Below are positions 1 through 64,000 of a stretch of DNA of 64,000 nucleotides, piece by piece. Made by a program: the position numbers and the translations under genes. The stretch spans positions 1,816 to 65,815 of the forward strand of contig OMZI01000025.1 of assembly GCA_900315485.1 (NCBI GenBank). The letters run 5' to 3'. Each line of letters opens with the position of its first letter. Positions within the stretch are counted from its first letter, which is position 1. The notes under the pieces are model-generated. The model was given only the letters and a program-made list of their open reading frames with translations, made no database searches and was not told the origin of the DNA. The stretch comes from an uncultured Eubacteriales bacterium. GTDB taxonomy: Bacteria; Bacillota; Clostridia; Peptostreptococcales; Anaerovoracaceae.

Positions 1-93
1 TACCATCTCGAGGGCCTCATACTGGACGAGCTGGCGCTCAGGCCTGCCATCCGGTTTGAGAAGTTCAAGGAAAATTTCTCTTGCTGTCATCAT
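1..93 (-). CDS. N-terminal fragment of a gene leaving the window; the peptide MMTAREIFLELLKPDGRPERQLVQYEALEMV resembles N-termini of URO-D/MtaA-family methyltransferases
   Basis: ATG ATG at 93..88 (minus strand), preceded by a GGGGG RBS (complement of 101..105). Open to the window edge. Only about 31 codons are visible, so the family call is weak. Confidence 0.35.
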   Translation of the reverse strand, partial: MMTAREIFLELLKPDGRPERQLVQYEALEMV

Positions 94-130
94 GTCTTAT
101 CCCCCTTTTTTTAATGTACCCGATGTCACA

Positions 131-709
131 TTAATCGAGCAGTATGCACGATGTGAATGTCATAGTCCTGTCACCGTAGTTGTATTCGAGGCCCGATGCC
201 TTGCAGACGTCGTTGACCACCAGGCCGTAAGCCTCCATGGAAATTATCAGCTTGTCCGGGTGGCGGCACGGGCGGTCGGGATATGTGCACTTCCTGCATA
301 TGCGGCACGCGCCGGCGCCCATCGGAAGGCAGCCCGGGAAGAGTGTCCGTACCTGTCTTGCGTATGAGGCAAAATTCCTGACATGCTGATCATTGTATTT
401 AAAGATAGAGTGGTAGTCGATCTCTCTCCGCATCTGTCCGGTCGTCTGAACGATGATGCCGCGGTGATACCTGCCCGCTCTCTCTGCAGAGTGCTCAAGT
501 GAGCCAACTGCAGGAGGGCAGCTCCAGCTGCGGCCGTAGCTGCGGCACTGATCGGCAGAGCACATGTCACGTACTTCCTGACGGAATATGAGTGCGTCCA
601 TGTTGAGAGGCGCTGAGGCCGTGAAGCCGGCTTCCTCTGCGAGCTGCATCAGTTCTTCGATCGTTATGTTCTGCGGGTCATTGAAAATCATACGTACCTC
701 CGAATTCAT
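131..709 (-). CDS. DUF2284-type predicted metal-binding (Cys-rich) protein
   Basis: Internal ATG (707..709 complement) of track ORF 131..1150. Sequence MNSEVRMIFNDPQN...CSADQCRSYGRSWSCPP...CRICRKCTYPDRPCRH. The upstream part of the track ORF is antisense shadow of the + strand gene at 801. Confidence 0.65.
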   Translation of the reverse strand: MNSEVRMIFNDPQNITIEELMQLAEEAGFTASAPLNMDALIFRQEVRDMCSADQCRSYGRSWSCPPAVGSLEHSAERAGRYHRGIIVQTTGQMRREIDYHSIFKYNDQHVRNFASYARQVRTLFPGCLPMGAGACRICRKCTYPDRPCRHPDKLIISMEAYGLVVNDVCKASGLEYNYGDRTMTFTSCILLD

Positions 710-800
710 TTTACCATTATTTTTTGGTATATTTAACATGCAGTTATTTATTGGGCAAACACACGTAAACTGACTATATATAAGAAGACCGGAGGGTATT

Positions 801-2045
801 ATGGAACTGTATTTTCCGCTTGTACTGGACGGAGCCAACGGGACTGAGCTCCAGAAGAGAGGATATGACAGCAGCAAGTGCACAGAGGCATGGGTGCTCG
901 AGCATCCTGAGGTGATGGTGCAGCTGCAGAGAGAATATATCGAGGCCGGGAGCGACGTCGTATATGCGCCGACTTTCGGAGCCAACAGGGTCAAGCTCGA
1001 GGAAAACGGCATATTCAACCAGGTCGGGGATTTCAACAGGAGGCTTGTAGAGATCTCGAAGAAGGCTGTCGAAAGTGCCGGAAAGGATGCTCTTATCGCA
1101 GGTGACATCGCGACTACGGGCAAATTCCTCGCGCCTCTCGGGGACCTCACTTTCGATGAGCTCTATGACATCTATCATGAGCAGGCTGAGGCGCTTGAAG
1201 AGGCGGGCGTCGACATGTTCGTGGTCGAGACGATCATGACTGTGCCGGATGCGAGAGCCGCTTTGCTCGCAGTCAAAGACGTAAGCGACAAGCCTGTGCT
1301 CGTATCTTTCACATGCGATGAGAATGGCAGGACTCTGACAGGTACTGATGTGTGTGCTGCTCTTGTGATCATGCAGGGTATGGGCATCGATGCTTTCGGG
1401 CTCAACTGCAGCACAGGGCCTGAGGAGATGCTTGCACAGTTTAAGAGACTCGGCGAGTTCGCTGAAGTGCCTCTCGCGGTCAAGCCTAATGCCGGCCTCC
1501 CTGAGGTCGTGGATGGGAAGACTGTCTACAGCTGCACACCTGAAGAGCTCGCGAGCTACACAGACAGGTTCAACGGAGCAGGAGCTGCCATGTTCGGCGG
1601 ATGCTGTGGCACGGGACCTGATCACATAGCCGCTCTGAAGGGTTCGCTCGGCGGATTCAGCCTGAAGAAGCCATGCCCTCAGCACACGGACAGAAACCAG
1701 GTAGTATGCGCGACCGAGAAGGACGCTTTCGTTCTGGACATGGACGCTGCAGGCGGGATCAGTGTGGACACAGTTCTCTCATGTGATGCTGACCTTGAGA
1801 CTAAGATAAAGAAGGAAAACAGGGGCGATGCTGATGTCATCGCAATTGAGATAGCGAAGGATGCAGATCTTGACGAGTTCGGGGCGGCACAGTACGCAAT
1901 AAGAAAACCGCTTTGCATAGCGTGCGAAGATGCGAAGCTGCTCGAAGAGGCGCTGAGGCTGTATCAGGGCAGAGCGATATATGCAGGATCGCTCAGCACA
2001 GATGAACTGGCGCCGATGGTAAGAAAATACGGACTAATAATATGA
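801..2045 (+). CDS. Stand-alone homocysteine S-methyltransferase (MetH Hcy-binding domain) protein with a C-terminal extension of about 125 aa and unclear fold
   Basis: GGAGGG RBS at 791..796. Hcy-domain zinc cysteines are present (GLNCSTGP, GGCCGTGPDHI). No B12-binding DxHxxG motif in this protein. Confidence 0.8.
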   Translation: MELYFPLVLDGANGTELQKRGYDSSKCTEAWVLEHPEVMVQLQREYIEAGSDVVYAPTFGANRVKLEENGIFNQVGDFNRRLVEISKKAVESAGKDALIAGDIATTGKFLAPLGDLTFDELYDIYHEQAEALEEAGVDMFVVETIMTVPDARAALLAVKDVSDKPVLVSFTCDENGRTLTGTDVCAALVIMQGMGIDAFGLNCSTGPEEMLAQFKRLGEFAEVPLAVKPNAGLPEVVDGKTVYSCTPEELASYTDRFNGAGAAMFGGCCGTGPDHIAALKGSLGGFSLKKPCPQHTDRNQVVCATEKDAFVLDMDAAGGISVDTVLSCDADLETKIKKENRGDADVIAIEIAKDADLDEFGAAQYAIRKPLCIACEDAKLLEEALRLYQGRAIYAGSLSTDELAPMVRKYGLII

Positions 2046-2827
2046 AGAGAGAAATACTTGTTGTCAGCTTTGGGACGACTTCGGAAGAGAGCCGTAGACT
2101 TAATATAGGGGCAGTCGAGCAGGCAATAGAGGATGCATGCGGATTGACCGTGCGCAGGGCATTCACCTCGCAGATGATCATCAATATCATCGCAAAGAGG
2201 GAGGGCGTCAGGATCGACAATGTCAGGGAAGCCCTGGACAGAGCTGTACGGGACGGAATAAATACTCTTGTCGTACAGCCTACTCATCTCATGAGTGGCC
2301 TTGAGTATGACAAGCTGAAGGGAATACTGGATGAGTACCTGGGGCATTTTGAGAGTACTGCACTGGGAGCGCCTCTTCTGACAGGCGATGAGGATTTTGC
2401 CGGAGTCGCCGGTGCTCTGGTCGGGGCATGCGCTGAGTATGACGATGGGGAGACCGCTGTCGTGCTGATGGGCCACGGGACCGAAGCGGCGGCAAACGGG
2501 ATATACGACAGAATGCAGGAGACTTTTGCCCGTATGGGAAAGAAGAACTTCTTCGTCGGAACGGTTGAAGCCAGCCCGTCTCTTGATGATGTGATCGCTG
2601 CAACCGGGAAGGGAGATTACAGAAGAGTCGTCCTGAGGCCGCTGATGCTCGTTGCGGGAAACCACGCAGTGAATGACATGGCCGACCCGGATGATCCGGA
2701 CTCGTGGTATTCAAGGTTCACAGCTGCCGGATATGAGACGGTATGTGTGATAGAAGGACTCGGACAGATACCTGCGGTGCGGGATATTTATGCAGATCAT
2801 GCACTGGGAGCAATTGATTCAATCTGA
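2042..2827 (+). CDS. cbiK: Sirohydrochlorin cobaltochelatase, anaerobic type (cytoplasmic)
   Basis: ATGA start/stop overlap with the upstream gene. Motifs VVSFGTT, VVQPTHLMSGLEYDKL and VLMGHGTE. Confidence 0.9.
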   Translation: MKREILVVSFGTTSEESRRLNIGAVEQAIEDACGLTVRRAFTSQMIINIIAKREGVRIDNVREALDRAVRDGINTLVVQPTHLMSGLEYDKLKGILDEYLGHFESTALGAPLLTGDEDFAGVAGALVGACAEYDDGETAVVLMGHGTEAAANGIYDRMQETFARMGKKNFFVGTVEASPSLDDVIAATGKGDYRRVVLRPLMLVAGNHAVNDMADPDDPDSWYSRFTAAGYETVCVIEGLGQIPAVRDIYADHALGAIDSI

Positions 2828-2930
2828 AATACTCTGACTCGTGCCGGGATTCAGGCACGGCAGTATATATGCAAATTACGAGATAACCCGGTGCACTTGT
2901 ATCGAGATTATCTATAGGCCGCCCGTTCTC

Positions 2931-2959
2931 TTGATGCAGTAACTATGCGGTGTTACAAT
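2931..2959 (+). promoter_or_regulatory. Candidate sigma-A promoter feeding the riboswitch
   Basis: TTGATG (2931..2936), 17-nt spacer, TGtTACAAT extended -10 (2954..2959). Confidence 0.4.
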
Positions 2960-2994
2960 TACTTGGCACTGCGGAATAATTAATAACATGAAGT

Positions 2995-3185
2995 ATACGG
3001 TGCCCCGTTTCAGCCGGGGAGAATAGGGAAGCGGGTGAGAATCCCGCGCGATCCCGTCACTGTGATAGAGCGTGTCAGTTCATTATGTCACTGGAAAGGA
3101 TCCGTCCTGTTAACAGCAGGACCGGATGATCCGGGAAGGCGAACCGACATGATATGTTCTTCAGCCAGGAGACCTGCCGGTACTT
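2995..3185 (+). promoter_or_regulatory. Cobalamin (B12) riboswitch
   Basis: Conserved core AATAGGGAAGCGGGTGAGAATCCCGCGCGATCCCGTCACTGT (about 3022..3063). B12 box AGCCAGGAGACCTGCC (3163..3178). GTCACTGGAAAGG and CCGGGAAGGC elements lie between them. The expression platform (3186..3381) is not resolved by eye. Confidence 0.9.
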
Positions 3186-3381
3186 AAGTACAGGAGACTT
3201 CCGTCCGCTGCCTGCAGTGCAACCGGCAGACCGGAAAGTTTCCGAGATCACGAGGAATTGGTCGTACAGTTTAATGGAGCCTTGCTCCTTATTTCTGTCA
3301 CCTTTTTTACCGTGAGAAGTAAGAAGGCTTTTTTTATGTTAAGCCCGAAATATTTTCTTGATGGAAAAGGAGAGAAGAAAA

Positions 3382-4608
3382 ATGAAGAAGAAGTTACTGG
3401 TAATGCTGCTGGGAATCACCATGATTTTCTCATTGTCACTCATGACAGCATGCGGAGGCGGAAGCGGTGAAGCTGAGGAGGCAAAGTCTGATGACCCTGC
3501 TGCAGAATGCGCTGCTCTGATCGACGCTATCTACGTTCAGGAGTATACAGATGATACTTATGCTCAGTGCGAAGCTGCCAAGAAGGCATGGGATGCTCTG
3601 ACTGATGAGCAGAAGGAACAGGTAGAGGGCGAGTTCGCTGATCCTGATTACTTCGGAAGAGACACAGGTGATGCATCGAAGGATGATCCTCTGAACCAGG
3701 ATGAGATCGGCGAGAACGAGCTGCTCGTTGTAAGCTTTGGTACATCCTTCAACGAGAGCCGTGCAGAGGACATCGGCGGCATCGAGAAGGCTCTGCAGGA
3801 AGCTAATCCTGACTGGTCTGTAAGAAGAGCTTTCACAGCACAGATCATCATCAACCACGTATATGCACGTGACGGAGAGAAGATCGACAACGTTGATCAG
3901 GCACTCCAGAGAGCTGTAGACAACGGCGTCAAGAACCTCGTTGTACAGCCTACACACCTGATGCACGGAGCTGAGTATGATGAGCTCATCTCTGCACTCG
4001 ATGGATACAAGGATAAGTTCGATTCTGTAAAGGTAGCTGAGCCGCTTCTCGGTACTGTAGGCGAGGATGCAACAGTCATCAACGCTGACAAGGAAGCTGT
4101 TGCAAAGGCTGTAGTTGCTGAGGCTGTAAAGGCAGGCGGATTCGATTCACTTGACGCTGCAGCAGCAGACGGTACTGCATTCGTATTCATGGGACACGGT
4201 ACTTCCCACGAGGCAAGCATTTCATATGACCAGATGCAGGAGCAGATGAAGCAGCTCGGATACAAGAACGTATTCATCGGAACTGTTGAGGGCAACCCTG
4301 AAGATACAGCATTCCCTGCAGTCAAGAAGGCTGTTGAGGATGCCGGATACACAAAGGTCATCCTGAGACCTCTGATGGTAGTAGCAGGCGACCACGCCAA
4401 CAACGACATGGCCGGCGATGAAGAGGGCGCATGGTACTACGGATTCGTCAACGGCGGCGAGTTCGAGGTTGAAGGCGCTGACAAGCCTGTTGATACAGGC
4501 GCCGGGCTCGGAGCTGATAACGTAAGCAGCCAGATCGAAGGACTCGGAAGGATCGCAGACATCCAGAAGATCTACATTGCACACACTGCTGAGGCAATGG
4601 CTCAGTAA
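3382..4608 (+). CDS. Exported lipoprotein with a complete CbiK-like class-II chelatase domain
   Basis: AAAGGAGAG RBS. Signal and lipobox MKKKLLVMLLGITMIFSLSLMTAC. Acidic linker, then VVSFGTS, VVQPTHLMHGAEYDEL and FMGHGTSHE, collinear with CbiK at 2042..2827. Confidence 0.8.
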   Translation: MKKKLLVMLLGITMIFSLSLMTACGGGSGEAEEAKSDDPAAECAALIDAIYVQEYTDDTYAQCEAAKKAWDALTDEQKEQVEGEFADPDYFGRDTGDASKDDPLNQDEIGENELLVVSFGTSFNESRAEDIGGIEKALQEANPDWSVRRAFTAQIIINHVYARDGEKIDNVDQALQRAVDNGVKNLVVQPTHLMHGAEYDELISALDGYKDKFDSVKVAEPLLGTVGEDATVINADKEAVAKAVVAEAVKAGGFDSLDAAAADGTAFVFMGHGTSHEASISYDQMQEQMKQLGYKNVFIGTVEGNPEDTAFPAVKKAVEDAGYTKVILRPLMVVAGDHANNDMAGDEEGAWYYGFVNGGEFEVEGADKPVDTGAGLGADNVSSQIEGLGRIADIQKIYIAHTAEAMAQ

Positions 4609-4675
4609 ATCTGAATAGCGATGCAGGGGGCTGCTGCTGAGCAGGCCCCTTGCACAGCATTACAGGAAAAAAAGA

Positions 4676-5545
4676 ATGAAAAAGTCAAAAATAATCAAAC
4701 TAATCGCATGTGCTGTGCTTGCGTTCGCCATGCTTGCGCTTGCAGGCTGCGGCGGAGGACAGGCCGCTGATCCTGGAATCGAGGATGGCACTTACGTCGC
4801 GACCTTCACCACGGACAACTCGATGTTCCATGTGAACGAGGCCAATCAGGACAAGGGAATCCTGACTGTCGAGGACGGGAAGATGACGATCCATGTCAGC
4901 CTCCAGTCGAAGAAGATAGTCAACCTGTATCCCGGCCTTGCTGAGGATGCTCAGAAGGACGGGGCAGAGCTCCTGGAGCCGACAACAGACACTGTAACTT
5001 ACAGCGACGGCTACACTGATGAGGTATACGGATTCGATGTTCCGGTGCCTGCGCTTGACGAGGAATTCGACCTCGCACTGCTCGGGACCAAGGGAACCTG
5101 GTATGACCACAAGGTAGTCGTATCTGACCCAGTTCCCGGAGATGACATTCAGGCGGTTATCGGCGGTGAGAAAGAAGCTTCCGGTGACGCTGAAACCTCA
5201 GACAATGGGGAAGAAGCTGCTGCGCCAGATATCGCCGAAGGAGAGCATACAGTAGATGTAGCTCTTGAAGGAGGTACGGGCAAAGCGTCAGTCACTTCGC
5301 CTGCTACCATTAAAGTATCCGGCGACAGCGTCACGGCTGTGATCGAATGGAGCAGTCCGCACTACGACTACATGATCGTAGAAGGCGAGAAGTATCTGCC
5401 TGTGAACGAGGACGGAAACTCGGTGTTTGAGATCCCTGTCCTCACCTTCGACAAGCCGATGACCGTGATCGCCGATACCACGGCAATGAGCGAGCCGCAT
5501 GAGATCGAATATACACTTACATTCGACTCATCATCGGTAAAATAA
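4676..5545 (+). CDS. Lipoprotein with two beta-rich domains of about 115 aa separated by an acidic linker; function unknown
   Basis: Lipobox LALAGCGG. Domain 1 starts EDGTYVATFTTDNSMFHV. The linker is GGEKEASGDAETSDNGEEAAAPD. Domain 2 includes AVIEWSSPHYDYMIVEGEKY. Confidence 0.75.
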   Translation: MKKSKIIKLIACAVLAFAMLALAGCGGGQAADPGIEDGTYVATFTTDNSMFHVNEANQDKGILTVEDGKMTIHVSLQSKKIVNLYPGLAEDAQKDGAELLEPTTDTVTYSDGYTDEVYGFDVPVPALDEEFDLALLGTKGTWYDHKVVVSDPVPGDDIQAVIGGEKEASGDAETSDNGEEAAAPDIAEGEHTVDVALEGGTGKASVTSPATIKVSGDSVTAVIEWSSPHYDYMIVEGEKYLPVNEDGNSVFEIPVLTFDKPMTVIADTTAMSEPHEIEYTLTFDSSSVK

Positions 5546-5559
5546 TAGTTACAACTGCG

Positions 5560-5600
5560 CAGAGACCCTGCCGGAAGGCAGGATCTCTGTGTTCATTTAT
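5560..5600 (+). terminator. Intra-operon hairpin, a possible partial terminator or RNA stabiliser
   Basis: CAGAGACCCTGCC-GGAA-GGCAGGATCTCTG: 13-bp stem with one mismatch and a GNRA loop. It is followed by a weak T-rich tract (TGTTCATTTATT). Confidence 0.35.
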
Positions 5601-5654
5601 TAGAAATGCTGCACCGATGAAGTGCAGAAAGATAAATAACGGGAAATCAGACAT

Positions 5655-6923
5655 TTGAAGAATAAGTTTACGAGTACAGGAGAATTACATAATAACGACA
5701 GAGCAGGCGCAACAACTGCAATGACTGCAATAACCGGAAAGGCTGGCAAAACTGCAAAGATTTTGCTTGTCCTGATGGCGATGCTGGCTGTTTTGCTGTG
5801 TGCAGGTTGCGGCAGCAGGGATAAGGCAGCTGAAACTATCGAGGAGAAAGCAGACAGCATCCTCGAGGAGCACAAGACGGGATCAATGGAGCTCGAGTAT
5901 GCTGACCAGTTCCATGTCGACTATTACGAGGACGGCATAGCTGTTGTAACTATCGAAGACGGCCTGCAGTACCTGGTGATCGAGGGCTCGGACGAGCTGC
6001 CTGAGTGGCTTCCTGACGAAGAGATCGGAGAGATGACGATCATCTGCGCACCGGCACAGTCTGTCTACCTTGCGGCATCGTCCGCGATGGACCTTATAGA
6101 TGCAGCGGGCGCGCTCGATTCTGTCAAAATGGCAAGCACCCAGGCCAAGGACTGGGGCATCGACAAGATAAGAAAACTTGTGGAAGACGGCACGATACAG
6201 TACATCGGAAAGTACCGCGCGCCTGACTATGAAGCTTTGCTCGAAGGAGATATCGACCTTGCGATCGAGTCCACGATGATATACCACAATCCTCAGATCA
6301 AGGAGGAGATAGAGGAGGTCGGGATACCTGTGCTGGTCGAGAGGTCGAGCTACGAAGCAGACCCTCTGGGAAGGCTTGAATGGATCAAGCTGTACGGACT
6401 GCTGCTCGGAAAGAGCGAAGAGGCTGAGTCCTTCTTCAATGCGGCAGTAGAAAAGATAAAGTCCGTTGACACGGATGCGGTCTCTGAGGCGCCTTCCGTG
6501 GCATTCTTCTCGGTCAATTCGAACGGCTCCGTGGTCGTGAGAAAGCCGGGGGATTACGTGACAAAAATGATAGAAACTGCCGGCGGGACATACGCGCTTG
6601 ACGGCATAACTGAAGAAGAGGACAATGCGCTTTCCACCATGAACATGCAGATGGAAGCGTTCTATGATAAAGCGGTGGATGCTGATATACTCATCTATAA
6701 CAGCACCATCGAGGGAAGCCTTGAAAGCATAAGCGACCTGACGGCGCTGTCTGACAAGTTCGCTGACTTCAGGGCTGTGAAGGAGGGCCGCGTGTGGTGC
6801 ACAGATGCGAGCACCTTCCAGAAGACAACAGGCGTTGCGGATATGACTGTCGAGATGAACAGGATATTCGCAGGCGAAGAGGATGACAGCGATATGGAGT
6901 ATTTCCATAAGCTTGCTAGATAA
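5655..6923 (+). CDS. ABC substrate-binding lipoprotein of the FecB/BtuF (cluster A) type; BtuF-like by riboswitch context
   Basis: Lipobox LLCAGCGS. The track start at 5655 is TTG; an alternative ATG at 5721 gives a normal-length signal peptide. Confidence 0.8.
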   Translation: MKNKFTSTGELHNNDRAGATTAMTAITGKAGKTAKILLVLMAMLAVLLCAGCGSRDKAAETIEEKADSILEEHKTGSMELEYADQFHVDYYEDGIAVVTIEDGLQYLVIEGSDELPEWLPDEEIGEMTIICAPAQSVYLAASSAMDLIDAAGALDSVKMASTQAKDWGIDKIRKLVEDGTIQYIGKYRAPDYEALLEGDIDLAIESTMIYHNPQIKEEIEEVGIPVLVERSSYEADPLGRLEWIKLYGLLLGKSEEAESFFNAAVEKIKSVDTDAVSEAPSVAFFSVNSNGSVVVRKPGDYVTKMIETAGGTYALDGITEEEDNALSTMNMQMEAFYDKAVDADILIYNSTIEGSLESISDLTALSDKFADFRAVKEGRVWCTDASTFQKTTGVADMTVEMNRIFAGEEDDSDMEYFHKLAR

Positions 6924-7016
6924 GTGCGCAGCGTCATGTATATATGAGATCACCATTCAGAATATATGCATGCCGCTAGTCATTATCTGCAAGATATGAG
7001 AAATTGGGAAGTGAAA

Positions 7017-8030
7017 ATGGGAGAAGGCAGGAAATCGAGGATAATGGTAACCTATGCGGCGCTTGCGCTGCTTCTTGCCGTGCTCATAATCGCAAATATA
7101 CTGACGGGAAGCTCGTCGATGAGCGCCGGAGAGGCGGTCAGGATACTTTTCTCGCATGACACTGTGAGCAAGTTCGGCAGGATAGTATGGGACATCCGCA
7201 TGCCGAGGATCCTGGCGGCTGTTTTCCTCGGAGGCGCTCTTTCCGTATCCGGATTCCTGCTGCAGACGTTCTTCGCAAATCCTATCGCAGGCCCGTACAT
7301 CCTCGGAATCTCGTCAGGCGCAAAACTCTGCGTCGCGACTGCCATGATATACGCTTTGCGCGAGGGGATGATGACGAGCTCGCTGATGATGATCATCGCT
7401 GCCTTCGCGGGATCGCTCGCTGTTACGGCAGTGATACTCGTGATCTCGAGGCGCATAAGAAGCATGGCGGTCCTCATAGTCTGCGGCGTGATGGTGGGAT
7501 ACATATGCTCAGCGGTCACTGAATTCCTGGTGACTTTCGCTGATGATTCAAACATAGTCAACCTGCACAACTGGTCGATGGGAAGCTTCTCGGCTGTCAG
7601 CTGGGACAATGTGAAGACTCTTACGGTTGTCGTTGTGCTGGCTGTTATTGCAGCTTTTATGCTGTCAAAACCTATGACCGCTTTTCAGATGGGTGAGCAG
7701 TACGCGAGGAGTGTCGGCGTCAACATAAGATCGTTCAGGATCGGGCTCATTACGCTTTCGAGCCTGCTGTCGGCAACGGTCACTGCTTTTGCCGGCCCTA
7801 TATCCTTCGTTGGCATAGCTGTCCCGCATCTGGTGAGGTCGATAACGAAGACTTCGAAGCCGATCGTGATGGTGCCGCAGTGCTTCCTCGGGGGCGCTGT
7901 GTTCTGCCTGTTCTGCGACCTGCTTGCGAGGAATCTGTTCGCGCCGACTGAGATGAGCATCAGTACGATGACTGCTGTGTTCGGTGCGCCGGTCGTCATA
8001 TTCATGCTGCTCGACAGAAAGAAGAGGTGA
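7017..8030 (+). CDS. FecCD-family ABC permease (BtuC-like)
   Basis: ATG at 7017 after GGGAAGTG. Polytopic membrane protein with FecCD-like motifs (MPRILAAVFLGGALSVSG, GPISFVGIAVPH). Confidence 0.85.
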   Translation: MGEGRKSRIMVTYAALALLLAVLIIANILTGSSSMSAGEAVRILFSHDTVSKFGRIVWDIRMPRILAAVFLGGALSVSGFLLQTFFANPIAGPYILGISSGAKLCVATAMIYALREGMMTSSLMMIIAAFAGSLAVTAVILVISRRIRSMAVLIVCGVMVGYICSAVTEFLVTFADDSNIVNLHNWSMGSFSAVSWDNVKTLTVVVVLAVIAAFMLSKPMTAFQMGEQYARSVGVNIRSFRIGLITLSSLLSATVTAFAGPISFVGIAVPHLVRSITKTSKPIVMVPQCFLGGAVFCLFCDLLARNLFAPTEMSISTMTAVFGAPVVIFMLLDRKKR

Positions 8031-8034
8031 TGCT

Positions 8035-8910
8035 GTGAGTACTGAAAAGAAGAATAGTGCAGCATCAGCTGGCGCATATGCTTCAGAGAAAATGGCTGAT
8101 GCGAACAACAATATGAATAGCGGAACAACGGGCACAGTGATAAGCACCAGCGCCCTCGACACGGGATACGAGAAGAAGGTCGTTGTCAGCGGCGTTGAGA
8201 TAGAGATAAGAAGGGGCGAGATCGCTGCCCTGATAGGTCCTAACGGTGCAGGAAAGTCGACTGTCCTCAAGACGATAGCAGGGCAACTTGACCCGCTTGG
8301 CGGAACAGTATATATAGAAGGCCGGGCGAGGGGCGAATACAATCAGAGTGAGATCGCCCGTATGCAGGCTGTGATGCTGACTGACAGGATGCCGGCTGAG
8401 AAGATGACATGCGAGGAAGCTGTGTCGCTCGGCCGCTACCCGTACACCGGAAGGCTCGGGATACTCTCGGCGGAAGACAGGCGCATCGTCAGGGAGTCGA
8501 TGGAGCTTGTGCATGTCGAAGAGCTTGCGGACCGTGACTACAATGCGATAAGTGACGGCCAGCGTCAGCGCGTTTTGCTCGCAAGAGCCATCTGCCAGGA
8601 GCCTGAGATCATGATACTCGACGAGCCTACGTCGTATCTGGACATACGGCATAAGCTCGAATTCCTTGACCTGCTGAGGTCGCTAGTTGAGGAGAGGCAG
8701 ATAGGAGTCATCATGTCGATGCATGAGCTGGAGCTCGCACACATGGTTGCAGATAAAGTGATATGCATTTCTTCCGAGGGAAGAGTGGAAATGACAGGAA
8801 CTCCTGATGAAGTCTTTGCAGATGACGCGATAAGTAGGCTGTATGGAATGGAAGAGGGCAGGCTTACGGAGCTGTACTCAGGATTTCTTGACAGCATCAG
8901 AAGTAAATAG
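8035..8910 (+). CDS. ABC ATP-binding protein (BtuD/FecE-like)
   Basis: GTG at 8035, 5 nt after the permease stop and behind GAAGAGGTG. Walker A GPNGAGKST, signature SDGQRQR, Walker B ILDEPTSYLD. An alternative ATG lies at 8092. Confidence 0.85.
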   Translation: MSTEKKNSAASAGAYASEKMADANNNMNSGTTGTVISTSALDTGYEKKVVVSGVEIEIRRGEIAALIGPNGAGKSTVLKTIAGQLDPLGGTVYIEGRARGEYNQSEIARMQAVMLTDRMPAEKMTCEEAVSLGRYPYTGRLGILSAEDRRIVRESMELVHVEELADRDYNAISDGQRQRVLLARAICQEPEIMILDEPTSYLDIRHKLEFLDLLRSLVEERQIGVIMSMHELELAHMVADKVICISSEGRVEMTGTPDEVFADDAISRLYGMEEGRLTELYSGFLDSIRSK

Positions 8911-8935
8911 CCTTCCGGCGGATCAGCTGCGGTAA

Positions 8936-9197
8936 GATGGCGTACTTTTTGGAATAATCCTCGAACTACGCCAAGCAAAACTGGAATAATCAGAGTATTT
9001 ATAGAAAAGTTGGCGTAATCCAAGAGAAAAATCGTCGATTTACGCCAATAAATATAGTGAATTGTCGATTTTAACGACGATAGTGTGACGTAAATACCTA
9101 GAAATGGCTGCAAAAACGCCATGTATAGATACATTTTCAATCTAAACTGAAATTTTCATGGCGTAGATATACGGAAAATGCAGATTATACGCCATAA
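8936..9197. repeat. Degenerate tandem repeat of about 74 bp, 3.6 copies. Each unit starts with the inverted repeat TGGCGTA-N22/23-TACGCCA.
   Basis: Left arms at 8938, 9011, 9086 (TGACGTA) and 9159. Right arms at 8967, 9041, 9115 (AACGCCA) and 9188. AT-rich relative to the flanks. Confidence 0.7.
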
Positions 9198-9242
9198 GCT
9201 GTACTCAGGGTTCCTGAGAAGCATCAAAGCGGAGTAAAGATA

Positions 9243-10754
9243 ATGGCTAAAGTGATAATGATTCAGGGCACCATGTCGAATGCAGGCAAAAGTCTTCTTG
9301 CTGCGGGCCTCTGCCGGATATTCAGGCAGGACGGCTACAGGATCGCTCCGTTCAAGTCTCAGAATATGGCTCTCAACTCCTTCGCCACGAAGGAGGGCCT
9401 TGAGATGGGAAGAGCGCAGGTCGTGCAGGCTGAGGCCGCGGGTATCGAGCCGATGGTGTGCATGAACCCGATCCTTCTGAAGCCGACGGATGACGAGGGC
9501 TCGCAGGTCATCGTCAACGGACGGTCGATAGGCAACATGAAAGCCAGAGACTATTTTGCATATAAGACTCAGCTGATACCTGTAATCAAAGATGCTTTCC
9601 GTAAGCTCGAGGAGATGGCGGACATCATCGTGATCGAGGGGGCGGGTTCGCCTGCTGAGATCAATCTCAAGGAAAACGACATTGTCAACATGGGCCTTGC
9701 TGAGATGGTGGACGCGCCTGTGCTGCTTGTCGGTGACATCGACAGGGGCGGTGTGTTCGCGCAGCTGCTCGGCACTGTGATGCTGCTTGAGGAAAACGAG
9801 AAAGCAAGGATCGGCGGGCTGATCATAAACAAGTTCAGGGGTGATGCGTCACTTCTCGACAGCGGCATCGAGATGCTCGAGGAAAAGGGAGGCATCCCGG
9901 TCGCGGGCGTCGTGCCGTATATGGATATAAAGGTCGAGGATGAGGACTCGCTGTCGGAGAGACTGAGCAACAGAAGAAAGAACAGGACTGCAGGTGCAGG
10001 CGATGGACAGCAGGCCGGCGGGTATATAGATATAGCAGTAATGAGGCTGCCGAAGATATCAAACTTCTCAGACATGGATGTGTTCGAGCAGTTCCCTGAT
10101 GTAGCTGTCAGATATGTCAGCAGGGCAGACGAGGTAGGAAGCCCTGATCTCGTCATCATACCGGGATCGAAGAGCACTATTGCAGACCTCAGATGGCTGA
10201 GAGATACAGGACTCGAAGATGAGATCAGGAGATGCTGCCGCGAAGATATACCGGTCTTCGGGATCTGCGGCGGATACCAGATGCTCGGAGAGGAAGTCTC
10301 CGATCCTGAAGGCGTCGAGGGCGGCGGAAGTATCGAAGGTATCGGGCTGCTGCCGGTCAGGACTGTCCTGGCAGGTGACAAGAGGACCGAGCAGTACACG
10401 GGGAGATTCGGAAAGACCGAAGGAGTATTTGCAGACCTGTCCGGCATTGAGATCGAGGGATACGAGATACACATGGGCAGGACAGAGACTCTTTCCGGTT
10501 TCACATCCGGAGGCACCGGAACTTCATGCGGTAATGTCTACGGCTCATATGTACACGGCATTTTCGACAGAGGTGAAGTGGCTGAGACTGTGGTAAAGGC
10601 TCTGGCGGACAGAAAGGGCATCACTCTCAGCGGATATGATGCCGTGGACCACATGGACTTCAAAGAGAAGGAGTACGACAGGCTCGCGGATATCCTCAGA
10701 CAGTCGCTCGACATGGACAGGATATATGCGATGCTGAGTGACGCGGCGTTCTAG
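9243..10754 (+). CDS. cbiP: Cobyric acid synthase
   Basis: N-terminal [23 protein letters not shown] and glutamine amidotransferase motif [10 protein letters not shown]. Confidence 0.95.
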
Positions 10755-10824
10755 CGGATAAAGGACACGCATTGTCATCGCGAACGGTGCGTGCGACTAT
10801 ATAAAGATTTCAGGAGTATAAACA

Positions 10825-12414
10825 GTGATCAATATCGATCCTTTTAACAAAGAAAGATATGACGAGGTGCGCGCGAAATGGGACAGCGTTGCCAAGCCTC
10901 TTAACAGCCTCGGAAGGTTCGAGGACATAACGGCCAGGATCGGGGCTATCCAGGATACGACGAAGCTGGATATCAGGAAGCGCGCTGTGATCATGATGTG
11001 CGCCGACAATGGTGTCGTCGAGGAAGGTATCAGCCAGTCGGGGCAGGATGTCACGGCGGCGGTCGCCGGATGGATGGGCAGAGGAGAGAGCTCGGTCTGC
11101 AAAATGGCCAGAGTCGCTCATGCGGATACGATACCTGTCGACGTGGGCATCAACATGGACGGGAGCCCGAAAGGTGTGCTCGACCGCAAAGTCATGAAGG
11201 GCACCAGGAATTTTGCACTTGAGCCTGCGATGACGGAGGACGAGTGCATGCAGGCTATCGATGCGGGCATCGATGTCGTCTGCGAATGCAGTGCGAAGGG
11301 CTACAAGCTGCTCGCGACGGGTGAGATGGGCATCGGAAATACGACTACCAGCTCGGCTCTGGCGGCGGCTTTGCTCGGACTCGAGGTCAGCGAGGTCACC
11401 GGAAGGGGCGCAGGGCTCAGCACAGCCGGCCTCAGGAAGAAGATGCAGGTCATCCAGGACGCTCTCGACAGATACTGCCCTGAGGATGACGTGGACATAG
11501 AGAGCCCGGAGTATACATCGCAGATGCTTGCGTGCGTAGGCGGGCTGGATATTGCCGGTATGGCGGGAGTCTTTATCGGCGGCGCTATTTACCACATTCC
11601 GGTCATTATTGACGGTTTTATAAGTGCGGTCGCGGCTCTGGTCGCGGAGAGGCTCGTGCCGGGAACTAAGAACTACATGATCGCTTCGCACATGGGCAAA
11701 GAGCCGGGAATGAAGTTCATCCTCGGGATGCTCGGGCTGGATCCTGTGATCGACGGGATGCTGGCTCTCGGCGAGGGCACCGGCGCTGTGATGCTGATGC
11801 CGATGCTGGATACGGCGCTGTCGCTGTACACGGACGGGCTGAATTTTGCCGAGACAACTGTCACACAATACTATGACTTCGAAGAAAATCCGGAGGGCAA
11901 AATGACGGCTCTCATCATCGGATATCCTGACAGCGGCAAGTCAGCGATCGCGGAGAAGATGGTCACTGAGATGTCAGATCCTGATGAGCGTATCTACCTG
12001 GCTACCATGATCCCGTACGGACAGGAAGGCCGGAACAGGATCGAGAGGCACCGCAAGATGAGAGCGGGCAAGGGCTTCAGGACGATAGAAGCGCCATACG
12101 ATATCTGCGATGCGGTTGCTGCTCTGCGGGACGATGAAACTATCAGGCTTGAGGACTCGACTGTTTTGCTCGAATGCGTATCCAACCTCGTTGCGAACGA
12201 GCTGTTTGAGAGGCATGCGGACAGGGACGAGATGGTCGAGAGGCTGTACACGGACATCCGCCACATAGCTGAGCAGGTGAGGAACCTGGTCATCGTGTCC
12301 AACCACTTTGCGATCGAGGAAGGATTCGACGAGGAGACAAGGATGTACGCGGAGACTCTCGATGTGCTGAATGAGAAGCTCAGCAAATTCGCAGATAATA
12401 CTATTAGGTTATGA
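10825..12414 (+). CDS. cobT: Fusion protein: nicotinate-nucleotide:DMB phosphoribosyltransferase (CobT, aa 1 to about 350) plus adenosylcobinamide kinase/guanylyltransferase (CobU, aa about 360 to 529)
   Basis: GTG start after CAGGAG. CobT motif GEMGIGNTTTSSA. The CobU P-loop IIGYPDSGKS lies in the same uninterrupted frame. Confidence 0.85.
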   Translation: MINIDPFNKERYDEVRAKWDSVAKPLNSLGRFEDITARIGAIQDTTKLDIRKRAVIMMCADNGVVEEGISQSGQDVTAAVAGWMGRGESSVCKMARVAHADTIPVDVGINMDGSPKGVLDRKVMKGTRNFALEPAMTEDECMQAIDAGIDVVCECSAKGYKLLATGEMGIGNTTTSSALAAALLGLEVSEVTGRGAGLSTAGLRKKMQVIQDALDRYCPEDDVDIESPEYTSQMLACVGGLDIAGMAGVFIGGAIYHIPVIIDGFISAVAALVAERLVPGTKNYMIASHMGKEPGMKFILGMLGLDPVIDGMLALGEGTGAVMLMPMLDTALSLYTDGLNFAETTVTQYYDFEENPEGKMTALIIGYPDSGKSAIAEKMVTEMSDPDERIYLATMIPYGQEGRNRIERHRKMRAGKGFRTIEAPYDICDAVAALRDDETIRLEDSTVLLECVSNLVANELFERHADRDEMVERLYTDIRHIAEQVRNLVIVSNHFAIEEGFDEETRMYAETLDVLNEKLSKFADNTIRL

Positions 12415-13196
12415 AACTACTAAGAACTATCGCGGTGACTTTCGCGCTGTACTCGAGAATACCGATGCCGCACTTTGAATGGCGGGACGAAGACATGAAA
12501 TACAGCATGTCTGTCTTTCCGTGGGTCGGAGCTGTGATCGGTCTTGCTTACTGGGCGGTGTTCTATCTCGGCGTGGTGCTTGGGCTGCCGATGGTCGCGG
12601 TATGCATGCTGATGACTGCTGTGCCGCTGATACTGACGGGCGGCTTTCATGTTGACGGGTTCATGGATGTGTCGGATGCTCTCAGCTCTTTTAAGACGAG
12701 GGAGCAGAAGCTTGAGATACTGAAGGACCCGCACATCGGGGCATTTGCAGTGATCAGGCTGTGCATCGCGGGTCTCATATATCTCGCGTCGCTTGCGGTC
12801 GTGCTGGAGTCGGAGAATGCCGGCCGTCTGGTGATATGTCTGGCGGCAGGGTTCTTCCTGGCGAGGGCACTCAGTGCGCTTGGGGTCCTCACGTTCAGGT
12901 CTGCAAGAAATGAAGGCATGCTCTTCTATGAAGCGACGACGGCCGGCGGTGACAGGACTTCCAATCTCGTGATAACGGGGCTGCAGATAGCTGCCGCTGC
13001 CGCGATCATGACATACATAGGATTTCCGGCTGGGACGCTGATGGTGCTTGCCGCCATCGCGGCTTTTGCCTGGTACAAGTATAAGAGCTATAAGGAATTC
13101 GGCGGTATCACGGGCGACACGGCAGGGTGGTTCGTGACCGTGTGCGAGGTTGCAATGACAGTTGCTGCGGCATTAGCGGCAGTGTTGATGGGATAA
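12411..13196 (+). CDS. cobS: Adenosylcobinamide-GDP ribazoletransferase (cobalamin synthase)
   Basis: ATGA overlap with the upstream gene. Polytopic membrane protein with the motif GGFHVDGFMDVSDAL. Confidence 0.9.
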   Translation: MKLLRTIAVTFALYSRIPMPHFEWRDEDMKYSMSVFPWVGAVIGLAYWAVFYLGVVLGLPMVAVCMLMTAVPLILTGGFHVDGFMDVSDALSSFKTREQKLEILKDPHIGAFAVIRLCIAGLIYLASLAVVLESENAGRLVICLAAGFFLARALSALGVLTFRSARNEGMLFYEATTAGGDRTSNLVITGLQIAAAAAIMTYIGFPAGTLMVLAAIAAFAWYKYKSYKEFGGITGDTAGWFVTVCEVAMTVAAALAAVLMG

Positions 13197-13197
13197 A

Positions 13198-13905
13198 ATG
13201 ATAGTAACTGTAATCAGGCATGGCAGGACACAAGGGAATACGGAGCGCAGGTATGCGGGCGCGAGGACGGATGAGGGCCTGTCGGCTGAAGGAAGGGCGG
13301 AGCTCGCTGTGTTCGGCTGTGCGGAAGAGGTGCCCGGATGCATAGATGATGTGAGCTGCTCGGGCAAAGTGCTTATCGTCACGAGTCCGATGAAGAGGGC
13401 TGTAGAGACTGCTGAGATCATGTTCCCGTGGTGTACTGATCGTGTGACAGTTGATGAGCTCCGCGAGACGGACTTCGGCATCTTCGAGGGCAAAACGTAC
13501 GAGGAACTCAGCAGCGATCCGGAGCGCCGTGATGCGTATCAGGCGTGGATCGACAGCGGCGGGCTGGCGAAGATCCCGGGCGGCGAGAGTATGGAGGAGG
13601 CCCGCGCAAGAAGTGTCGATGGTTTCAGGAAGGCGGTCATGGCGGCGTTCGGGAAATGGAAAGCCGGACGCAGGGATGCAGTGACCGAAGGCGGCAGTGG
13701 AGATGCCGCGGAAGAATGCGCGCTCATTATTGTAGCTCACGGCGGCACGGTGATGTCGGTGATGAGCAGCCTCTTCGGAGGAGATTATTATGACTATTAC
13801 ACCGGAAACGGTGAAGGATATACATTCAGACTGGAGGTAGACGATGCAGGAGATATCACTGCTGCAGGCACATATGATCGCTTTTGCGGCAGGGTTCGTG
13901 CTTGA
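13198..13905 (+). CDS. cobC: Alpha-ribazole phosphatase (histidine phosphatase family)
   Basis: RHG motif (VIRHGRTQGN) and position inside the nucleotide-loop gene set. Confidence 0.8.
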   Translation: MIVTVIRHGRTQGNTERRYAGARTDEGLSAEGRAELAVFGCAEEVPGCIDDVSCSGKVLIVTSPMKRAVETAEIMFPWCTDRVTVDELRETDFGIFEGKTYEELSSDPERRDAYQAWIDSGGLAKIPGGESMEEARARSVDGFRKAVMAAFGKWKAGRRDAVTEGGSGDAAEECALIIVAHGGTVMSVMSSLFGGDYYDYYTGNGEGYTFRLEVDDAGDITAAGTYDRFCGRVRA

Positions 13906-14857
13906 TCTCATAATAGGCGACCCGCACTGGATGCCGCATCCGGTCAGGTGGATCGGGAACCTGATAGGCGCGCTCGACAGCATCCTGCTCGGCAGGCTGC
14001 CTGCAGATGACCCCAACAGCGAGCTCAGGAATCCGGCCGATGAGAAGCGCGCCGGAACGATGCTGGTGCTCTGCGTGGTCGTTGTCACAGCACTCGTTAC
14101 ACTGATCGTCATGGGTTTTGCGTATAAAGCGCACATTGTCTGCGGTATCGTCGTCGAGGCGGTGCTGACATGCTACCTCCTGGCGATGACGAGCCTGAGG
14201 CGCGAGAGCATGCATGTCTACAAGGCTTTGCTCACGGGCAATCCGACGGCGTCGAGGCAGGCTGTGTCCATGATCGTCGGAAGGAATGTGGCTGTGCTCG
14301 ATGAAGAGGGAGTGACCAAAGCGGCAGTCGAGACGGTCGCTGAGAACTTCTCGGATGGTGTCATGGCGCCGATGATATACGCGGCGATCGGCGGGCCGAT
14401 TCTGGGGCTTACGTACAAAGCGATAAATACGATGGATTCGATGGTCGGCTACAGGAACGACAGGTATATGTGGTTCGGGGCTCCGGCCGCGCACCTTGAT
14501 GACATAGTCAACTACATTCCGGCGAGGATAAGCGCTTTGCTCCTGATAGCTGCGAGCGCCATTGCCGGAAAGGAATTCAGCGCGCCGGGGGCTTACCGCA
14601 TCTGGAAGCGCGACAGGTTCAACCACAAGAGCCCGAATGCGGCTCAGACTGAGAGCGCGGCCGCCGGTTCGCTGGGGCTGCAGCTGGCAGGTGATGCGCA
14701 GTACTTCGGAAAGATAGTGCACAAAAAGACGATCGGGGACGCGGTGAGGCCGATCGAGTTTGAGGATATAAAGAGAGTAAATAAGCTGATGGTGATCGCT
14801 TCGTTCATGGGCATGATCGTATGCCTGGGAGTGATGGTGCTGGTCAACGCTTTGTAA
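13844..14857 (+). CDS. cbiB: Adenosylcobinamide-phosphate synthase
   Basis: GGAGGT RBS. Motif GDPHWMPHPVRWIGNLI. Membrane protein. Overlaps the cobC 3' end by 62 nt. Confidence 0.9.
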   Translation: MQEISLLQAHMIAFAAGFVLDLIIGDPHWMPHPVRWIGNLIGALDSILLGRLPADDPNSELRNPADEKRAGTMLVLCVVVVTALVTLIVMGFAYKAHIVCGIVVEAVLTCYLLAMTSLRRESMHVYKALLTGNPTASRQAVSMIVGRNVAVLDEEGVTKAAVETVAENFSDGVMAPMIYAAIGGPILGLTYKAINTMDSMVGYRNDRYMWFGAPAAHLDDIVNYIPARISALLLIAASAIAGKEFSAPGAYRIWKRDRFNHKSPNAAQTESAAAGSLGLQLAGDAQYFGKIVHKKTIGDAVRPIEFEDIKRVNKLMVIASFMGMIVCLGVMVLVNAL

Positions 14858-14919
14858 AACGGTGAACGGTACTGACTTCGAAAGATCCTCAATGACAATA
14901 GATAATAAACACATAGAAA

Positions 14920-16032
14920 ATGGGGAGCGGAAAAGAAAAAGTGGTCATGAATAACGGGGCCGGATGCAGCGGCATAGTTCATGGTGGTGACATCTACAGA
15001 AATAATGTCACGCTCGACTTTTCCGTGAATCTGAATCCGGAGCCGGCACCTGAAGAGATAATGACTGCGGCTCTCAGGGGGCTCGAGCTGATGCACAACT
15101 ACCCGGATCCTCTGCAGGAGGAACTGAGGGCGGCTATCGGAGAGATGACAGGCGCAGCGGCGGAGGATGTAGTATGCGGCTGCGGGGCTTCTGAACTCAT
15201 GATGGCGACGGTGCATGCCGTGCAGCCGAAGAAGGCGCTCATTGCTGCGCCGTGCTATGCTGGATACGGATATGCACTGAGGGCTTCGGGAGCTGATGTG
15301 ACCGAGTATGCGCTCAGAGAAGAAAAGGATTTTGCTCTTGATGCGGGATTCGCTGACTGCATCACCGAGGACACGGACATTGTTTTCATCGCGAATCCGA
15401 ACAACCCGAACGGAAGGCTGATCGAGCCGGAGGTGCTGAATGGCATTAAGAGAAAGTGCGCTGAGACAGGCACAGTGCTTGTGATCGACGAGTGCTTTCT
15501 GCAGCTGACGGAGAGGTATGCGGAGCAGCCGGATACTTCGGACGGGGCGGTGCACCTGAGAGCTTTCACCAAGACTTTTGCCATACCGGGCATACGCATG
15601 GGATACATGGTGTGCGGCGACATGGAGCTGACGGCTGAGGTCAGGAAGCATCTGCCGGAGTGGAATATTTCGGCGATCGCTGAGAGGATAGGGATCGCGG
15701 CGGCGAAGGTCATAAGCGGCACGGGATATCTTGAGAAGTCCAATGCTGCGATCGCAAGGGAACGGAGCTACCTGGAAAAGGGGATCAGAGAGCTCGGGAT
15801 CAGGGTGTATCCGAGTGACACGAACTACCTGCTTCTGAGACAGGAGAACGAAATAGGCGACAAGCTGCCGGGGTCAGGAAACGGACTGTATGACAGGCTG
15901 CTTGAGAAGGGCATTCTCGTCAGAAGATGTGCTAATTACCACGGGCTGGATGAGAGCTATTTCAGGATCGCTGTCAGACGGCACGAAGATAATGAGAAGC
16001 TGCTGGCGGCGCTCGAGGAGATACTCAGATAG
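14920..16032 (+). CDS. cobD: L-threonine-O-3-phosphate decarboxylase (class I/II aminotransferase fold)
   Basis: Motifs HGGDIY, NPNNPNG and FTKTFAIPGIRMGY. The start is ambiguous (14920, GTG 14941 or ATG 14947). Confidence 0.85.
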   Translation: MGSGKEKVVMNNGAGCSGIVHGGDIYRNNVTLDFSVNLNPEPAPEEIMTAALRGLELMHNYPDPLQEELRAAIGEMTGAAAEDVVCGCGASELMMATVHAVQPKKALIAAPCYAGYGYALRASGADVTEYALREEKDFALDAGFADCITEDTDIVFIANPNNPNGRLIEPEVLNGIKRKCAETGTVLVIDECFLQLTERYAEQPDTSDGAVHLRAFTKTFAIPGIRMGYMVCGDMELTAEVRKHLPEWNISAIAERIGIAAAKVISGTGYLEKSNAAIARERSYLEKGIRELGIRVYPSDTNYLLLRQENEIGDKLPGSGNGLYDRLLEKGILVRRCANYHGLDESYFRIAVRRHEDNEKLLAALEEILR

Positions 16033-16114
16033 AAAAACACAGTAATAACGGGCGGGAAACTGCACTCAGGACATGAGCCTGAGGGAAAGGCGTCCATATA
16101 ATTGAGGGAATAAA

Positions 16115-16750
16115 ATGATAGAACACGTACTTCCGGGCGACATTGAGAAGAGGAGCATGGAGATCATTGGCGAGGAGCTTGCGGCGAGAGGCATCACTCT
16201 CGATCCGGAGCAGGACCCGGTGATCAGAAGGGCTATACATACATCGGCGGATTTTGACTACGCGGAGACGCTGACTTTTTCGGAAGGTGCAGTGGGCAAA
16301 GCGCGCGATCTCATCAGAGCCGGTGCGCTCATCGTGACTGACACCAACATGGCTCTGACCGGGATCAACAAGAAGAGGATCGCGGCGTTCGGCGGAGAGG
16401 TCAGGTGCTATATGGCGGACGAGGATGTGGCGCGCGAAGCTAAGGAGCGCGGTATCACAAGGGCTTCTGTAAGCATGGAGCACGCTGCTGCGGATATTCT
16501 GGCGAGCGGACGCAAAACGGTTTTCGCTGTCGGCAATGCTCCGACGGCTCTCATAACGCTGAGAAACATGTATGACGAGGGAAGGTTCACACCGGACTTC
16601 ATCATCGGCGTGCCTGTGGGATTTGTCAACGTAGTCGAAGCCAAGGAGCTGATACTTGAAGCGGAGATCCCGCATATAGTCAACAGGGGCAGAAAGGGCG
16701 GAAGCAATGTGGCCGCCGCAATCGTGAATGCTCTTGTATACGGGATGTAG
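16115..16750 (+). CDS. cbiC: Cobalt-precorrin-8 methylmutase
   Basis: Motifs RAIHTSADFD, VGNAPTAL and GGSNVAAAIVNAL. Confidence 0.9.
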   Translation: MIEHVLPGDIEKRSMEIIGEELAARGITLDPEQDPVIRRAIHTSADFDYAETLTFSEGAVGKARDLIRAGALIVTDTNMALTGINKKRIAAFGGEVRCYMADEDVAREAKERGITRASVSMEHAAADILASGRKTVFAVGNAPTALITLRNMYDEGRFTPDFIIGVPVGFVNVVEAKELILEAEIPHIVNRGRKGGSNVAAAIVNALVYGM

Positions 16751-16796
16751 TTGGCAGACTATGAAGGGGCTCAGCTCCTAAATATAAGGAAACATA

Positions 16797-17987
16797 ATGG
16801 CAGAACTCAGAAAAGGATTCACAACAGGAAGCTGTGCGGCGGCCGCTGCGAAGGCTGCATGCAGGATGCTCCTCTCGGGAAGTGAAGTGGACAGGATATC
16901 CGTCATCACGCCTAAGGGGCCGACTTTTGATGCTGAGATCCTGAATACTGAGAGGACTGCAGGATATGTAAAGTGCGCGGTGCGTAAGGACGGGGGCGAT
17001 GACCCGGATATCACGACAGGGGCACTTATAGAGGCAGAGGTGAGATTCGCAGGCGCGGAAGAGTGCACTCAAGCTGAATGTACCGGGGCGGATGCGAACA
17101 AGAAGGCTGAGTGCGCCGGATCAGAAGCAGCACCGCGCGTCATCATAAAGGGCGGCAAGGGTGTCGGCCGTGTCACAAGGCCGGGCCTCGACCAGCCTGT
17201 GGGAGAAGCCGCCATCAACTCGGTCCCGCGGGAAATGATCACGCGCGAAGTCACTGAGGTTCTCGACATGTTCGACTGCAGTGAGGCAGTAACTGTGACA
17301 ATATCGGTACCTGAGGGAGAGGAGCTCGCTTTGCACACATTCAACCCGAGGCTCGGGATCGAAGGCGGGATATCCATAATCGGGACATCCGGCGTGGTAG
17401 AGCCGATGAGCAGGCAGGCGATCCTCGATACGATAAAGGTCGAGCTGAGGCAGAAGAGGGCCGAGGGGCACGACATCGCTTTCATATCCCCGGGCAATTA
17501 CGGACTCGATTTCATGAAAGAGACTTACGACGTCGACCTCGACAGGAGCGTCAAGTGCAGCAATTTTGTCGGCGAGACCATCGACATGATATGCGAGCTC
17601 GGGTTCAGCGGGATGCTGCTGACGGGACACATCGGCAAGCTGGTCAAAGTCGCGGGCGGCATCATGAACACTCACTCGCGCGAGGCTGACTGCAGGATGG
17701 AGATAATCGCTGCGGCCGCGGTCAGAGAGGGCGCGGACACAGAGGTGCTCGGGCGGATATTCGACTGCCTGACGACGGAGGAGGCCTACGGAATTCTCTA
17801 TGAGGTGGGCCTGGCTGAGAAGGTGTCTCAGCGGATCATGGACCGCATAATGTATAACCTTGACAGAAGGGCCGGCGGGAGGCTCGACATTGGCTGCATC
17901 GTGTATTCGAAGGAGTACGGGCAGCTTGCGGCTTCGGACAGAGCCGCCGGAATGATAGAAGAGAACAGGAATAAGTGGAATGGATAA
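16797..17987 (+). CDS. cbiD: Cobalt-precorrin-5B (C1)-methyltransferase
   Basis: Motifs LRKGFTTGSCAAAAAKAA and GGISIIGTSGVVEPMS. Confidence 0.9.
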   Translation: MAELRKGFTTGSCAAAAAKAACRMLLSGSEVDRISVITPKGPTFDAEILNTERTAGYVKCAVRKDGGDDPDITTGALIEAEVRFAGAEECTQAECTGADANKKAECAGSEAAPRVIIKGGKGVGRVTRPGLDQPVGEAAINSVPREMITREVTEVLDMFDCSEAVTVTISVPEGEELALHTFNPRLGIEGGISIIGTSGVVEPMSRQAILDTIKVELRQKRAEGHDIAFISPGNYGLDFMKETYDVDLDRSVKCSNFVGETIDMICELGFSGMLLTGHIGKLVKVAGGIMNTHSREADCRMEIIAAAAVREGADTEVLGRIFDCLTTEEAYGILYEVGLAEKVSQRIMDRIMYNLDRRAGGRLDIGCIVYSKEYGQLAASDRAAGMIEENRNKWNG

Positions 17988-18768
17988 GATGCAGAATACA
18001 GCACAGGTATATTTCGTAGGCGCCGGCCCGGGAGCGGCCGACCTCATCACGGTAAGAGGCATGAAGCTGATCGGACAGGCTGACATAGTCATCTATGCGG
18101 GCTCTCTCGTCAACCCTGCTCTGCTTGACTATGCGCATGAAGGAGCTGAGATCCACAACAGCGCGCACATGACCCTCGAGCAGGTCCTCGATGTGATGAA
18201 GGATGCAGCAGCAGCGGGCAAAACAGTATGCCGCCTTCATACCGGCGATCCGAGTCTGTACGGTGCAGTGAGAGAGCAGATGGACGCCCTCGACGAGATG
18301 GGCATCACTTATGAATCGTGCCCAGGCGTCACCGCGGCATTCGGAGCGGCAGCTTCGATGGACATTGAGTACACTTTGCCCGGAATATCCCAGTCACTCA
18401 TCTTTACGAGAATGGCAGGCCGCACCGACGTGCCAGAGAAGGAGAGCATAGAGAGCTGGGCGGCTCACAGAGCGAGCATGGCAATATATCTCAGCACGGG
18501 AATGCTCGAAGAGCTGTCGCGCAGGCTGATCGCGGGCGGCTACGAGGCGGATACGCCGGCAGCCATTATTTACAAAGCGACCTGGCCTGAAGAGGAATTC
18601 TATTACTGCAGAGTCGATGAGCTGGCAGCCACAGCGGCAGCGCATGGAATAACGAAGACAGCTCTGGTGCTCGTGGGCGATGTTCTCGCCAAGAGCATGG
18701 CCGGATACGGGAAATCGAAGCTGTACGACAAGACCTTCTCGACGGAATTCAGGGCTGCCGAAGAGTAG
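17980..18768 (+). CDS. cbiF: Cobalt-precorrin-4 C11-methyltransferase
   Basis: Motifs VYFVGAGPGAADLITVRG and RLHTGDPSLYGA. Confidence 0.9.
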   Translation: MDKMQNTAQVYFVGAGPGAADLITVRGMKLIGQADIVIYAGSLVNPALLDYAHEGAEIHNSAHMTLEQVLDVMKDAAAAGKTVCRLHTGDPSLYGAVREQMDALDEMGITYESCPGVTAAFGAAASMDIEYTLPGISQSLIFTRMAGRTDVPEKESIESWAAHRASMAIYLSTGMLEELSRRLIAGGYEADTPAAIIYKATWPEEEFYYCRVDELAATAAAHGITKTALVLVGDVLAKSMAGYGKSKLYDKTFSTEFRAAEE

Positions 18769-18773
18769 CTGAT

Positions 18774-18966
18774 GGGCAAAATTGGTCCTGCGTGTGGCCT
18801 TGAGAAGAGTTAATCCCGCAAAATGCTGCTAAAATGGTCCTCTGTGTGGTCCTGAGATGAGGTAATCTGGCAAATGTGCTGCGGAATTGGTCCCGGGCGT
18901 GGACCTAAAGTGCAGAAGAAAAGTGAATTTGCTGCCAGATTGGTCCTGCATGTGGTCCTGAGTTGA
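18774..18966. repeat. Degenerate tandem repeat of 52-53 bp, about 3.6 copies. Each unit carries the direct repeat GGTCC(T)-N7-GG(T/A/C)CC.
   Basis: Unit anchors (GGTCC) at 18784, 18836, 18889 and 18942. The array fills the whole cbiF-cbiG intergenic gap. Confidence 0.7.
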
Positions 18967-18978
18967 AATAATAGATCC

Positions 18979-20076
18979 ATGAAGATAAAAATAATCACTT
19001 TTACTGAAAAAGGAGCGGAGCTGGCTGCCGGACTGAAGGTGGCTCTCGGCGGACATGAGACTGAGCTGTGCCTGAGGGGCAAAGCCCAGGGCGTTAGTGC
19101 GCGTGATCCGGCTGTGAGCGGTCAGGGTGCCGGTGTGCAAGAAGCTGCTGCGGGCGCTAATGGCGGTGCTGCGTCTGAAGTGCCTCTGGATGAACTCTGC
19201 AGGGAAGCTTTTGAGCAGGAGACGGCGCTCGTGTTCATAAGCGCGATGGGAATCGCGGTCAGATCAGTTGCGCCTTTTGTTAAGGACAAACTGACGGATC
19301 CGCCGGTGATAGTGATGGATGAGCTGGGACTGCATGTCATACCGGTGCTGTCGGGGCACATGGGCGGAGCGAACAGTCTGGCACTCGAGATAGCTGAAGC
19401 GACCGGGGCGGATCCGGTGATCACTACGGCGACAGATATAAATGAGGCGTTTTCAGTTGACCTGTTCGCTAAGGAGAACGGGCTCAGGATAGTGAACAGG
19501 GACGGCATCGCGAAGGTGTCGGCTTCGGCGCTTAAGGGCAAGCCGGTCACTATATCTATCAAGGACTATCCGCCGCAGGAGCCTGTGGATGTGCTGATTG
19601 CTGATGCTTTGGACGCTATGGACAAGGCTGGTGCGGATGAAGGAGCGCAGGCAGAAAGTCCTGCGGCTGAGAACCTGGCGACGATCAGGCTGTGTACGGG
19701 CAGGTATGCGGTAGGCATTGGCTGCAGGAAGGGCAAAAGTTCTGAGGAGATAAGAGAGTTTGCGGAGCGTGTTCTGGCGGAAAACGGCTTAGATGCTGCT
19801 GAGGTTGGGGCGGTCGCAACTATAGACATAAAGGCGGAGGAGCCGGGAATAAAGGCTCTGGCGGAATACTGGAAGGTGCCTCTGATCACATACGAAGCGA
19901 CACTTCTCGAGAAGGTGCAGGGAGATTTTGCCTCATCAGAATTCGTAAAGAAGACGGTCGGAGTGGACAGCGTGGCGGAGCGGTCGGCGGTGCTTGCTGC
20001 GGGGAGCGGCTCAAAGTTGATCGTACGCAAGCAGGCGGAAAACGGGATGACGATCGCGGTAGCCGAAAAGCGCTGA
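18979..20076 (+). CDS. cbiG: Cobalt-precorrin-5A hydrolase
   Basis: CbiG-like N-terminal (ALVFISAMGIAVRSVAP, VIVMDELG) and C-terminal (YAVGIGCRKG) domains. Confidence 0.85.
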   Translation: MKIKIITFTEKGAELAAGLKVALGGHETELCLRGKAQGVSARDPAVSGQGAGVQEAAAGANGGAASEVPLDELCREAFEQETALVFISAMGIAVRSVAPFVKDKLTDPPVIVMDELGLHVIPVLSGHMGGANSLALEIAEATGADPVITTATDINEAFSVDLFAKENGLRIVNRDGIAKVSASALKGKPVTISIKDYPPQEPVDVLIADALDAMDKAGADEGAQAESPAAENLATIRLCTGRYAVGIGCRKGKSSEEIREFAERVLAENGLDAAEVGAVATIDIKAEEPGIKALAEYWKVPLITYEATLLEKVQGDFASSEFVKKTVGVDSVAERSAVLAAGSGSKLIVRKQAENGMTIAVAEKR

Positions 20077-20185
20077 GCCATATATGTAATTAGAGATAAA
20101 GCAGACTGCGGACGATGAGATCAGGTAGTGTGCTGACAGATGCAGATTTAGCTGCAGATAATATGATAAAAAAGGCGGATAGAAC

Positions 20186-20932
20186 ATGATCACAGTAGTC
20201 GGAATGGGACCGGGAAAAGAAGCGATGATGACGGAGGAGGCTCTGGCGGCACTCGACAGGGCGGACGTGATCATCGGATATACGGTGTACCTAGAGCTGC
20301 TCGGGGACAGATTCGCGGGGAAAGAATATCTGTCGACGCCGATGAAGCAGGAGGTCGAGCGCTGCAGGATGTGCTTTGAGCAGGCGGCGATGGGCAAAGA
20401 GGTCGCCATGATATGCAGCGGAGACGCCGGAATATACGGTATGGCGTCTCTCATGTTCGAGCTGGGCGAGGAATACGATGCTGAGCATCCGGGCGCGTCG
20501 ATGCTGACGGATATATGCGTGATCCCAGGGATCACTGCGGCTTCGAGCGGAGCGGCAGTACTCGGGGCGCCGCTGAATCACGACTTCTGCGTGATCAGCC
20601 TGTCGGACCTTCTGACTCCGTGGGAGCTCATCGAGAAGAGACTCAGGGCTGCAGCGGACGGGGATTTTGCGATAGCCATATACAATCCGTCGAGCCGCAA
20701 GAGGCACGACTATCTGCAGAAGGCATGCGACATCCTGATGGAGAAGGCCGATCCTGAGAGGGCATGCGGCTATGTCAGGAACATCGGGCGCGACGGGACA
20801 GAGTCGCACGTGTGCACTCTGGCAGAGCTGAGAGATACACAGGTCGACATGTTCACGACTGTTTTCGTTGGTAACTCACAGAGCAGGATCATAGGAGACC
20901 GGCTCGTGACGCCTAGGGGATATAAGAAGTAA
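20186..20932 (+). CDS. cbiH: Cobalt-factor III / precorrin-3B C17-methyltransferase
   Basis: Motifs VVGMGPGKEAMMT, CSGDAGIYGMAS and VFVGNSQS. Confidence 0.9.
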   Translation: MITVVGMGPGKEAMMTEEALAALDRADVIIGYTVYLELLGDRFAGKEYLSTPMKQEVERCRMCFEQAAMGKEVAMICSGDAGIYGMASLMFELGEEYDAEHPGASMLTDICVIPGITAASSGAAVLGAPLNHDFCVISLSDLLTPWELIEKRLRAAADGDFAIAIYNPSSRKRHDYLQKACDILMEKADPERACGYVRNIGRDGTESHVCTLAELRDTQVDMFTTVFVGNSQSRIIGDRLVTPRGYKK

Positions 20933-20977
20933 GTGTGCCAGAAGGACTGTCTCCATTGACACATCTGAGGTAAAGAT

Positions 20978-23026
20978 ATGAAACCTATTATTTTTTCCGG
21001 GACAACTGAAGGAAGGACGCTCTCTGAGAAGCTGACCGCATCCGGCATCGCGCACATCGTGTGCGTGGCGACCGAGTACGGCGAGCTTGTCATGGAGCCG
21101 AGCAGGTATGCGGATGTGCGCAGGGGAAGGCTCACAGCGCTGCAGATGTATGACCTCATTAAGGATGAAGGCAGCATGGTTTTCGATGCCACTCATCCTT
21201 ATGCTGCTGAGGTATCTCACAATATTCTGACGGCGTGCAAAGCGGCGGCCAGGGAGTACGTGCGGATACTGAGACCTGAGGATGCCGCCATGATGCCTGA
21301 GGACGCCGAGCTGCATGTTTTCGGGGATGCGGCGTCATGCGCGGAGGCTCTTAAGGAGACTGAGGGAAATATCCTGCTGACTACGGGCAGTAAGGAGCTA
21401 AGTATATATGCGGCTGATGAAGGTGTGAGGAGCAGGCTCTATGCGAGGGTTCTGCCGTCACATGAGAGCATCAGCCTGTGCGAGGCGGCCGGTTTAAGCG
21501 GCAAGCAGATAATAGCGATGCAGGGCCCGTTCATCAGGGAAACTGATGCGGCGCTCATCCGCCAGTTCGATATCAAGGTGCTGGTGACCAAGGCGAGCGG
21601 CAGGGCCGGAGGAGCGCCTGACAAGATCAGGGCCGCAGCCGAGGCGGGCATCCCTGTATACCTTATAGGCAGACCGGCAGAGGAGACAGGCATCTCTGTT
21701 GCCAAGGCACTCAGACAGTATTTCGGCATAGGAAGAAGGCTGCGCCTTGATCTTGTCGGAACGGGCCCGGGAGACAGGGCGCTTCTGACCGGCGAGGCAG
21801 AGGAAGCCATCAGGAAGGCCGACATACTTTTCGGCGCCTCCCGTATGATAGAAGACTACGACGGAAGGGAAACCTATCCATATTACAGAGCTGAGGACAT
21901 CATCCCGGTCCTCGAAGAGAGGCGCCCTGAGAGAGCTGCCGTGCTCTTCTCGGGAGATACCGGGTTCTACAGCGGAGCGGCTTTGCTCACACCTAAGATC
22001 GCAGACTGGGCGTACGAAGAAGACGTCGACTGCAGGGTCGCGGTGCACCCGGGCATCTCGTCTTTTGCATACCTCGCGGCGAAGGCCGGCATCAGCTACC
22101 AGGATGCGGAGCTCATGAGCATCCACGGGAGCAGGGGCGACAGAAGTGCTGCTGCCGAACTGGCGCGCAAAGTGAGATACAGCGGCAAGACTTTTGTTTT
22201 GCTCTCCGGACCTGAAGACGTCAGACTGATGGGCAAAACGCTCGCAGGCGCGGGCCTTGGACATGTTGCGATAATCCTCGGGATGCAGCTTTCGTACCCT
22301 GAGGAGAAGGTCGGGCTCATAACCTGCGCTGACTGTGCTCAGATCACTGAGCCGGGACTGTACATCGCAGCTGTCATCAACAGGGAGTGCGAGGCAAAAC
22401 CGGCGGCACCTGTCATAGCTGACGATGAGATGATAAGAGCCAGAGTCCCGATGACCAAGGAGAGCGTAAGGCACCTCAGCGTCCTGAAGCTGGGGCTGAC
22501 CGAGGGCTCGGTGGTATACGACATCGGAAGCGGCACGGGATCGGTGGCATGCGAGATCGCACGGCTCGACCCGGCCGGCAAAGTATATGCGATAGAAATG
22601 AAGGATGAGGCCTGCGACCTCATACAGCAGAACGCGGACAACCTCGGACTTTGCAACATAGAAGTGGTAAGGGGCACGGCTCCTAAAGCTATGAGAGGAC
22701 TTGAGAGGGCGACACATGCCTTCATCGGCGGCAGCTCGGGCAACCTCAGAGAGATACTCGCACAGCTCGGCAGCAGCTGCCCTGGGATAAAGGTGGTCAT
22801 CAACGCTGTCAGTCTCGAGACGATGGCGGAGATAACCGGCGTCATCGCGGACATGGATGTAAGCAACCTGACCGTAGAACAGGTGTCTGTCAGCAGGGCG
22901 AGAGAGCTCGGAAGCTATCACCTCCTGACAGCGGAGAATCCGGTGATGATCGCGGCTTTTGACCTCGTGGGAGCGTCTGCATGCGATGACGGAACGGACG
23001 CCGTTAAGGCAGGGAGCAGAGCATGA
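20978..23026 (+). CDS. cbiJ: Triple fusion: cobalt-precorrin-6A reductase (CbiJ), cobalt-precorrin-7 C5-methyltransferase (CbiE) and cobalt-precorrin-6B C15-methyltransferase, decarboxylating (CbiT)
   Basis: One uninterrupted 682-codon frame. CbiJ N-terminus IIFSGTTEGR. CbiE motif DLVGTGPGDRALLT. CbiT SAM motif VVYDIGSGTGSVACE. Confidence 0.85.
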   Translation: MKPIIFSGTTEGRTLSEKLTASGIAHIVCVATEYGELVMEPSRYADVRRGRLTALQMYDLIKDEGSMVFDATHPYAAEVSHNILTACKAAAREYVRILRPEDAAMMPEDAELHVFGDAASCAEALKETEGNILLTTGSKELSIYAADEGVRSRLYARVLPSHESISLCEAAGLSGKQIIAMQGPFIRETDAALIRQFDIKVLVTKASGRAGGAPDKIRAAAEAGIPVYLIGRPAEETGISVAKALRQYFGIGRRLRLDLVGTGPGDRALLTGEAEEAIRKADILFGASRMIEDYDGRETYPYYRAEDIIPVLEERRPERAAVLFSGDTGFYSGAALLTPKIADWAYEEDVDCRVAVHPGISSFAYLAAKAGISYQDAELMSIHGSRGDRSAAAELARKVRYSGKTFVLLSGPEDVRLMGKTLAGAGLGHVAIILGMQLSYPEEKVGLITCADCAQITEPGLYIAAVINRECEAKPAAPVIADDEMIRARVPMTKESVRHLSVLKLGLTEGSVVYDIGSGTGSVACEIARLDPAGKVYAIEMKDEACDLIQQNADNLGLCNIEVVRGTAPKAMRGLERATHAFIGGSSGNLREILAQLGSSCPGIKVVINAVSLETMAEITGVIADMDVSNLTVEQVSVSRARELGSYHLLTAENPVMIAAFDLVGASACDDGTDAVKAGSRA

Positions 23027-24534
23027 AGTACGGACGCATCATGATGACCGCGCCGAAAAGCGGCAGCGGCAAAACGATAATAACGTGCGGACTTCTCTCA
23101 TTCCTGAAGGACAGAAGATATAATGTCCGCGCATACAAGTGCGGGCCCGACTACATAGATCCGATGTTCCACAGGCGCGTCATAGGCGTGCCGGGAGGCA
23201 ACCTCGACACTTTCTTCTCCGATGACGAAGCCATCCGCAGGCAGATCGCTGAGTCTGACTGCGACTGTGCTGTGATCGAAGGAGTGATGGGGATATACGA
23301 CGGCATCACGGGCGCCGCGGGCAGAGGATCCTGCTACGATGTCGCAAGAGCAACAGGGACACCTGCAGTGCTCGTCATAGACGTCAAGGGCATGGGCGCT
23401 ACCATGATCTCAGTCATCAAGGGCATCCTGGCAGACGATGAAGCCTGCCTCATCCGCGGCATAGTCCTGAACAGGATATCCGGAAGGTACTATGGCGAGA
23501 TCAGTCCGCAGATAGAGAGCGCGCTTGAGAAGATATCTGCAGAGAGGAGCACGGAAGTCTGCCTGCTCGGCGGGATACCTGATGTGAAGGATATAAAGCT
23601 CGAGAGCAGACACCTCGGGCTCATGATGCCTGACGAGATAGATGACCTCGAGGAGCAGGTCACCGCAGCCAGGAACCTCATTGCAGAGAACATAGATACA
23701 GTGAAGCTGCTTGAGATAATGGCTCAGGCGGAAGACTTGAACGCGCCGGCCGGGAAGGCTGACGGCACGCACGCCGGAGCCGGATCAGCCGGGCAAAACG
23801 ATGCTGAAGATACAGGAGCGCAGCTGACCCTGGCGGTCGCACGCGATGAGGCTTTCTGCTTCTACTACGAAGAGAACCTCAGGATGCTTGAGAAGTGCGG
23901 CATAAGGATAGAGGAGTTCTCGCCGGTGTACGACAGGCGGCTCCCTGAAGATGCTGACGGGATACTGCTCGGCGGCGGATATCCGGAGCTGTACGCAGAG
24001 GACCTGAGTGACAACGAAAGCATGAAGGAGTCAATCCGCGAGGCGATCAAAGGCGGCATGCCTTGCCTGGCAGAGTGCGGCGGGTTCATGTATCTCCTTG
24101 AAGAGATGACTGCTGCAGACGGAAAGACGTATCCGATGTGCGGCGTGCTCGAAGGCAGTTCTCACAATACGGGAAAGCTCGGACGATTCGGATACATCAC
24201 AGTCAGCGGGAAGAGCGATGCCGGCGACTGCGCGGGATCCCGCGGGGACGAAACCGGTTTTGCCCCTGAAGACTCGCTCCTGAGCGGCCTCAGCATAAAG
24301 GGACACGAATTCCACTACTACGACAGCGACAACAACGGGGAAGATGCTGTTGCCGTCAAGCCGGGAACAGGCAGGTCGTGGGAGTGCATGCATGCGGGCA
24401 GCACGATGCTTGCAGGCTATCCGCATCTGTATTATCCTTCATGTCCTGAGCTCATAGAGAGGCTGAAGGACAGGATGCTTGAGCACCAGAGAGCCTGCAC
24501 AGGCGCTGATGCTACGGACAAGGCAGAAAGGTAG
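23023..24534 (+). CDS. cbiA: Cobyrinate a,c-diamide synthase
   Basis: Motifs APKSGSGKT and the GATase Cys in LAECGGFMYL. ATGA overlap with the upstream gene. Confidence 0.9.
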   Translation: MKYGRIMMTAPKSGSGKTIITCGLLSFLKDRRYNVRAYKCGPDYIDPMFHRRVIGVPGGNLDTFFSDDEAIRRQIAESDCDCAVIEGVMGIYDGITGAAGRGSCYDVARATGTPAVLVIDVKGMGATMISVIKGILADDEACLIRGIVLNRISGRYYGEISPQIESALEKISAERSTEVCLLGGIPDVKDIKLESRHLGLMMPDEIDDLEEQVTAARNLIAENIDTVKLLEIMAQAEDLNAPAGKADGTHAGAGSAGQNDAEDTGAQLTLAVARDEAFCFYYEENLRMLEKCGIRIEEFSPVYDRRLPEDADGILLGGGYPELYAEDLSDNESMKESIREAIKGGMPCLAECGGFMYLLEEMTAADGKTYPMCGVLEGSSHNTGKLGRFGYITVSGKSDAGDCAGSRGDETGFAPEDSLLSGLSIKGHEFHYYDSDNNGEDAVAVKPGTGRSWECMHAGSTMLAGYPHLYYPSCPELIERLKDRMLEHQRACTGADATDKAER

Positions 24535-24543
24535 GACCGGATC

Positions 24544-24786
24544 ATGGAGAACTCGCATAAATATTTCGAGAATAGAGACTGCAAATACTACCCATGCCAC
24601 GAAGGCATTGATGAGATGAACTGTCTCTTCTGCTACTGCCCGTTGTACCATCTCGAGCACTGCCCGGGCAATCCCCGCTTTCACGAGAAGGAAGGCAGGA
24701 CTATCAAAGTCTGCACGGACTGCACATTCCCGCACAGGGCGGAGAACTACGATAAGATCATAGAACTTATCCGTGCATCCAGATAA
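24544..24786 (+). CDS. Cysteine-rich small protein (8 Cys, several His); resembles the uncharacterised Cys-rich small-domain family seen in anaerobe cob loci
   Basis: Sequence CKYYPCH, CLFCYCPLYHLEHC, CTDCTFPH. It lies 9 nt after cbiA in the same operon. Confidence 0.7.
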   Translation: MENSHKYFENRDCKYYPCHEGIDEMNCLFCYCPLYHLEHCPGNPRFHEKEGRTIKVCTDCTFPHRAENYDKIIELIRASR

Positions 24787-24890
24787 AAGATAAAAACAGG
24801 GTCAGGACTAGAGTCTGGATTTCATACCCAATATTTAAGAGCGCCGGTACTTTAGAAAAAGCAACCGGTGCGGAAAGAGAGAAAGTATTA

Positions 24891-25886
24891 ATGGAACTTA
24901 TTTCAAGACCGAGAAGACTTCGCACAACTCCCGGACTCCGCAAGATGGTCAGAGAGACCAGAGTCGATGCATCATCGCTGGTTTACCCGATGTTCGTTAT
25001 GGACGGCACAGGCAAAACGGATGAGATCAAAGCTCTTCCGGGTCAGTACAGATATACTGTAGATATGGTCGACGCCAAGATCGAAGAGATGCTCAGGGCG
25101 GGCGTAAACAGCATCATGCTGTTCGGCATTCCTGATCACAAGGACGAGATCGGCAGCCAGGCTTATGCAGAGGACGGCATCATCCAGAGAGCCGTCAGAT
25201 ACATCAAGGAGAAGTATCCTGAGATGTATGTCATCGCTGATGTATGCCTCTGCGAGTACACTTCGCACGGCCACTGCGGACTCATCTGCGAGTGCGGCGG
25301 GCACCACGACGTTGACAATGACAGCACACTCGAGCTTCTGAGCAAAACGGCAGTTTCGCAGGCTCTGGCAGGTGCCGACATGGTCGCTCCGTCAGATATG
25401 ATGGACGGAAGAGTAGGAGCTATCAGAGAGGCGCTGGACGCTAACGGACTTACCAACACTCCGATCATGTCCTACGCTGTAAAGTACGCTTCATCGTTCT
25501 ACGGCCCGTTCAGAGAGGCTGCAGGTTCTGCGCCTTCGTTCGGCGACCGCAGGAGCTATCAGATGGACTACCACAACAGAAGAGAGGGCGTCAAGGAGGC
25601 TCTCCTCGATGTTGAGGAAGGCGCTGACATCATCATGGTCAAGCCGGCAACTGCTTACCTCGATGTCATCAGAGAGGTATATGAGACTACCGATGTTCCT
25701 GTCGCTACATACAGCGTCAGCGGCGAATATGCTATGGTCAAAGCGGCTGCTGCCCAGGGCTGGATCGATGAGAAGTCGATCATGTGCGAGATGGCTGTTG
25801 CTGCGTTCAGAGCAGGCGCATCGATATATGAGACATACTATGCGAAGGAACTCGCGGAGTGCATCAAAGAAGGAAGAATAGGTTAG
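24891..25886 (+). CDS. hemB: Porphobilinogen synthase (ALA dehydratase)
   Basis: Motifs RPRRLR, Zn-type CLCEYTSHGHCG and VKPA. Confidence 0.95.
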   Translation: MELISRPRRLRTTPGLRKMVRETRVDASSLVYPMFVMDGTGKTDEIKALPGQYRYTVDMVDAKIEEMLRAGVNSIMLFGIPDHKDEIGSQAYAEDGIIQRAVRYIKEKYPEMYVIADVCLCEYTSHGHCGLICECGGHHDVDNDSTLELLSKTAVSQALAGADMVAPSDMMDGRVGAIREALDANGLTNTPIMSYAVKYASSFYGPFREAAGSAPSFGDRRSYQMDYHNRREGVKEALLDVEEGADIIMVKPATAYLDVIREVYETTDVPVATYSVSGEYAMVKAAAAQGWIDEKSIMCEMAVAAFRAGASIYETYYAKELAECIKEGRIG

Positions 25887-25931
25887 TATTATAAGTGAAT
25901 TCACTATATAAAACTCTCTATTAAGGAAATA

Positions 25932-26828
25932 ATGGAACGTAACGGAAATAGAATAGTAATAGGTAGCAGGGCGAGCAGGCTGGCAGTCATCCAGTCGGAG
26001 CTTGTAATGAAGGAGATAGGCTCCGCCTTCCCGGAGGCGGAGCTGAGCCTCGTCACCATGAAGACGACGGGCGATAAGATCCTGGATAAGACGCTGGACC
26101 AGATCGGCGGAAAAGGGCTGTTTGTCAAGGAGCTCGACGAGGCTCTGAGACGTGGCGAAGCGGATCTCACGGTGCACAGCCTGAAGGACCTCCCGATGGA
26201 TGTGCCTGAGGATATCCCGCTGGCTGCTTTTTCGGTCAGGGAGGATCCGAGGGATGTGCTCATTCTGCCGGAGGGAAAGGCGGAGCTGGACATGTCTCTC
26301 CCGGTAGGGACTTCGAGCAAGAGGCGCGCGCTTCAGATCAAAGAGCTGTATCCGGGCGCGGAGACAGCGCCGGTCCGCGGAAATGTCGAGACAAGGCTCA
26401 GGAAGCTGGATGAAGGGCAGTATTCGGCGCTGGTCATGGCGGCTGCCGGGATCATCAGGCTCGGCCTTGAGCACAGGATCAGCAGGACTTTTGAGCCTGA
26501 TGAGCTGGTGCCTGCATCATGCCAGGGCATAATGGGCATGCAGGCGAGAGCGGACGACGGCTATCTTATGGATACGGTGCTGCCGGCGATAAACTGCAGG
26601 GAGTCGGAGCTCTCGGCAGCCGCGGAGAGAAGTTTTGTCAGAACCATCGGAGCAGACTGCGGTTCGGCAGATACATCTTTTTCGTGGGTAGAAGACGGCA
26701 AAATGTATATAATAGGATTAAGATACGATGCCGAGCACGGCAGGATCATCCGCGACAGGATCAGCGGTGATCCGGAGAACGCTGCAGAACTCGGGAGGGA
26801 GCTCGCAGAGCGCCTTCTCGCGAAATAA
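25932..26828 (+). CDS. hemC: Hydroxymethylbilane synthase
   Basis: Motifs IGSRASRLAVIQS, TTGDKILD and GKGLFVKELD. Confidence 0.95.
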   Translation: MERNGNRIVIGSRASRLAVIQSELVMKEIGSAFPEAELSLVTMKTTGDKILDKTLDQIGGKGLFVKELDEALRRGEADLTVHSLKDLPMDVPEDIPLAAFSVREDPRDVLILPEGKAELDMSLPVGTSSKRRALQIKELYPGAETAPVRGNVETRLRKLDEGQYSALVMAAAGIIRLGLEHRISRTFEPDELVPASCQGIMGMQARADDGYLMDTVLPAINCRESELSAAAERSFVRTIGADCGSADTSFSWVEDGKMYIIGLRYDAEHGRIIRDRISGDPENAAELGRELAERLLAK

Positions 26829-26867
26829 ACAAAAAAGAAAAGGGCAAAGGATACATAAGTCTTACGC

Positions 26868-28403
26868 ATGGATAAGGAAAAAATAAAGCATAACAGAAAA
26901 GGCAAAGTCTGGCTTGTCGGAGCAGGCCCGGGAGACTACAGGCTCCTGACGCTGAAGGCCAGAGACGTCATAGAGGCGGCTGATGTCGTAGTGTATGACG
27001 CACTCGTCGGAAGCAGCATCCTCTCGCTCATCCCTGAAGAAGCTGAGAAGATATACGTCGGTAAGAGATCCGGCCTTCACACGATGAAGCAGAGCGAGAT
27101 CAACAAGCTGCTGCTTGAGAAGGCCCAGCAGGGCCTTAAGGTGGTCCGCCTCAAGGGCGGTGACCCGTTCGTCTTCGGACGCGGCGGCGAGGAACTTGAG
27201 CTTCTTAAGAAAAACGGGATACCGTACGAGGTCGTGCCGGGTGTCACCAGCGCTTTTGCCGTACCTGCATATGCAGGGATACCGGTGACTCACAGGGATC
27301 ACTGCTCGAGCGTGCACGTCGTTACCGGCCACAGGAGAAAGGACCACACATACGACATAGATTTTGCCGCACTTGCAGAAGCCGGCGGGACGATAGTGTT
27401 CCTGATGGGGATATCTTCGCTTCCGGTACTGATGAACGGCCTCATGGGCGGAGGCATCGATCCGGAGACTCCGGCTGCAGTCATCGAAAAGGGCACCACC
27501 GCTGCGCAGAGGATCATCTCTTCAACAGTTGAGGGGCTCGCTGAGGCAGCGAAGAAGGCCAAAGTCGTCATGCCTGCCATCATAGTTGTCGGCGAGGTCG
27601 CAGCGCTGTCTGAAGACTTCAGCTGGCTTGAAGATCTGCCGCTTGCAGGTGTAAGGGCGGTCGTGACGAGGCCGAGAGAACTGAGTTCAGGCCTTGCGAA
27701 GATGCTGAGAGAAAAGGGCGCTGAAGCGATAGAGCTCCCGACCATCAGGATCGAGGCTGCGGAGGAGAACCCTGTCATCGACGAAGCGATCAAGGGCCTC
27801 AGGAAGAGCGGCTACGAATGGGTCGTTTTCACCAGCCCGAGCGGCGTCAGGGTATTTATGGACAGACTGCTTGAGAAGTATGATCTCAGGATGCTGGCGT
27901 ACTGCAGCATAGCTGCGATAGGAAAAGGGACCGAGAGAGAGCTTCTCAAGTACGGCATCCGACCGGACATGATCCCGACCGTATATGACGGAAGGACGCT
28001 TGGCGCACAGCTTGCAGTCCTCCTCAGGAAGGGCGACAGAGTCCTCATCCCGAGGGCAAGACTCGGCAACCCTGAGCTGGTCGAAGAGCTTTCACGCGTA
28101 AGGGGAGTCCACATTGATGACGTCACCACATACGACACGAAATACGTGACACAGGAGTGGTTCGACGCAGATACGGAATTCGACGATCCTCATACATTCG
28201 CGCTTTTCACCAGCGCATCGACTGTAAGAGGATTCGTGAATGCATACAAGGGCATGAACTTCAGAAAGGTGAGAGCCGTGTGCATCGGAAAGCAGACAGC
28301 TGCTGAGGCAAAACGCTGCGGCATGGGTGTGTGCGTTTCCGACGAGGCGACACTTGAATCGCTTTGCGTGAAACTTGAAGAAGTGAGCAAAGCTGTAAAA
28401 TAA
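26868..28403 (+). CDS. cobA: Fusion of uroporphyrinogen-III C-methyltransferase and uroporphyrinogen-III synthase
   Basis: N-terminal SUMT motifs VWLVGAGPGDYRLLT and RLKGGDPFVFGRGGEE. The C-terminal 250 aa are HemD-like. Confidence 0.9.
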   Translation: MDKEKIKHNRKGKVWLVGAGPGDYRLLTLKARDVIEAADVVVYDALVGSSILSLIPEEAEKIYVGKRSGLHTMKQSEINKLLLEKAQQGLKVVRLKGGDPFVFGRGGEELELLKKNGIPYEVVPGVTSAFAVPAYAGIPVTHRDHCSSVHVVTGHRRKDHTYDIDFAALAEAGGTIVFLMGISSLPVLMNGLMGGGIDPETPAAVIEKGTTAAQRIISSTVEGLAEAAKKAKVVMPAIIVVGEVAALSEDFSWLEDLPLAGVRAVVTRPRELSSGLAKMLREKGAEAIELPTIRIEAAEENPVIDEAIKGLRKSGYEWVVFTSPSGVRVFMDRLLEKYDLRMLAYCSIAAIGKGTERELLKYGIRPDMIPTVYDGRTLGAQLAVLLRKGDRVLIPRARLGNPELVEELSRVRGVHIDDVTTYDTKYVTQEWFDADTEFDDPHTFALFTSASTVRGFVNAYKGMNFRKVRAVCIGKQTAAEAKRCGMGVCVSDEATLESLCVKLEEVSKAVK

Positions 28404-28425
28404 CCGGCAGAAAAGGACAAATACA

Positions 28426-29115
28426 ATGGCAAGAGGAAAAGCATACGGAGTAGGCGTAGGCCCGGGAGATCCCGAGCTGATGACACTCAAGGCCTGCAGG
28501 CTTATCAGAGAAAATGAAGTTATGGCAGTTCCGGGCAAGGTGCCGCAGGACGCAGTCGCATACAAGATCGCAGCTGCAGCGGTACCAGAGCTCGCAGACA
28601 AGACTCTGATCCCGATATACATGCCGATGGTCAGGGACCGCGAGCTGATCGCAAAGAGCCACAGGGAAGCTGCAGACACCATAGAGAAGTATCTCGATGA
28701 GGGCAAGAACGTAGTATACCTTACTCTCGGAGACTCCACCATCTACTGCACTTTCAGCTACATCCAGCAAATTCTGGAAGATGAAGGTTATGAAGTAGAG
28801 CTCGTCAGCGGCATCCCGTCTTTCTGCGCAGCAGCTGCAAGGCTTGGAATATCCCTGACAGAGTGGAATGAGCCGCTGCATGTAATACCGGGTCTTCACA
28901 ACACCGAAGGGACACTTGAGTGGCCGGGCAACTATGCCATCATGAAGTCCGCAAGCAAAATGCCTCAGGTCAAGGCAATGCTTGCAAGATCGGGATACGA
29001 TGCGCAGGCAGTAGAGAACTGCAGCATGGAGACAGAGAAGGTGTACCGCTCGCTTGAGGAGATACCGGATGAAGCCGGATACTTCTCGCTCATAATAGCT
29101 AAGGAAAATAAATAG
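28426..29115 (+). CDS. cbiL: Cobalt-factor II / precorrin-2 C20-methyltransferase
   Basis: Motifs YGVGVGPGDPELMTLKA and LTLGDSTIY. Confidence 0.9.
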   Translation: MARGKAYGVGVGPGDPELMTLKACRLIRENEVMAVPGKVPQDAVAYKIAAAAVPELADKTLIPIYMPMVRDRELIAKSHREAADTIEKYLDEGKNVVYLTLGDSTIYCTFSYIQQILEDEGYEVELVSGIPSFCAAAARLGISLTEWNEPLHVIPGLHNTEGTLEWPGNYAIMKSASKMPQVKAMLARSGYDAQAVENCSMETEKVYRSLEEIPDEAGYFSLIIAKENK

Positions 29116-29118
29116 AAC

Positions 29119-29955
29119 ATGATAGAACTGAAAGAACTCACCAAGAAATTCGGTAACTTTACCGCTGTCGACGGTCTCTCCTTCGAGATCGGGACCGGCG
29201 AGTTCTTTGGGCTGCTCGGACCTAACGGCGCAGGCAAGACGACGACCATCAGCATGCTGTCGACTGTCCTGCTTCCTACTTCGGGCGAGATATATATAGA
29301 CGGGGTTAAACTGACAAGAGCTGCTTCCGAGCAGAAGAGGAAGCTCGCTGTCATCACTCAGGAATATTCGATGCGCCAGGATATGACCATGGATGAAGTC
29401 ATGGAGTATCAGGGGCGCCTTTATTTTATGCCGAAAAAGGAGATAAAGAAGAGGTCGGACGAGCTTCTCGAGTTCGCAGGGCTCGGGGACTACCACAGGA
29501 GAGTGGTGCGTCACCTGTCTGGCGGAATGAAGAGAAAGCTCATGATATGCCGCGCCCTGCTTATAGAGCCGGAGATACTCCTCCTTGATGAGCCGACCGC
29601 AGGCATGGACGCACTCTCGAGGCGGCAGATGTGGAACCTCTTGAGACAGGTATCCGGTCAGAACATGACCATCCTCCTTACCACGCATTACATTGAAGAG
29701 GCAGAGGCACTCTGCGACAGAGTGGCCATGATCAACAGAGGCCGGCTCCAGAAGCTGGATTCACCACGTGCACTCATACAGGAGCTCGGCGAATTCACAG
29801 TAGACGAGACCGGAGAAGGCGACCTCAAGAGCACGCACTTCACCACAAGAGAAGAAGCGATCAGATATCTTGAGACAGCACCTTCAGACTCAACACTCAG
29901 GCAGACCACACTCGAGGACGTCTTCGTCGACGTCGCCGGACGCAAGCTGATATAA
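29119..29955 (+). CDS. ABC transporter ATP-binding protein (ABC-2/DrrA-like exporter type)
   Basis: Walker A GPNGAGKTTT, signature LSGGMKRKL, Walker B LLLDEPTAGMD. Confidence 0.85.
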   Translation: MIELKELTKKFGNFTAVDGLSFEIGTGEFFGLLGPNGAGKTTTISMLSTVLLPTSGEIYIDGVKLTRAASEQKRKLAVITQEYSMRQDMTMDEVMEYQGRLYFMPKKEIKKRSDELLEFAGLGDYHRRVVRHLSGGMKRKLMICRALLIEPEILLLDEPTAGMDALSRRQMWNLLRQVSGQNMTILLTTHYIEEAEALCDRVAMINRGRLQKLDSPRALIQELGEFTVDETGEGDLKSTHFTTREEAIRYLETAPSDSTLRQTTLEDVFVDVAGRKLI

Positions 29956-29957
29956 CT

Positions 29958-30689
29958 ATGGGAATTATTACGGTACTTTGGGAAAAATGGGTCGAGTTCA
30001 GACGAGACTTCTATAAGATCACCGTCGCGGCGATGATCTCTCCTTTGATGTACCTGATTATCTTCGGCCTGGGCATCCGTACGACTTCACACGGCGAGCC
30101 GTACATACACTTCCTCGTGCCGGGACTCGTCGCGATGGTCACGATGACCGGCAGCTTCGGCGCGATAGCCCAGAGCATGAGCGTTCAGAGGCTGTATGAA
30201 AAGGCGCTCGACCAGGTGATGGTATCGCCTACGCCTCTGTGGCAGTTCATACTGGGGCAGGTGATAGGCGGCAGCCTGAGAGGCCTGTATGCTGCATGCG
30301 TCATACTCATCCTCACGATACCTGTAAGGCACGGACTCATCTTCAACGGGCTGTCATTTTTCATAATGCTCCTGAACGGGATGGTGTTTGCAACGCTGGC
30401 GCTGGTATTGTCATTCCTTGCGAAGACATACTCGGACGCACCGAGATTCAATACGTACATAATCATGCCGATGTCGTTCCTGTGCAATACATTCTTTTCG
30501 ACTGAAGAGATGCCGGACGGCTTCAGGCAGATCATTGAGATACTGCCGCTGTCTCAGACGAGCGGTATGATAAGAAGCATAGCAAACGGGGAGGCACCGG
30601 GAGCATACGGATTCATAGTGCTCCTTGCATACCTCGTGATCCTCGGCAGCATATCCGTATATTTTATCTATAAGAAGAAGAACCTGTAA
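29958..30689 (+). CDS. ABC-2 type transporter permease
   Basis: Six predicted TM segments, 243 aa, immediately after the ATPase. Confidence 0.8.
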   Translation: MGIITVLWEKWVEFRRDFYKITVAAMISPLMYLIIFGLGIRTTSHGEPYIHFLVPGLVAMVTMTGSFGAIAQSMSVQRLYEKALDQVMVSPTPLWQFILGQVIGGSLRGLYAACVILILTIPVRHGLIFNGLSFFIMLLNGMVFATLALVLSFLAKTYSDAPRFNTYIIMPMSFLCNTFFSTEEMPDGFRQIIEILPLSQTSGMIRSIANGEAPGAYGFIVLLAYLVILGSISVYFIYKKKNL

Positions 30690-31363
30690 TGATCAACGCA
30701 CACAGAAAAGCACTGGTAATACTGTTCATAATGATGCTGACTGCAGCATCATGTATTACTGTGTCTGCGGAGCCGGTGGTCATCAAGGACAAGGAAAAGG
30801 GCATCGGCGTTGAGACCGAAGAGCGCGACCGCTCGCTCCAGGACGGGACTCTTATCTACAGCATGACACCGGTATATCCCGAAGACTTTGACGAGGGGAC
30901 ATACGATGTCGATGCGCTCTCGAGCTCGCAGTTTTTCAAGATCACGCAGGCAAAACTCACGAATGACGGAGGCAGCATAGAGGCCGTCATCCGCATCTCG
31001 AGTACCAGCTACGCATACGTGTATCCGGGGACTGCGGCGGAGGCAGAGGCTGCAGATCAGAGCAAGTGGATACCGGCCGACGAGTCGAGCGGATTCGGAG
31101 AGTTCACGCTTGACGTCGAGGCGCTGAACAAGGAGATGCCGTGCGCTGCATACAGCAAGAAGAAGGCAAAATGGTATGACAGAGATATCGCATTTATCGC
31201 GGAGAGCCTGCCTCAGGAAAACCTCCACGTAGAGCTCTCGGCAGACGGCGGCACCATCGCTGACACGCAGGAAGCCGCGGTCAAAGTCATTTACATAGCG
31301 CTCGCCATCATAATCATCGGCGGGATACTCAATCACTTTATCAAGAAGCGCTTCTATGAGTAG
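30689..31363 (+). CDS. Secreted, C-terminally membrane-anchored protein carrying one copy of the same domain as the 4676..5545 lipoprotein
   Basis: TAATG overlap with the permease. N-terminal signal (ALVILFIMMLTAASCITVSA). Domain DEGTYDVDALSSSQFFKITQAKL...ISSTSYAYVYPGTAAEAEA...KWYDRDIAF. C-terminal TM segment VIYIALAIIIIGGIL. Confidence 0.65.
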   Translation: MINAHRKALVILFIMMLTAASCITVSAEPVVIKDKEKGIGVETEERDRSLQDGTLIYSMTPVYPEDFDEGTYDVDALSSSQFFKITQAKLTNDGGSIEAVIRISSTSYAYVYPGTAAEAEAADQSKWIPADESSGFGEFTLDVEALNKEMPCAAYSKKKAKWYDRDIAFIAESLPQENLHVELSADGGTIADTQEAAVKVIYIALAIIIIGGILNHFIKKRFYE

Positions 31364-31402
31364 CGGGATATGGTACAATCTTAAACAGGTAATCAGCAAT
31401 GC

Positions 31403-31438
31403 ATAGCGAACTTTACACACACCCGGAAAGTTCGCTAT
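31403..31438 (+). other. Perfect 12-bp stem hairpin between the ABC-2 module and sirC
   Basis: ATAGCGAACTTT-N12-AAAGTTCGCTAT. Only TT follows, so it is not a canonical terminator. Confidence 0.3.
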
Positions 31439-31457
31439 TTAGATAGGAGCAGAGAAA

Positions 31458-31943
31458 ATGAGTCTATATTTCCCAATGTTTGTAGATCTGTCGCAGAAGA
31501 ACGTCCTCTTCATCGGGGCGGGCAAGATCTCTGCGAGAAGGCTTGTGAATATTTTCGATTTTGTCGGTTCGGTCACGGTCGTCGCGCCTGACTGCGAGCC
31601 GATCATTCAGAAGCTTGCGGATTCGGGATACATCACATACCACCGCAGGAGATTCGACGAGAACGACCTCGAAGGCATGGACATAGCCTTCATCTCGACC
31701 GGACATGCGGGAACTGATGTGAGAATCGCAGGCATGTGCAGGAGAAGAGGCATCCTCGTCAATGCCGCAGGCGACCAGTCGCTTTGCGATTTCTACTTCC
31801 CGGGCATCGCGCGCAAGGGACCTGTCGTAGTGGGCGTGACCGCGAGCGGGGAAAACCACAGCCTGGCTGCCGAGACGACAGGCAAGATCAAAAAGCTGCT
31901 CGACTACATAGATATTCCGGAAGACACCGATGCCGGAAGATAA
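31458..31943 (+). CDS. sirC: Precorrin-2 dehydrogenase / sirohydrochlorin-forming (CysG N-terminal domain type)
   Basis: Rossmann motif VLFIGAGKISARR, 161 aa. Confidence 0.85.
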   Translation: MSLYFPMFVDLSQKNVLFIGAGKISARRLVNIFDFVGSVTVVAPDCEPIIQKLADSGYITYHRRRFDENDLEGMDIAFISTGHAGTDVRIAGMCRRRGILVNAAGDQSLCDFYFPGIARKGPVVVGVTASGENHSLAAETTGKIKKLLDYIDIPEDTDAGR

Positions 31944-31964
31944 AACAGACCGGTAATTGACTGT

Positions 31965-33302
31965 ATGGCTAACGAAGAGATCCTGAATCTTGCGAATGAT
32001 GTGCTTGATATATCAAGAAACAGGCTCCTTGTGAATCTGCGCTACATGGATGTGGCGCTGAGCATGCACAGGAGGTCTGTTTATGATGGGACCTTTTCGA
32101 CCGACGGGGACAGGATATACTATTCGCCTGAGCACGTACTGAGAGTCTACAGGGATTCGCGTGAGGAGATCACAAGAAACTATCTGCACCTTATCCTGCA
32201 CTGCATCTTCCTGCATCCGTTCGTGGGCACCAGGATCGACAGGAAGAGATGGGACCTGGCCTGCGACATAGCAGTCGAGGCATCCATAAACGACCTCGGC
32301 CTCACATGCACAAGATCTGACAGGGAGGACAGGCAGAACAAATACCTGAGAGAGATAAGGGCTGCGGTAAAAAACCTGACCGCTGAGAAGATATATGCGT
32401 GGCTCGGAGAGATGCAGTACTCTGAAGAGAGGCTCGCATACATGAGAGACATGTTCTCGCCGGATGACCACAGCGTCTGGTATGCGCCTGAGCATAAACA
32501 GGGCACAGCTCCTCAGGCACGCGAGCACATATCCGGCCCGTCTCAGGATGTGAACCTGACCGATGAGGATCAGTGGAAGAACATCGCAAAGCAGATCGAG
32601 ATGGAGCTTGAGATATTCGGCAAAGTCCGCGGCGAGTCCGCGGGGACTCTCGTCCAGAACATAAGAGCCGTGACACGCGAGAGATATGACTACACGGATT
32701 TTCTCAGAAAGTTCGCGGCCATGGGAGAAGAGATAAAGACTTCCGAGGATGAGTTCGACTACATCTACTACACCTACGGCCTGACGCATTACGGGAACAT
32801 GCCGCTCATAGAGCCGCTCGAATACAGAGAGGACCACAGGATCAGGGATTTTGTCATAGCGATAGATACCTCGGGCTCTGTGGCGGGAGAAGAGGTGCAG
32901 ACCTTCCTCCGCAGGACATATGGTATACTGAATCAACAGGGGTCATTCTTCCGCGACATCAACGTCCACATCATCCAGTGCGACGCGGAGATCCAGGACG
33001 ACACCGTGATCACCTGCACAGAGGATTTTGACAGATACCTTGAGACGATGGAGATTAGAGGCCTCGGAGGCACCGACTTCAGACCGGTCTTCACCTATGT
33101 GGACAGGCTCATAAAAGAGGGTGCGTTTTCAGACCTCAAGGGACTTATATATTTCACGGACGGACTCGGGACGTATCCTGAGGCAAAACCGCCGTACAGG
33201 ACGGCGTTCGTCTTCGTTGACGACGGCTACCATCTGCCTGCAGTGCCGGTGTGGGCGATAAGAGTATTGCTGCAGCAGGACGAGCTGCATGAGGGGATAT
33301 AG
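31965..33302 (+). CDS. DUF2201-type protein: N-terminal zincin-like domain plus C-terminal VWA domain
   Basis: HLILHCIFLH sits at the position of the HExxH motif, with the Glu replaced by Leu. MIDAS motif IAIDTSGSV. Confidence 0.75.
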   Translation: MANEEILNLANDVLDISRNRLLVNLRYMDVALSMHRRSVYDGTFSTDGDRIYYSPEHVLRVYRDSREEITRNYLHLILHCIFLHPFVGTRIDRKRWDLACDIAVEASINDLGLTCTRSDREDRQNKYLREIRAAVKNLTAEKIYAWLGEMQYSEERLAYMRDMFSPDDHSVWYAPEHKQGTAPQAREHISGPSQDVNLTDEDQWKNIAKQIEMELEIFGKVRGESAGTLVQNIRAVTRERYDYTDFLRKFAAMGEEIKTSEDEFDYIYYTYGLTHYGNMPLIEPLEYREDHRIRDFVIAIDTSGSVAGEEVQTFLRRTYGILNQQGSFFRDINVHIIQCDAEIQDDTVITCTEDFDRYLETMEIRGLGGTDFRPVFTYVDRLIKEGAFSDLKGLIYFTDGLGTYPEAKPPYRTAFVFVDDGYHLPAVPVWAIRVLLQQDELHEGI

Positions 33303-33344
33303 AGAATAGCAGAAAAGCTGAACTACTGAACGCAGGAGCAGACA

Positions 33345-34847
33345 ATGAATATCAGCAAAGCCAAGACACAGATAAGAAATGCAGTCAAAGCGTATCTCAC
33401 GAAGGATGAGTTCGGGGCATACGCCATCCCGGTCGAGAAGCAGAGACCGGTCCTTCTGATCGGACCTCCGGGGATAGGCAAGACCGCTATAATGGAGCAG
33501 ATAGCCGCAGAGCTCGGCATCGGCATCATTTCGTATTCCATGACTCATCACACGAGGCAAAGCGCCATCGGACTTCCGTTCATAAGCCACAAGGTATATG
33601 ACGGAAAAGAGTACGACGTCACCGAGTACACGATGAGCGAGATCATCTCATCCATATACGAGCTCATGGAAGAGACCGGAGTGAAGGAGGGCATCCTCTT
33701 CCTCGACGAGATCAACTGCGTGTCGGAGACCCTGTCGCCTCTGATGCTCCAGTTCCTTCAGTACAAGGTATTCGGAAGACACCGCATTCCTGACGGCTGG
33801 ATCATCGCATGCGCCGGAAACCCTCCGGAATACAACGATTCCGTCAGGGATTTTGACATCGTCACACTCGACAGACTCAAGAAGATCGATGTCGAGGCCG
33901 ACTACGACACATGGAAGGAATACGCGCTGAAGGCTGATATCCACCCGGCAGTCACGACCTTCCTCCAGAGCAAGAGGAACAGATTCTACTCGGTAGAGAC
34001 GACCGTAAGCGGCCGCAGCATTGTAACGCCGAGAGGCTGGGAAGACCTCAGCAAGATGCTGTATCTGTACGAGCAGAACAGCCTTGAGGTCGACGAGGAC
34101 CTGATCATCCAGTACCTGCAGGATCAGGCGGCCGCCAAGGAATTCGCTGTATATTACGACCTCTTCAACAAGTACAGGACGGAGTATCCGGTCGAGGACA
34201 TCCTCCTCGGCAAGGCTACGGGAGAGATGATCGGCCAGGCTGCCGATGCCGGATTCGATGAGGTATACACACTCATCGGACTCCTTCTCAGCAACGTGAG
34301 GACAGACATCCGCGCATGCAATACCGAGGAAAAGGTAATAGATGAGCTGAGGGCATGCCTCAAGGCTTATGCAGAGGAAGATCCGGGCGAGAAGACTCCG
34401 CAGGAGAGGCTTCTTGAGATCGCGGGAGATATGAGAAGCAGGCTCGAGGCCGGAAGAAAGTCAGGCTCAGTTGATCAGAACAGGCGCAGGGTCATGCTGA
34501 GGACGGCGGACATCCTGGACAGATTCGCATCGGAGACAGCAGGCGTGAAGGATTTCAATGAGTCCTTCGACATAATACGCGACAAGTTCAGCACTATCGT
34601 GAAGGCACATGCAGCGCAGGTGGGCAGGACTCAGGACAAGTTGACAGGGCTGTTCAGATTCGCCGAAAGCTGCTGGGGCGAGGGCAGAGAGATGCTGATG
34701 ATCGTGACAGAGCTTACCGCCGATGCCTCAAGTGCAGCATTCATAAACAAATACGGATGCGAGGAGTACTTCAGACACAACAAGGAGCTTCTGTTCAGCG
34801 AGAGACAGATAGAGATCGACCGCAAGATCGACCAGCTGGAGCTGTAA
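33345..34847 (+). CDS. MoxR/CbbQ-like AAA+ ATPase (AAA_5) with a C-terminal extension of about 200 aa
   Basis: CAGGAG RBS. Walker A GPPGIGKT. Walker B ILFLDEIN. ACAGNPPEY segment. Confidence 0.8.
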   Translation: MNISKAKTQIRNAVKAYLTKDEFGAYAIPVEKQRPVLLIGPPGIGKTAIMEQIAAELGIGIISYSMTHHTRQSAIGLPFISHKVYDGKEYDVTEYTMSEIISSIYELMEETGVKEGILFLDEINCVSETLSPLMLQFLQYKVFGRHRIPDGWIIACAGNPPEYNDSVRDFDIVTLDRLKKIDVEADYDTWKEYALKADIHPAVTTFLQSKRNRFYSVETTVSGRSIVTPRGWEDLSKMLYLYEQNSLEVDEDLIIQYLQDQAAAKEFAVYYDLFNKYRTEYPVEDILLGKATGEMIGQAADAGFDEVYTLIGLLLSNVRTDIRACNTEEKVIDELRACLKAYAEEDPGEKTPQERLLEIAGDMRSRLEAGRKSGSVDQNRRRVMLRTADILDRFASETAGVKDFNESFDIIRDKFSTIVKAHAAQVGRTQDKLTGLFRFAESCWGEGREMLMIVTELTADASSAAFINKYGCEEYFRHNKELLFSERQIEIDRKIDQLEL

Positions 34848-34879
34848 GAAACAGCAGGAAACAGCAACGCAAAAGCAAC

Positions 34880-34917
34880 GCGCATATGGGAGAATAATTA
34901 CCCGTATGCGCTTTTTC
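34880..34917 (+). terminator. Rho-independent terminator ending the cob super-operon
   Basis: GCGCATATGGG-N10-CCCGTATGCGC followed by TTTTTC. Confidence 0.7.
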
Positions 34918-35066
34918 TTGCGGCACTATTATTTCATCAAATACACTGAACATTTTGCATAGACGATATCAATAATTGCGCTGAGAATAATCAGATATAA
35001 TAATTCCATGAATAACGGCGTCAGCCGTATGTTTTTTGATGCTTGCGGGATGTAAGAGGTGTTTAT

Positions 35067-36215
35067 ATGACTTACGAAGAACTGAAAAAAGAAATGGAAC
35101 TGTATCCCGAGACCATGACGGACGGGGAGAGAATGCAGAAATACGCTGCAGGTGAAGAGGTAGACCATATACCATTCTCGATCCAGAGTAATGAAGAGGC
35201 TATGGCCAACATTTTCGGATATACTACTGCTCAGTGGAGAAATGACGTCAAGGTACATATCGATGTCATAAAGAGAAGAAAGGAAGAGTTCAACATCGGC
35301 GGACTCGCTTCCGGACTGAGACTGAGAACAATGGCGCAGGCTGTCGGTTCTGAGATCTACTTCCCTGAAGTAGGTATCGACCGTGTAATCAAGCCTGTTC
35401 TTGAGGACTATGACCAGCTGAAGACTCTCATGAAGGACAACCCTAAGAAGAATCCGGTCTTCCTGTCAGTCCTGCAGAGAGGTATAGACCTCAAGGCAGC
35501 ATTCCCTGAGATGGGTATCGCGATGCCGGTAGCAGGTCCTTTCACCAACGCTTCCTGCATCAGACCGGTAGAGAAGATCCTGAGAGATACAGTAAGGCAC
35601 CCTGAAGAACTTCACGACCTTCTGAAGTGGTGCGTTGACTATACAGTAGCATATGCTGAGATGTTCGCTGATGAATTCGGCGGCGGCGGATGCACCATCT
35701 GCGACCCGGTCAGCTGCTCTGACATCCTCGGCAAGAGAAACTACAAGAAGTTCTCAGAGCCTCATCTGATCGAGCTCATCGAGGGACTGACACAGGCTCT
35801 CGGAAGGAAGCCTGGAATCCACATCTGCGGAAAGACTTCACCTCTGTGGGATGAGATGAGCCAGCTCAAGGTAGCCAACTTCAGCGTAGACAACATGGAA
35901 GACCTCGCAGCTGCAAGAGACATCATGGGACCTCACTTCGGACTCATGGGCAACGTGGCACCTGTAGATGTTATGCTCAACGGGACCATAGACGATGTCA
36001 TCGAGACATGCAAGACCTGCATCATCAAGGGATCCGAGGCAGAGAACGGATATACACTCGGCACAGGATGCCAGGTACCTATCGGAACACCGAGAGAGAA
36101 CTTTGACGCATTTATCTTTGCAACACGCAAGTACGGCAGAGGCGCAAGAAAGGGCTGCCTGCCGCTCGGGATCGCTGAAGAAGCACTGACCGACGTGATC
36201 GAGACCAAAGAATAG
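35067..36215 (+). CDS. URO-D-family (MtaA/MtbA-like) corrinoid methyltransferase, Zn-type
   Basis: AAGAGGTG RBS and ATG at 35067. HxC...C zinc motif (GIHICGK, GTGCQVP). Confidence 0.8.
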   Translation: MTYEELKKEMELYPETMTDGERMQKYAAGEEVDHIPFSIQSNEEAMANIFGYTTAQWRNDVKVHIDVIKRRKEEFNIGGLASGLRLRTMAQAVGSEIYFPEVGIDRVIKPVLEDYDQLKTLMKDNPKKNPVFLSVLQRGIDLKAAFPEMGIAMPVAGPFTNASCIRPVEKILRDTVRHPEELHDLLKWCVDYTVAYAEMFADEFGGGGCTICDPVSCSDILGKRNYKKFSEPHLIELIEGLTQALGRKPGIHICGKTSPLWDEMSQLKVANFSVDNMEDLAAARDIMGPHFGLMGNVAPVDVMLNGTIDDVIETCKTCIIKGSEAENGYTLGTGCQVPIGTPRENFDAFIFATRKYGRGARKGCLPLGIAEEALTDVIETKE

Positions 36216-36293
36216 GCTGCGAGAAATAAACTGAATTCTATTGTTACAAGGAAGCAATTGAAGTTATTATTAAGAAACAGGAGAAAGTAACTT

Positions 36294-36947
36294 ATGGCAA
36301 CTAAAGAAGAATTACTGCAGAAAATGTCTGACTACGTCTTCGAGATGGAAGACGAAGAGATCGCTGATGTATGTGAAGAGTACATCGAAGCAGGATATGA
36401 TCCTCTCGACGGAATCCTTCACGGTCTTGTTGACGGAATGAACCGCGCAAGTGACATGTACGATCAGGAAGAGTACTTCGTAACCGACCTGCTGCTCTGC
36501 TCTGATGCGATGTACGCAGGACTCGACGTTCTGAGACCGCACCTTCCTGAAGATGCAAGCATGGGCGACTCGAAGAAGGCTGTAATCGGCGTTATCGAGG
36601 GCGACACACACGATATCGGCAAGAACCTCGTCAAGATCATGATGGAGACTGCAGGATTCGAGATGTACGACCTCGGAAGAGACGTTCCTATCGACAGCTT
36701 CATTGAGAAGGCGAAGGAAGTCGACGCTGACCTCATCATGATGTCCACACTGATGACAACAACCATGCCTGGCATGAGAACTGTCATCGAGAAGCTCAAA
36801 GAGCAGGGCATCAGAGACAACTTCAAGGTAATGGTAGGCGGAAGCCCGATCTCCATGAAGTATGCTGAGGACATCGGCGCTGACGGCTATTCAAGAAACG
36901 CTGTTGAGGCTGTAGAAGTAGCCAAGAAGCTCTGCGGATTAGAATAA
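36294..36947 (+). CDS. Methyltransferase cognate corrinoid protein (B12-binding_2 plus B12-binding domains)
   Basis: DxHDxG (GDTHDIGKN), SxL (MSTLMTT) and GG (VMVGGSP) motifs. Confidence 0.9.
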   Translation: MATKEELLQKMSDYVFEMEDEEIADVCEEYIEAGYDPLDGILHGLVDGMNRASDMYDQEEYFVTDLLLCSDAMYAGLDVLRPHLPEDASMGDSKKAVIGVIEGDTHDIGKNLVKIMMETAGFEMYDLGRDVPIDSFIEKAKEVDADLIMMSTLMTTTMPGMRTVIEKLKEQGIRDNFKVMVGGSPISMKYAEDIGADGYSRNAVEAVEVAKKLCGLE

Positions 36948-36976
36948 TAAACCATCACCTGGGAGGAAAAGTCATA

Positions 36977-38779
36977 ATGCCGCTTATTACGGTAATGCCG
37001 GAAGGCAAAACTATCGACTATACACCGGGACAGTCGCTCGCTGATCTCATGCTCGGCGCCGGGATCTTCGTTGACAATGCATGCGGAGGCAAAGGCATCT
37101 GCGGAAAGTGCAAAGTCAGGATCATTGAAGGCGATGCCGGTGATATAACGGAAACGGAACTCAGAATACTCAAGCAGGAAGAAGTCGAGTCTGGCATCAG
37201 GCTCGGCTGTCTTGTCAATCCTGAAGGAGACCTCAAAGTCGAGTCTCTCCAGAAGGAGAAGAAGCACGATGTACTCGCATCCGGCTATCTTCCTGACTTT
37301 GATTTCAAAACAGACATCACCAAGATGCCTGTAACCATCCACAAGCCGACACTCGATGACCAGACTCCGTTCGAGGATCAGATCCTCGAGCAGACAGGCG
37401 CCGAAGGAATGGACTACACAGCACTCGGCATCGATTCGATGAAGCCGGGCGAGTATACTGCGATCCTTCATAAGGAAAGAGTAGTAGGGCTCGAGCATGG
37501 GGATACCACAGGCAGGAGATTCGGTGTCGCCATCGATATCGGAACGACCACCGTCGTATGCTCGCTTGTCGACATGAACACCGGCGAAGAACTCGGTCAT
37601 GCTTCCGAGATCAACGCTCAGAAGCATTTTGGCCTCGATGTTCTGACAAGGATCACTTATGAGATCGAACATCCTGAAGACGGCATCATCAAGCTGAGAA
37701 AGGCTATCGTAGGATCGATCAACAAGATGGTCGGCTCCATATGCGAGAGATTCTCAGTCAGCACTGATGAGATCTACGAGATCACAGTCGGCGCCAACTG
37801 CACGATGATGCACATGCTCGTCGGCGTTGACGCCACGCCTATAGGCAAAGCTCCTTTTGCCCCTGTATTCGCGAAGGCGAAGGATATGAGGGCTTCGGAC
37901 ATCGGGCTCAAAGCCGCACCGGGCGCAAGGCTGTACTGCCTGCCGTCGGTCTCCGCATACATCGGAGCAGATATCGTTGCAGGCGCTTACGTCTGCGACC
38001 TCAAGCACCGCAAGGGCAATACCATTTTCATCGATATCGGTACCAACGGAGAGATCGTACTTGCAGCAAACGGCAGACTTATGTCATGCTCATGCGCTGC
38101 GGGACCGGCGCTCGAGGGTATGAACATAAGCTCGGGAATGCGTGCTGCTGAAGGAGCCATCGAAGACATCCACATCGGTGAGGACGGACTGGATCTTAAG
38201 ATCATCGGTGACTGCGAGCCTGCAGGCATCTGCGGCAGCGGTATCCTTACGGTAACCAAAGAGCTTCTGAGGACAGGCATCGTCCGCAAGACCGGTGCTT
38301 TCGTCAAGGCTGACAAGTTCGGACCGGATGACTACAGATCGAAATACATCCTTGTCGATGAAGAGGGCAAGAGGTCGTTTAAGATGACTGACGGCGATGA
38401 GCCACTCTGCATCACGATGGGCGATGTAAGGCAGGTGCAGCTTGCCAAGGGTGCTATCCTTTCCGGATTCATGGCTCTCATGAAGAAGGCCGGCATCGGA
38501 ATGGAGGACCTGGACAGCGTCCTGATCGCAGGACAGTTCGGTGCACATCTGCCTGCAGACAGCATCACAGGAACGGGAATACTGCCGTTCGAGGTCGAGG
38601 ACAAGATAGAGTACGTCGGCAACACATCCAAGACAGGAGCGTATATGGCTCTGATGTCGTCGGATGTCAAGAGAGAGATGGAAGAGCTGGCGCATGAAAT
38701 GGATTATCTTGAGCTGGGTGCGACTGAGAACTATGAGAGACTGCTCTCTGAGTGCCTTATTTTCCCTAGCTTTAAGTAA
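36977..38779 (+). CDS. RACo-type reductive activator of corrinoid enzymes (2Fe-2S ferredoxin domain plus ASKHA ATPase domain)
   Basis: Motifs CGGKGICGKCKV...GC and AIDIGTTTVV / FIDIGTNGEI. Confidence 0.85.
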   Translation: MPLITVMPEGKTIDYTPGQSLADLMLGAGIFVDNACGGKGICGKCKVRIIEGDAGDITETELRILKQEEVESGIRLGCLVNPEGDLKVESLQKEKKHDVLASGYLPDFDFKTDITKMPVTIHKPTLDDQTPFEDQILEQTGAEGMDYTALGIDSMKPGEYTAILHKERVVGLEHGDTTGRRFGVAIDIGTTTVVCSLVDMNTGEELGHASEINAQKHFGLDVLTRITYEIEHPEDGIIKLRKAIVGSINKMVGSICERFSVSTDEIYEITVGANCTMMHMLVGVDATPIGKAPFAPVFAKAKDMRASDIGLKAAPGARLYCLPSVSAYIGADIVAGAYVCDLKHRKGNTIFIDIGTNGEIVLAANGRLMSCSCAAGPALEGMNISSGMRAAEGAIEDIHIGEDGLDLKIIGDCEPAGICGSGILTVTKELLRTGIVRKTGAFVKADKFGPDDYRSKYILVDEEGKRSFKMTDGDEPLCITMGDVRQVQLAKGAILSGFMALMKKAGIGMEDLDSVLIAGQFGAHLPADSITGTGILPFEVEDKIEYVGNTSKTGAYMALMSSDVKREMEELAHEMDYLELGATENYERLLSECLIFPSFK

Positions 38780-38790
38780 AGGATATAAAT

Positions 38791-39816
38791 ATGACTACTG
38801 CTAATGAAAGACTTATAAAGATACTTAAGGGTGAGAGGGTCGACAGGCCTGCATGCATCTGCCCGGGCGGCATGATGAACATGGTCACCAAGGAGCTGCA
38901 GGATGTTGCGGGTGTATACCTTCCTGAGGCTCACACTGATGCTAGGATGATGGCTGACCTCGCGAAGGCCATCGTTGATCAGGGATGCTTTGAGAACTAC
39001 GGCGTTCCGTTCTGCATGTCCGTTGAGGCTGAGGCTCTCGGCGCGACCTGCACGATGGGTTCGCAGCTCTTCGAGCCGCATATCACAGGATATGCAATTG
39101 ACACTGTCGAGGACTATAAGAAGCTGAGCCCGATGGACCTGAATTCGGGAAGGGCCAAAGTCGTTCTCGATGCAATTAAGATCCTCAAGGAGGAGACTCA
39201 CGATGTTCCTATCATCGGAAACCTCGTAGGACCTGTCAGCGTAGCAAGCTCGGTAATGGAGCCGACAAGATATTACAAGCAGCTCCGCCAGAAGAGAGAG
39301 CTGGCTCATGAGTACATGGAGTTCGTTACAGAGCAGCTGATAAGATTCGGTGTTGCCGAGGTCGAGGCCGGTGCCAATGTCATCGTTATCTCGGATCCGA
39401 GCGGCACAGGCGAGATCCTCGGACCTAAGTTCTTCGACGAATACGCTGTAACATACATCAACAAGGTAGTTGATGCTGTTGCTGCAGCAGGCGCAAGGAC
39501 CATCGTCCACATCTGCGGCCAGATGAAGTCGGTATATGACAAGGTCGCCAAGATACACAGCGATGCATTCAGTTTCGATGCTGTTGTATCAATCCGTGAG
39601 GCGAAGAAGCAGCTTCCGGATAAGGTGATCATGGGCAATGTCAGCACATTCGCTATCGAGATGCAGGATGGAAAAACGGTTGAGAAACTTACGAAGAACT
39701 GCTACAACCAGGGCTCAGACATCATCTCACCGGCCTGCGGACTCGGAATGGGCTCGCCGCTTGGCAACGTTCAGGAAGTTCTGAAGACTGTAAAGACATT
39801 CGGGGCTCAGGAGTAA
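38791..39816 (+). CDS. URO-D-family (MtaA-like) corrinoid methyltransferase, Zn-type
   Basis: N-terminus ERLIKILKGERVDRPACICPGG. Zinc motif VHICGQ ... SPACGLG. Confidence 0.85.
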   Translation: MTTANERLIKILKGERVDRPACICPGGMMNMVTKELQDVAGVYLPEAHTDARMMADLAKAIVDQGCFENYGVPFCMSVEAEALGATCTMGSQLFEPHITGYAIDTVEDYKKLSPMDLNSGRAKVVLDAIKILKEETHDVPIIGNLVGPVSVASSVMEPTRYYKQLRQKRELAHEYMEFVTEQLIRFGVAEVEAGANVIVISDPSGTGEILGPKFFDEYAVTYINKVVDAVAAAGARTIVHICGQMKSVYDKVAKIHSDAFSFDAVVSIREAKKQLPDKVIMGNVSTFAIEMQDGKTVEKLTKNCYNQGSDIISPACGLGMGSPLGNVQEVLKTVKTFGAQE

Positions 39817-39862
39817 GTAAATGGCATCATGACTGAAAAGTCAGATACAGAGGAGACTGTGC

Positions 39863-40639
39863 ATGTCAGTAATCGTTGACGGTGACAGACTTATAAGATA
39901 TGAGGATGCTGCGGTGCATTATGTTGTGCCGCAGCATGTCCGGTATATAGAGGACCTTGCTTTCTCGGGTGCCGATCATCTTGCCGTGCTTGAGATCCCT
40001 GACGGCGTGGAGCACATAGGCAATTATGCCTTCAGGATGTGCTACTCTCTGGAGGAGATAAAGCTGCCTCAGAAAGTAGCAGAAGCCGGTGCCGGGCTCT
40101 TCCAGCACTGCTGGAAGCTTAAGAAGATAAGTCTGCCTGAGGGCATCCTTATGATCGGCGGCGAGATGTTCGAAAGCTGCCATGCTCTTCAGACACTCGA
40201 GATACCAGATTCAGTAGAGAAGATCGACAGAACAGCTTTCTCCGGGTGCAGGAACCTCAGAGACATCGTCATCAGTCCGGCAAAACTCAGGATGCTGCCG
40301 CCTGCTGCAAGATACGCCGCCGTACTTACATATATGGAGCGGCGCGCGGAGAACGCGGATGACGCATCACAGGAAGAAACTGAGATGACAGAACGCAGCA
40401 TCATTGATGATTTTGCCCGCGAAAGGCAGGGCAATCTTCTTGACCTTGCGATCAACAGGCGGAATGCAGAGGCTGTGAGATACATGCTGAAGCGCGGACT
40501 TATTGAAGCTGATGCCCTGGCTGATTACCTCGAGAAGTCAGCCGAGAGGAACCGTGTCGAGATCACTGCGCTGATGCTCGAATACGGACAGAAAAAAGAT
40601 AACAAGAGGGACCTCTTTGACGAGGACCCTTTCAGATAA
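39863..40639 (+). CDS. Cytoplasmic leucine-rich-repeat (BspA/LRR_5-type) protein with an ankyrin-like C-terminal segment
   Basis: AGGAG RBS and no signal peptide. About four 23-aa repeats (IPDGVEHIGNYAFRMCYSLEEIKLP, LPEGILMIGGEMFESCHALQTLEIP, IPDSVEKIDRTAFSGCRNLRDIVI). Confidence 0.7.
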   Translation: MSVIVDGDRLIRYEDAAVHYVVPQHVRYIEDLAFSGADHLAVLEIPDGVEHIGNYAFRMCYSLEEIKLPQKVAEAGAGLFQHCWKLKKISLPEGILMIGGEMFESCHALQTLEIPDSVEKIDRTAFSGCRNLRDIVISPAKLRMLPPAARYAAVLTYMERRAENADDASQEETEMTERSIIDDFARERQGNLLDLAINRRNAEAVRYMLKRGLIEADALADYLEKSAERNRVEITALMLEYGQKKDNKRDLFDEDPFR

Positions 40640-40696
40640 ACAGCAGCATTGAGTGCTGCAGCGATTTCAGTCAGTGAAACCGGAGGGGTGGATATA

Positions 40697-41566
40697 ATGG
40701 CAGATATAAGAGAATACAAATGCACTTATTCAAACTCGGTAGGCGTAAGCGCTGAGGTGACTGAGGGACTCGGACTTGAGTTCCCGGATGCATACATGCA
40801 CAGCGGCACGATGCAGACTCTGGCCAAGGCCATCAAGAAGCATGACAACTCGGATTTTGTGCTCCTTCCTTTCTGCAGGACCGTTGAGGCTGAGGCCATG
40901 GGAGCAGTCCTTAACTACGGAGATTCCAATACAGGACCGAGAGCCAAGGACCCGATCTGCTCAAACATGGATGAAGTGCTGGCTCTGCCGGATATTGATT
41001 TCGGCAAAATGCGCATACACGAGGTGCTCGACGCCTGTGCAGCAATGAAGGGTGAGGGAGAGACCGTATGCCTCGAGGTAACAGGCCCATTCACGATTCT
41101 CAATGCGCTGATGGAGCCTAGACTTGTATTCAAGGCGTACCGTAAGGACAGAGAGAAGATGAAGCTGGTCTTCGATAAATTCTCGGAGCAGCTTCTAAGA
41201 TATATTGAGAACGGAAAGAAGGCCGGAGTTGATGTTTTCATTTTCTCCGATTCAGCAGGTGCGCTTGACATACTCGGACCGAAGTTCCTTGCTAATGCGG
41301 TAGAGGACTTCTATGATCCGTTCATGAGAAAAGTCAGCGAGATCATGGATGATTCGTGCATATTCCTGCTGTGCCCTAAGTTCACATATGCTCTTGTTGA
41401 CACAGGTCATGCCGAGCTTAAGGAGTATCAGCTGGAACCAGGCATTGACTTCCTTGAGGCCATGCTGGAGATGAAGGGCAAAGCGAAGATCGGCGGACAG
41501 GTATGCATCAAGAATGTCGGTGTCAAGCTGTCCCACGGAAAGTTCCGCGAGATCGTGATGAAGTAA
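40697..41566 (+). CDS. Short URO-D-like paralogue lacking the HxC zinc motif
   Basis: GGAGGGG RBS and ATG at 40697. URO-D-like core (FCRTVEAEAMGA, VTGPFTILNAL, IFSDSAG), but LLCPKF sits where the paralogues have HICG. 289 aa. Confidence 0.7.
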   Translation: MADIREYKCTYSNSVGVSAEVTEGLGLEFPDAYMHSGTMQTLAKAIKKHDNSDFVLLPFCRTVEAEAMGAVLNYGDSNTGPRAKDPICSNMDEVLALPDIDFGKMRIHEVLDACAAMKGEGETVCLEVTGPFTILNALMEPRLVFKAYRKDREKMKLVFDKFSEQLLRYIENGKKAGVDVFIFSDSAGALDILGPKFLANAVEDFYDPFMRKVSEIMDDSCIFLLCPKFTYALVDTGHAELKEYQLEPGIDFLEAMLEMKGKAKIGGQVCIKNVGVKLSHGKFREIVMK

Positions 41567-41571
41567 GAAGG

Positions 41572-42286
41572 ATGCACAGACTGTATCAGGGAAAGAAGAT
41601 ACTCATAGCATGCTCGATGATCGAAGATGAGATAAATGCTGTCTTCGACTGTTTCGTATACGGGGATATCGAGGTCCGCTGGATGGAGAGAGGGTATCAC
41701 AATGACCCGGATGAGCTGCGCGAAGTGATACAGAACGAGATCAGCAGGGCCGAAGCAGACGGTGCGGACACTGTCATGCTGGCGTACGGATTCTGCGGCA
41801 AGGGAGCGAGCGGATGGCACACAGAGCATGCTGCGCTTGCGATGCCGAGGTTCGATGACTGCTGCAACATGATGCTCTGCACCGGGAAGAGGCAGAAGCG
41901 CAATCTCCTCGAAGCAGGGAATATGTACCTGACCAAAGGGTGGTCGAAGGACGAGGGGGCGCTTCTCTCGATGCTCGAAAGGGCGACGAAGGGGCCTCAA
42001 GGTCATGAAGCTGATGTTTGACTCGTACACCAAGGTCACCGTGATCGATACCGGATGCTATGAACTTCAGCCTGTTGAGGAATACGCTGAGAAGTGCGCG
42101 GACCTTCTTGGCCTGGAACTGTGCAAAGTGCCGGGAAGCAATGAAATAATGAGAAAACTCATCTCAGGCGAATGGGATGAAGACATAATAGTTAAGGAGC
42201 CGGGAGAACCGGTAAGGGACGAAGACTTTGATTTCGGCGGAGAGACCGGAAGCCAGTCTGATCAGCTGTGGAGAAAGACCTTATAG
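41572..42286 (+). pseudogene. DUF1638 protein split by a +1 frameshift (fragments 41572..42021 and about 41990..42286)
   Basis: N-terminal fragment: ILIACSMIEDEI...AYGFCGKG...RFDDCCNMML...YLTKGWS. C-terminal fragment: KVTVIDTGCYE...GEWDEDIIVKEPGE. Removing one G from the GGGG run at 41991..41994 restores a single frame. Confidence 0.6.
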
Positions 42287-42301
42287 GGGCAGGAGGAAAA
42301 A

Positions 42302-43372
42302 ATGACAGTTAGAAAAGACCAGATGACTTCAAATGAGCGTATGGCGGCATATTTCGACGGAAAGGAAGTCGACCGTCTGCCTGCTATGCCGATGATCGAC
42401 TCGGTAGGACCAAGGCTTATAGGCGAGAAGAACAGATTCAAGAGACTTTCAGCTGAGAATCAGGTTCTGGTGCAGAAGAGGGCATATGAGCTGCTCGGAC
42501 TTGACGGTCTTTCGATCGAATACGGTCTTCACGGAATAGGACAGGCCGCCGGAACGATCCTTGGAGACCCTGAGAACACAGCTCCGCCTGTAGTGGAGCA
42601 TGTTCTGAAAGACCTTAAAGATGTAGATAACCTTGATCCTGAATGCGTGCTCAGGAAGAACGATCCGTGGATCGATCTCTGCTGCACTGCATGCGAGATG
42701 CTGGTCGAGCAGATCGGAGATGTGGTCGGAACAAGCGCCAGCCTCACTGGCCCTATGACTGCAGCTTCCAGCATTTATCCTATCTCCAAGCTCCTCATAG
42801 CAACGAGAAAACAGCCTGAGCTCGTTCACAAGCTGCTGAGATTCTCGACTGACGCTCTTATAGCTGTCAGCGAGGAGTTCGCTAAGTGCGGCGTGGACAT
42901 TTTCATCTGCGACCCTGTGGCATCGGGCGATATCATGAGCGAGAAGGCGTACAGAGAACTCGTTTTGCCTTACACCAAGGAGCTTGCACCTGCGATCCAT
43001 AAGCACGGTGTAGCTATGGGCTATCACATCTGCGGCAATACAAACAAGATCACTGAAGCCATGCTTGAATCAGGATGCGACATGCTGAGTGTCGATGTCA
43101 AGGTGCCTCTTCTCAGAGCCAAGGAACTCGGCGGAGATAAGGTTCCTATTATAGGCAACGTAGATCCGATCAACACCATGATGCTGGGAACACCGGAGGA
43201 GGTGCGTGAGGAAGTCATGAGAGATATAGCCGACTGCGCGGACTCACCTAACGGATACATTGTCAGCACCGGCTGCGACATTCCTGTCGATGCGCCTCTA
43301 GAGAATATTTACGCATTCATGGATGCCGTAAGAGAATACGGACCGGTCAGCATCGGACAGAAAAAAGACTGA
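42302..43372 (+). CDS. URO-D-family (MtaA-like) corrinoid methyltransferase, Zn-type
   Basis: N-terminus NERMAAYFDGKEVDRLPAMP. Zinc motif YHICGN ... STGCDIP. Confidence 0.85.
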   Translation: MTVRKDQMTSNERMAAYFDGKEVDRLPAMPMIDSVGPRLIGEKNRFKRLSAENQVLVQKRAYELLGLDGLSIEYGLHGIGQAAGTILGDPENTAPPVVEHVLKDLKDVDNLDPECVLRKNDPWIDLCCTACEMLVEQIGDVVGTSASLTGPMTAASSIYPISKLLIATRKQPELVHKLLRFSTDALIAVSEEFAKCGVDIFICDPVASGDIMSEKAYRELVLPYTKELAPAIHKHGVAMGYHICGNTNKITEAMLESGCDMLSVDVKVPLLRAKELGGDKVPIIGNVDPINTMMLGTPEEVREEVMRDIADCADSPNGYIVSTGCDIPVDAPLENIYAFMDAVREYGPVSIGQKKD

Positions 43373-43436
43373 CGTATTTTTCTGTCCTTTTGGATCAGAA
43401 ACGCTCAAAAGGCGCCACCCGGTGGTGCCTTTTTTC
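43355..43436 (+). terminator. Two tandem rho-independent terminators
   Basis: GGACAGAAAAA-N11-TTTTTCTGTCC followed by TTTT (43355..43391). GGCGCCAC-CCG-GTGGTGCC followed by TTTTTT (43411..43435). Confidence 0.65.
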
Positions 43437-43483
43437 GTGCATCTCCGTACGATATAAATAAATAAAATACTAAGGCCGTTAAC

Positions 43484-43500
43484 AATTGGGAATCCCAATT
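43484..43500. promoter_or_regulatory. Perfect 17-bp palindrome, candidate operator upstream of the ABC importer
   Basis: AATTGGGA-A-TCCCAATT, about 50 nt upstream of the ATPase start. Confidence 0.35.
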
Positions 43501-43553
43501 AGCATGAGACGCAAAGGAATTTTAGAATAGTAAGGGTACACATGGGAGACAAA

Positions 43554-44333
43554 ATGAATTACGTAGCAATCAACAATGTGTCCTTCGCATACGAAGAAGG
43601 AAAAACAATACTCGACAATATTGATCTCCGGGTTGAGAAGGGGGAATTCATCTGTATTCTCGGACAATCCGGCTGCGGGAAAAGCACGCTGCTCAGACTG
43701 ATCGCAGGTCTTGAGATGCCGACTTCCGGCACGGTCTTTGTTGACGGAGAGGAGGTAAAAGGAGCAAGCCTCGACCGGGGCGTGGTGTTCCAGGACTATG
43801 GCCTCTTTCCGTGGATGACGGCCGGAAAGAACATCCTGCTAGCGCTTGAGCAGAAATACCCAAAGCGCAGGAAGAGTGAACTGAAGAATATAGTTTACGA
43901 AAAGCTCGGAGAGGTCGGGCTGGATAGGTCGGTCTACAGCAAGTATCCGAGGGAGCTTTCCGGGGGCATGCAGCAGAGATGCGCGATAGCTCAGGCTCTG
44001 AGTATAGAGTCTCCGCTGCTTCTGATGGATGAGCCTTTCGGTGCTCTGGATGCAGTGACGAGGGCGGCTCTGCAGGATATGATCAGAAACCTGCTTGAAG
44101 GAGAGAACCGCAAGACAGTATTCTTCGTAACCCATGATGTTGATGAGGCCCTGCTGCTCGGGAGCAGGATCATCGTACTCGGACAGTCACCAAGCCGTAT
44201 CATATATACCTGTGAGATCGATAAGGACAACAGGCCGACAAGGGAGAATCAGTTTACAAACCCGGAATTTCTTAAGATGAGGAATGAACTGATCGGATAC
44301 ATCAACCGCGATGTCGCGGAAAAGCTCAAGTAA
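43554..44333 (+). CDS. ABC ATP-binding protein, NitT/TauT (SsuB/TauB-like) family
   Basis: GGGAGAC RBS. Walker A GQSGCGKST, signature LSGGMQQR, Walker B LLMDEPFGALD. Confidence 0.85.
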   Translation: MNYVAINNVSFAYEEGKTILDNIDLRVEKGEFICILGQSGCGKSTLLRLIAGLEMPTSGTVFVDGEEVKGASLDRGVVFQDYGLFPWMTAGKNILLALEQKYPKRRKSELKNIVYEKLGEVGLDRSVYSKYPRELSGGMQQRCAIAQALSIESPLLLMDEPFGALDAVTRAALQDMIRNLLEGENRKTVFFVTHDVDEALLLGSRIIVLGQSPSRIIYTCEIDKDNRPTRENQFTNPEFLKMRNELIGYINRDVAEKLK

Positions 44334-44426
44334 AGACATTTACTTGCCGCAATTCGGTGATAACCGGGATTTTACCCGGATCACATATAGTATTACCTAA
44401 TATAAGTTAACGGAGGAATTCTAAAG

Positions 44427-45551
44427 ATGAGAAAAAGCAGCAAGATTTTAGCTCTTCTGATCTCTCTTCTCATGGTGCTGTCAATGATGGCAGCATGCGG
44501 AAGTCAGGAAGAGGCGCCTGCAGAAGAGCCTACAGAAGAAACAGCAGAAGCCGGTGAGCTCGGAGCACCTGAGGTAACCACAGTAAAGTGGAACTCGGGT
44601 ACATCCAAGAACGTTCTTATCACTATCGCTAATGAAAAGGGATACTTCGAGGATGAAGGCATCACAATCGAAGAGGTACCTGCAGATGAGAACAACAGCG
44701 CTATGGCACTGCTCGCATCCGGAAAGGTTGACGTAGTATCCAACGCAGGAACAAGTAACCCGCTTGACCAGATCTCCCAGGGCGTTGACCTGACGATCTT
44801 CGGCGGACACATGGTACAGGGTGCTATGCCAATTATCGCAAAGAAGGGAACACAGTGGAACGGCGTTCAGGACTTCATAGGCAAGAAGGTAGTTGCTAAC
44901 ACAAGCTACTTCGCTCTTACAGGTGGCGTTATGAACACCGGAGAGGAAAAGCCGCTTGAGGCTGTTGAGTGGATCGAAGGAATGGATTATCCTGATGCTC
45001 TTGCTATGGTAGAGAGAGGCGAGGCTGACTACGCTCTTCAGGGAACAGGAAACGTTCAGACCTGCAAGGAATCCGGAACAGTTGACATCGTAAGCTGGCA
45101 GGGAGATATCATGCCTGACTACTCCTGCTGCAGAATGGTAGCTCAGACTGATTTCGTAAAGAACAACCCTAACACACTGAAGCACGTAATGGTAGCTCTT
45201 CTGAGAGCTCAGGCTTACTACGAAGCAAACAAGGAAGAGGCTGTTAAGCTCCACGCTGCTGCAACAGAGCAGACAGAGGACTATGTAGCTGCATTCATGC
45301 TTGACGAGCACTACAAGGTAAATGTTGACCCACTGGAAGATTCCGTACTCCGTGCATGGAACATCCTCGATGCAACAGGATTCTTCAAGGATAAGGATGA
45401 CAGTGTAAAGATCGAAGATCACATCAACACTGCACTCTACAAGGAAGCTCTTGACTATGCAGAGGCTACATACGGTGAGGAAGCTCCTGACTTCTACAAG
45501 GCTCAGCAGGAATTCTTTGCAAGCAACAACACCGGAACAGCTAAGGAATAA
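44427..45551 (+). CDS. ABC substrate-binding lipoprotein, NMT1/SsuA/TauA-like
   Basis: Lipobox MMAACGS and an acidic linker. Its position between a TauB-like ATPase and a TauC-like permease supports the call. Confidence 0.75.
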   Translation: MRKSSKILALLISLLMVLSMMAACGSQEEAPAEEPTEETAEAGELGAPEVTTVKWNSGTSKNVLITIANEKGYFEDEGITIEEVPADENNSAMALLASGKVDVVSNAGTSNPLDQISQGVDLTIFGGHMVQGAMPIIAKKGTQWNGVQDFIGKKVVANTSYFALTGGVMNTGEEKPLEAVEWIEGMDYPDALAMVERGEADYALQGTGNVQTCKESGTVDIVSWQGDIMPDYSCCRMVAQTDFVKNNPNTLKHVMVALLRAQAYYEANKEEAVKLHAAATEQTEDYVAAFMLDEHYKVNVDPLEDSVLRAWNILDATGFFKDKDDSVKIEDHINTALYKEALDYAEATYGEEAPDFYKAQQEFFASNNTGTAKE

Positions 45552-45575
45552 TCATTCTGAAACAGACATACTTGT

Positions 45576-46337
45576 ATGAATAAGATCACTGATTTCTTTC
45601 GGAAATACTGGATAACGTTCCTTATCATCGCCATGATGGTCGGAGGATATGTATTTGTCACCGATAATAAGCTGGCAAATCCGTTCTTCTTCCCGCCTGC
45701 TAAGGATATCATCAGCGCGTTCTGGGAATTCAGATACAGAATGCTCGAGAACATGGTCGCTTCCTTCAAACTGATTATTCCGGCTATCTGTATCTCCGCG
45801 GCCATAGCGCTTGCTGTCGGAACGCTTGTGGGAATGAACGCAAGACTGAGGGATGCCCTGCATCCTATCATCTATACGTTCAGCTGCATACCAGCGATTA
45901 TGCTGTCGCCGTTCGTGCTGCTGCTCGCACCGACGATCACTGCCGCTGCGATCTTTCTGATCGTATACGGTACGGTTTGGGCTACCATGTTTGCTACCAT
46001 CACAGGTGTGATGACAGTAGACAAAAGGTACCTGGAGAAGGCAAAGACACTGGAACTTACAGGATTCAGACGGTTCTTTAAAGTAATCCTTCCTGCGGCA
46101 TCTCCTGCTATCTTCGCAGGCTTTACCAATTCGATGAGAAGCTCTTTCGTCATGCTGGTATTTGCGGAGATGAGCGGTGTGCAGAAGGGAATGGGTTTTT
46201 TCGTCAAGAAGTATTCCACTTCCGGAGTGTTTGCCAACACATGGGCAGGATTCATATTCATGGCCTTTGTACTTGTGGTGGTGATGCTCACGTTCGAAAG
46301 GATCAAGAGATACGTCCTGAGATGGACTATGAATTGA
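45576..46337 (+). CDS. ABC permease, SsuC/TauC-like
   Basis: Six TM segments and an EAA-type loop (DKRYLEKAKTLELTGFRRFFKVILPAA). Confidence 0.85.
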   Translation: MNKITDFFRKYWITFLIIAMMVGGYVFVTDNKLANPFFFPPAKDIISAFWEFRYRMLENMVASFKLIIPAICISAAIALAVGTLVGMNARLRDALHPIIYTFSCIPAIMLSPFVLLLAPTITAAAIFLIVYGTVWATMFATITGVMTVDKRYLEKAKTLELTGFRRFFKVILPAASPAIFAGFTNSMRSSFVMLVFAEMSGVQKGMGFFVKKYSTSGVFANTWAGFIFMAFVLVVVMLTFERIKRYVLRWTMN

Positions 46338-46357
46338 TTGGCAAGTAAGTTATAATT

Positions 46358-46386
46358 CAGGCGGGCAATCCAGCCCGCCTGTTTTA
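46358..46386 (+). terminator. Rho-independent terminator
   Basis: CAGGCGGGC-AATCCA-GCCCGCCTG followed by TTTTA. Confidence 0.7.
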
Positions 46387-46402
46387 TGAGAAGGAAAGAA
46401 AA

Positions 46403-47554
46403 ATGGTTAAATACGTAGACAGAAAAAATACTAACTGCAACAAGTGGGACTCTCTTGAGGGCACATTCGGCGCTGACGGGCTGCTCCCTCTGTGGGTGGC
46501 TGACATGGATTTCCGCATCGATGAGCATATCATTCAGGCGATGCATGATTACATTGAAATGGGGATCCCAGGATATTACAAGGTGCCGGACAGCTATTAC
46601 CAGGCATTCATCGACTGGGAACGTGAAGAACATGGATTTGAGGTAAGCAGGGAATGGATCAGGTTTTCTCCCGGCATAGTTTCCGGCTTTCACATGGCGC
46701 TGCAGGTCCTTACTGAGCCGGGTAACGGCGTGCTGATCTCCACACCTGTATACTATCCTTTCAGCAACGCGATTAATAATAATGACAGGAAACTTATCGC
46801 CTCTGAACTAATCAACAGAGAAGGGCGTTACTATATAGATTTTGACGATTTTGAGTCTAAGATCCGCGATAATGATGTCCGTGCGTTCATTCTCTGCTCG
46901 CCGCACAACCCTGTCTCCAGGGTGTGGTCGGAGGACGAACTGAGGAGGATGCTGGACATATGCAGGAAACACAATGTGGCAGTCATCGCCGATGAGATCC
47001 ATCATGACCTGGTATTCGGTGACAACAGGCATGTCCCTGCTCTGAGCGTATCAGAGAAAGGGGACCGGATAATCATGTTTGCTGCAGCATCGAAGACATT
47101 CAACATCGCAGGTCTGCAGAACTCATTCGTCGTGATCCCTGATGAAGAGCTCAGAGGAGAGTGGGACAGATTCATTGCCGGCCTCAGAATTACCCAGGGC
47201 AATGCTATGGGATATGTAGCAGCAGAGGCTGCGCTCAGGTACGGCAAGGGATGGCTTGAGGAAGTCAGGGAGATCATCAAAGGCAATTACGATTACATAT
47301 GTGAGGCGTTCAGGGAATCGGCACCGGGGGTCGTGATGACACCTCTTGAGGGCACTTATCTCGCCTGGGCCGACTTCGGAGCCTATCTCTCACCGGAAGA
47401 ACTCCAGCCGTTCATGCAGGACAAGTGTAAGCTTGCATTTGACTACGGCCCGTGGTTCGGCGGAGACAGGAGCGGATCTTTCATAAGAATCAATCTCGCA
47501 ACATCGAGAGAGAATATCGAGGAAATGGTCAGAAGGATAGCCGGATCACTGTGA
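46403..47554 (+). CDS. patB: PatB/MalY-family PLP-dependent C-S lyase (cystathionine beta-lyase type)
   Basis: Motifs DRKNTNCNKWD, LPLWVADMDF, SPHNPVSRVW and ASKTFNIAGL. Confidence 0.85.
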   Translation: MVKYVDRKNTNCNKWDSLEGTFGADGLLPLWVADMDFRIDEHIIQAMHDYIEMGIPGYYKVPDSYYQAFIDWEREEHGFEVSREWIRFSPGIVSGFHMALQVLTEPGNGVLISTPVYYPFSNAINNNDRKLIASELINREGRYYIDFDDFESKIRDNDVRAFILCSPHNPVSRVWSEDELRRMLDICRKHNVAVIADEIHHDLVFGDNRHVPALSVSEKGDRIIMFAAASKTFNIAGLQNSFVVIPDEELRGEWDRFIAGLRITQGNAMGYVAAEAALRYGKGWLEEVREIIKGNYDYICEAFRESAPGVVMTPLEGTYLAWADFGAYLSPEELQPFMQDKCKLAFDYGPWFGGDRSGSFIRINLATSRENIEEMVRRIAGSL

Positions 47555-47636
47555 AAGTCGCTATGAAGACAGACAATTATTCCGACAGGCGGTATCAATG
47601 ATTTGTTAACCGGCTTTAAGAATATGTGAAAGGAAG

Positions 47637-47672
47637 AGTGGTGAATTAATGCAGGTTCACCACTTTTTTTAT
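47637..47672 (+). terminator. Rho-independent terminator
   Basis: AGTGGTGAA-N10-TTCACCACT followed by TTTTTTT. Confidence 0.8.
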
Positions 47673-47836
47673 TTACAGTTGGTAAAAAATACAATTATAG
47701 CTTTTGCCTATTTCAGACCTTGCAAGACCTTTGCAAAATAAATAACAAACTGCCGCCGTCTGCGTTATAATACCATGGTACGCGTGTAAAACGTCTGGTT
47801 TTACAGGTACTTATTTTTTGAAAAGGAGTTTTTATC

Positions 47837-49195
47837 ATGGAAGAACAGAGAAGAAGCAGCGGTCTGGCTTTGGTGCCATTCGCAGTGTTCATCGTGATCT
47901 ACCTCGGAGCAGGAATCATTCTACAGTCCAAGGGCGTAGAGATGGCATTCTATCAGTTCCCTGCAGTAGTAGCAATGTTTATCGCAGTACTTGTAGCTTT
48001 CGCTATGAACTACAAGGCAGGAATCAATGAGAATTTCTCAATTTTTGCAAGAGGAGCAGCCAACGAAGACGTTATGGCTATGCTCATGATCTACCTGCTC
48101 GCAGGTGCTTTCTCAGCAGTAGCAGGAGCTATGGGTGGAGTTGACGCAACAGTTAATCTTGGCGTTTCAATCATCCCGGCTTCACTCCTCACAGCAGGCC
48201 TTTTCGTAATCGCAGCATTCCTCGCAACAGCAACAGGTACATCAATGGGTACCATCGGAGCTCTCGTTCCTATCGCTCTGGGTGTTGTTGACAAGGCTGG
48301 ACTCAGCCTTCCGCTCGTAATGGCAGCAGTAGTTTCCGGCGCTATGTTCGGAGACAACCTGTCCATGATCTCAGATACAACTATCGCAGCAACAAGAACT
48401 CAGAAGGTTGAGCTCAAGGATAAGTTCAGAACAAACTTCTGGATCTCACTTCCTGCAGCAGTAGTTACAATCGTACTGCTCATCATCTTCGGAAGACCTG
48501 AAACAGCTCAGGCTCTCGAGGTTGGCGGATATGATATCATCAAGGTTATCCCATACATCCTCGTACTCGTTCTTGCTCTTATCGGCATGAACGTATTCCT
48601 GGTACTGACAATCGGCATCTTCGCTGCAGGAATCATCGGAATGTGCTATGGTGACATCACATTCATGGATTTCGCAGGACAGATCTGGGCTGGTTTCCAG
48701 GGAATGATCGAAGTATTCCTCCTGTCCATGCTCTGCGGTGGTATCGCTGAGATGGCTAAGCACTACGGCGGACTCAACTGGCTCATCGACAAGCTGTCCA
48801 AGACATTCAAGGGCAAGAAGTCAGCACAGGTCGGACTCTCCGTACTTGCAGCTCTGACAGATATGGCTACAGCCAACAACACTGTTGCTATCATCGTTGA
48901 CGGACCTATGGCAAGAGAGATCAGTGAGAAGTATGACATCGACCCTAGAAAGACAGCTTCCATCCTCGACATGTTCACATGCATCATGCAGGGACTCATC
49001 CCTTACGGAGCTCAGTTCCTGGTGGTTGCAAGCATGTGTGAGGGAAGAGTAAGCCCTCTGGATATCATCCCGAAGAACTGGTACCTCTTCCTGCTCGCAG
49101 GATTCGCTATCCTTTCATACTTCGTTCCTTGGTATGAGAAAATCACTCTCAAGGGCAAGTGGGACTGGAAGCAGAACAAGGTAGTAAACGACTAA
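47837..49195 (+). CDS. NhaC-family Na+/H+ antiporter-type carrier
   Basis: 452-aa polytopic protein with NhaC-like sequence features. The family call is by eye only. Confidence 0.7.
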   Translation: MEEQRRSSGLALVPFAVFIVIYLGAGIILQSKGVEMAFYQFPAVVAMFIAVLVAFAMNYKAGINENFSIFARGAANEDVMAMLMIYLLAGAFSAVAGAMGGVDATVNLGVSIIPASLLTAGLFVIAAFLATATGTSMGTIGALVPIALGVVDKAGLSLPLVMAAVVSGAMFGDNLSMISDTTIAATRTQKVELKDKFRTNFWISLPAAVVTIVLLIIFGRPETAQALEVGGYDIIKVIPYILVLVLALIGMNVFLVLTIGIFAAGIIGMCYGDITFMDFAGQIWAGFQGMIEVFLLSMLCGGIAEMAKHYGGLNWLIDKLSKTFKGKKSAQVGLSVLAALTDMATANNTVAIIVDGPMAREISEKYDIDPRKTASILDMFTCIMQGLIPYGAQFLVVASMCEGRVSPLDIIPKNWYLFLLAGFAILSYFVPWYEKITLKGKWDWKQNKVVND

Positions 49196-49221
49196 TATAC
49201 CTCCTCATTAATAATAATTAT

Positions 49222-49254
49222 AGTGGTGCCGGGCGTGTAGCGTCCGGCATCACT
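49222..49254 (+). other. Strong hairpin without a T-tract
   Basis: AGTGGTGCCGGGCG-TGTAG-CGTCCGGCATCACT (14 bp including 2 G-U pairs). TATAAT lies at 49261..49266 just downstream. Confidence 0.3.
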
Positions 49255-49337
49255 CAGTTGTATAATCGATTGGTTGATTATGCAGGGATACAGGTTCTCT
49301 GCAGCAGAATAAAACTATCAAGAGGTAAAAGGTAAAT

Positions 49338-50444
49338 ATGAATATTATTGAACAGTATGGTCACGGACTTGAGATACCTAAGGATGAGCTGACCGCGATC
49401 GAAAGAGACAGACTTCTGAGCGAGGGCAAGGAAGTAGACCGCATCATGTGCTGCATCGATACAGGAGAGACGCTCGCTCCGATGATCGGACTCAAGGTAA
49501 AGGACTACTATTTTTCATCAGAGAAGATGCTCGAACTCGAGCAGTACATATATGACACTTTCCATTCAGACGGAGCAGGACTTTCGACAACTCTCCGCGG
49601 AATGGCAGAGGCTATGGGATCCAAGATCAAGTACTACGATCACAACATCGCACAGCTTGAGACACCGGCTCTTGCAAGTCTCGATGACGTCGATCAGGCA
49701 AAGCTCGTAGATGTTGACAAGGACGGAAGACTTCCGATCATCCTCAAGGGTCTCAAGATGGTCAAGGAGAACCTCGGCGACAAGGTCCCTGTAAGCGGAA
49801 CCGTTACCGGTCCTTTCACCATCGCTGCAATGGTAGTAGGAACAGAGAACCTTCTGATCGGAATGATCAAGAAGCCTGACAAGGTCAAGCAGCTGATGGA
49901 GGTCATCACAGAGAACAACGAGAGATACATCGCAAGGATGCTCGAGATGGGAGTAGGCGTAGGATTCGCTGATCCTGTCAGCACCACTTCACTTCTGAGA
50001 GTCAAGCAGTACCGCGAGTTCTCACTGCCGTACTTCCAGCACAATGTTGACTTCATCAAGAAGAACGGCGGCGGATGCGGACTTCACATCTGCGGCGGTT
50101 CCCGCAAGCTGTGGGAAGACCTCAACAATACAGGCATCGGATGCTTCGGACTCGACAACATTGAGGATCTCGAAGAAGCCAAGGAAGTCCTCGGACCTCA
50201 CATGGCTATCCAGGGCAATGTTCCTCCTGTAGATGTGATCAGGCTCGGCACACCTCAGGACGTACTGAGAGCAAGCAAGGAGTGCATCCGCAAGGCATGG
50301 GATTCGCCTAACGGATTCACACTGACATCAGGCTGCCAGACACCGATGGATACACCGGCTGAGAACCTTCAGGCCATGATGGATGCAGCAAGAATCTTCG
50401 GAAGATATCCGATCGACACAGACCTTCTGAACACGGAAATGTAG
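49338..50444 (+). CDS. URO-D-family (MtaA-like) corrinoid methyltransferase, Zn-type
   Basis: Zinc motif LHICGG ... TSGCQTP. 368 aa. Confidence 0.85.
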   Translation: MNIIEQYGHGLEIPKDELTAIERDRLLSEGKEVDRIMCCIDTGETLAPMIGLKVKDYYFSSEKMLELEQYIYDTFHSDGAGLSTTLRGMAEAMGSKIKYYDHNIAQLETPALASLDDVDQAKLVDVDKDGRLPIILKGLKMVKENLGDKVPVSGTVTGPFTIAAMVVGTENLLIGMIKKPDKVKQLMEVITENNERYIARMLEMGVGVGFADPVSTTSLLRVKQYREFSLPYFQHNVDFIKKNGGGCGLHICGGSRKLWEDLNNTGIGCFGLDNIEDLEEAKEVLGPHMAIQGNVPPVDVIRLGTPQDVLRASKECIRKAWDSPNGFTLTSGCQTPMDTPAENLQAMMDAARIFGRYPIDTDLLNTEM

Positions 50445-50470
50445 CATCTGCACTTCAATATGATAATATA

Positions 50471-50520
50471 AAAAGATCTCTGCAAGACATATTGCGTCGC
50501 AGAGATCTTTTATTCTTTTT
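50471..50520 (+). terminator. Rho-independent terminator
   Basis: AAAAGATCTCTGC-N15-GCAGAGATCTTTT followed by a T-rich tail. Confidence 0.8.
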
Positions 50521-50577
50521 CAGAGCTGAAGGAATATGCTTTTCCATGTACTTTTCTGACCGTTTGTAAAACATCAA

Positions 50578-50606
50578 TTGGATTGATATGTGCAAAGTGA
50601 TAAAAT
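50578..50606 (+). promoter_or_regulatory. Candidate promoter for the flavoprotein gene
   Basis: TTGGAT, 17-nt spacer, TGaTAAAAT extended -10. Confidence 0.35.
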
Positions 50607-50690
50607 AAAAACAATAATGCGGGGGAGGGGGATATAGCGCCCTTCACCCGTTATATAAAAGGATGAATTGTATAAGAGAGGGAGAATATT

Positions 50691-53552
50691 ATGGTACCTG
50701 AAAGATTTCAGCATTATTTCTTCAATGACAACGATTATCTGCCGGAAACATATGAAGTGGCAGACAAGGAACGCGAAGAGATGGTCAGAAAGCTTGCTGC
50801 TATGATCACCGACGATCTTGGCATGAACGGCAAGCCGGATAAGATCTCAAACGACGAGCCGGATTTCTGGCTGCTCGACAGACTTCTGACTACAGATGAG
50901 ATCAGATTTATGCTCAGCTTCAAGAAGAAGAGAACTGTCAAGCTTACAGTTGCTGAGCTGGCAAAGAGAAACAACATGTCCGTGACAGAGGCTCTCAACA
51001 TGGCTGAGGGCATCTGCGCAAAGGGTCTTCTTGAGTTTGACCGCGAGAATGAAAAGCATGAAAAGCAGTACTTTGTACCGAAGTGGGTAGTAGGCTCCGG
51101 CGAGTACATGCTGATGACAGGCAAGCTCATGGAAGAACATCCTGAGATCGCTACATTCTTCCACTATGCTTCAATGGTCCCTGTAGGCAAGGTAGCCCAC
51201 ATGGTACCTGAAGGCGGCGGCGGACTCGGAATGCATGTAGTCCCTGTTGAAAAGGCAATCGAGGCCAACAATGAGGCTGTTTCCATCGAAAAGCTCTCAT
51301 ACTGGCTGAAGAAATATGAAGGCAAGCTGGCTCTCATGGTATGCTCCTGCAGAAGACAGCAGAGGATCAGAGGCGAAGGCGGCGGCGAGATCGAAGATTA
51401 CTGGTGCATCGCTGTCGGCGACATGGCTGAGTACATCGTTGAAACAGGCAAGGACGCATACTACGCTTCATATGATGAGGTTATGGAAGTGCTGATGAAG
51501 GCTGAGAAGGCCGGATACGTACACCAGATCACCAACCTCGACGGTGAGGGCAAGATCGTCGGTATCTGCAACTGCTCGGCTACAGTCTGCAACGCTATCA
51601 AGACATCACAGCTCTTCAATACACCTAACATGTCCGCTTCCTCATACAGAGCACACGTTGACCACAACAAGTGCGTAGCATGCGGCAAGTGCGTAGAGGT
51701 CTGCCCGGTAGGCGCGGCAAAGCTCGGACAGAAGCTGTGCAGAAAGAACGGCCAGGCTGTTGAATATCCGCTGACAGAGCTTCCTAACGAAGTCAAGTGG
51801 GGACCTGAAAAGTGGAACAAGAACTATAGAGAAGATGCCAAGATCAACTGCTATGAGACAGGTACATCGCCATGTAAGGCTGCATGTCCTGCAAACCTGT
51901 CAGTACAGGGCTACATCAACATGGCAGATCAGGGCAGATACAGAGAAGCTCTCGAGCTCATAAAGCAGGACAACCCGCTGCCTGCAGTATGCGGTGCTGT
52001 CTGCAACAGAAGATGCGAGGACAGATGTACAAGAAGAACCATCGATCAGCCGGTAGCTATCGATGAGATCAAGAAGTTCATCGCTGCACAGGAGCTCAAG
52101 GCAGAAGGCAGATTCATCCCTGAATGCGGCAAGGAATACGGCGGATTCTGGGGCGATGAGTACAAGATGGCTATCATCGGAGCCGGTCCTGGCGGACTTT
52201 CCGCAGCATATTATCTCCGTAAGAGAGGCTATCCTGTAACTGTATTTGAGAAGCAGAAGGCACTCGGCGGAATGCTGAGATACGGAATCCCTTCATTCAG
52301 ACTCGAGAAGGACGTCGTAGACGCTGAGATCGAAGTCATGAAGGAGATGGGCGTTGAGTTCGTAACAGGATGCGAAGTCGGTAAGGACGTCACCATCCAG
52401 CAGCTGAGAGATCAGGGCTATGCAGCATTCTACATCGCAGCAGGTCTCCAGAGCGGCGGCAGGCTCGACGTACCTGGAGCAGACGCCAAGGGCGTAATGA
52501 GCGGTATCGACTTTATGAGGATCATCAATGAAGACGAAGTTGCTCTCATGAATGACAAGCTGCCTAAGGCAGGCAAGCTCAGCGGCAACGTAGTAGTTAT
52601 CGGCGGAGGAAACATCGGTGCTGACGTAGCAAGATCAGCAGTAAGAGCCGGAGCTGAAAGCGTATTCATGTATGCTCTTGAGGGATATGACGAACTCCCT
52701 ATGGGCATTGAAGACCGTACAGAGTGCGAAGAAGAAGGCATCAGCGTAAACGGCGGCTGGGGTCCTGTAGAGATCAAGACAAAGAGCGGCAAGGTCACAG
52801 GAATCAAGTTCCATAAGTGCGTAAGCGTCAAGAATGCTGAGGGCAGATTCGACCCTAAGTTCGACGACAGCGAGACAACTGAACTCGAGTGCTCAACAGT
52901 ACTCTACTGCACAGGCCAGAAGCCTGACCTCGGAAAGATGCTCGAAGGCACCAAGGTCGAGATCAGCCCGAGAGGAATGATCGTTGCTGACCCTGTAACA
53001 CTGCAGACAGCAGAAGAAGACATCTTCGCAGGCGGCGACATCGTAACAGGACAGAAGTTCGCTATCGACGCGATCGCATGCGGCAGACCTATCGCAGACT
53101 CGCTCCACAGATACGTACACAAGGATCAGGGAGCTAACAGACTGACAGTAGGCCGTGACCTCAGAGAGATCATCGAGCTCGACAGAGACGATATCCTGGT
53201 AGAGAGCTATGACAACATGCCAAGACAGAAGCCGGGTCACAGAGACGGCGATCCGACCAAGACATGGCATGACCTGAGAGAGCCTCTCACAGAAACACAG
53301 ATCAGAGCCGAGGCCAACAGATGCCTGAAGTGCGGAGCGACAACAGTCGACGTCAACAGATGTATCGGCTGCGGACTCTGCACCACAAGGTGCGAATTCG
53401 ATGCTATCAAGCTCGAAAGAGACCATCCGAAGGCATCCAGAATGTTCTCCGCAGAGGACGGCAAGCTCAAGGCTATCCTGCCGTACGCACTGCCAAGAGA
53501 GATCAAGATCAGACTCAAGGGCAGCAAGGTAGCAAAGAAGTTCGCGAAGTAA
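50691..53552 (+). CDS. Multidomain Fe-S flavoprotein: unknown N-terminal domain (about 330 aa), 2x[4Fe-4S] ferredoxin domain, GltD-like FAD/NAD(P) oxidoreductase, and C-terminal 2x[4Fe-4S] domain
   Basis: Motifs CVACGKCVEVCP, IIGAGPGGLSAAYYL...LGGMLRYGIP, VVVIGGGNIGADVA and CIGCGLCTTRCE. Confidence 0.8.
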   Translation: MVPERFQHYFFNDNDYLPETYEVADKEREEMVRKLAAMITDDLGMNGKPDKISNDEPDFWLLDRLLTTDEIRFMLSFKKKRTVKLTVAELAKRNNMSVTEALNMAEGICAKGLLEFDRENEKHEKQYFVPKWVVGSGEYMLMTGKLMEEHPEIATFFHYASMVPVGKVAHMVPEGGGGLGMHVVPVEKAIEANNEAVSIEKLSYWLKKYEGKLALMVCSCRRQQRIRGEGGGEIEDYWCIAVGDMAEYIVETGKDAYYASYDEVMEVLMKAEKAGYVHQITNLDGEGKIVGICNCSATVCNAIKTSQLFNTPNMSASSYRAHVDHNKCVACGKCVEVCPVGAAKLGQKLCRKNGQAVEYPLTELPNEVKWGPEKWNKNYREDAKINCYETGTSPCKAACPANLSVQGYINMADQGRYREALELIKQDNPLPAVCGAVCNRRCEDRCTRRTIDQPVAIDEIKKFIAAQELKAEGRFIPECGKEYGGFWGDEYKMAIIGAGPGGLSAAYYLRKRGYPVTVFEKQKALGGMLRYGIPSFRLEKDVVDAEIEVMKEMGVEFVTGCEVGKDVTIQQLRDQGYAAFYIAAGLQSGGRLDVPGADAKGVMSGIDFMRIINEDEVALMNDKLPKAGKLSGNVVVIGGGNIGADVARSAVRAGAESVFMYALEGYDELPMGIEDRTECEEEGISVNGGWGPVEIKTKSGKVTGIKFHKCVSVKNAEGRFDPKFDDSETTELECSTVLYCTGQKPDLGKMLEGTKVEISPRGMIVADPVTLQTAEEDIFAGGDIVTGQKFAIDAIACGRPIADSLHRYVHKDQGANRLTVGRDLREIIELDRDDILVESYDNMPRQKPGHRDGDPTKTWHDLREPLTETQIRAEANRCLKCGATTVDVNRCIGCGLCTTRCEFDAIKLERDHPKASRMFSAEDGKLKAILPYALPREIKIRLKGSKVAKKFAK

Positions 53553-53611
53553 TAACATGGGAGACGGTTCTGATCGTCACATTCCATAACTGACTCTTAA
53601 TACAGCACTAC

Positions 53612-53642
53612 AAAAAAGCGGCTTGAAAGCCGCTTTTATTTT
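53612..53642. terminator. Bidirectional rho-independent terminator between convergent genes
   Basis: AAAAAAGCGGC-TTGAAA-GCCGCTTTTATTTT. Confidence 0.75.
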
Positions 53643-53653
53643 GAGCTGAAATA

Positions 53654-55144
53654 TTACAGATAGCGGTCAAGGACCTCCCAGAATTCATCTGCGGTTTCAC
53701 GGATCTGGGTTTTGATATCCGATCCGATCGAACTGAGCTCATTATGCATATCCTTACGAATAGCATTTATTCCCTGCCGGGTCTCGTACCCGGCTGTTAT
53801 TATGTCTGTAAGAGCCTTGTTCCTGATGCTTCTGGCCTTGCGGTCCATATCTCCGCGCAGCTCTTCTGCATCCTTTATGATGCTGTGTCTTGCAGCATCG
53901 ATGTTACCGAGGGTTTCCATGAGCTCACCCTGAGCTCTGAAGAAGTCGTAATCATAAGGGAGGCGGGTCTTATAGTATCCGCTCCTGTACCTGTCTATGA
54001 CCACCTCATATCTGCCGTAAGCGTTCGCAACGGCATCTTCCCATGAAATGTATATCTCTCTTCCGGCAGTCTCTCCGACCTCTTTTGTTTTGCCCGGAAG
54101 ATGCGAGAGCTCTGTAAGCTTTGCAGCAAGGGCATGAGCATTTTTATCTATGAGAAAACCGTTCCTGCCGTCGGTGATGCCCTCAGATGCACAGCTGCCG
54201 GCTATGATGACCGAAGCAGTATCGCTGGCTGCGGCTTCCCGTACTACAAGTCCGTTGGTATCAAAGGTGGAAGGGAAGAGGAACAGATCTGCACGCGAAT
54301 ACCATGCCCTCAGAAGGTCACGTTCCGAGATGGCTCCTGTAAAGAAGACTTTACATCCGAGACCGAGCTTCTGCGTGTATTCTTTCACCTCTGCTTCATC
54401 TCCGCCCGCACCTACAAAAACCATGCGGAAGTCGATGCCCTGCGAGTCAAGCTGCGCGAGAGCGTCAAGAATGATGCGGAGCCCTTTGTACCACATCAGC
54501 CTTCCTATGAAGAGGTAGCACGGAACATTCTCCGGAAGATCATATCCTGCTGTCACTTCAGAGATGAGTTCTTCAGACACACGTTCATGCGGCAGATCGA
54601 CGCCGTTAGGCATGACGATGTATTCGCCTTCATAGCCGATGGATCTGAGGTTCTCTCCGGCTCCGTGACTTACGGTCCATACCTCATTGCATGCGTTCAC
54701 ATTATGCAGCAGAGCCTGAAGAGCGCCTTCCTGAAGCGCTTTGCTCTTGATCGCATTTGCGATGTCGATGTCATACTTGGTATGCCATGTCAGTACGAGT
54801 GGAAGGTCCATGGATTCATGCAGCTGTCTGGCGAGCAGTGCGGACATTATCGGACAGTGGATGTGCAGAAGCTCAGCATTCTCTTCCTTAAGCCTGTATG
54901 CCGCCTCAGGTGAGAACGGATATCCCGTGACATATCCCATGAGCTTACGGGTATCGATGCTCGGATATCTTACGACAGGGAAATCGTATACGCTGTCATC
55001 AGAGCCCGGTACCTCAGGCGTGACGACTATGGCATGTCCGTGATTCTTCTCGATGTATCTGCCGTAGTTGACTACGGCGTTGGCTACACCGTCTATGACA
55101 GGCGGAAAGGAATCATTCAGGAGTGCTATCGTGTGTCTGCCCAT
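53654..55144 (-). CDS. GT4-family glycosyltransferase (possible glycolipid synthase type) with a helical C-terminal extension of about 130 aa
   Basis: ATG at 55144 behind GAGG. N-terminus IALLNDSFPPVIDGVANAV. GT-B C-terminal domain (FVGAGGDE, PSTFDTNGLVVREAAA). Confidence 0.85.
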   Translation of the reverse strand: MGRHTIALLNDSFPPVIDGVANAVVNYGRYIEKNHGHAIVVTPEVPGSDDSVYDFPVVRYPSIDTRKLMGYVTGYPFSPEAAYRLKEENAELLHIHCPIMSALLARQLHESMDLPLVLTWHTKYDIDIANAIKSKALQEGALQALLHNVNACNEVWTVSHGAGENLRSIGYEGEYIVMPNGVDLPHERVSEELISEVTAGYDLPENVPCYLFIGRLMWYKGLRIILDALAQLDSQGIDFRMVFVGAGGDEAEVKEYTQKLGLGCKVFFTGAISERDLLRAWYSRADLFLFPSTFDTNGLVVREAAASDTASVIIAGSCASEGITDGRNGFLIDKNAHALAAKLTELSHLPGKTKEVGETAGREIYISWEDAVANAYGRYEVVIDRYRSGYYKTRLPYDYDFFRAQGELMETLGNIDAARHSIIKDAEELRGDMDRKARSIRNKALTDIITAGYETRQGINAIRKDMHNELSSIGSDIKTQIRETADEFWEVLDRYL

Positions 55145-55297
55145 GATCTGACCTCGCAATATGATAGTTTACTGACATTCACAAAAAAGTTGAACGATCA
55201 GACTATATTAATTATACTCAATAGATGTGATATAGAAATATTATTATTAAGTACACGATAAAATCTCAGCATCACATTGCAGAGAGCGGGAGATAAA

Positions 55298-56407
55298 ATG
55301 AACACAGATCGCGAAAAGATCATAGTAAGGACGAGCTGTGTAGGCATAGCGGTAAACATCCTGCTGGCGGCTTTCAAAGCCATCGTAGGACTCGCTTCGC
55401 ACTCCATTGCAGTAGTCCTGGACGCAGTCAACAATCTGTCCGATGCGCTTTCATCGGTTATTACAATACTTGGAGCCAAGCTGGCAGGCAAAAAGCCTGA
55501 CCGCAAGCATCCACTCGGACACGGCAGGATAGAATACATCAGTGCCATGCTGGTTTCAGCCATCGTACTGTATGCGGGAATCACATCACTCGTAGAGTCG
55601 GTCAAAAAGATTCTCCATCCGGATGAGGTGTCCTACTCGACGATATCTCTTGTAATAATAGCTGTAGCAGTCGTTGCGAAGATCTTCCTCGGAAGATATG
55701 TCAAGACAAAAGGAGAGTCCGTAGGCTCGGGTGCACTTATAGCTTCCGGAACGGATGCGATGTCCGATGCGATACTTTCTTTTGCCGTACTTGTAACAGC
55801 CCTAATCTTCACTTTCACAGGAGTATCACTTGAGGCTTATGTCGGCGTTATCATCTCCATATTCATCATCAAGGCCGGTATTGAAATGATCAGCGATACA
55901 GTAAGCGACATTCTCGGAAAGCGCGCAGATGAAGAGGTGAGCAAAACCATCAAGCATCTGCTGACAGAAGAGCCTGAGGTCTTCGGAGCATATGACCTCT
56001 TCCTCCACAACTACGGCCCGGACAAGTTCTACGGATCTGTGCATATCGAGCTCCCTGACAATATGACAGTAAGAGAAGTCGATGTTCTCACCAGAAGGGT
56101 GCAGGCAAAGATATATAAGGAGACCGGCGTTATCATGACGGGCGTAGGAGTTTATTCTCACAATACTACGGATAATGAGGCGTCAAAGATCAGGAATAAA
56201 GTGCAGAAGATAGTCCTTGATCATGACTGGGCGCTTCAGATGCATGGCTTCTATCTTGATCAGGAGGAGAAGGACATGAGATTCGATGTGGTCATGAGTT
56301 TTGACATCGACCACCATGAAGGCCTTGAGACACTGTACAAGGAAGTCAGCGAAGCCTTCCCGGGATACAAGATCACTATCGCTCCGGACATCGATATCAC
56401 TGACTGA
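55298..56407 (+). CDS. Cation diffusion facilitator (CDF) family metal efflux transporter
   Basis: ATG at 55298 behind GGGAGA. Motifs SHSIAVVLDAVNNLSDA and HPLGHGRIEY. Confidence 0.85.
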   Translation: MNTDREKIIVRTSCVGIAVNILLAAFKAIVGLASHSIAVVLDAVNNLSDALSSVITILGAKLAGKKPDRKHPLGHGRIEYISAMLVSAIVLYAGITSLVESVKKILHPDEVSYSTISLVIIAVAVVAKIFLGRYVKTKGESVGSGALIASGTDAMSDAILSFAVLVTALIFTFTGVSLEAYVGVIISIFIIKAGIEMISDTVSDILGKRADEEVSKTIKHLLTEEPEVFGAYDLFLHNYGPDKFYGSVHIELPDNMTVREVDVLTRRVQAKIYKETGVIMTGVGVYSHNTTDNEASKIRNKVQKIVLDHDWALQMHGFYLDQEEKDMRFDVVMSFDIDHHEGLETLYKEVSEAFPGYKITIAPDIDITD

Positions 56408-56441
56408 TGATCTGAGCCGGAAAATCAGCTAACATTTTCTC

Positions 56442-57191
56442 ATGGAAAAATACACTCTGAGACCGGTCGCTCACATCCGGTCAGACTACAATGAAAAATT
56501 CGGCATCCCGAGGCAGCCGGGACTGGTCAGCCTCGAGCAGGCGGTCGTCATAGACCCTGAGTTCAGAAACGCTGATGCGCTGAGAGGGCTTGAGGATTTT
56601 ACCCACATCTGGCTCATCTGGGGCTTCAGTGCGAATGAGGTCAACATGGAAGCGGACCCGGTGAAGTGGTCGCCGACTGTAAGGCCTCCGAGGCTGGGGG
56701 GCAAAATCAGAAAGGGCGTATGGGCGACAAGATCCCCGTACCGTCCCAATTCGCTTGGCATGTCATGCGTCAGGCTCGTGCGGATCGAGCACGGCGGCAG
56801 ACCTGTGAGCAGTACGGAAGGGATCGGCGAGACACAGGAAGAACTGGCGATAATAGTATCCGGTGCGGATATGATGAACGGCACACCTGTATATGATATC
56901 AAGCCTTACATCCCGTATTCAGACTGCCATCCCGAAGCGGGCGGAGGTTTTACCGACACAGCTGAATTCAGGAGGCTCAGAGTCGAGTTCCCGGAGGAAC
57001 TTCTCGGGCTGATAGACGCGGACAAGCGGGAAGGACTGATATGCGTTCTTGAGTCCGATCCGCGCGGAGCGTATGAAAAGCAGCCCGGATATACATACGG
57101 CATGTCGTTCGGGAAATGGGATATAAAATTTGCAGTAGACGGTGATGTCCTTAAGGTCACGGACGTTGCCGGTACAAGAGCTGATATATAG
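56442..57191 (+). CDS. trmO: tRNA (t6A37-N6)-methyltransferase TrmO (TsaA/YaeB family)
   Basis: Motif LRPVAHIRSDYNEKFGIPRQPG. Confidence 0.8.
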   Translation: MEKYTLRPVAHIRSDYNEKFGIPRQPGLVSLEQAVVIDPEFRNADALRGLEDFTHIWLIWGFSANEVNMEADPVKWSPTVRPPRLGGKIRKGVWATRSPYRPNSLGMSCVRLVRIEHGGRPVSSTEGIGETQEELAIIVSGADMMNGTPVYDIKPYIPYSDCHPEAGGGFTDTAEFRRLRVEFPEELLGLIDADKREGLICVLESDPRGAYEKQPGYTYGMSFGKWDIKFAVDGDVLKVTDVAGTRADI

Positions 57192-57204
57192 TGATCAAAC
57201 GGTT

Positions 57205-57834
57205 ATGAAAGACAGAAGATGTGTGATTATCGGCGGTGCAGAAATTAAGGAATATGACCGCATCCGCTCATATCTAAAAGAAGATGATTTTGTAATATAC
57301 TGTGACAGCGGTCTCAGACATGCAGAGGGGCTCGGAAGAAAGCCTTCTCTTATAGTTGGGGACTTTGATTCATATGAGAATCCGCATGCGGATACAGAGA
57401 CCATCGTGCTGCCTGTAGTCAAGGATGACACAGACACCGTATATGCAGCAAAGGAGGGCATGAGAAGGGGGTTCAGAGACTTCCTGATGCTGGGCGTATT
57501 CGGGGGCAGGATGGACCATACACTTGCAAATGTGTATCAGATGTTCGACCTGGAGTCAAAGGGCTGCACGGTCCTTGCGGCGGATGACTATTCCGAGTTT
57601 ACGGTCATATCTGAAGGCGGGGCGGCCCGCGTCAGCGACAGATACCCGTTTTTCTCTCTTCTGAACATGACCGGAACTGCAAGAGGAATATCTATTAAAG
57701 GCGCAAAGTATACGCTCGACGGTGCCGAGATCACAAGCGGATACCAGTATGCCGTAAGCAACGAGGTGCTGCCGGGACAGACAGCAGAGATAACCATTAA
57801 AGAGGGAAGACTTCTTCTTATAATGGACCTGTGA
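57205..57834 (+). CDS. thiN: Thiamine pyrophosphokinase
   Basis: Internal ATG at 57205. Motif CVIIGGAEI...YCDSG...IVGDFDS. Confidence 0.85.
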   Translation: MKDRRCVIIGGAEIKEYDRIRSYLKEDDFVIYCDSGLRHAEGLGRKPSLIVGDFDSYENPHADTETIVLPVVKDDTDTVYAAKEGMRRGFRDFLMLGVFGGRMDHTLANVYQMFDLESKGCTVLAADDYSEFTVISEGGAARVSDRYPFFSLLNMTGTARGISIKGAKYTLDGAEITSGYQYAVSNEVLPGQTAEITIKEGRLLLIMDL

Positions 57835-57971
57835 TGATACTGTTATGACAGAGAAGACCGTTTCTGTTGTCATCATCTGAAAGAAAATAGAGTTGAGGGG
57901 CTCAACGTTCGGATTTTTGAGCTGCTCCGGATGTATTTTTTGTGTGAAAAAAAGATTCACACTTTGCTGCC

Positions 57972-58000
57972 TTGACATCACTTTGGATTCTTGTTAACAT
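57972..58000 (+). promoter_or_regulatory. Candidate sigma-A promoter for the pyr operon
   Basis: TTGACA (57972..57977), 17-nt spacer, TGtTAACAT (57995..58000). Confidence 0.45.
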
Positions 58001-58030
58001 ATGGCGATTTGAGATTAAAGGAGATATTTG

Positions 58031-59227
58031 ATGGATAAAATGAAGACTTCGAGAATCGAATTCAGCCCGACTGTAGACATAAGCTTGCTCCGAAAGGCGG
58101 GTGTCGATTTATCTTCTCAATACACTATTATTCCCGGTTTTTGCGACGTGCATGTGCACTTCAGAGAACCGGGTTTTTCTTATAAGGAGACAATAAAAAC
58201 AGGCGCTGAGGCTGCAGCACACGGGGGCTACACTGCAGTATGCACGATGCCTAACCTGAATCCGGTCGCGGATACGGAAGAGCATCTGGACGAACAGCTT
58301 GTGATCATCGAAAAGGATGCGTGCATCCACGTATATCCTTATGCGGCCATCACGATGGGTCAGAAGGGCGAAGAGCTCGCTGACCTTGAGAGCATGGCGG
58401 ACAAGTGCATAGCCTTCTCTGACGACGGTCACGGTGTCCAGTCCGATGACATGATGAGAGAGGCGATGATCAGGGCGAAGTCGCTGGGCAAAATGATCGT
58501 AGCCCACTGCGAGGTGAACGACCTTCTTAAGGGCGGTTACATCCATGACGGAAAGTATGCCGCAGAGCACGGCCACAGGGGCATCTGCTCTGAGTCCGAA
58601 TGGGGACAGATAGCAAGAGACCTTGAGCTGGCCAGGGAGACAGGCTGCGCCTACCATGTGTGCCACATTTCGACGAAGGAGAGCGTGGACATAATAAGAA
58701 AGGCCAAGGCTGAAGGTGTGGACGTAACATGTGAGACAGCACCGCACTATCTCCTCCTGGATGACAGCATGCTCGAAGAGGACGGAAAGTGGAAGATGAA
58801 TCCGCCTCTCAGGGATGCATCTGACAGAGAGGCACTCATAGAAGGCATCATCGACGGTACGATAGACTGCATCGCGACAGACCACGCGCCGCACTCAGCT
58901 GAAGAGAAATCACGCGGACTTGAGAAGTCTGCTTTCGGAATAGTAGGGATAGAGACAGCGTTCCCGCTCCTGTATACATACCTGGTGATCCCGGGCATCA
59001 TAAGCATGGAGAAGCTCGAGGAACTGCTGGTCTACAACCCGCGCAGGAGATTCGGCATACCTCTCGGCAACGACTACTCAGTATGGGACCTCGGAGTTGA
59101 GTGGACTATAACACCTGACCTTGACTTCCTCTCGAAGGGAAAGGCAACACCATTCGAAGGATGGAGAGTCAGCGGAATAAACGTACTCACTGTATGCGAC
59201 GGCAAGCCGGCATACATTCACAGATAG
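58031..59227 (+). CDS. pyrC: Dihydroorotase
   Basis: AAAGGAGAT RBS. Motifs DVHVHFREPG and ATDHAPH. Confidence 0.9.
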   Translation: MDKMKTSRIEFSPTVDISLLRKAGVDLSSQYTIIPGFCDVHVHFREPGFSYKETIKTGAEAAAHGGYTAVCTMPNLNPVADTEEHLDEQLVIIEKDACIHVYPYAAITMGQKGEELADLESMADKCIAFSDDGHGVQSDDMMREAMIRAKSLGKMIVAHCEVNDLLKGGYIHDGKYAAEHGHRGICSESEWGQIARDLELARETGCAYHVCHISTKESVDIIRKAKAEGVDVTCETAPHYLLLDDSMLEEDGKWKMNPPLRDASDREALIEGIIDGTIDCIATDHAPHSAEEKSRGLEKSAFGIVGIETAFPLLYTYLVIPGIISMEKLEELLVYNPRRRFGIPLGNDYSVWDLGVEWTITPDLDFLSKGKATPFEGWRVSGINVLTVCDGKPAYIHR

Positions 59228-59239
59228 AAGGAGGGCAGT

Positions 59240-62200
59240 ATGGCAAAGAGAAAAGACATCAAGAAAGTACTTATCATCGGTTCGGGCCCGATCGTTATCG
59301 GTCAGGCAGCGGAGTTTGACTACGCCGGAACACAGGCGTGTCTCGCACTCAAGGAAGAGGGGTATGAAGTTATCCTGTGCAACTCCAATCCTGCAACGAT
59401 CATGACAGACACCACTATTGCAGACAAGGTGTACATGGAGCCTCTGACACTTGAATATATAGCCAAGATCCTCAGATACGAGAGACCGGACGCTATCGTT
59501 CCGGGTATCGGCGGACAGACAGGACTCAATCTGGCAATGCAGCTTGAGAAGAAGGGCGTTCTCGACGAGTGCCGAGTCAAGCTTCTGGGTACACCGAGCG
59601 AATCCATCGAGAGAGCTGAGGACAGAGAGCTCTTCAAGGAGATGTGCCAGTCGATCGGCGAGCCGGTCATCCCGAGCGAGATCACATACAGCATCGAAGA
59701 AGCCAAAAAGGCTGCTGAGGACATCGGATATCCGGTCGTTCTGAGGCCTGCGTTCACACTCGGAGGAACAGGCGGCGGTTTTGCCAACGATGAGAAGGAA
59801 CTCGAAGATATCGCCATCAATGCGTTCAACCTCTCACCTGTACACCAGGTTCTCGTAGAGAAGTCGGTCAAGGGATATAAAGAGATCGAGTTCGAGGTAA
59901 TGCGCGACGGAACAGACAAGGCGATCACCATCTGCGGCATGGAGAACGTCGACCCTGTCGGAGTGCACACAGGTGACTCCATCGTAGTTGCGCCAATACT
60001 TTCCCTCAATGAACACGATCTCAGGATGCTGAACGACTCAGCCATCAAGATCATCAGAGAACTCAGGATCGAGGGTGGATGCAACGTCCAGTTCGCTCTG
60101 CATCCAGAGACAAGCGAGTATTATCTGATCGAGGTAAACCCTAGAGTTTCGAGATCATCTGCGCTCGCATCCAAGGCTTCCGGCTATCCTATCGCAAGAG
60201 TAACAGCCAAGATTGCTGTAGGCATGACACTCGACGAGATCGAGGTAGCAGGCGGCAAGGGCAGCACTGAGCCTAGCCTTGACTATATAGTTGCAAAATT
60301 CCCGAGATTCCCGTTCGACAAGTTCGCGGACGCTTCCAACAAGCTCGGAACACAGATGAAGGCTACCGGAGAGGTCATGGGCATAGGCGCTACTCTGACA
60401 GAGAGCTTCCTCAAGTCCATCAGATCGCTCGAGACCGGTGTATGCCATCTCCATCTTGCAAAATTCGACGGCATGAGCCGCAACAAGCTCATGGAGTACA
60501 TCTCCGAGTTCAGAGATGACAATATGTATGCTATCGCTGAGCTTCTGAGAAGGGGCATCAGCATAGATGAGATCCACAAGGTCACCATGATCACGGATAT
60601 CTTCCTTCAGGCCTTCAAAGAGATCGTCGACATGGAGAAGACTCTCAAGGACAGAGTCAACGACGTGAAGACACTTAAGGCTGCGAAGGTCCTCGGATTC
60701 TCTGACAAGGAGATTGCGGCCATCTGGAACCTCACTGAGACAGAGATATACAACAAGAGAAAGCAGAACGGCATCGTTCCTATCTTCAGGATGGTAGATA
60801 CTCTCCACACAGGAAAGTACATCGCTTATCTCTACTCCTCATACACAGGTGAGAACGAATCGAGACTTACTGACAAGAAGAAGATCATCGTTCTCGGAGC
60901 AGGCCCTATCAGGATCGGTCAGGGTGTAGAGTTCGACTACTCGACAGTACACGCAGTACAGACCATCAAGCGCGCCGGCTACGAGGCAATCATCATAAAC
61001 AACAACCCTGAGACTGTTTCGACAGACTACACTACAGCTGACAAGCTGTACTTTGAGCCTCTGACAGTCGAGGATGTAATGGCTATCATCGATTTCGAGC
61101 AGCCTGAGGGCGTTATCGCTACACTCGGCGGCCAGACAGCCATCAACCTCGCAGAGCCTCTGAGAGACAGAGGTGTAAAGCTCATCGGAACCGACTGCGA
61201 AGCGATCGACAGAGCTGAGAACAGAGACAGATTCGAGAAAGTGCTCGAAGAGCTTGGCATCCCGCAGCCACCGGGGCGTGCAGTCACCAGAATCGAGGAC
61301 GGTGTAAGGGCAGCAGCTGAGATCGGATATCCGGTGCTCGTAAGACCTTCTTTCGTACTCGGCGGACGTGCGATGCAGATCGTAGGCGATGAGGAGCAGC
61401 TCAGGCATTACCTCAAGACCGCTGTAGAGATCGACGAGGACAAGCCTGTACTTGTAGACAAGTACATCCAGGGCAAGGAAGTCGAAGTAGACGCCATCTG
61501 CGACGGATACAATGTATTCGTACCTGGTATCATGGAGCTCGTTGAGAGGACGGGAGTCCATTCAGGCGACTCTATATCCGTATATCCGACTTTCTCCATC
61601 AGCAACAAGGTCAAGGGCATCATCCTGCAGTATGCAAAGAAGCTCGGACTCGGAATAGGCATCGTCGGACTGTACAACATCCAGTTCATCGTTGATGATG
61701 ATGAGAATGTATTCATCATTGAGGTCAACCCGAGATCATCGAGAACAGTACCTTTCCTGTCCAAGGCAACAGGATACAGCCTTGCTGACATAGCTACAGA
61801 GGTCATCCTCGGAAAGACTCTCAAGGAGCAGGGCATCTTCGACATATATCCTGAAGAGAAGAAGAGATACTACGTAAAGGTGCCGGTATTCAGCTTCAAC
61901 AAGATCAAGGGTCTGGACACATACCTCTCACCTGAGATGAAGTCGACAGGAGAGGCTATAGGATATGACGACAAGCTCAACAGAGCTCTGTACAAGGCTC
62001 TGACAGCATCGGGGACCAAGCTCCGTAACTACGGAACGGTCTTCGCAACACTCGCAGGAGATGACAAGGCTGAGGCTCTTCCTCTGATCAGAAGATTCTA
62101 CAACCTCGGATTCAACATCGAGGGAACTCCGGGAACGGCGAAGTATCTCAAGGAGAACGGTATCAGGACAAGATCGATGAAGAAAATCAGCGACGGATCT

Positions 62201-62413
62201 GATGAGATCCTCGAGGCCATCAGAAACGGACACATCGCTTACATCATCAATACAAGGAAGGTAGGCGACCACGTTACAGCAAATGACGGACAGCTGATCC
62301 GCCAGTGCGCAAGCGAGAACAACGCGACACTCTTCACTTCGCTGGATACAGTAAGGGTCCTGCTCGATGTACTCGAGGAGACTACTCAGACGATTTCAAC
62401 TATAGACGCATAA
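59240..62413 (+). CDS. carB: Carbamoyl-phosphate synthase large subunit
   Basis: 1057 aa with duplicated ATP-grasp halves (IIGSGPIVIGQAAEFDYAGTQA and VLGAGPIRIGQGVEFDY). MGS-like C-terminus. Confidence 0.95.
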   Translation: MAKRKDIKKVLIIGSGPIVIGQAAEFDYAGTQACLALKEEGYEVILCNSNPATIMTDTTIADKVYMEPLTLEYIAKILRYERPDAIVPGIGGQTGLNLAMQLEKKGVLDECRVKLLGTPSESIERAEDRELFKEMCQSIGEPVIPSEITYSIEEAKKAAEDIGYPVVLRPAFTLGGTGGGFANDEKELEDIAINAFNLSPVHQVLVEKSVKGYKEIEFEVMRDGTDKAITICGMENVDPVGVHTGDSIVVAPILSLNEHDLRMLNDSAIKIIRELRIEGGCNVQFALHPETSEYYLIEVNPRVSRSSALASKASGYPIARVTAKIAVGMTLDEIEVAGGKGSTEPSLDYIVAKFPRFPFDKFADASNKLGTQMKATGEVMGIGATLTESFLKSIRSLETGVCHLHLAKFDGMSRNKLMEYISEFRDDNMYAIAELLRRGISIDEIHKVTMITDIFLQAFKEIVDMEKTLKDRVNDVKTLKAAKVLGFSDKEIAAIWNLTETEIYNKRKQNGIVPIFRMVDTLHTGKYIAYLYSSYTGENESRLTDKKKIIVLGAGPIRIGQGVEFDYSTVHAVQTIKRAGYEAIIINNNPETVSTDYTTADKLYFEPLTVEDVMAIIDFEQPEGVIATLGGQTAINLAEPLRDRGVKLIGTDCEAIDRAENRDRFEKVLEELGIPQPPGRAVTRIEDGVRAAAEIGYPVLVRPSFVLGGRAMQIVGDEEQLRHYLKTAVEIDEDKPVLVDKYIQGKEVEVDAICDGYNVFVPGIMELVERTGVHSGDSISVYPTFSISNKVKGIILQYAKKLGLGIGIVGLYNIQFIVDDDENVFIIEVNPRSSRTVPFLSKATGYSLADIATEVILGKTLKEQGIFDIYPEEKKRYYVKVPVFSFNKIKGLDTYLSPEMKSTGEAIGYDDKLNRALYKALTASGTKLRNYGTVFATLAGDDKAEALPLIRRFYNLGFNIEGTPGTAKYLKENGIRTRSMKKISDGSDEILEAIRNGHIAYIINTRKVGDHVTANDGQLIRQCASENNATLFTSLDTVRVLLDVLEETTQTISTIDA

Positions 62414-63231
62414 TGAAGCAAGGAATATTTAGTATAAAAGAGAATACGCAGCTGACGCCGACCACATGGCGCATGGTACTGGCAGGAGATACTTCTGCGG
62501 TAACTGCGCCCGGCCAGTTCATCAACATCAGGCTTGACGGGCATTTTCTCAGAAGGCCTGTCAGCGTCAACGATGTGAAGCATGCCGAGCCTTATACGGG
62601 CGAGGGTCTCGGGACCGGGAATGATGAGGGTGCTGTCACCATCATATACAAGGTGCTCGGACAGGGAACTGAAGAAATGACTAAGATGCCGGCCGGTACT
62701 AAGCTGGATGTGCTGACGGGGCTCGGAAACGGATATGATCTGAGCGATGCAGGTGACCGTCCGCTGCTTATCGGAGGAGGAGTCGGCATACCGCCGCTCT
62801 ACCTCGCAGCTAAGGAACTTATTAAGGAAGCGAAGTCCCGCGGAATGGACAGGGAAGTGACCGTGATCCTGGGATTCAATTCTTCCGAAGAGATATACTA
62901 CGCGGACGAATTCGAGGAGCTCGGATGCAGGGTGACTGTTGCTACTGCTGATGGAAGCGAAGGCGTGAAAGGCTTCGTTACAGATGCCTTCAGAGTGCTG
63001 TCACCGATCTGGAATTTCACTCATTTCTATACCTGCGGTCCTGAGCCGATGCTGAAGGCTGTGTATGAAGAGGTATATAAGGGAGCCGGGATATCCGGGC
63101 AGATGAGCTTTGAAGAGCGCATGGGATGCGGATTCGGAGCGTGCATGGGATGCAGCTGCAGGACAGTCACGGGCTACAAGAGGATATGCAAGGACGGGCC
63201 GGTGCTCAGAACGGAGGAGATACTATGGTAG
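62413..63231 (+). CDS. pyrK: Dihydroorotate dehydrogenase electron-transfer subunit
   Basis: TAATG overlap with carB. FAD/NAD fold and a C-terminal 2Fe-2S cluster (CGFGACMGCSC...C). Confidence 0.9.
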   Translation: MKQGIFSIKENTQLTPTTWRMVLAGDTSAVTAPGQFINIRLDGHFLRRPVSVNDVKHAEPYTGEGLGTGNDEGAVTIIYKVLGQGTEEMTKMPAGTKLDVLTGLGNGYDLSDAGDRPLLIGGGVGIPPLYLAAKELIKEAKSRGMDREVTVILGFNSSEEIYYADEFEELGCRVTVATADGSEGVKGFVTDAFRVLSPIWNFTHFYTCGPEPMLKAVYEEVYKGAGISGQMSFEERMGCGFGACMGCSCRTVTGYKRICKDGPVLRTEEILW

Positions 63232-64000
63232 ATACTAAAGTCAATCTCTGCGGCATAGAACTGGACAATCCGGTGATACCGGCTTCGGGCACATTCGGTT
63301 ACGGCTATGAGTTCGCAGAGCTCTATGATATCAACTGCCTCGGAACGTTCTCCTTCAAGGGGACAACGAAGGATCCGAGATTCGGCAATGATACTCCGAG
63401 GATCGCAGAGTGCCCTTCGGGAATGCTCAATTCCGTCGGACTTCAGAACCCGGGCGTGGAGAAGGTCATCTCGGAAGAGCTTCCTAAACTGGCAAAGGTA
63501 TTCAGCAAGCCTGTAATGGCCAATGTCAGCGGATTCTCTGTAGACGAATACGTATACACGACTGAGAAGCTTGCTGCCGAGGAGCAGGTCGGATGGCTTG
63601 AGATCAACATCAGCTGTCCTAACGTTCACGGCGGCGGGATGTCGTTCGGTACCGATCCGTGCATGGCGGCAGACGTTGTTAAGGCGGTGCGCAAAACGAC
63701 AGACAAGCCTCTGATCGTCAAGCTGTCTCCTAACGTGACGGACATTGTGTCGATCGCAAAGGCGTGCGAGGATGCAGGTGCTGACGGAATAAGCCTCATC
63801 AATACCCTGATGGGAATGAGACTTGACCTTAAGAAGAGAAAGCCGATTCTGGCCAATGTCACCGGCGGCTACTCGGGACCTGCGGTATTCCCGGTCGCGC
63901 TGAGAATGGTGTATCAGGTATCAGGTGCGGTCAGCATCCCGGTCGTCGGTATGGGCGGCGTATCATCTGCTGAGAATGTCATTGAGATGATGATGGCCGG
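63225..64000 (+). CDS. pyrD: Dihydroorotate dehydrogenase catalytic subunit, class 1B (3' end outside the window)
   Basis: Own translation from ATG 63225: MVDTKVNLCGIELDNPVIPASGTFGYG...GLQNPGVEK...EINISCPNV. Open to the window end and not present in the ORF track. Confidence 0.9.
   Translation, partial: MVDTKVNLCGIELDNPVIPASGTFGYGYEFAELYDINCLGTFSFKGTTKDPRFGNDTPRIAECPSGMLNSVGLQNPGVEKVISEELPKLAKVFSKPVMANVSGFSVDEYVYTTEKLAAEEQVGWLEINISCPNVHGGGMSFGTDPCMAADVVKAVRKTTDKPLIVKLSPNVTDIVSIAKACEDAGADGISLINTLMGMRLDLKKRKPILANVTGGYSGPAVFPVALRMVYQVSGAVSIPVVGMGGVSSAENVIEMMMA

Follow-up and report, generated by a model that had tools for sequence, protein, structure and literature searches.

An exported CbiK-fold lipoprotein leads a cobalamin-riboswitch operon that is a candidate corrinoid capture system of gut and rumen Gram-positive bacteria

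Introduction

Competition for B12-type cofactors shapes gut communities, and the extracellular machinery that captures cobamides has so far, to our knowledge, been described from Bacteroides only. In that genus, the surface lipoproteins BtuG, BtuH, BtuJ and BtuK are encoded in B12-riboswitch btu operons, capture cobamides, and feed them to a transporter, the outer-membrane BtuB (PMC6143338, PMC12751083, PMC13616437). Extracellular cobamide capture in Gram-positive Firmicutes was called 'entirely uncharacterized' in a 2026 review (PMC13616437), and a literature search for a Gram-positive exported CbiK, or for a NEAT domain linked to cobalamin, returned nothing relevant.

Exported CbiK proteins as such are already known. 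IhtB/FetB of Porphyromonas gingivalis (PGN_0705 in the gene numbering of PMC10913741) is a Gram-negative outer-membrane lipoprotein that is paired with a TonB-dependent receptor, and it is known with haem and porphyrins only, through haem binding, Co/Mn chelatase activity on a porphyrin analogue, and the production of Mn-PPIX (PMC13065792). CbiKP of Desulfovibrio vulgaris is exported by a Sec signal, retains its chelatase site, and has its gene in the company of cob genes and of those for a FecCD-type ABC importer; a role for two histidines in haem ligation is stated in the title of Lobo 2017, as cited in PMC11124144. A further chelatase-family protein found outside the cytoplasm is the CobN-like BtuS, encoded in btu/hmu-like loci of Bacteroides that are named for B12 transport. 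A role for BtuS in metalloporphyrin salvage has been proposed (PMC6460266, citing Rodionov 2003).

Passage of a tetrapyrrole towards an importer is exemplified by the Isd haem relay of Staphylococcus and Bacillus (IsdH/B, IsdA, IsdC, IsdE, IsdF), which comprises a surface receptor, NEAT domains, a cluster-A lipoprotein and a FecCD permease. The NEAT fold is the classic means by which surface proteins hand tetrapyrroles on to one another.

Here we describe an operon in a 64-kb stretch of DNA, which we analysed as a whole and refer to as the window. The operon begins with an exported lipoprotein of the CbiK family (lipo-CbiK), and its organization, in which a surface CbiK, a tandem NEAT protein and BtuFCD-type proteins are placed under a cobalamin riboswitch, makes it a candidate capture system that is widespread across hundreds of Gram-positive species of gut and rumen.

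Results

The sole Rfam match in the 64-kb window is a cobalamin riboswitch, which lies 188 nt upstream of lipo-CbiK, the first gene of the operon (Table 1). Genes for a BtuFCD-like importer follow downstream, as an earlier note on this DNA had described. Within the expression platform, the U-rich stretch pairs with the Shine-Dalgarno sequence in the minimum-energy fold (fold z-score -2.66). The promoter-like hexamers in front of the aptamer suggest, weakly when taken alone, a transcription unit separate from the upstream cytoplasmic cbiK (2042-2827), whose product is encoded outside the riboswitch-controlled unit.

Table 1. Features of the lipo-CbiK operon and of the exporter region in the window
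Feature	Positions	Strand	Description and evidence
Promoter-like -35/-10 hexamers	2931..2980	+	Directly 5' of the riboswitch; consensus scan, 2 sites versus 1.1 expected
Cobalamin riboswitch aptamer, operon leader	2981..3194	+	Rfam RF00174, 101.7 bits, E 2.7e-24, full model 1-189
Expression platform	3195..3381	+	Terminator-like hairpin 3276-3288 with T-rich tail; U-rich stretch
lipo-CbiK ORF	3382-4608	+	ATG 3382, stop 4606-4608; 408 aa
Lipoprotein signal peptide	3382..3453	+	aa 1-24; lipobox LMTA-C, lipidated Cys24; direct reading
Conserved N-terminal module	3493..3705	+	aa ~38-108; predicted helical hairpin, then near-invariant DPDYFGRDTGDASKDDP.N
Complete CbiK (class II chelatase) domain and stop	3706..4608	+	aa 109-408
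Second lipoprotein (Lipo2)	4676..5545	+	Two homologous NEAT-fold domains (predicted): D1 4760-5155, D2 5201-5542
BtuF-like substrate-binding lipoprotein	5655..6923	+	Peripla_BP_2, Pfam E 2.2e-28; lipobox LLCAG-C
BtuC-like permease (FecCD family)	6966..8030	+	Pfam E 3.5e-79
BtuD-like ABC ATPase	7984..8910	+	Pfam ABC_tran E 7.7e-29
DrrAB-like ABC-2 exporter	29119-30689		Between cbiL and sirC
Membrane-anchored NEAT-like protein	30689-31363		Third NEAT-like in the window; recognised by eye, hhalign-confirmed

The start codon of lipo-CbiK is preceded by a Shine-Dalgarno sequence (AAGGAGAG, 8 nt 5' of ATG 3382), and its N-terminus reads MKKKLLVMLLGITMIFSLSLMTA-CGGGS, the textbook lipoprotein signal that the earlier note had quoted. 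A homologue scan of species-representative genomes yielded at least 586 confirmed matching stretches, of which the best 80 loci were analysed, and a signal peptide with lipobox is recognisable in 74 of these 80 orthologues. Since the signal peptide is conserved, lipo-CbiK is, as far as its sequence tells, a lipid-anchored, exported protein that resides outside the cytoplasm. A mis-called start, or a redundant cytoplasmic CbiK serving biosynthesis, would fit the intact catalytic site and the position of the gene in front of cob genes, yet we find such a reading scarcely credible: the signal, the lipobox and an N-terminal module of ~85 aa are kept at the protein level in 74/80 orthologues, the Shine-Dalgarno sequence before ATG 3382 is a good one, homologues also occur as fusions with choline-binding repeats, Ig or fn3 domains, and the window has its separate cytoplasmic CbiK. 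In particular, a true start downstream of the signal, which the earlier note had raised as a possibility and which would yield a cytoplasmic protein, is excluded by the protein-level conservation of the signal and of the stretch from lipobox to chelatase.

That stretch had been taken for an acidic, helical-looking linker. A conservation profile over 75 sequences reveals a strongly conserved module rather than a spacer, with identity of 95% or more across families at many positions (consensus AALIDAIYVQE.TD.T.AQCE.AKKAWDALT..QKE.VEGE.ADPDYFGRDTGDASKDDPLN), and its peptides YVQEYTDD and DEQKEQVE recovered the lipo-CbiK family when used as scan patterns. The module matches no Pfam family at E <= 0.01, and helices are predicted for it in a low-confidence model of lipo-CbiK (single-sequence AF2, pLDDT 40).

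The remainder of the protein is a complete class II chelatase domain that is collinear with the cytoplasmic CbiK of the window (42% identity, E 2e-64), in agreement with the earlier note. Pfam CbiK (PF06180) matches aa 114-406 to profile positions 3-261 of 262 (E 5.2e-63, 213.3 bits, cutoff 26.2), and both histidine motifs are kept, as QPTHLMHGAEYD and FMGHGT. Searches of PDB sequences with lipo-CbiK returned FetB (9b86, E 4e-32), the CbiK of S. enterica (1qgo, 1e-29) and CbiKP (2xvx, 2e-27). Four residues of lipo-CbiK, H272, E303, H338 and D342, are at least 95% conserved across 75 clade members, and we take them to be the counterparts of the catalytic and metal-binding His145, Glu175, His207 and Asp211 of S. 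enterica CbiK, which fits a count on the 1qgo alignment. These intact catalytic residues fit an enzyme as well as a binder. Three further histidines, H159, H195 and H276, are invariant in the lipo-CbiK clade only. On the NCBIfam equivalog model for sirohydrochlorin cobaltochelatase (NF047852), lipo-CbiK scores 160.9 bits against a cutoff of 400, a score that says little alone, as the cytoplasmic CbiK of the window also fails it with 203.7 bits.

Compared with the cytoplasmic CbiKs (1qgo and the window's own), lipo-CbiK has the same full-length fold and identical catalytic residues, but differs in its signal peptide, its N-terminal module and an insertion at 226-262. FetB is its best solved-structure match, likewise with an intact His/Glu/His site and with a gene that lies beside a Peripla_BP_2/FecCD/ABC importer in an operon behind a cobalamin riboswitch; however, FetB is only ~37% identical and has neither the N-terminal module nor a NEAT partner. 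CbiKP, which also comes without a NEAT partner, differs in holding haem with two acquired histidines. These are presumably His96 and His103, both of which are histidines by count on chain 2xvx_A; in the PDB-hit alignment the His96 position is Asp200 in lipo-CbiK, and the insertion with His103 is absent. Lipo-CbiK therefore appears to be without a CbiKP-type haem site. In a rough neighbour-joining tree without support values, the lipo-CbiK clade is nearest to the cytoplasmic CbiKs of Firmicutes (46-48% identity), while FetB and CbiKP (30-39% identity) stand apart from it, which suggests that the export of lipo-CbiK arose independently of FetB and CbiKP.

The second gene of the operon encodes a lipoprotein, Lipo2, whose two domains are homologous to each other (hhalign 97.5%, E 7e-12). 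Weak matches to Pfam NEAT occur in 34/43 D1 and 28/40 D2 sequences, the best single-domain E-values being 1.9e-6 and 7.3e-5, whereas D1 and D2 of Lipo2 itself score 13-20 bits, below the cutoff of 32.8. A PDB sequence search with Lipo2 gave no match, and a profile search with D2 gave one chance-level match. In a Foldseek search with an AF2 model of Lipo2 (pLDDT 79.9), all ten matches at E <= 0.001 are NEAT proteins (IsdH, IsdB, IsdX1, Hbp2) with target-normalised TM of 0.60-0.67 and probability 1.00, and the weaker matches are also mostly NEAT domains (IsdC, Shp). As modelled, Lipo2 is a tandem NEAT-fold protein. Near the C-terminus of D2 lies an invariant HEIEY, which is a lead as a counterpart of the canonical YxxxY haem-ligand motif.

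The three following genes encode an importer of the BtuFCD type. Translation of the BtuF-like ORF probably begins at an internal Met. Its product has no BtuF-specific NCBIfam match and no PDB sequence match, and the only NCBIfam model that it matches is IsdE (E 6e-5). The best NCBIfam model of the permease is the vitamin B12 ABC transporter permease BtuC (222 bits, below the cutoff of 334). The ATPase reaches ~195-203 bits on haem and corrinoid ABC ATPase models, below their cutoffs, with a haem model as the best and 194.6 bits against a cutoff of 537 on the corrinoid model.

Similar surface-to-permease layouts are found in the Isd relay, with IsdH-N2N3, IsdB, IsdX1, IsdC and Shp as structural matches of modelled Lipo2. 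However, Isd is regulated by Fur, whereas the operon of the window has a B12 riboswitch; Isd is anchored by sortase, whereas the anchors here are lipids or a transmembrane helix; and the NEAT domains of the window fall below the Pfam gathering threshold, behind an entry protein of chelatase fold.

The arrangement of the locus is widely conserved. Among the best 80 loci, drawn from the at least 586 matching stretches, a riboswitch was detected by nhmmer within 700 nt upstream of lipo-CbiK in 78, and most loci also keep the second lipoprotein and BtuFCD. Rfam confirmed the riboswitch at 10 of 11 sampled loci, and one locus (L073) is truly without it by both nhmmer and Rfam. The systematic linkage to riboswitch and transporter that the earlier note had proposed to survey is therefore present. 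The order riboswitch, lipo-CbiK, NEAT lipoprotein, BtuF, BtuC, BtuD recurs in Lachnospiraceae, Oscillospiraceae-type and Anaerovoracaceae genomes, and the operon is present in genomes labelled Faecalibacterium and Gemmiger (L052, L074, L078). Lipo-CbiK relatives are 60-89% identical across families and fall into thousands of metagenomic protein clusters.

Domain fusions are frequent at these loci. NEAT D1 is in the same ORF as CbiK in 25/74 orthologues, one of which has both D1 and D2, and D2 stands at the N-terminus of 22/57 BtuF frames, one of which again has D1 and D2. By the Rosetta-stone argument, such fusions tie lipo-CbiK physically to the binding protein of the importer. Of the long top-scoring representatives, the seven that were scanned all have a CbiK domain within proteins of 978-1,623 aa, two with choline-binding (cell-wall) repeats, one with Ig-like domains and one with fn3. 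Relatives of lipo-CbiK thus form part of giant surface proteins that are anchored to the cell wall. A 692-aa protein (P0001) that was considered as a CbiK-NEAT fusion proved to be a tandem duplication of N-module and CbiK with a Sec signal, and was rejected.

A riboswitch also accompanies exported CbiKs of other lineages. The earlier note had held that the precedents concern haem only, and CbiKP and IhtB are indeed known with haem, yet they are themselves B12-regulated or riboswitch-linked: the P. gingivalis ihtA-ihtB-ihtCDE locus sits behind a cobalamin riboswitch, which responds experimentally to coenzyme B12 (AdoCbl) (PMC3422912), and in Desulfovibrionaceae a riboswitch has been recorded beside cbiKP (PMC11124144). 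Tandem riboswitches are present in a relative whose protein is 77% identical to FetB. Riboswitch-linked exported CbiKs occur as well in Halosquirtibacter, Puteibacter, Clostridium ganghwense and a Desulfobacterales MAG; signal peptides are present in all of these proteins, IhtB and the 77% identical protein included. In the Desulfobacterales locus L088, which is analogous to that of CbiKP, the riboswitch is directly upstream. An exported CbiK beside a Peripla_BP_2/FecCD/ABC importer is found in L082, L084 and L086-L089; the riboswitch survey leaves out L082, with its 105 nt of upstream DNA, and no riboswitch was seen in the available upstream DNA of L087, where the operon start is cut off. This shared linkage at IhtB/FetB and CbiKP-type loci would connect the iht literature with that on cbl-1/btuB.

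The organism of the window has a near-complete de novo cobamide pathway, and cobamide genes surround or adjoin the lipo-CbiK operon. The operon may run on into cob genes in the window, as may the operon of L088, where the exported CbiK genes continue into cbiA and cbiC. No CbiMNQO-type cobalt transporter was seen in the 64-kb window. An ABC-2 exporter and a NEAT-like protein are encoded elsewhere in the cob cluster of the window (Table 1), the latter undetected by tblastn of the window with D1 and D2; the same exporter and NEAT module adjoins cbiL and cbiK in L008.

Discussion

With a little more belief than doubt, we read lipo-CbiK as a surface tetrapyrrole binder of CbiK fold that would form the outermost part of a corrinoid acquisition system repressed by the B12 riboswitch. 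Low intracellular cobamide would lead the riboswitch to permit the synthesis of five products, namely lipo-CbiK, the tandem NEAT lipoprotein, the BtuF-like lipoprotein and BtuCD. In CbiK, two histidines and a glutamate normally flank the product, cobalt-sirohydrochlorin, within the cleft; the cleft of lipo-CbiK would hold a cobalt-corrin instead, either a complete cobamide or an unfinished corrinoid, of which cobinamide and cobyric acid are examples. From lipo-CbiK the ligand would move on to NEAT D1, NEAT D2, BtuF and BtuCD, much as haem does along the staphylococcal Isd relay; the fusion pattern predicts this order as far as BtuF. The ligand, the direction of transfer and the role of binder rather than enzyme are what we infer here. 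By its proposed role, lipo-CbiK resembles BtuG, BtuH, BtuJ and BtuK, although those proteins have unrelated folds (beta-propeller, jelly-roll DUF4465, others), feed an outer-membrane BtuB, and bind corrinoids by experiment. BtuS is a class I (CobN) chelatase of unrelated fold with a phenotype in haem-iron assimilation.

Several observations bear on this corrinoid-binder reading in opposite directions. F. prausnitzii is reported to lack a large part of the B12 pathway, and its strain A2-165 failed to grow when cobalamin was left out (PMC7360928), so the presence of the operon in likely non-producers (genomes labelled Faecalibacterium or Gemmiger) favours the uptake of finished corrinoids. In the organism of the window uptake would not be obligatory, given its near-complete pathway. 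Nor does control by a riboswitch tell uptake apart from biosynthesis; the operon may run into cob genes in the window and in L088. When an enzyme is recruited for binding alone it often loses its catalytic residues, and the conservation of H272, E303, H338 and D342 counts against such a role. The importer proteins, which score below the curated B12-specific cutoffs, count against corrinoid uptake, and FetB, the closest solved homologue, counts against corrinoid binding as an active Co/Mn chelatase (PMC13065792). If corrinoid binding is true, it would be the first non-haem role for NEAT-type domains and the first corrinoid role for the chelatase fold, and the separate literatures on iht 'iron/haem transport' and on cbl-1/btuB would describe one B12-related system.

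Unlikely, though with a real share of the probability, is an extracellular cobaltochelatase, which would insert Co2+ into a tetrapyrrole or corrinoid that has no metal yet, either sirohydrochlorin that the cell or nearby cells release or a metal-free corrinoid. The complex would be imported via NEAT, BtuF and BtuCD and would, under B12 shortage, provide cobalt or intermediates of the pathway. The four catalytic residues and further cleft histidines conserved over 75 sequences would suit an enzyme, and CbiKP is reported to retain chelatase activity in vitro (Lobo 2008, a reference of PMC13065792). An enzyme would also fit the cob cluster of the window, with no CbiMNQO-type cobalt transporter and with an exporter and NEAT-like protein wedged between cbiL and sirC (similarly in L008), and the continuation of the exported CbiK operon of L088 into cbiA and cbiC. 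FetB is moreover a Co/Mn chelatase in vitro, and the production of Mn-protoporphyrin in vivo depends on it (PMC13065792). Against such an enzyme, a cytoplasmic CbiK is kept alongside lipo-CbiK. We also know of no extracellular pool of sirohydrochlorin or of metal-free corrinoid. Furthermore, the operon occurs in lineages reported to be without most of the pathway (Faecalibacterium-labelled; PMC7360928), where an early cobalt intermediate would be useless, and P. gingivalis, with its analogous system, cannot make the macrocycle (PMC6173696).

It is improbable, in our judgement, that lipo-CbiK binds or handles haem or porphyrin, as proposed for CbiKP and IhtB/FetB, with the importer as a haem or iron-chelate transporter. 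All characterised NEAT domains known to us handle haem, and such a role would suit the predicted NEAT fold of Lipo2, the naming of the closest solved structure (9b86) as a haem-binding protein, and the IsdE and haem ATPase models matched by the importer. However, it is a cobalamin riboswitch, rather than an iron or haem regulator, that stands at 78 of the best 80 loci from at least 586 matching stretches and in five other lineages, the operon lies within or beside cobamide genes, the haem-ligating histidines of CbiKP are absent from lipo-CbiK, and iht expression is unresponsive to starvation for iron or haem (PMC12094164). A slim chance is left for an extracellular Co2+-binding metallochaperone that would use the His/Glu/His site without a tetrapyrrole: its metal site is intact and accompanied by three extra invariant histidines, control by B12 riboswitches is common among cobalt uptake systems (PMC7689651), and CbiMNQO was not seen in the 64-kb window. 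But importers of the FecCD/BtuCD type with cluster-A binding proteins carry chelates rather than free ions, the NEAT-fold partners and fusions argue for the hand-over of a macrocycle, and a simple metal site would demand far less conservation than the tetrapyrrole cleft and the entire domain show.

A small likelihood attaches, finally, to a 'cobaltophore' cycle in place of vitamin scavenging. The exporter and the adjoining NEAT-like protein (29119-30689 and 30689-31363) would release a metal-free tetrapyrrole such as sirohydrochlorin, the surface CbiK with its intact active site would insert scarce extracellular Co2+, and the NEAT/BtuF/BtuCD relay would re-import the cobalt complex, the tetrapyrrole being used as siderophores are for iron. 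If true, the independent export of CbiK, in each case under B12 control, in Firmicutes, Bacteroidota and Desulfobacterota would represent a general strategy of extracellular metallation.

Six loci (L008, L009, L012, L019, L022, L058) have a second CbiK-like gene, which was considered as a second exported paralogue. The one inspected of the six, that of L008, is an ordinary cytoplasmic CbiK, and it adjoins cbiL, an ABC-2 transporter and a second NEAT-like protein.

A CbiK-domain lipoprotein heads an importer operon

A cobalamin riboswitch had been proposed in the earlier note to precede a CbiK-domain lipoprotein (lipo-CbiK) and an importer, and Rfam supported this arrangement: the riboswitch is the sole Rfam family matched across the 64-kb window, and Peripla_BP_2, FecCD and ABC ATPase genes follow it (Table). 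Promoter-like hexamers lie directly 5' of the riboswitch, and a terminator-like hairpin with a predicted Shine-Dalgarno-sequestering fold lies 3'. The cytoplasmic cbiK sits upstream, outside riboswitch control, paired with a methyltransferase gene as in the related loci L001, L002 and L004.

Features of the window and of FetB-related loci (window positions unless a locus is named)
Feature	Position	Strand	Remarks
Homocysteine S-methyltransferase-domain gene	801-2045	+	414 aa; MetH N-terminal-like
Cytoplasmic cbiK	2042-2827	+	overlaps preceding gene by 4 nt
Cobalamin riboswitch	2981-3194	+	same strand as lipo-CbiK; Rfam, 101.7 bits
lipo-CbiK	3382 (ATG) to 4606-4608 (stop)	+	408 aa
Insertion NGGEFEVEGADKPVDTGAGLGADNV	4448-4530		~27 aa; lipo-CbiK aa 357-383; Anaerovoracaceae-type members only
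Second lipoprotein	4676-5545		downstream of lipo-CbiK
D1; D2	4760-5155; 5201-5542		domains of second lipoprotein
Peripla_BP_2 binding lipoprotein	5655-6923		downstream of second lipoprotein
FecCD/BtuC-like permease	6966-8030		downstream of binding lipoprotein
ABC ATPase	7984-8910		last of the importer genes
cob cluster	9243-31943		3' of importer genes
cbiL	28426-29115
DrrA-like ABC ATPase	29119-29955	+	between cbiL and sirC
ABC-2 permease	29958-30689	+	between cbiL and sirC
NEAT-like membrane protein	30689-31363	+	224 aa; between cbiL and sirC
sirC	31458-31943
DUF2201 (metallopeptidase-like + VWA-like) protein and AAA ATPase	31965-34847	+	directly 3' of sirC
Corrinoid-dependent methyltransferase components	35043-43372; 49338-50444	+
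B12-binding corrinoid protein	36294-36947	+
RACo reductive activator	36977-38779	+
L084 tandem riboswitches	323-521; 823-1071		protein 77% identical to FetB; 5' of TonB receptor, CbiK, binding protein; contig then ends
L085 (Halosquirtibacter)			riboswitch upstream
L083 (Puteibacter)			riboswitch upstream
L086 (Clostridium ganghwense)			riboswitch upstream
L088 (Desulfobacterales MAG)			riboswitch upstream
L089 (P. gingivalis ihtABCDE)	3262-10008		riboswitch 3262-3501, ~200 nt before ihtA

The lipo-CbiK start codon follows a Shine-Dalgarno-type AAGGAGAG by 8 nt, and the N-terminus, MKKKLLVMLLGITMIFSLSLMTA followed by CGGGS, carries the lipoprotein signal claimed for it, with signal peptide and lipobox recognisable in 74/80 orthologues (the best 80 of at least 586 matches). 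The complete chelatase fold described earlier was also borne out: Pfam CbiK aligns with residues 114-406 over nearly its whole length (E 5.2e-63), and the protein shares 42% identity with the cytoplasmic copy, to which it is collinear. By contrast, the ~85 residues from lipobox to chelatase domain, previously read as an acidic, helical-looking linker, are among the best-conserved stretches of the protein, with the segment DPDYFGRDTGDASKDDP.N near-invariant across families (conservation profile, 75 sequences), which argues for a functional module (the N-module) rather than a spacer. The insertion near the C-terminus is missing from most Lachnospiraceae orthologues.

Counting residues along alignments to S. 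enterica CbiK (1qgo) and the D. vulgaris periplasmic CbiK (CbiKP, 2xvx), we found that H272, E303, H338 and D342 align with H145, E175, H207 and D211, the metal-binding and catalytic residues of the S. enterica enzyme. Each is at least 95% conserved among 75 clade members, and the chelatase active site is intact. Three further histidines (H159, H195 and H276) are invariant in the clade and variable in cytoplasmic CbiKs.

Some of the clade representatives (50% clustering) are 500-1,600 aa long. The CbiK module is embedded in all seven of the longest representatives that were scanned for domains, accompanied by choline-binding cell-wall repeats (n=2), Ig-like (n=1) or fn3 (n=1) domains, which is independent evidence that the clade is extracellular. 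Giant surface relatives with such domains reach 1,623 aa (P0361-P0422), and some relatives carry a tandem duplicate of the N-module and CbiK unit (P0001; locus L060, 6001-8325).

The riboswitch and importer association is systematic

Whether signal-peptide-bearing CbiK paralogues are regularly linked to riboswitches or btuFCD was answered affirmatively by a family scan of one genome per species, which yielded at least 586 confirmed matching stretches. Lachnospiraceae (Roseburia, Blautia, Butyrivibrio, Eubacterium ramulus and others), Faecalibacterium- or Gemmiger-labelled genomes and Anaerovoracaceae account for most of the best 80 of these (60-89% identity). Most of these 80 loci keep the order lipo-CbiK, second lipoprotein, BtuF, BtuC, BtuD, often with CobQ and CobT next. 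A profile seeded from the window's own riboswitch detected one within 700 nt 5' of the lipo-CbiK gene in 78/80 loci. Of 11 loci sampled with Rfam, 10 had their cobalamin riboswitch confirmed; in the remaining one, L073, neither Rfam nor nhmmer found any. L073 has a TwoAYGGAY RNA match ~2 kb upstream (3743-3903), and a group II intron fragment lies at the edge of another locus (L010, 31-96).

A tandem NEAT-fold partner and its fusions

The two domains of the second lipoprotein, D1 and D2, are mutually homologous (hhalign 97.5%) and gave weak but consistent NEAT matches (34/43 D1 and 28/40 D2 sequences). In Foldseek, an AF2 model computed from 120 homologues (pLDDT 79.9) matched NEAT proteins in 10/10 cases at E <= 0.001 (IsdH-N2N3, IsdB, IsdX1, Hbp2), with target-normalised TM-scores up to 0.67, and the weaker matches were dominated by NEAT domains such as IsdX2, IsdC and Shp. 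On this model, the protein is predicted to be a tandem NEAT-fold lipoprotein. Invariant in D2 are GG.G near the N-terminus, WSS..YDYM, the Met in DTTAMS, and H-E-I-E-Y in the last strand, whose His is replaced by Val in a second, membrane-anchored paralogue clade; this H-x3-Y may correspond in position to the haem-ligating YxxxY motif that classical NEAT domains carry.

In 25/74 orthologues a single polypeptide carries CbiK and D1 (D1 being C-terminal in 24 and N-terminal in 1; one of the 25 has both D1 and D2), and in 22/57 loci D2 is joined to the BtuF N-terminus (one with both). This fusion pattern suggests a hand-over order of CbiK, D1, D2, BtuF and BtuCD, mirroring the Isd haem relay.

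Cobamide pathway genes beside the importer

The cob cluster encodes a near-complete anaerobic cobamide pathway (CobQ, CobT-CobU, CobS, CobC, CbiB, CobD, CbiD, CbiF, CbiG, CbiH, a CbiJ-tetrapyrrole methylase fusion, CbiA, HemB, HemC, CobA-HemD, CbiL and SirC), so the organism is probably both a cobamide producer and an importer. Its closest database proteins carry the labels Mogibacterium or Anaerovoracaceae and were obtained from metagenomes of the rumen and gut. Five URO-D/MtaA-like methyltransferases belong to the corrinoid-dependent cluster, which implies a high cobamide demand. Firmicutes cob operons are usually expected to include a cobalt transporter; no CbiMNQO, NiCoT or other recognisable one occurs among the annotated cob-cluster genes, and one may be encoded at another place in the genome. 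The VWA/AAA pair after sirC is reminiscent of class I chelatase accessory subunits.

The pathway genes are interrupted by genes for an exporter-type transporter and for a protein with a third NEAT-like domain. This 224-aa protein has a D1-type NEAT-like domain (hhalign 99.0%, E 2.9e-18) along with a signal peptide, and its C-terminus holds a transmembrane anchor. The pairing of exporter and NEAT-like protein also adjoins cbiL and cbiK in locus L008.

Proposed surface corrinoid capture and its alternatives

On balance, we lean towards lipo-CbiK acting at the cell surface to take up corrinoids and hand them on, the best-supported reading of its sequence and context. B12 would repress the operon, and lipo-CbiK would capture a corrinoid at the surface and pass it via D1, D2 and BtuF to BtuCD. 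This reading draws on the presumed B12-dependent repression, the first position in an importer operon, the physical fusions to NEAT and BtuF modules, and occurrence in lineages from which de novo synthesis is reported to be missing (PMC7360928). It also fits chemically, since the natural CbiK product is a histidine-held cobalt-tetrapyrrole. Among the papers searched, none linked a CbiK-fold or NEAT-fold protein to corrinoid uptake. The system is a candidate for cobamide capture by Gram-positive gut bacteria.

The main rival, an extracellular cobaltochelatase, is possible though doubtful; in its favour are the conserved catalytic residues, the Co/Mn chelatase activity demonstrated for the P. 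gingivalis CbiK-like lipoprotein FetB (PMC13065792), the fact that no cobalt transporter could be recognised in the window, and the ABC-2 exporter and NEAT-like membrane protein within the cob cluster. That export is an artefact and the protein cytoplasmic seems scarcely credible given the recurrent lipobox and wall-binding relatives, and the binding of free cobalt is decidedly improbable. Haem handling is improbable: His96 and His103, the two haem-binding histidines of CbiKP, are absent, the former position being Asp200 and the latter sitting in an insertion missing here.

Known exported CbiKs and their riboswitches

Exported CbiK homologues as such are already known, and the solved structures nearest lipo-CbiK are FetB (IhtB; 9b86), S. 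enterica CbiK and CbiKP. With FetB as query, we examined the genomic context of eight matches and searched them for riboswitches (Table). The upstream sequence of L082 (protein 71% identical to FetB) comprises 105 nt only and is uninformative, and no riboswitch was found in L087 (Mangrovibacterium), where the operon start is missing from the available sequence. All five protein sequences examined from these loci carry a signal peptide or lipobox, and L089 encodes a FetB/IhtB sequence present in P. gingivalis genome records.

The single P. gingivalis cobalamin riboswitch controls PGN_0704 ('btuB') and responds to coenzyme B12 (Hirano et al. 2012; PMC3422912); since PGN_0705 is ihtB (PMC10913741), the gene for the IhtB lipoprotein comes second in an operon whose regulation by B12 has been validated by experiment. 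The 'iron/haem transport' iht operon and the cbl-1 riboswitch/'btuB' unit are one locus, so IhtB/FetB may be B12-related, and comparison with lipo-CbiK connects two separate P. gingivalis literatures. The riboswitch goes unmentioned in the iht literature examined, including a recent review of P. gingivalis haem and iron uptake, according to which starvation for iron or haem leaves iht expression unaffected (PMC12094164). In O. alaskensis, a riboswitch beside cbiKP was interpreted as biosynthetic regulation (PMC11124144). The precedents given in the earlier note as haem-only are themselves linked to cobalamin riboswitches.

In a rough NJ tree without support values, the lipo-CbiK clade groups with Firmicutes cytoplasmic CbiKs, apart from the FetB/CbiKP clade, and CbiK may thus have acquired export on separate occasions, in every case under the control of B12. 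To our knowledge, the clade has no characterised member. It differs from the known exported CbiKs in being Gram-positive and lipid- or wall-anchored, in its conserved N-module, NEAT-fold partners and fusions, and, relative to CbiKP, in its missing haem ligands.

Follow-up and report, generated by a model that had tools for sequence, protein, structure and literature searches.

Divergent NEAT domains in cobalamin-riboswitch-controlled operons: a proposed, hitherto undescribed receptor for B12-type cobalt tetrapyrroles on the surface of Gram-positive cells

A 64-kb stretch of DNA from an uncultured bacterium of the Anaerovoracaceae (the window) carries a B12 locus with three copies of an uncharacterised beta-rich domain, two in a lipoprotein of 289 aa and one in a membrane-anchored protein of 224 aa, and the question arises as to what family this domain belongs to and what it does among cobalamin genes. 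The features of the two proteins are as follows.

4676..5545, + strand: tandem NEAT-like lipoprotein, 289 aa (open reading frame present; AlphaFold2, Foldseek and family alignment)
4781..5137, + strand: N-type NEAT-like domain (residues 36-154; eight strands; block pLDDT 80-94)
5138..5230, + strand: acidic disordered linker (residues 155-185; pLDDT <50 at residues 165-182)
5231..5530, + strand: C-type NEAT-like domain (residues 186-285; eight strands in AlphaFold2)
30689..31363, + strand: NEAT-like protein of 224 aa with one domain and a membrane anchor (start codon overlapping the permease stop)
30878..31216, + strand: N-type NEAT-like ectodomain (residues 64-176; block pLDDT 91-94)
31274..31342, + strand: C-terminal membrane anchor helix (helix predicted at residues 190-223; conserved hydrophobic core IYIALAIIIIGGIL)

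The 289-aa protein has a canonical lipobox (LAGC) and its Cys25 is invariant (56 relatives). AlphaFold2 predicts two eight-stranded beta domains (residues 38-154 and 189-284; pLDDT 80.0), and this model, the lipobox and the low-pLDDT linker bear out the description in the initial annotation of a lipoprotein with two domains joined by an acidic linker. The 224-aa protein starts with a signal peptide, which is followed by a beta ectodomain and, at the C-terminus, by a membrane helix (residues 190-223); its AlphaFold model has a pLDDT of 82.6. The N-domain had been aligned by eye with the ectodomain of the 224-aa protein, and this alignment holds except for an error of one residue (the true sequence is PGTAAEAEAAD); the similarity has statistical support both from BLASTP (22% aa identity, E 2e-5) and from profile-profile comparison (97.5% probability over 102 columns, E 7.5e-12). 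Homology of the N-domain to the C-domain is not supported by shallow alignments (hhalign probability 18.9%) and is seen only after pooling the alignments of three families, when N-type and C-type match with 97.6% probability (E 3.5e-12). The claim that one domain is present in three copies, two of them in tandem, thus stands.

We assign this domain to the NEAT family. The Foldseek matches of the models in the PDB are nearly all to NEAT domains, and those with E <= 0.001 are to NEAT structures without exception (probability 1.00, target TM-scores up to 0.71), and include for the 289-aa protein IsdH N2N3 (E 1.6e-7), IsdB and IsdX1 (target TM 0.71); the best match of the 224-aa protein is IsdX2 NEAT5 (E 4.7e-4). 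The eight-stranded Ig-like beta sandwich expected of a NEAT domain is present, as judged from the AlphaFold2 strands and the Foldseek superposition. The Pfam gathering threshold for NEAT (32.8 bits) is not reached by the window proteins, by the split domains (13-24 bits) or by the best relative, a fusion protein (31.7 bits). The 289-aa protein scores 19.6 bits, with N-domain residues 47-83 aligned to model positions 19-55, and the 224-aa protein itself has no Pfam NEAT match. Among relatives, 46 of 56 match Pfam NEAT at E <= 0.01, C-type domains have near full-length matches of up to 31.7 bits, and many membrane-anchored members carry a precomputed PF05031 match. Neither the single proteins nor family profiles (A1 and A4) found a NEAT chain when searched by sequence against the PDB, and the link to NEAT is visible only by fold comparison and Pfam. 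On the evidence of the predicted models, all three copies are divergent NEAT domains (PF05031), remote homologues and not threshold members, and the 224-aa protein is a single-domain form of a paralogous membrane-anchored NEAT tandem. The initial annotation had suspected a resemblance to NEAT-type domains, which Foldseek and the sub- to near-threshold Pfam matches across the family confirm, and had left the family unnamed, which can now be corrected; the Pfam and AlphaFold-Foldseek comparisons that it proposed returned NEAT and not a family unrelated to tetrapyrroles. Several other names were discarded, those of NCBIfam since they match only at the signal-peptide level, the Pfam matches to DUF3869 and aBig_2 as noise, and the JGI labels 'FMN-binding' and 'major membrane immunogen' since they are without Pfam support.

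Canonical NEAT domains carry a haem-iron YxxxY motif on strand 8, the first Tyr of which ligates the haem iron, and in haem-binding NEAT domains a Ser-containing lip or 3-10 helix after strand 1 contacts the tetrapyrrole. Read from the sequences, the strand-8 YxxxY is missing in all three copies, which have WYDHKVVV (N-domain), HEIEYTLTF (C-domain) and WYDRDIAF (224-aa protein) at this place. The YAYVY and HYDYM segments, previously noted as reminiscent of haem-binding NEAT domains, are not this motif, since they align together on strand 4 and not on strand 8. In a weak hhalign match of the N-type to IsdC, IsdX1 and IsdX2-N5 (probability 17%, E 1.4e-3) the Tyr of WYD pairs with the second Tyr of the motif, and the C-type gives no usable alignment to the same three proteins. 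An S-x-F(F) segment (DNSMFH, SSSQFF, SSSSFF) is conserved at the place equivalent to the NEAT lip and belongs to the part aligned by Pfam NEAT. The missing YxxxY would fit a ligand that supplies its own axial ligands, although there are no binding data. Two residues were considered as ligands and dropped: a Lys four residues before the WYD Tyr, with conservation below 90%, and as a family-wide ligand His275 of the C-domain HxxxY, which is invariant in the lipoproteins and replaced by Val in the membrane-anchored family.

Conservation of the domain cores is very high: C-type examples are WSSxxYDYM, GNSxFxIP, ADTTAM and EIEY, and N-type examples the SSxFF lip and WYD. This speaks against the domains being passengers without a ligand role, in which case the beta sandwiches would be spacers or wall-spanning stalks that position CbiK and the binding protein. 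Ig-like sandwiches are common as stalks and the linkers are acidic and disordered, but the domain is retained in two independent transporter contexts and its structural neighbours are ligand-binding NEAT domains rather than generic Ig folds, and we give this idea scarcely any credence.

The first of these contexts is the operon that contains the 289-aa gene.

2931..2959, + strand: promoter-like site before the riboswitch (TTGATG-17-TACAAT, extended TG; consensus match only)
2981..3194, + strand: cobalamin riboswitch aptamer RF00174 (101.7 bits, E 2.7e-24, full-length model)
3276..3296, + strand: terminator-like hairpin and T run, between the aptamer and the first gene
3358..4608, + strand: secreted CbiK-type chelatase lipoprotein (lipobox MTAC; Pfam CbiK 5.5e-63)
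5655..6923, + strand: Peripla_BP_2 substrate-binding lipoprotein (lipobox LCAGC; Pfam 2.2e-28)
6966..8030, + strand: FecCD-family permease, nearest BtuC (NCBIfam BtuC 8e-66, 222 bits, under the equivalog cut-off)
7984..8910, + strand: importer ABC ATPase (best NCBIfam matches are haem, F420-0 and corrinoid ABC ATPases)

The aptamer is the sole Rfam match in the window and the hairpin is probably its expression platform; the true start of the CbiK lipoprotein is probably the Met of MKKKLL, a few codons into the open reading frame. The gene order is CbiK lipoprotein, 289-aa NEAT tandem, Peripla_BP_2, FecCD/BtuC-like permease and ATPase behind the riboswitch, and the placement of the lipoprotein with a riboswitch and an importer, as given in the initial annotation, is upheld. 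This order extends from Anaerovoracaceae to Blautia, Roseburia, Sellimonas and Waltera, and in Lachnospiraceae it forms a self-contained five-gene operon. The association with B12 genes predicted for other genomes is found there too: a cobalamin riboswitch lies 1.4-2.0 kb upstream in 67/80 species loci, with 12 of the other 13 cut by a contig end (67/68 evaluable genomes), RF00174 is present in each of the 11 loci scanned with Rfam, and the paralogue sits in a cbi/hem cassette. A binding-protein gene follows the NEAT lipoprotein gene in 67 of the 80 loci, and the late or salvage genes cobQ and cobT/U often follow the importer operon. Natural fusions join the NEAT tandem to Peripla_BP_2 (P0395, P0399, P0493, P0490) and CbiK to a NEAT domain (P0432, P0458). 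The genomic context thus strongly supports the corrinoid or cobalt role that had been suggested, and the ligand remains unproven.

The best solved relatives of the secreted CbiK are Porphyromonas gingivalis FetB (9b86), Salmonella enterica CbiK and Desulfovibrio vulgaris CbiK(P). Its His280, Glu311 and His346 correspond to CbiK His145, Glu175 and His207 and are invariant in 75/75 orthologues; simple corrinoid capture needs no such site, an observation that weighs against a corrinoid receptor. FetB is a surface chelatase that puts Co and Mn into porphyrin and has no reverse chelatase activity on haemin, and the Desulfovibrio CbiK(P) also lies behind a cobalamin riboswitch.

These neighbours bring in a quite different possibility, uptake of haem or iron as in Isd systems, with the NEAT domains binding haem, the CbiK-like lipoprotein binding or de-metallating it (as has long been suggested for IhtB and CbiK(P)) and the FecCD-type transporter importing haem or iron. 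The structural neighbours are all haem-binding NEAT domains, the solved structures nearest to the neighbouring lipoprotein have been deposited or described as haem binders, a weak match to IsdE is seen for the binding protein, a haem ABC ATPase heads the matches of the ATPase, and NCBI calls some relatives 'iron transporter'; sequence cannot separate the binding protein and the ATPase from their haem-type relatives, which also tells against a corrinoid receptor. However, control in 67 of the 68 evaluable genomes is by a cobalamin riboswitch and not an iron-responsive element, the haem-ligating motif is absent from every copy, the paralogue sits in cbi/hem biosynthesis operons, cobQ and cobT/U are frequent downstream neighbours, and FetB does not act in reverse on haemin. 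We regard haem uptake as very improbable.

We propose, with no more than moderate confidence and by analogy with Isd, that the 289-aa lipoprotein receives or relays a cobalt tetrapyrrole at the cell surface. We have established the fold, the homology of the copies, their anchoring signals, their regulation and their gene linkage, and the three NEAT-fold copies are devoted to the B12 pathway. Which ligand is bound, and in which direction it is passed on, are inferences without binding data. The lipoprotein would act outside the cytoplasm of a Gram-positive cell, as a receptor or shuttle attached to the outer face of the membrane, and, because its operon is riboswitch-controlled, would be produced only when cellular cobalamin is low. 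It may bind a cobalt tetrapyrrole, for which an exogenous corrinoid (a cobamide or cobinamide, for example) is the likeliest candidate, and hand it over to the adjacent BtuF-like binding lipoprotein for import by the BtuC-like type II ABC transporter, much as haem moves from NEAT domains to IsdE and IsdF in the Isd system. A third member of the relay would be the secreted CbiK lipoprotein, and the 224-aa protein probably does an equal ligand-handling job for its ABC-2 transporter. The organism is not an obligate scavenger, because a near-complete de novo B12 pathway is encoded in the same window, and this too counts against a corrinoid receptor.

The second context of the domain lies in that pathway, and its genes, with the cytoplasmic chelatase, are given here.

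2042..2827, + strand: cytoplasmic CbiK (NCBIfam sirohydrochlorin cobaltochelatase 3.6e-60)
28426..29115, + strand: cbiL-type methyltransferase, first gene of the cassette (TP_methylase; same position in L081 and L084-L086)
29119..29955, + strand: ABC ATPase of the DrrA/NodI type
29958..30689, + strand: ABC-2 permease of the DrrB/NodJ exporter type

The permease stop and the start of the 224-aa protein share one base (TAATG) and the 224-aa gene is placed between cbiL and sirC, in agreement with the earlier placement of the second copy in the cbi operon with an ABC-2 module. The paralogue is translationally coupled to the ABC-2 transporter, among the cbi/hem genes for the early steps of cobalt insertion. 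A neighbouring FecCD/Peripla_BP_2 importer is present for the NEAT lipoprotein and not for the 224-aa paralogue, which has ABC-2 instead. The conserved cassette consists of cbiL, ABC, ABC-2, cbiK and NEAT membrane protein genes followed by hem genes, with the cytoplasmic CbiK inside it directly before the NEAT membrane protein in L017, L019 and L084-L086, and with a riboswitch at its head in L019, L085 and L086. The importer and cassette modules are direct neighbours, or share a single operon headed by a riboswitch, in L017, L019, L021, L069, L070, L085 and L086, and in L015, L016, L044, L051, L073 and L085 a CbiK-NEAT pair is followed by cbiL and the cassette instead of an importer. Salvage does not explain a paralogue with an exporter-type ABC-2 transporter among early-pathway genes, and this and the CbiK-NEAT pairs without importer are further observations that count against a corrinoid receptor. 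Export of finished B12 by the ABC-2 module was rejected on regulatory logic, because the cassette is riboswitch-repressed at high B12.

In classical cbi operons, as in Salmonella, cobalt transporters stand next to cbiK and cbiL, a position that the cassette takes here, and no CbiM motif was found in the 64-kb window. These observations, with the invariant CbiK metal site, could be read as cobalt-ion handling, with the NEAT-like domains and secreted CbiK binding free surface Co2+ and feeding the transporters in place of CbiMNQO. We consider this improbable: no His/Cys/Asp cluster conserved over all three domain types was found, Peripla_BP_2/FecCD importers carry chelates and not free ions, ABC-2 transporters are exporters, and we know of no NEAT domain that binds a metal ion.

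The invariant chelatase site, the cobalt-inserting activity of FetB as nearest solved relative, and the lack of a CbiM motif also accommodate a bolder scheme, in which the ABC-2 module and the anchored NEAT protein export a metal-free tetrapyrrole (sirohydrochlorin?), the secreted CbiK adds scarce Co2+, the NEAT lipoprotein, binding protein and BtuC-like importer retrieve the product and CbiL continues. A pathway intermediate would then serve as a siderophore-like cobalt carrier, and the first cobalt insertion of B12 synthesis would take place outside the cytoplasm. It would account for an exporter-type transporter and NEAT protein amid cbiL, cbiK and sirC/hem genes, for the adjoining or shared operons of the two modules, for the CbiK-NEAT and NEAT-binding-protein fusions, and for a switch-on at low B12, which suits scavenging and not export of finished B12. 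On the other hand, a cytoplasmic CbiK is also encoded, elsewhere within the cassette itself, and suggests normal intracellular cobalt insertion; cbiM adjoins the operon in at least one Blautia locus (L056); in many Lachnospiraceae loci the importer operon is present and the cassette absent from the roughly 6 kb of flanking sequence inspected per genome; and the substrate of the exporter is wholly inferred. We know of no case in which a B12 precursor is exported and then taken up again, and insertion of cobalt outside the cell is unlikely, if still worth keeping in mind.

The receptor or relay for a cobalt tetrapyrrole that we favour can be compared with several known systems. It shares with the NEAT domains of the Isd, IsdX and Hbp systems (IsdC, IsdX1, IsdX2-N5, IsdH-N3) the eight-stranded sandwich of about 120 residues, the tandem arrangement, a location outside the Gram-positive cell, an adjoining Peripla_BP_2/FecCD type II ABC importer and, by inference, the hand-over logic. 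It differs in that the B12 copies are only sub-threshold in sequence and without YxxxY, are anchored by a lipobox or C-terminal membrane helix and not by sortase (LPXTG), are in an operon under a cobalamin riboswitch and not iron, and partner a secreted CbiK chelatase and B12 biosynthesis genes, with a cobalt tetrapyrrole and not haem as presumed ligand. The combination of iron or haem regulation with an LPXTG anchor that marks an Isd system is not met, Fur boxes being outside the scope of the analysis. BtuG, BtuH and BtuJ of Bacteroidota are surface B12-binding lipoproteins from riboswitch-controlled uptake loci of gut bacteria, and the capture-and-relay layer ahead of a transporter that we propose here would be shared with them. 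Their folds (a beta-propeller in BtuG, the DUF4465 type in BtuJ) are nevertheless unrelated, with none of their structures among the 50 Foldseek matches listed per model and no DUF4465 Pfam match, and they serve an outer-membrane TonB-dependent transporter, in place of the ABC binding protein and single membrane here. An extracytoplasmic CbiK beside a FecCD-type importer is shared with P. gingivalis IhtB/FetB and IhtCDE and with Desulfovibrio CbiK(P) and its ABC importer, the physiological roles of which are likewise unsettled; no NEAT-like partner is described in the papers on those Gram-negative systems, the loci themselves being outside our scope. For the 224-aa protein a working analogy is offered by an ABC module with an anchored beta-rich ectodomain that handles a tetrapyrrole, as in CcmAB and CcmE, although it is related to CcmE in neither sequence nor fold. 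CcmAB is an ABC transporter with a membrane-anchored periplasmic haem chaperone, CcmE, that binds haem covalently for cytochrome c maturation.

Relatives are encoded by at least 583 species genomes and form about 2,000 clusters at 50% identity, with hosts that include gut Blautia, Roseburia and Agathobacter and rumen Anaerovoracaceae. We found no paper that links NEAT domains to cobalamin, but most subscription journals were not covered, including the 2003 comparative genomics of the B12 regulon, and an earlier passing mention is possible. The known surface B12 binders (BtuG, BtuH, BtuJ) are all from Bacteroidota, and a September 2026 review describes extracellular cobamide capture by Gram-positive Firmicutes as wholly uncharacterized. 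Our findings suggest that some Gram-positive bacteria have a surface receptor for cobalt tetrapyrroles of the B12 type that has so far gone undescribed, and the NEAT system is a concrete and very widespread candidate for cobamide capture in Firmicutes. The invariant active site in the secreted CbiK and the linkage of the paralogue to an exporter make it conceivable that part of cobalt insertion is extracellular, and bear on the long-unsettled role of secreted CbiK proteins such as IhtB/FetB and CbiK(P). If NEAT domains have been retooled from haem to corrinoids, annotations such as 'iron transporter', 'major membrane immunogen' and 'hypothetical protein' could be corrected, the chemistry of a well-studied receptor fold would be broader than thought, and there would be a handle on how the two dominant gut phyla compete for B12.

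The features considered here are:
2981..3194, + strand, a cobalamin riboswitch, the sole Rfam match in the window (101.7 bits)
3358..4608, + strand, a CbiK-type lipoprotein (Pfam CbiK 5.5e-63), the first gene after the riboswitch
4676..5545, + strand, a 289-aa ORF with a canonical lipobox (LAGC)
30689..31363, + strand, a 224-aa protein in which a signal peptide precedes one beta domain and a membrane helix at the C terminus (residues 190-223)

The AlphaFold2 model of the 289-aa protein, made from an alignment of 56 relatives (73-97% identity) across which Cys25 is invariant, has a mean pLDDT of 80.0 and two beta domains of eight strands each (residues 38-154 and 189-284), with an acidic linker between them that falls below pLDDT 50 at residues 165-182. 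The model of the 224-aa protein has a pLDDT of 82.6, and the ATG of its gene shares one base with the stop codon of the ABC-2 permease gene ahead (TAATG). The N-domain of the 289-aa protein had been aligned by eye with the 224-aa ectodomain in the initial annotation, and this alignment is supported by both BLASTP (22% identity, E 2e-5) and hhalign of the two families (E 7.5e-12, 97.5% probability over 102 columns). The proposed tandem was hidden at first, with hhalign giving only 18.9% probability between the N- and C-domains from a shallow alignment (and 59% between the C-domain and the 224-aa family), but became clear (E 3.5e-12, 97.6%) when N-type and C-type domains were pooled from all three families, the third being that of a 358-aa protein in locus L017 from another genome. 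The YAYVY segment aligns with HYDYM, both being on strand 4. As judged from these sequence comparisons, the assignment of one domain in three copies is correct.

The resemblance to NEAT domains suspected earlier is likewise borne out. Foldseek comparison of the 289-aa model with the PDB yields nine matches at E ≤ 0.001, every one a NEAT protein; among them are two-NEAT constructs of IsdH and IsdB (311-332 columns, best E 1.6e-7) and the IsdX1 domain (E 1.2e-4, target TM 0.71), and more single domains (Hbp2-N2, IsdX2-N5, IsdC) come after them at E 1.3e-3 to 2e-3. For the 224-aa model the best match is IsdX2-N5 (E 4.7e-4), ahead of IsdX1, Hbp2, IsdA, Hal, IsdC and Shp. Pfam NEAT (PF05031) scores 19.6 bits on the 289-aa protein, below the cut-off of 32.8, and reaches E ≤ 0.01 in 46 of the 56 relatives; alignments to C-type domains are almost full-length (20-24 bits), and the highest score, 31.7 bits, is in a fusion protein. 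Sequence-only searches of the PDB returned no match. Taken together, these results make all three copies remote NEAT homologues. Among the profile-search proteins P0469 and P0503, an N-type NEAT-like domain also follows a Ser/Thr protein kinase (662 aa; Pkinase 24-311, NEAT-like 430-562) and a beta-lactamase2 domain, with assembly chimeras not excluded; the protein with the kinase could act as a sensor through its NEAT-like domain.

Haem-binding NEAT domains have a hallmark YxxxY motif on strand 8, of which one Tyr ligates iron. This motif is absent from strand 8 of all three copies, which read WYDHKVVV, HEIEYTLTF and WYDRDIAF. The only alignment obtained to validated IsdC, IsdX1 and IsdX2-N5 sequences is weak (E 1.4e-3, probability 17%) and places the conserved WYD Tyr opposite the second YxxxY Tyr, not the iron-ligating one. 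Haem uptake, as in the NEAT-based Isd relay of Firmicutes, is unlikely, given both the missing motif and regulation by a cobalamin riboswitch.

In the window the riboswitch is preceded by a promoter-like site and followed by a terminator-like hairpin, and the genes behind it encode, in order, the CbiK-type lipoprotein, the NEAT tandem, a Peripla_BP_2 lipoprotein, a permease (best NCBIfam match BtuC) and an ATPase. At least 583 genomes (one scanned per species) encode a relative, and searching 1.84 billion cluster representatives with a profile finds 1,995 clusters at E ≤ 1e-3. The taxa extend from Anaerovoracaceae (Mogibacterium) to many Lachnospiraceae. Among 80 loci fetched from those genomes, RF00174 is on the coding strand in all 11 tested with Rfam, and an HMM built from these matches and run on all 80 places a riboswitch 1,386-1,992 nt upstream of the NEAT tandem gene in 67. 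Twelve of the other 13 end at a contig edge about 225 nt or less from the CbiK start; L064 alone has upstream sequence in which the HMM found no riboswitch. The CbiK lipoprotein gene, or whatever part of it the contig keeps, is directly upstream in 80/80, and downstream are genes for the binding protein (67 loci), permease (64), ATPase (62) and the late-pathway enzymes cobQ (41) and cobT/U (34). Blautia and Roseburia carry the five genes as a self-contained operon amid unrelated genes.

Several loci have further features. The window encodes a fused CobT and CobU protein (10825..12414, 529 aa; phosphoribosyltransferase residues 3-348, cobinamide kinase/guanylyltransferase residues 360-525). In Waltera acetigignens the NEAT tandem and binding-protein genes are separated by a Clostridiales-1 RNA (RF01699, 97.7 bits; L075, 6940..7155). 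In a Blautia locus (L056, 7438..8100) the importer operon is directly followed by a second riboswitch of the cobalamin class and a gene of the cbiM type (MHIMEGYLP), so at least this genome has the NEAT operon plus a classical cobalt transporter. Three loci labelled Bacteroidaceae, Prevotella or Bacteroidales (L050, L076, L078) carry Lachnospiraceae-like copies (60-63% identity, same gene order) and are more likely mis-binned contigs than true Bacteroidota genes.

The 224-aa protein is the single-domain form, seen in an Anaerovoracaceae lineage, of a paralogue represented by the L017 358-aa protein, which runs from a signal peptide through a 224-aa-like domain, a linker and a C-type domain to a membrane anchor at its C terminus; this family is large, and many members have a precomputed PF05031 match. 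Its conserved cassette starts with cbiL, a DrrA-like ATPase, an ABC-2 permease, a cytoplasmic cbiK and the NEAT membrane protein, and continues with hemA/sirC, hemC, cobA/hemD, hemB and hemL; a cobalamin riboswitch heads it in L019, L085 and L086. The window order is cbiL, ABC, ABC-2, 224-aa protein, sirC, DUF2201 and AAA. The importer module and the cassette are adjacent or in one operon in seven loci (L017, L019, L021, L069, L070, L085, L086). The DUF2201 (VWA-like) protein and 500-aa AAA ATPase, right after sirC within the cbi/hem operon (31965..34847), are conserved in L081 and L082 and are reminiscent of cobalt and magnesium chelatases, which have AAA and VWA subunits.

The best-supported interpretation is a relay of the Isd kind, adapted for a cobalt tetrapyrrole. 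At low B12 the NEAT lipoprotein would be made, catch its ligand outside the membrane and deliver it for import via the BtuF-like binding protein, and the anchored paralogue probably does the equivalent job beside the ABC-2 transporter. The corrinoid- or cobalt-related role proposed initially is upheld as to genomic linkage, through the riboswitches and the cbi/hem cassette, with the ligand only inferred: there are no binding data, and exogenous corrinoid is the simplest candidate in view of the BtuC-like permease, the logic of riboswitch control, the adjoining salvage genes and the stand-alone operons.

The three surface lipoproteins very likely work together, since natural fusions join the NEAT tandem to Peripla_BP_2 (P0395, P0399, P0493, P0490) and the CbiK lipoprotein to an N-type domain (P0432, P0458). 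Secreted CbiK keeps the full chelatase site, with His280, Glu311 and His346 (His145, Glu175 and His207 in S. enterica CbiK) invariant in 75/75 orthologues. Its closest solved relative is FetB, a P. gingivalis surface chelatase that metallates porphyrin with Co and Mn. Neither iron nor haem changes transcript levels of the P. gingivalis iht operon. Desulfovibrio-type CbiK(P), like secreted CbiK here, has a cobalamin riboswitch ahead. A B12-controlled metal chelatase on the outside of a Gram-positive cell, its activity inferred from the conserved site, is in itself unexplained. A corrinoid relay does not explain why this site is invariant, why the partner among the early-pathway genes is of exporter type, or why there are genomes in which the CbiK-NEAT pair precedes cbiL, not an importer. 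Extracellular cobalt insertion into an exported precursor, then re-imported, accounts for all three, but has no known precedent, and a cytoplasmic CbiK is also present in the paralogue cassette; we consider it possible but doubtful.

Downstream in the window (35043..41566), several ORFs of URO-D-type methyltransferases, recognised from their start sequence and matching L081 genes, cluster with genes for a corrinoid protein that binds B12 (36294..36947) and for a reductive activator resembling RACo (36977..38779). The cluster probably encodes a methyltransferase system dependent on corrinoids and, with it, a major B12 consumer of the organism.

Database names of the NEAT-like proteins are 'hypothetical protein', 'iron transporter' and 'major membrane immunogen', and full-text literature searches found no paper in which NEAT domains are tied to cobalamin. 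A 2026 review describes extracellular cobamide capture in Firmicutes as "entirely uncharacterized". The fold itself is already known; what appears to be new is that this receptor and relay fold is redeployed in the B12 pathway.

Follow-up and report, generated by a model that had tools for sequence, protein, structure and literature searches.

Corrinoid-dependent methyltransferase clusters of the kind described here have been known since 2023 as mlp gene clusters of type 1 (MGCs; Kountz & Balskus, bioRxiv 2023; PMC10418091). They combine three MtaA/MtbA-like lineages, Mlp1, Mlp2 and Mlp3, with a corrinoid protein plus an activase of the Ram/RACE type, all encoded co-directionally in Firmicutes anaerobes. 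The zinc site is His-Cys-Cys save in Mlp1, several members of which were noted to have lost it, and the neighbourhood contains PatB, methionine transporters, sulfurtransferases and a double-cubane protein. Operationally, an MGC has at least two Mlps with a corrinoid protein and Ram, co-directional genes, gaps below 2 kb and no folate methylase within 20 kb. The SdmABC proteins of Methanococcus voltae and M. maripaludis (Niess & Klein 2004; PMC11097638), likewise a corrinoid protein with MtaA-like methyltransferases, are counted as type 1 MGC proteins (PMC10418091).

Three further systems share parts of this architecture. The soluble Methanosarcina enzymes MtaA/MtbA/MtsA (4AY7) have the same fold and His-x-Cys...Cys zinc site and act together with a separate corrinoid protein and an activase that uses ATP. 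The bacterial O-demethylase and chloromethane systems (Odm, Vdm, Mtv, Mto, CdmBCA; PMC13222342) have three components as well, a UroD-superfamily MT-I acting with a corrinoid protein and with an activase. In the split methionine synthase of Phaeobacter inhibens and Ruegeria pomeroyi (PMC5764234, PMC12478193), DUF1638 lies beside a corrinoid protein and is tied to a RamA/RACo-type activase, with a stand-alone homocysteine methyltransferase piece, which our locus also has in the same genome region.

The island at positions 35067-43372 (+) of the window (the whole 64-kb stretch of DNA analysed) is a genuine, densely packed operon that serves vitamin-B12-dependent methyl transfer in its host, a bacterium of the rumen. 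All of its genes lie on the + strand with intergenic gaps of 5-79 nt, and all open reading frames except DUF1638 are unbroken. The Pfam domains follow the order URO-D methyltransferase (MT), corrinoid protein, RACo, URO-D, LRR, short URO-D, DUF1638, URO-D, and a fifth URO-D gene lies downstream.

1..90, -: left-edge gene, the initial 30 codons of a fusion (591 aa) of URO-D and corrinoid domains; zinc positions occupied by H-D-H
801..2045, +: MetH-derived homocysteine S-methyltransferase domain (Pfam S-methyl_trans, 2e-74) with the first third only of a folate barrel
34880..34918, +: intrinsic terminator closing the upstream AAA/DUF2201 unit and bounding the island on the left
34947..34976, +: weak promoter-like site TGAACA-18-AATAAT 5' of MT_A (consensus scan alone, 9/12 matches)
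35067..36215, +: MT_A, Mlp2-like, URO-D/MtaA-CmuA family (URO-D 4e-49); His-Cys-Cys
36294..36947, +: corrinoid (B12) carrier protein (Pfam B12-binding_2 and B12-binding)
36977..38779, +: RACo/Ram-type activase for the ATP-dependent reduction of corrinoid proteins (Pfam Fer2, Raco_middle and RACo_C_ter)
38791..39816, +: MT_B, Mlp3-like methyltransferase (URO-D 2e-76); His-Cys-Cys
39863..40639, +: LRR_5 protein, BspA-type, cytoplasmic, with a helical C-terminal half (Pfam LRR_5 2e-28)
40697..41566, +: MT_C, Mlp1-like, a shortened URO-D barrel of 289 aa (URO-D 2e-18, profile positions 40-282 only)
41572..42286, +: DUF1638 gene, disrupted into frames 41572-42021 and 42005-42286
42302..43372, +: MT_D, Mlp2-like methyltransferase (URO-D 1e-67); His-Cys-Cys
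43407..43436, +: intrinsic terminator that bounds the island on the right
43542..46337, +: NitT/TauT-type ABC importer comprising an ATPase, an SsuA/TauA-like binding protein and a permease (Pfam ABC_tran, NMT1, BPD_transp_1)
46403..47554, +: PatB-family PLP-dependent C-S lyase
47837..49195, +: NhaC-family membrane transporter that forms a pair with MT_E (Pfam Na_H_antiporter)
49338..50444, +: MT_E, third Mlp2-like methyltransferase, subfamily 2 of the MT_A/D/E cluster (URO-D 5e-74); His-Cys-Cys

Both boundaries are hairpins followed by a U-run. The left terminator has an 11-bp stem and a 10-nt loop (-22.5 kcal/mol, z -4.15, equalled by 0/200 shuffles), and the right one a GC-rich 12-bp stem followed by UUUUUU (-19.5 kcal/mol, z -2.9). 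The carrier protein contains the motifs DTHDIG (DxHxxG) and STL and scores 207.6 bits against TIGR02370, slightly under the curated cut-off of 215.3. The activase has an N-terminal [2Fe-2S] ferredoxin domain, with the Cys pattern Cys36/42/45/78, and an AcsV-like NCBIfam match of 423 bits. Gene order, bounding terminators and type of system (several URO-D methyltransferases with a corrinoid protein and a RACo activator) agree with the original prediction, whose interpretation as a whole is supported in part.

The island is probably a type 1 MGC from a 'Mogibacterium'-like rumen Anaerovoracaceae, for which we propose a methyl-transfer mechanism on sulfur or selenium. All four operational features (PMC10418091) are found in it. 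Orthologous loci in synteny with it are present in six of the strains named there as type 1 carriers, F. umbilicata DSM 103426, P. porci, T. mayombei DSM 6539, D. hippei, D. lacus and Desulfosporosinus sp. I2; in each, the locus retrieved contains one member of each of the three clusters described below, together with a corrinoid protein and RACo. A Mogibacterium Mlp2, placed in the published tree, and Eubacterium pyruvativorans were already within the study of Kountz & Balskus (PMC10418091). The Desulfosporosinus gene order is the published Mlp1-Mlp2-CP-Mlp3-RACE, whereas the order here is Mlp2-CP-RACE-Mlp3-LRR-Mlp1-DUF1638-Mlp2. The locus also differs from published clusters in following directly after a complete anaerobic B12 biosynthesis cluster, in having three Mlp2-type copies, each from a different subfamily and two with a partner transporter of their own, and in enclosing DUF1638 and LRR_5 genes within the operon. 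DUF1638, which is not mentioned in the main text of Kountz & Balskus (PMC10418091), the LRR protein and the three Mlp2 copies are local additions to the cluster. The LRR_5 gene is a fixed operon member within Anaerovoracaceae; 24 related loci have it, at 47-95% identity, in the interval that separates Mlp3 from Mlp1.

Among the genes of window positions 4920-64000, read via 100%-identical public contigs, we found none of the Pterin_bind, MtrH, MttB or MtaB families. Neither a folate-type MT-II nor MttB had been seen in the window originally, and that observation holds. Its reading as a local gap does not, since the lack of a folate methylase belongs to the published type 1 definition and the architecture has therefore already been described; some genomes carry an mlp cluster yet no folate methylase at all (Kountz & Balskus, bioRxiv 2023; PMC10418091).

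The URO-D proteins taken from 80 related loci separate into exactly three clusters, one with MT_A, MT_D and MT_E (97 members), one with MT_B and MtaA (68) and one with MT_C (63); the corresponding Mlp2, Mlp3 and Mlp1 assignments are based on synteny, on the clustering and on the identity of the strains. The His-Cys-Cys set is present in 96/97 and 68/68 members of the first two clusters and lost in the third. MT_A, MT_D and MT_E are one lineage, at a pairwise identity of ~31%. MT_A (mtaA_cmuA, 143.7 bits, under the NCBIfam cutoff) represents the subfamily that adjoins the corrinoid protein gene. MT_D, whose presence varies among close relatives, represents the Mlp2 type seen in the majority of other clusters and is 46-50% identical to the Mlp2-position gene in Desulfosporosinus, Terrisporobacter and Peptostreptococcus loci. 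MT_E matches MtaA with 100 bits. MT_B, the sole paralogue to exceed a cutoff (NCBIfam PRK06252, 404.5 bits, cutoff 244), aligns to the MtaA structure 4AY7 with 160 bits over 329 residues, placing its HICG and ACG motifs in register with the MtaA zinc ligands. Judged by sequence, it is the paralogue nearest to the archaeal methylcobamide:CoM methyltransferases (MtaA) and forms a separate second lineage.

MT_C, 31% identical to MT_B across 184 aa, belongs to a conserved third family. It has 240 homologues, nearly all of 285-301 aa among the matches listed, with LCPK and Q.CIKN conserved; its AF2 model has a pLDDT of 94 and MtaA as the top fold match. We rejected the possibility of a pseudogene, given the invariant residues and the confident predicted fold. 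The protein had been described as having no Zn motif; the His and the C-terminal Cys are indeed absent, but the central Cys (LCPK) is kept in 63/63 family members. Two extra paralogues had also been proposed. The gene at 49338 is one, whereas the left-edge gene, read at full length on public contig L011 (172-1947), combines URO-D with B12-binding_2 and B12-binding, that is, its own B12 domain. It is 16-19% identical to the island methyltransferases, its PDB sequence matches are confined to the B12 domain, and it is a distant URO-D outside the Mlp lineages. Instead of six interchangeable paralogues, we find three old lineages (Mlp1/2/3-like) and an unrelated fusion.

The binding protein of the ABC importer matches NCBIfam SsuA_fam with 83.5 bits, under its cutoff, and a strong terminator (46358-46381) lies 3' of the importer; comparable transporters flank clusters at loci L052, L056 and L078. 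The C-S lyase is not a plain aminotransferase; its TIGR04350 score of 399.7 bits exceeds the cutoff of 340. Pairing of NhaC with an MT_E-type gene is seen again in 12/15 cases, Sedimentibacter among them. Since Mlp2-type subfamilies pair with differing transporters, the earlier idea of one MT-I per substrate is somewhat strengthened. Sulfur-type neighbours at related loci include MetNIQ, TusA, a CobW zinc chaperone and HGD-D (double-cubane type). The stand-alone homocysteine methyltransferase domain noted originally at 801 is confirmed; the product aligns to residues 16-421 of T. maritima MetH(1-566), where the alignment ends, and is a candidate folate-independent methyl acceptor enzyme. No selenium genes were visible across the 64-kb window, and a 953-aa Fe-S flavoprotein downstream scores below the YgfK and 'near-Sec' models.

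Most likely, the enzymes move methyl groups on or off sulfur or selenium compounds, not plant methoxy-aromatics. The His-Cys-Cys sets, together with the adjacent PatB C-S lyase and sulfonate/methionine-type transporters, argue for methyl-S/Se substrates. This zinc set is tied to S/Se rather than O substrates, and in O-methyltransferases of the superfamily one or both Cys are replaced by carboxylates or non-ligands (PMC10418091). ClMlp2 methylates selenide in vitro, at a very low rate (0.78 per min, with free methylcobalamin), and the M. voltae sdm genes are required for dimethylselenide use (PMC10418091); in M. maripaludis, selenium starvation induces the homologous operon 5.6-7.8 log2-fold (PMC11097638). 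The Sdm system differs from our locus in being archaeal, with CoM at hand as acceptor. Compared with MtaA/MtbA/MtsA, the host is a bacterium with no signs of CoM, the activase belongs to the bacterial RACo type and has a [2Fe-2S] domain, and the window contains no MtaB/MtmB/MtbB/MttB-type MT-I partner.

RACo-family domains use ATP and a [2Fe-2S] domain to bring the carrier cobalt to Co(I). In the mechanism that we propose, the island RACo would reduce its corrinoid carrier in this way, and DUF1638 might help reactivation, by genetic analogy only: it shows cofitness with split MetH and is found together with RamA-like proteins (PMC5764234, PMC12478193). That system differs in its donor, methyl-THF or glycine betaine supplied via pterin-binding or MtgB proteins, and URO-D methyltransferases play no part in it. 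The Mlp2-type MT_A, MT_D and MT_E would each load Co(I) with a methyl group from a separate small methyl-S/Se compound, such as methanethiol/methylselenol, dimethyl (seleno)sulfide or S- or Se-methyl amino acids, which would either enter through a dedicated transporter or be set free by the PatB C-S lyase. The Mlp3-type MT_B would then hand the methyl of CH3-Co(III) to a thiol acceptor, for example sulfide or homocysteine, rather than tetrahydrofolate, while MT_C (Mlp1), with its degenerate metal site, might provide a fourth specificity or act as a non-catalytic partner. In two Dorea loci, an MttB homologue lies between the corrinoid protein and the Mlp3-like gene, so that Mlp3 may serve N-methyl donors too. 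The net effect would be S/Se salvage, possibly with methyl transfer to methionine, rather than energy-yielding O-demethylation.

It is unlikely that Mlp3 or Mlp1 is instead an unrecognised methyl-corrinoid:tetrahydrofolate methyltransferase feeding C1 metabolism for energy or carbon, as left open by Kountz & Balskus (PMC10418091). Mlp1 is strictly conserved despite losing the thiol-type zinc site, and several carriers are acetogens, but many others are non-acetogenic amino-acid fermenters. In the Dorea loci, an MttB-family MT-I adjoins the Mlp3-like gene. However, folate methylation is known for no UroD-superfamily protein, Mlp3 retains the complete MtaA-type thiol-activating site, and cluster-bearing genomes lacking a folate methylase have been reported (PMC10418091).

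Still less probable is the methoxylated-aromatic repertoire originally suggested, in which each URO-D protein would be an MT-I for a different lignin-derived phenyl methyl ether, passing methyl to tetrahydrofolate via a distant MT-II. OdmB, VdmB, MtvB and MtoB are indeed UroD-superfamily MT-I enzymes with a corrinoid protein and an activase, methoxy-aromatics are abundant in the rumen, and Terrisporobacter vanillatitrophus has a relative of the island RACo. Against this, the full-length island methyltransferases and MT_E, all with His-Cys-Cys where O-type enzymes alter Cys (PMC10418091), score 54-160 bits against MtaA and 0-36 against CdmB, a close O-demethylase relative. Moreover, those systems employ a pterin-type MT-II (OdmD, MtvA, CdmA), missing from the window and throughout the cluster family, and MT-I metal sites that are absent or O-type; the adjacent genes here encode S-compound enzymes and transporters, not aromatic-acid transporters. 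The likeness to archaeal MtaA/MtbA/MtsA drawn in the original prediction is thus the stronger analogy and that to O-demethylase and methylamine systems the weaker; methyl-thioethers were a good guess, and the substrates are, as it stated, unproven.

A link to rumen methanogens, with MT_B methylating or demethylating CoM or another mercapto-sulfonate imported by the SsuA/TauA-type transporter, is very improbable: MT_B exceeds the curated 'methylcobalamin:coenzyme M methyltransferase' model (404 bits, cutoff 244), CoM producers share the habitat and a sulfonate-type importer lies 3' of the island, as in similar flanks in three other gut lineages, but its binding protein is under every curated cutoff, several close relatives (L015, L023) have the cluster but lack the transporter, the family is widespread where methanogens are absent, and the window shows no sign of CoM use.

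Returning to the proposed S/Se methyl-transfer operon, it is very improbable that it is a decaying, non-functional cluster, even with MT_C lacking the canonical ligands and last barrel elements, since that family, of 285-295 aa, is conserved with invariant residues and a confident fold and the remaining open reading frames are intact. In DUF1638, Pfam profile positions 1-91 and 110-161 fall in separate frames, owing to the deletion of 17 nt between 41985 and 41986; when aligned to L001, the present copy lacks CAGGAGAGGTATGGAGA. The local operon may therefore be impaired in the present copy. However, an intact 243-aa DUF1638 protein (P0121) is encoded on 11 contigs, and the rest of the 64 kb matches public contigs bearing the intact gene at 100.000% identity, so the deletion is either one event of very recent date or an error of assembly.

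The long open reading frames of the window lie nearly all on the plus strand. Those between 35067 and 43372 form a compact methyltransferase island, which is listed here together with its boundary terminators and a fifth URO-D methyltransferase gene located outside it.

34880-34918, plus strand: left terminator, hairpin and U-run (z -4.15)
35067-36215, plus strand: methyltransferase MT_A, Pfam URO-D (E 4e-49)
36294-36947, plus strand: corrinoid protein (CP), Pfam B12-binding_2 and B12-binding, motif DTHDIG
36977-38779, plus strand: RACo activase, Pfam Fer2, Raco_middle and RACo_C_ter, Cys36/42/45/78
38791-39816, plus strand: methyltransferase MT_B, Pfam URO-D (2e-76)
39863-40639, plus strand: leucine-rich repeat (LRR) protein, BspA-type LRR_5
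40697-41566, plus strand: methyltransferase MT_C, Pfam URO-D (2e-18, profile positions 40-282 only)
41572-42286, plus strand: DUF1638 protein, Pfam DUF1638, split over two frames
42302-43372, plus strand: methyltransferase MT_D, Pfam URO-D (1e-67)
43407-43436, plus strand: right terminator, hairpin and U-run (z -2.9)
49338-50444, plus strand: methyltransferase MT_E, the fifth URO-D gene

Intergenic gaps within the island measure 5-79 nt, and ribosome-binding sites are located upstream of the chosen starts. Gene content, gaps and terminators confirm the island as it had been proposed from the sequence. Both predicted boundary terminators proved to be genuine hairpins followed by U-runs, overlooked by a consensus terminator scan because of its loop-length limits. 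Corrinoid proteins carry B12 via a His-on DxHxxG site, RACo-type proteins perform the ATP-dependent reduction of Co(II) to Co(I), and MtaA-type enzymes activate a thiol(ate) with a His-Cys-Cys (HCC) zinc site. With the exception of one deletion, public rumen metagenome contigs (ERZ28614472 scaffold_600 and others) match the window at 100.000% identity, and their precomputed annotations provided the Pfam families for much of it.

The island is probably a further case of an already described cluster family, the mlp gene clusters (MGCs) of type 1 reported by Kountz & Balskus (bioRxiv 2023; PMC10418091), with some lineage-specific additions; the type of system is not new. These clusters encode MtaA/MtbA-like methyltransferases of the lineages Mlp1, Mlp2 and Mlp3, the last being nearest MtbA, and the presence of an Mlp2-clade together with an Mlp3-clade protein marks a cluster as type 1; the C. 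ljungdahlii cluster has the order Mlp1-Mlp2-CP-Mlp3-RACE, RACE being the activase, and no tetrahydrofolate methylase is found within 20 kb of type 1 clusters (PMC10418091). All four operational hallmarks of an MGC in that study are present in the window. Four URO-D genes, one B12-binding_2/B12-binding gene and one Fer2-RACo gene lie within 35067-43372, all on the plus strand and 5-79 nt apart, the LRR and DUF1638 genes being the sole ones interposed and running in the same direction. The Pfam matches over window positions 4920-64000 include no Pterin_bind or MtrH domain, and the sole folate-domain remnant is a truncated stub at 1660-2045, 33 kb from the island. MT_A, MT_B, MT_D and MT_E also carry the HCC zinc ligands, which are degenerate in the Mlp1-like group, and it is among the Mlp1 proteins that the published exceptions occur.

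Syntenic orthologues, 36-74% identical, are found in six strains listed in Supplement 3 of the preprint (F. umbilicata DSM 103426, P. porci, T. mayombei DSM 6539, D. hippei, D. lacus and Desulfosporosinus sp. I2). The locus of each comprises one C-type methyltransferase, one A/D/E-type (of the MT_D subfamily), one B-type, a CP and a RACo, and the Desulfosporosinus loci display the published order Mlp1-Mlp2-CP-Mlp3-RACE. On the indirect evidence of synteny, clustering and strain identity, we tentatively regard MT_C as Mlp1-like, MT_A, MT_D and MT_E as Mlp2-like, and MT_B as Mlp3-like. A leaf named Mlp2_Mogibacterium_sp_BX12 and a rumen Anaerovoracaceae isolate, Eubacterium pyruvativorans i6, were already part of the published study (PMC10418091).

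The original prediction counted six URO-D paralogues. Five of the genes are indeed related to each other, but they fall into three lineages, with the left-edge gene standing apart as an outlier. MT_A, MT_D and MT_E are mutually ~31% identical (BLAST E 1e-47 to 1e-55) and share 21-26% identity with MT_B, while MT_C has its kin mainly in MT_B (31% over 184 residues). We performed single-linkage clustering of 224 URO-D ORFs from related loci together with the window proteins and MtaA, which resulted in exactly three groups, stable from 160 to 200 bits: an A/D/E-type group of 97 members, a B-type group of 68 that includes MtaA, and a C-type group of 63. At the columns of the MtaA zinc ligands, HCC is present in 96 of the 97 A/D/E-type and in all 68 B-type members; in MT_B, the HICG and ACG motifs align on these ligands (HMMER alignment). 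The C-type proteins all keep the middle Cys (63/63), lack the His in 58 of 63 cases and, being devoid of the C-terminal segment, lack the third Cys throughout (63/63).

For all five methyltransferases the nearest solved structure is Methanosarcina MtaA (4AY7), which scores 160 bits with MT_B, 100 with MT_E, 94 with MT_D, 54 with MT_A and 47 with MT_C. Only MT_B exceeds an NCBIfam cutoff, that of the broad 'methylcobalamin:CoM methyltransferase' subfamily PRK06252 (404 bits against 244), and none of the five reaches the equivalog models MtaA_Meth (96-212 bits, cutoff 400) or MtbA (51-209 bits, cutoff 600).

MT_C has 240 database homologues, nearly all of which are 285-301 aa long among the 120 matches listed, and its family has invariant residues that include C9, C60, an LCPK motif and Q.CIKN. 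Its AlphaFold model is confident (pLDDT 94), with MtaA as the best structural match. The number of homologues, their near-uniform length among the matches listed, the invariant residues and the confident model rule out that MT_C is a recent pseudogene. Besides MtaA and UroD, the model also matches ApcE (Foldseek E 2e-5, TM 0.48), the ~290-aa epsilon subunit of acetophenone carboxylase, another short UroD-like chain within a larger enzyme complex.

The outlying left-edge gene has only 30 codons in the window (1-90, minus strand). On the identical contigs it encodes a 591-aa fusion of a URO-D and a corrinoid domain, which shares 16-19% identity with the island proteins, carries H-D-H at the three zinc positions and has PDB relatives for its B12 domain only. 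This fusion gene is followed by a DUF2284 gene (131-691, minus strand), and the pair faces a protein encoded at 801-2045 on the plus strand; the full genes of this divergent trio are present on the contig L011 (172-3902). Alignment to residues 16-421 of the 566 of T. maritima MetH shows that the 801-2045 protein consists of the homocysteine domain and the first third of the folate barrel only, in agreement with the homocysteine methyltransferase domain predicted at 801. The trio looks like a separate folate-independent module for methyl transfer to homocysteine.

With the RACo protein as query, species-representative genomes yielded 80 related loci. The nearest (77-98% RACo identity) are from rumen or ruminant-gut metagenome-assembled genomes classified as Anaerovoracaceae or 'Mogibacterium sp.', and relatives at 50-68% are found in Lachnospiraceae (Dorea, Faecalicatena, Faecalimonas, Sporofaciens), Terrisporobacter, Peptostreptococcus porci, Sedimentibacter, Desulfosporosinus and Coriobacteriia. 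A common set of CP, MT_B-like, RACo and MT_C-like genes is kept across all taxa, together with one to three MT_A/D/E-like genes. The window, with three Mlp2-type copies in 15 kb, is at the upper end of this range, three copies being found in 6 of 74 loci. The Anaerovoracaceae loci have the fixed order MT_A-CP-RACo-MT_B-LRR-MT_C-DUF1638; MT_D is present or absent, and a pair formed by MT_E and an NhaC-family carrier usually comes next.

The LRR_5 protein (39863-40639, plus strand) has no signal peptide, and all Anaerovoracaceae loci have its gene placed between the Mlp3-like gene and the Mlp1-like one. At 47-95% identity, compared with 75-99% for its neighbours, it evolves much faster than they do, and weak relatives occur near two Dorea/Coriobacteriaceae clusters. 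It is a cytoplasmic, fast-evolving and fixed operon member in Anaerovoracaceae.

DUF1638 is encoded within the operon; of the 24 loci with this gene (Anaerovoracaceae and Coriobacteriia), 19 have it adjoining the Mlp1-like gene. PMC10418091 was not among the papers returned by a full-text search for DUF1638, which indicates that the preprint's main text makes no mention of it. In Phaeobacter, DUF1638 shows cofitness with a split methionine synthase and is phylogenetically coupled to RamA-like activases (PMC5764234), and in Ruegeria grown on N-osmolytes both DUF1638 and RamA are more abundant (PMC12478193). DUF1638, genetically tied to RamA-type B12 reactivation, joins the accessory set of type 1 clusters. 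Its predicted structure (pLDDT 87) has two alpha/beta lobes with no PDB match above a TM-score of 0.33, and a function could not be assigned from the fold. In the window, the gene (41572-42286) is broken into two frames by a 17-nt deletion, CAGGAGAGGTATGGAGA, after 41985 (41985/41986), the only point at which the 64 kb compared differ from the public rumen contigs. On 11 public contigs the 243-aa product is intact; a search for public contigs with the deletion found neither truncated product on record. This suggests that the lesion either arose very recently or is an assembly artefact.

The Mlp2-type group splits into subfamilies with differing neighbours. The MT_A-type subfamily adjoins CP and RACo, while the MT_E-type has an NhaC-family carrier as its neighbour in 12 of 15 cases. 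This pair (47837-50444, plus strand, in the window; also L015, L023, L046, L077 and others) is kept among the related loci and inverted in Sedimentibacter, and the conserved pairing suggests that the carrier imports the substrate of the MT_E-type enzyme. Another subfamily adjoins a Pfam-confirmed MetNIQ-type methionine ABC transporter (NIL-domain ATPase, permease and NlpA lipoprotein) and a Mem_trans protein, which points to methionine-like substrates; the MetNIQ-coupled loci are L079, L088, L090, L091, L018, L019, L033 and L036.

Downstream of the island there is a NitT/TauT-type ABC importer, followed by a PatB-family C-S lyase. The lyase gene (46403-47554, plus strand), otherwise labelled 'aminotransferase', scores 399.7 bits with a curated NCBIfam model (cutoff 340) and starts 22 nt past a strong terminator at 46358-46381. 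We infer that this lyase can free methanethiol or methylselenol from S- or Se-methylcysteine. The related loci repeatedly contain CobW/COG0523 GTPases (13 loci), HGD-D/double-cubane-type single proteins (11) and TusA (4), a recurrence consistent with zinc delivery and S/Se trafficking. The same accessory themes are reported in the preprint, and the strains it lists among our related loci are all of the selenium-associated type (PMC10418091). No selenium genes were visible in the 64-kb window. A 953-aa Fe-S flavoprotein encoded after MT_E (50691-53552, plus strand) has Fer4 and GltD-like Fer4_20/Pyr_redox_2 domains and ~290 N-terminal residues that match no family; its resemblance to selenium markers is at the domain level only (YgfK 256 bits against a cutoff of 835, 'diclust_near_Sec' 147 against 530), and it was rejected as such a marker.

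The neighbours of the Mlp2 subfamilies, the importer and PatB gene after the island, and the recurrent CobW, HGD-D and TusA genes suggest a division of labour, in which the variable, transporter-paired Mlp2 copies would be the donor-specific enzymes and the invariant Mlp3 would serve as the shared enzyme for unloading, with a thiol as acceptor. ClMlp2 slowly transfers the methyl group of methylcobalamin to selenide and, more slowly still, to sulfide, and the sdm genes of M. voltae are required for dimethylselenide use (PMC10418091); a homologous M. maripaludis operon is upregulated 5.6-7.8 log2-fold on selenium starvation (PMC11097638). The island and its flanks might even constitute a complete folate-independent methyl-salvage circuit, where transporter-coupled Mlp2 enzymes and PatB would strip imported methyl-S/Se compounds of their methyl groups and load these onto CP, Mlp3 or the MetH fragment, which lacks most of the folate barrel, would pass them to homocysteine, and DUF1638 and the truncated Mlp1 with its degenerate zinc site would be obligatory non-catalytic partners of RACo and CP. 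We consider this full scheme unlikely; if true, the methyl-salvage circuit would be the first of its kind.

It is possible that Mlp3 or Mlp1 has a role directed at folate. In two Dorea loci (L059 and L060, at about 6.1-8.9 kb), CP and the Mlp3-like gene are separated by genes for an EamA transporter and a non-Pyl MttB homologue; given this arrangement, the Mlp3/RACo pair of these loci may also serve an N-methyl donor. MttB homologues are confined to these distant loci, and MT-I (substrate-side) methyltransferases of the MttB, MtmB, MtbB or MtaB type are absent from the window. As originally stated, no pterin-binding, MtrH or MttB gene was detected, either among the Pfam families of the identical contigs or in our own scans, and the same holds for MtaB.

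Methoxylated aromatics had been suggested as substrates alongside methyl-thioethers. Two features speak against O-demethylation, namely the HCC zinc set, found in place of an O-type or absent metal site, and the scores of CdmB, an O-demethylase-related stand-in for OdmB/VdmB, which reach 0-36 bits with the full-length methyltransferases compared with 54-160 bits for MtaA. The 64-kb window also lacks a pterin-binding MT-II (acceptor-side methyltransferase), the type with which MtqA is grouped alongside MtvA, AcsE and MetH (PMC13222342), and the neighbours of the island likewise argue against such a role, their S-type character favouring the thioether part of the proposal. A link to coenzyme M is speculative and of low probability.

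Type 1 mlp clusters occur widely among gut, rumen and sediment anaerobes, and this rumen example combines the three conserved lineages with three differently partnered Mlp2 copies (CP-adjoining, optional and NhaC-linked). The locus leaves current views of corrinoid methyl transfer unchanged, and its value lies in choosing substrates: with a C-S lyase and a sulfonate-type importer attached, candidates include S-/Se-methylcysteine, methanethiol/methylselenol and methionine-like compounds. In the rumen, such a system could influence the formation of methanethiol and dimethyl sulfide, the supply of available selenium and the methionine economy.

Permissive scans of 34840-35080 and 47540-47850 for a riboswitch or leader RNA ahead of MT_A or the NhaC/MT_E pair gave chance-level matches only. 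The leader of ~80 nt from a promoter-like site to the MT_A start contains a 5-bp-stem hairpin followed by TTTTTT (35015-35040, plus strand), which is no stabler than shuffled sequence (z 0.14). The sole Rfam match at gathering score in the window is a cobalamin riboswitch (2981-3194, plus strand, 101.7 bits), which precedes CbiK, transport and B12 biosynthesis genes; the complete anaerobic B12 pathway spans about 2-31 kb. The stretch separating the B12 genes from the island encodes, at 31965-33302 and 33345-34847 (plus strand), a DUF2201 protein, with metallopeptidase-like and VWA-like parts, and a MoxR-type AAA ATPase. The same pair is located immediately upstream of the Dorea cluster L050 and may represent a chelatase-like or cofactor-loading chaperone pair.
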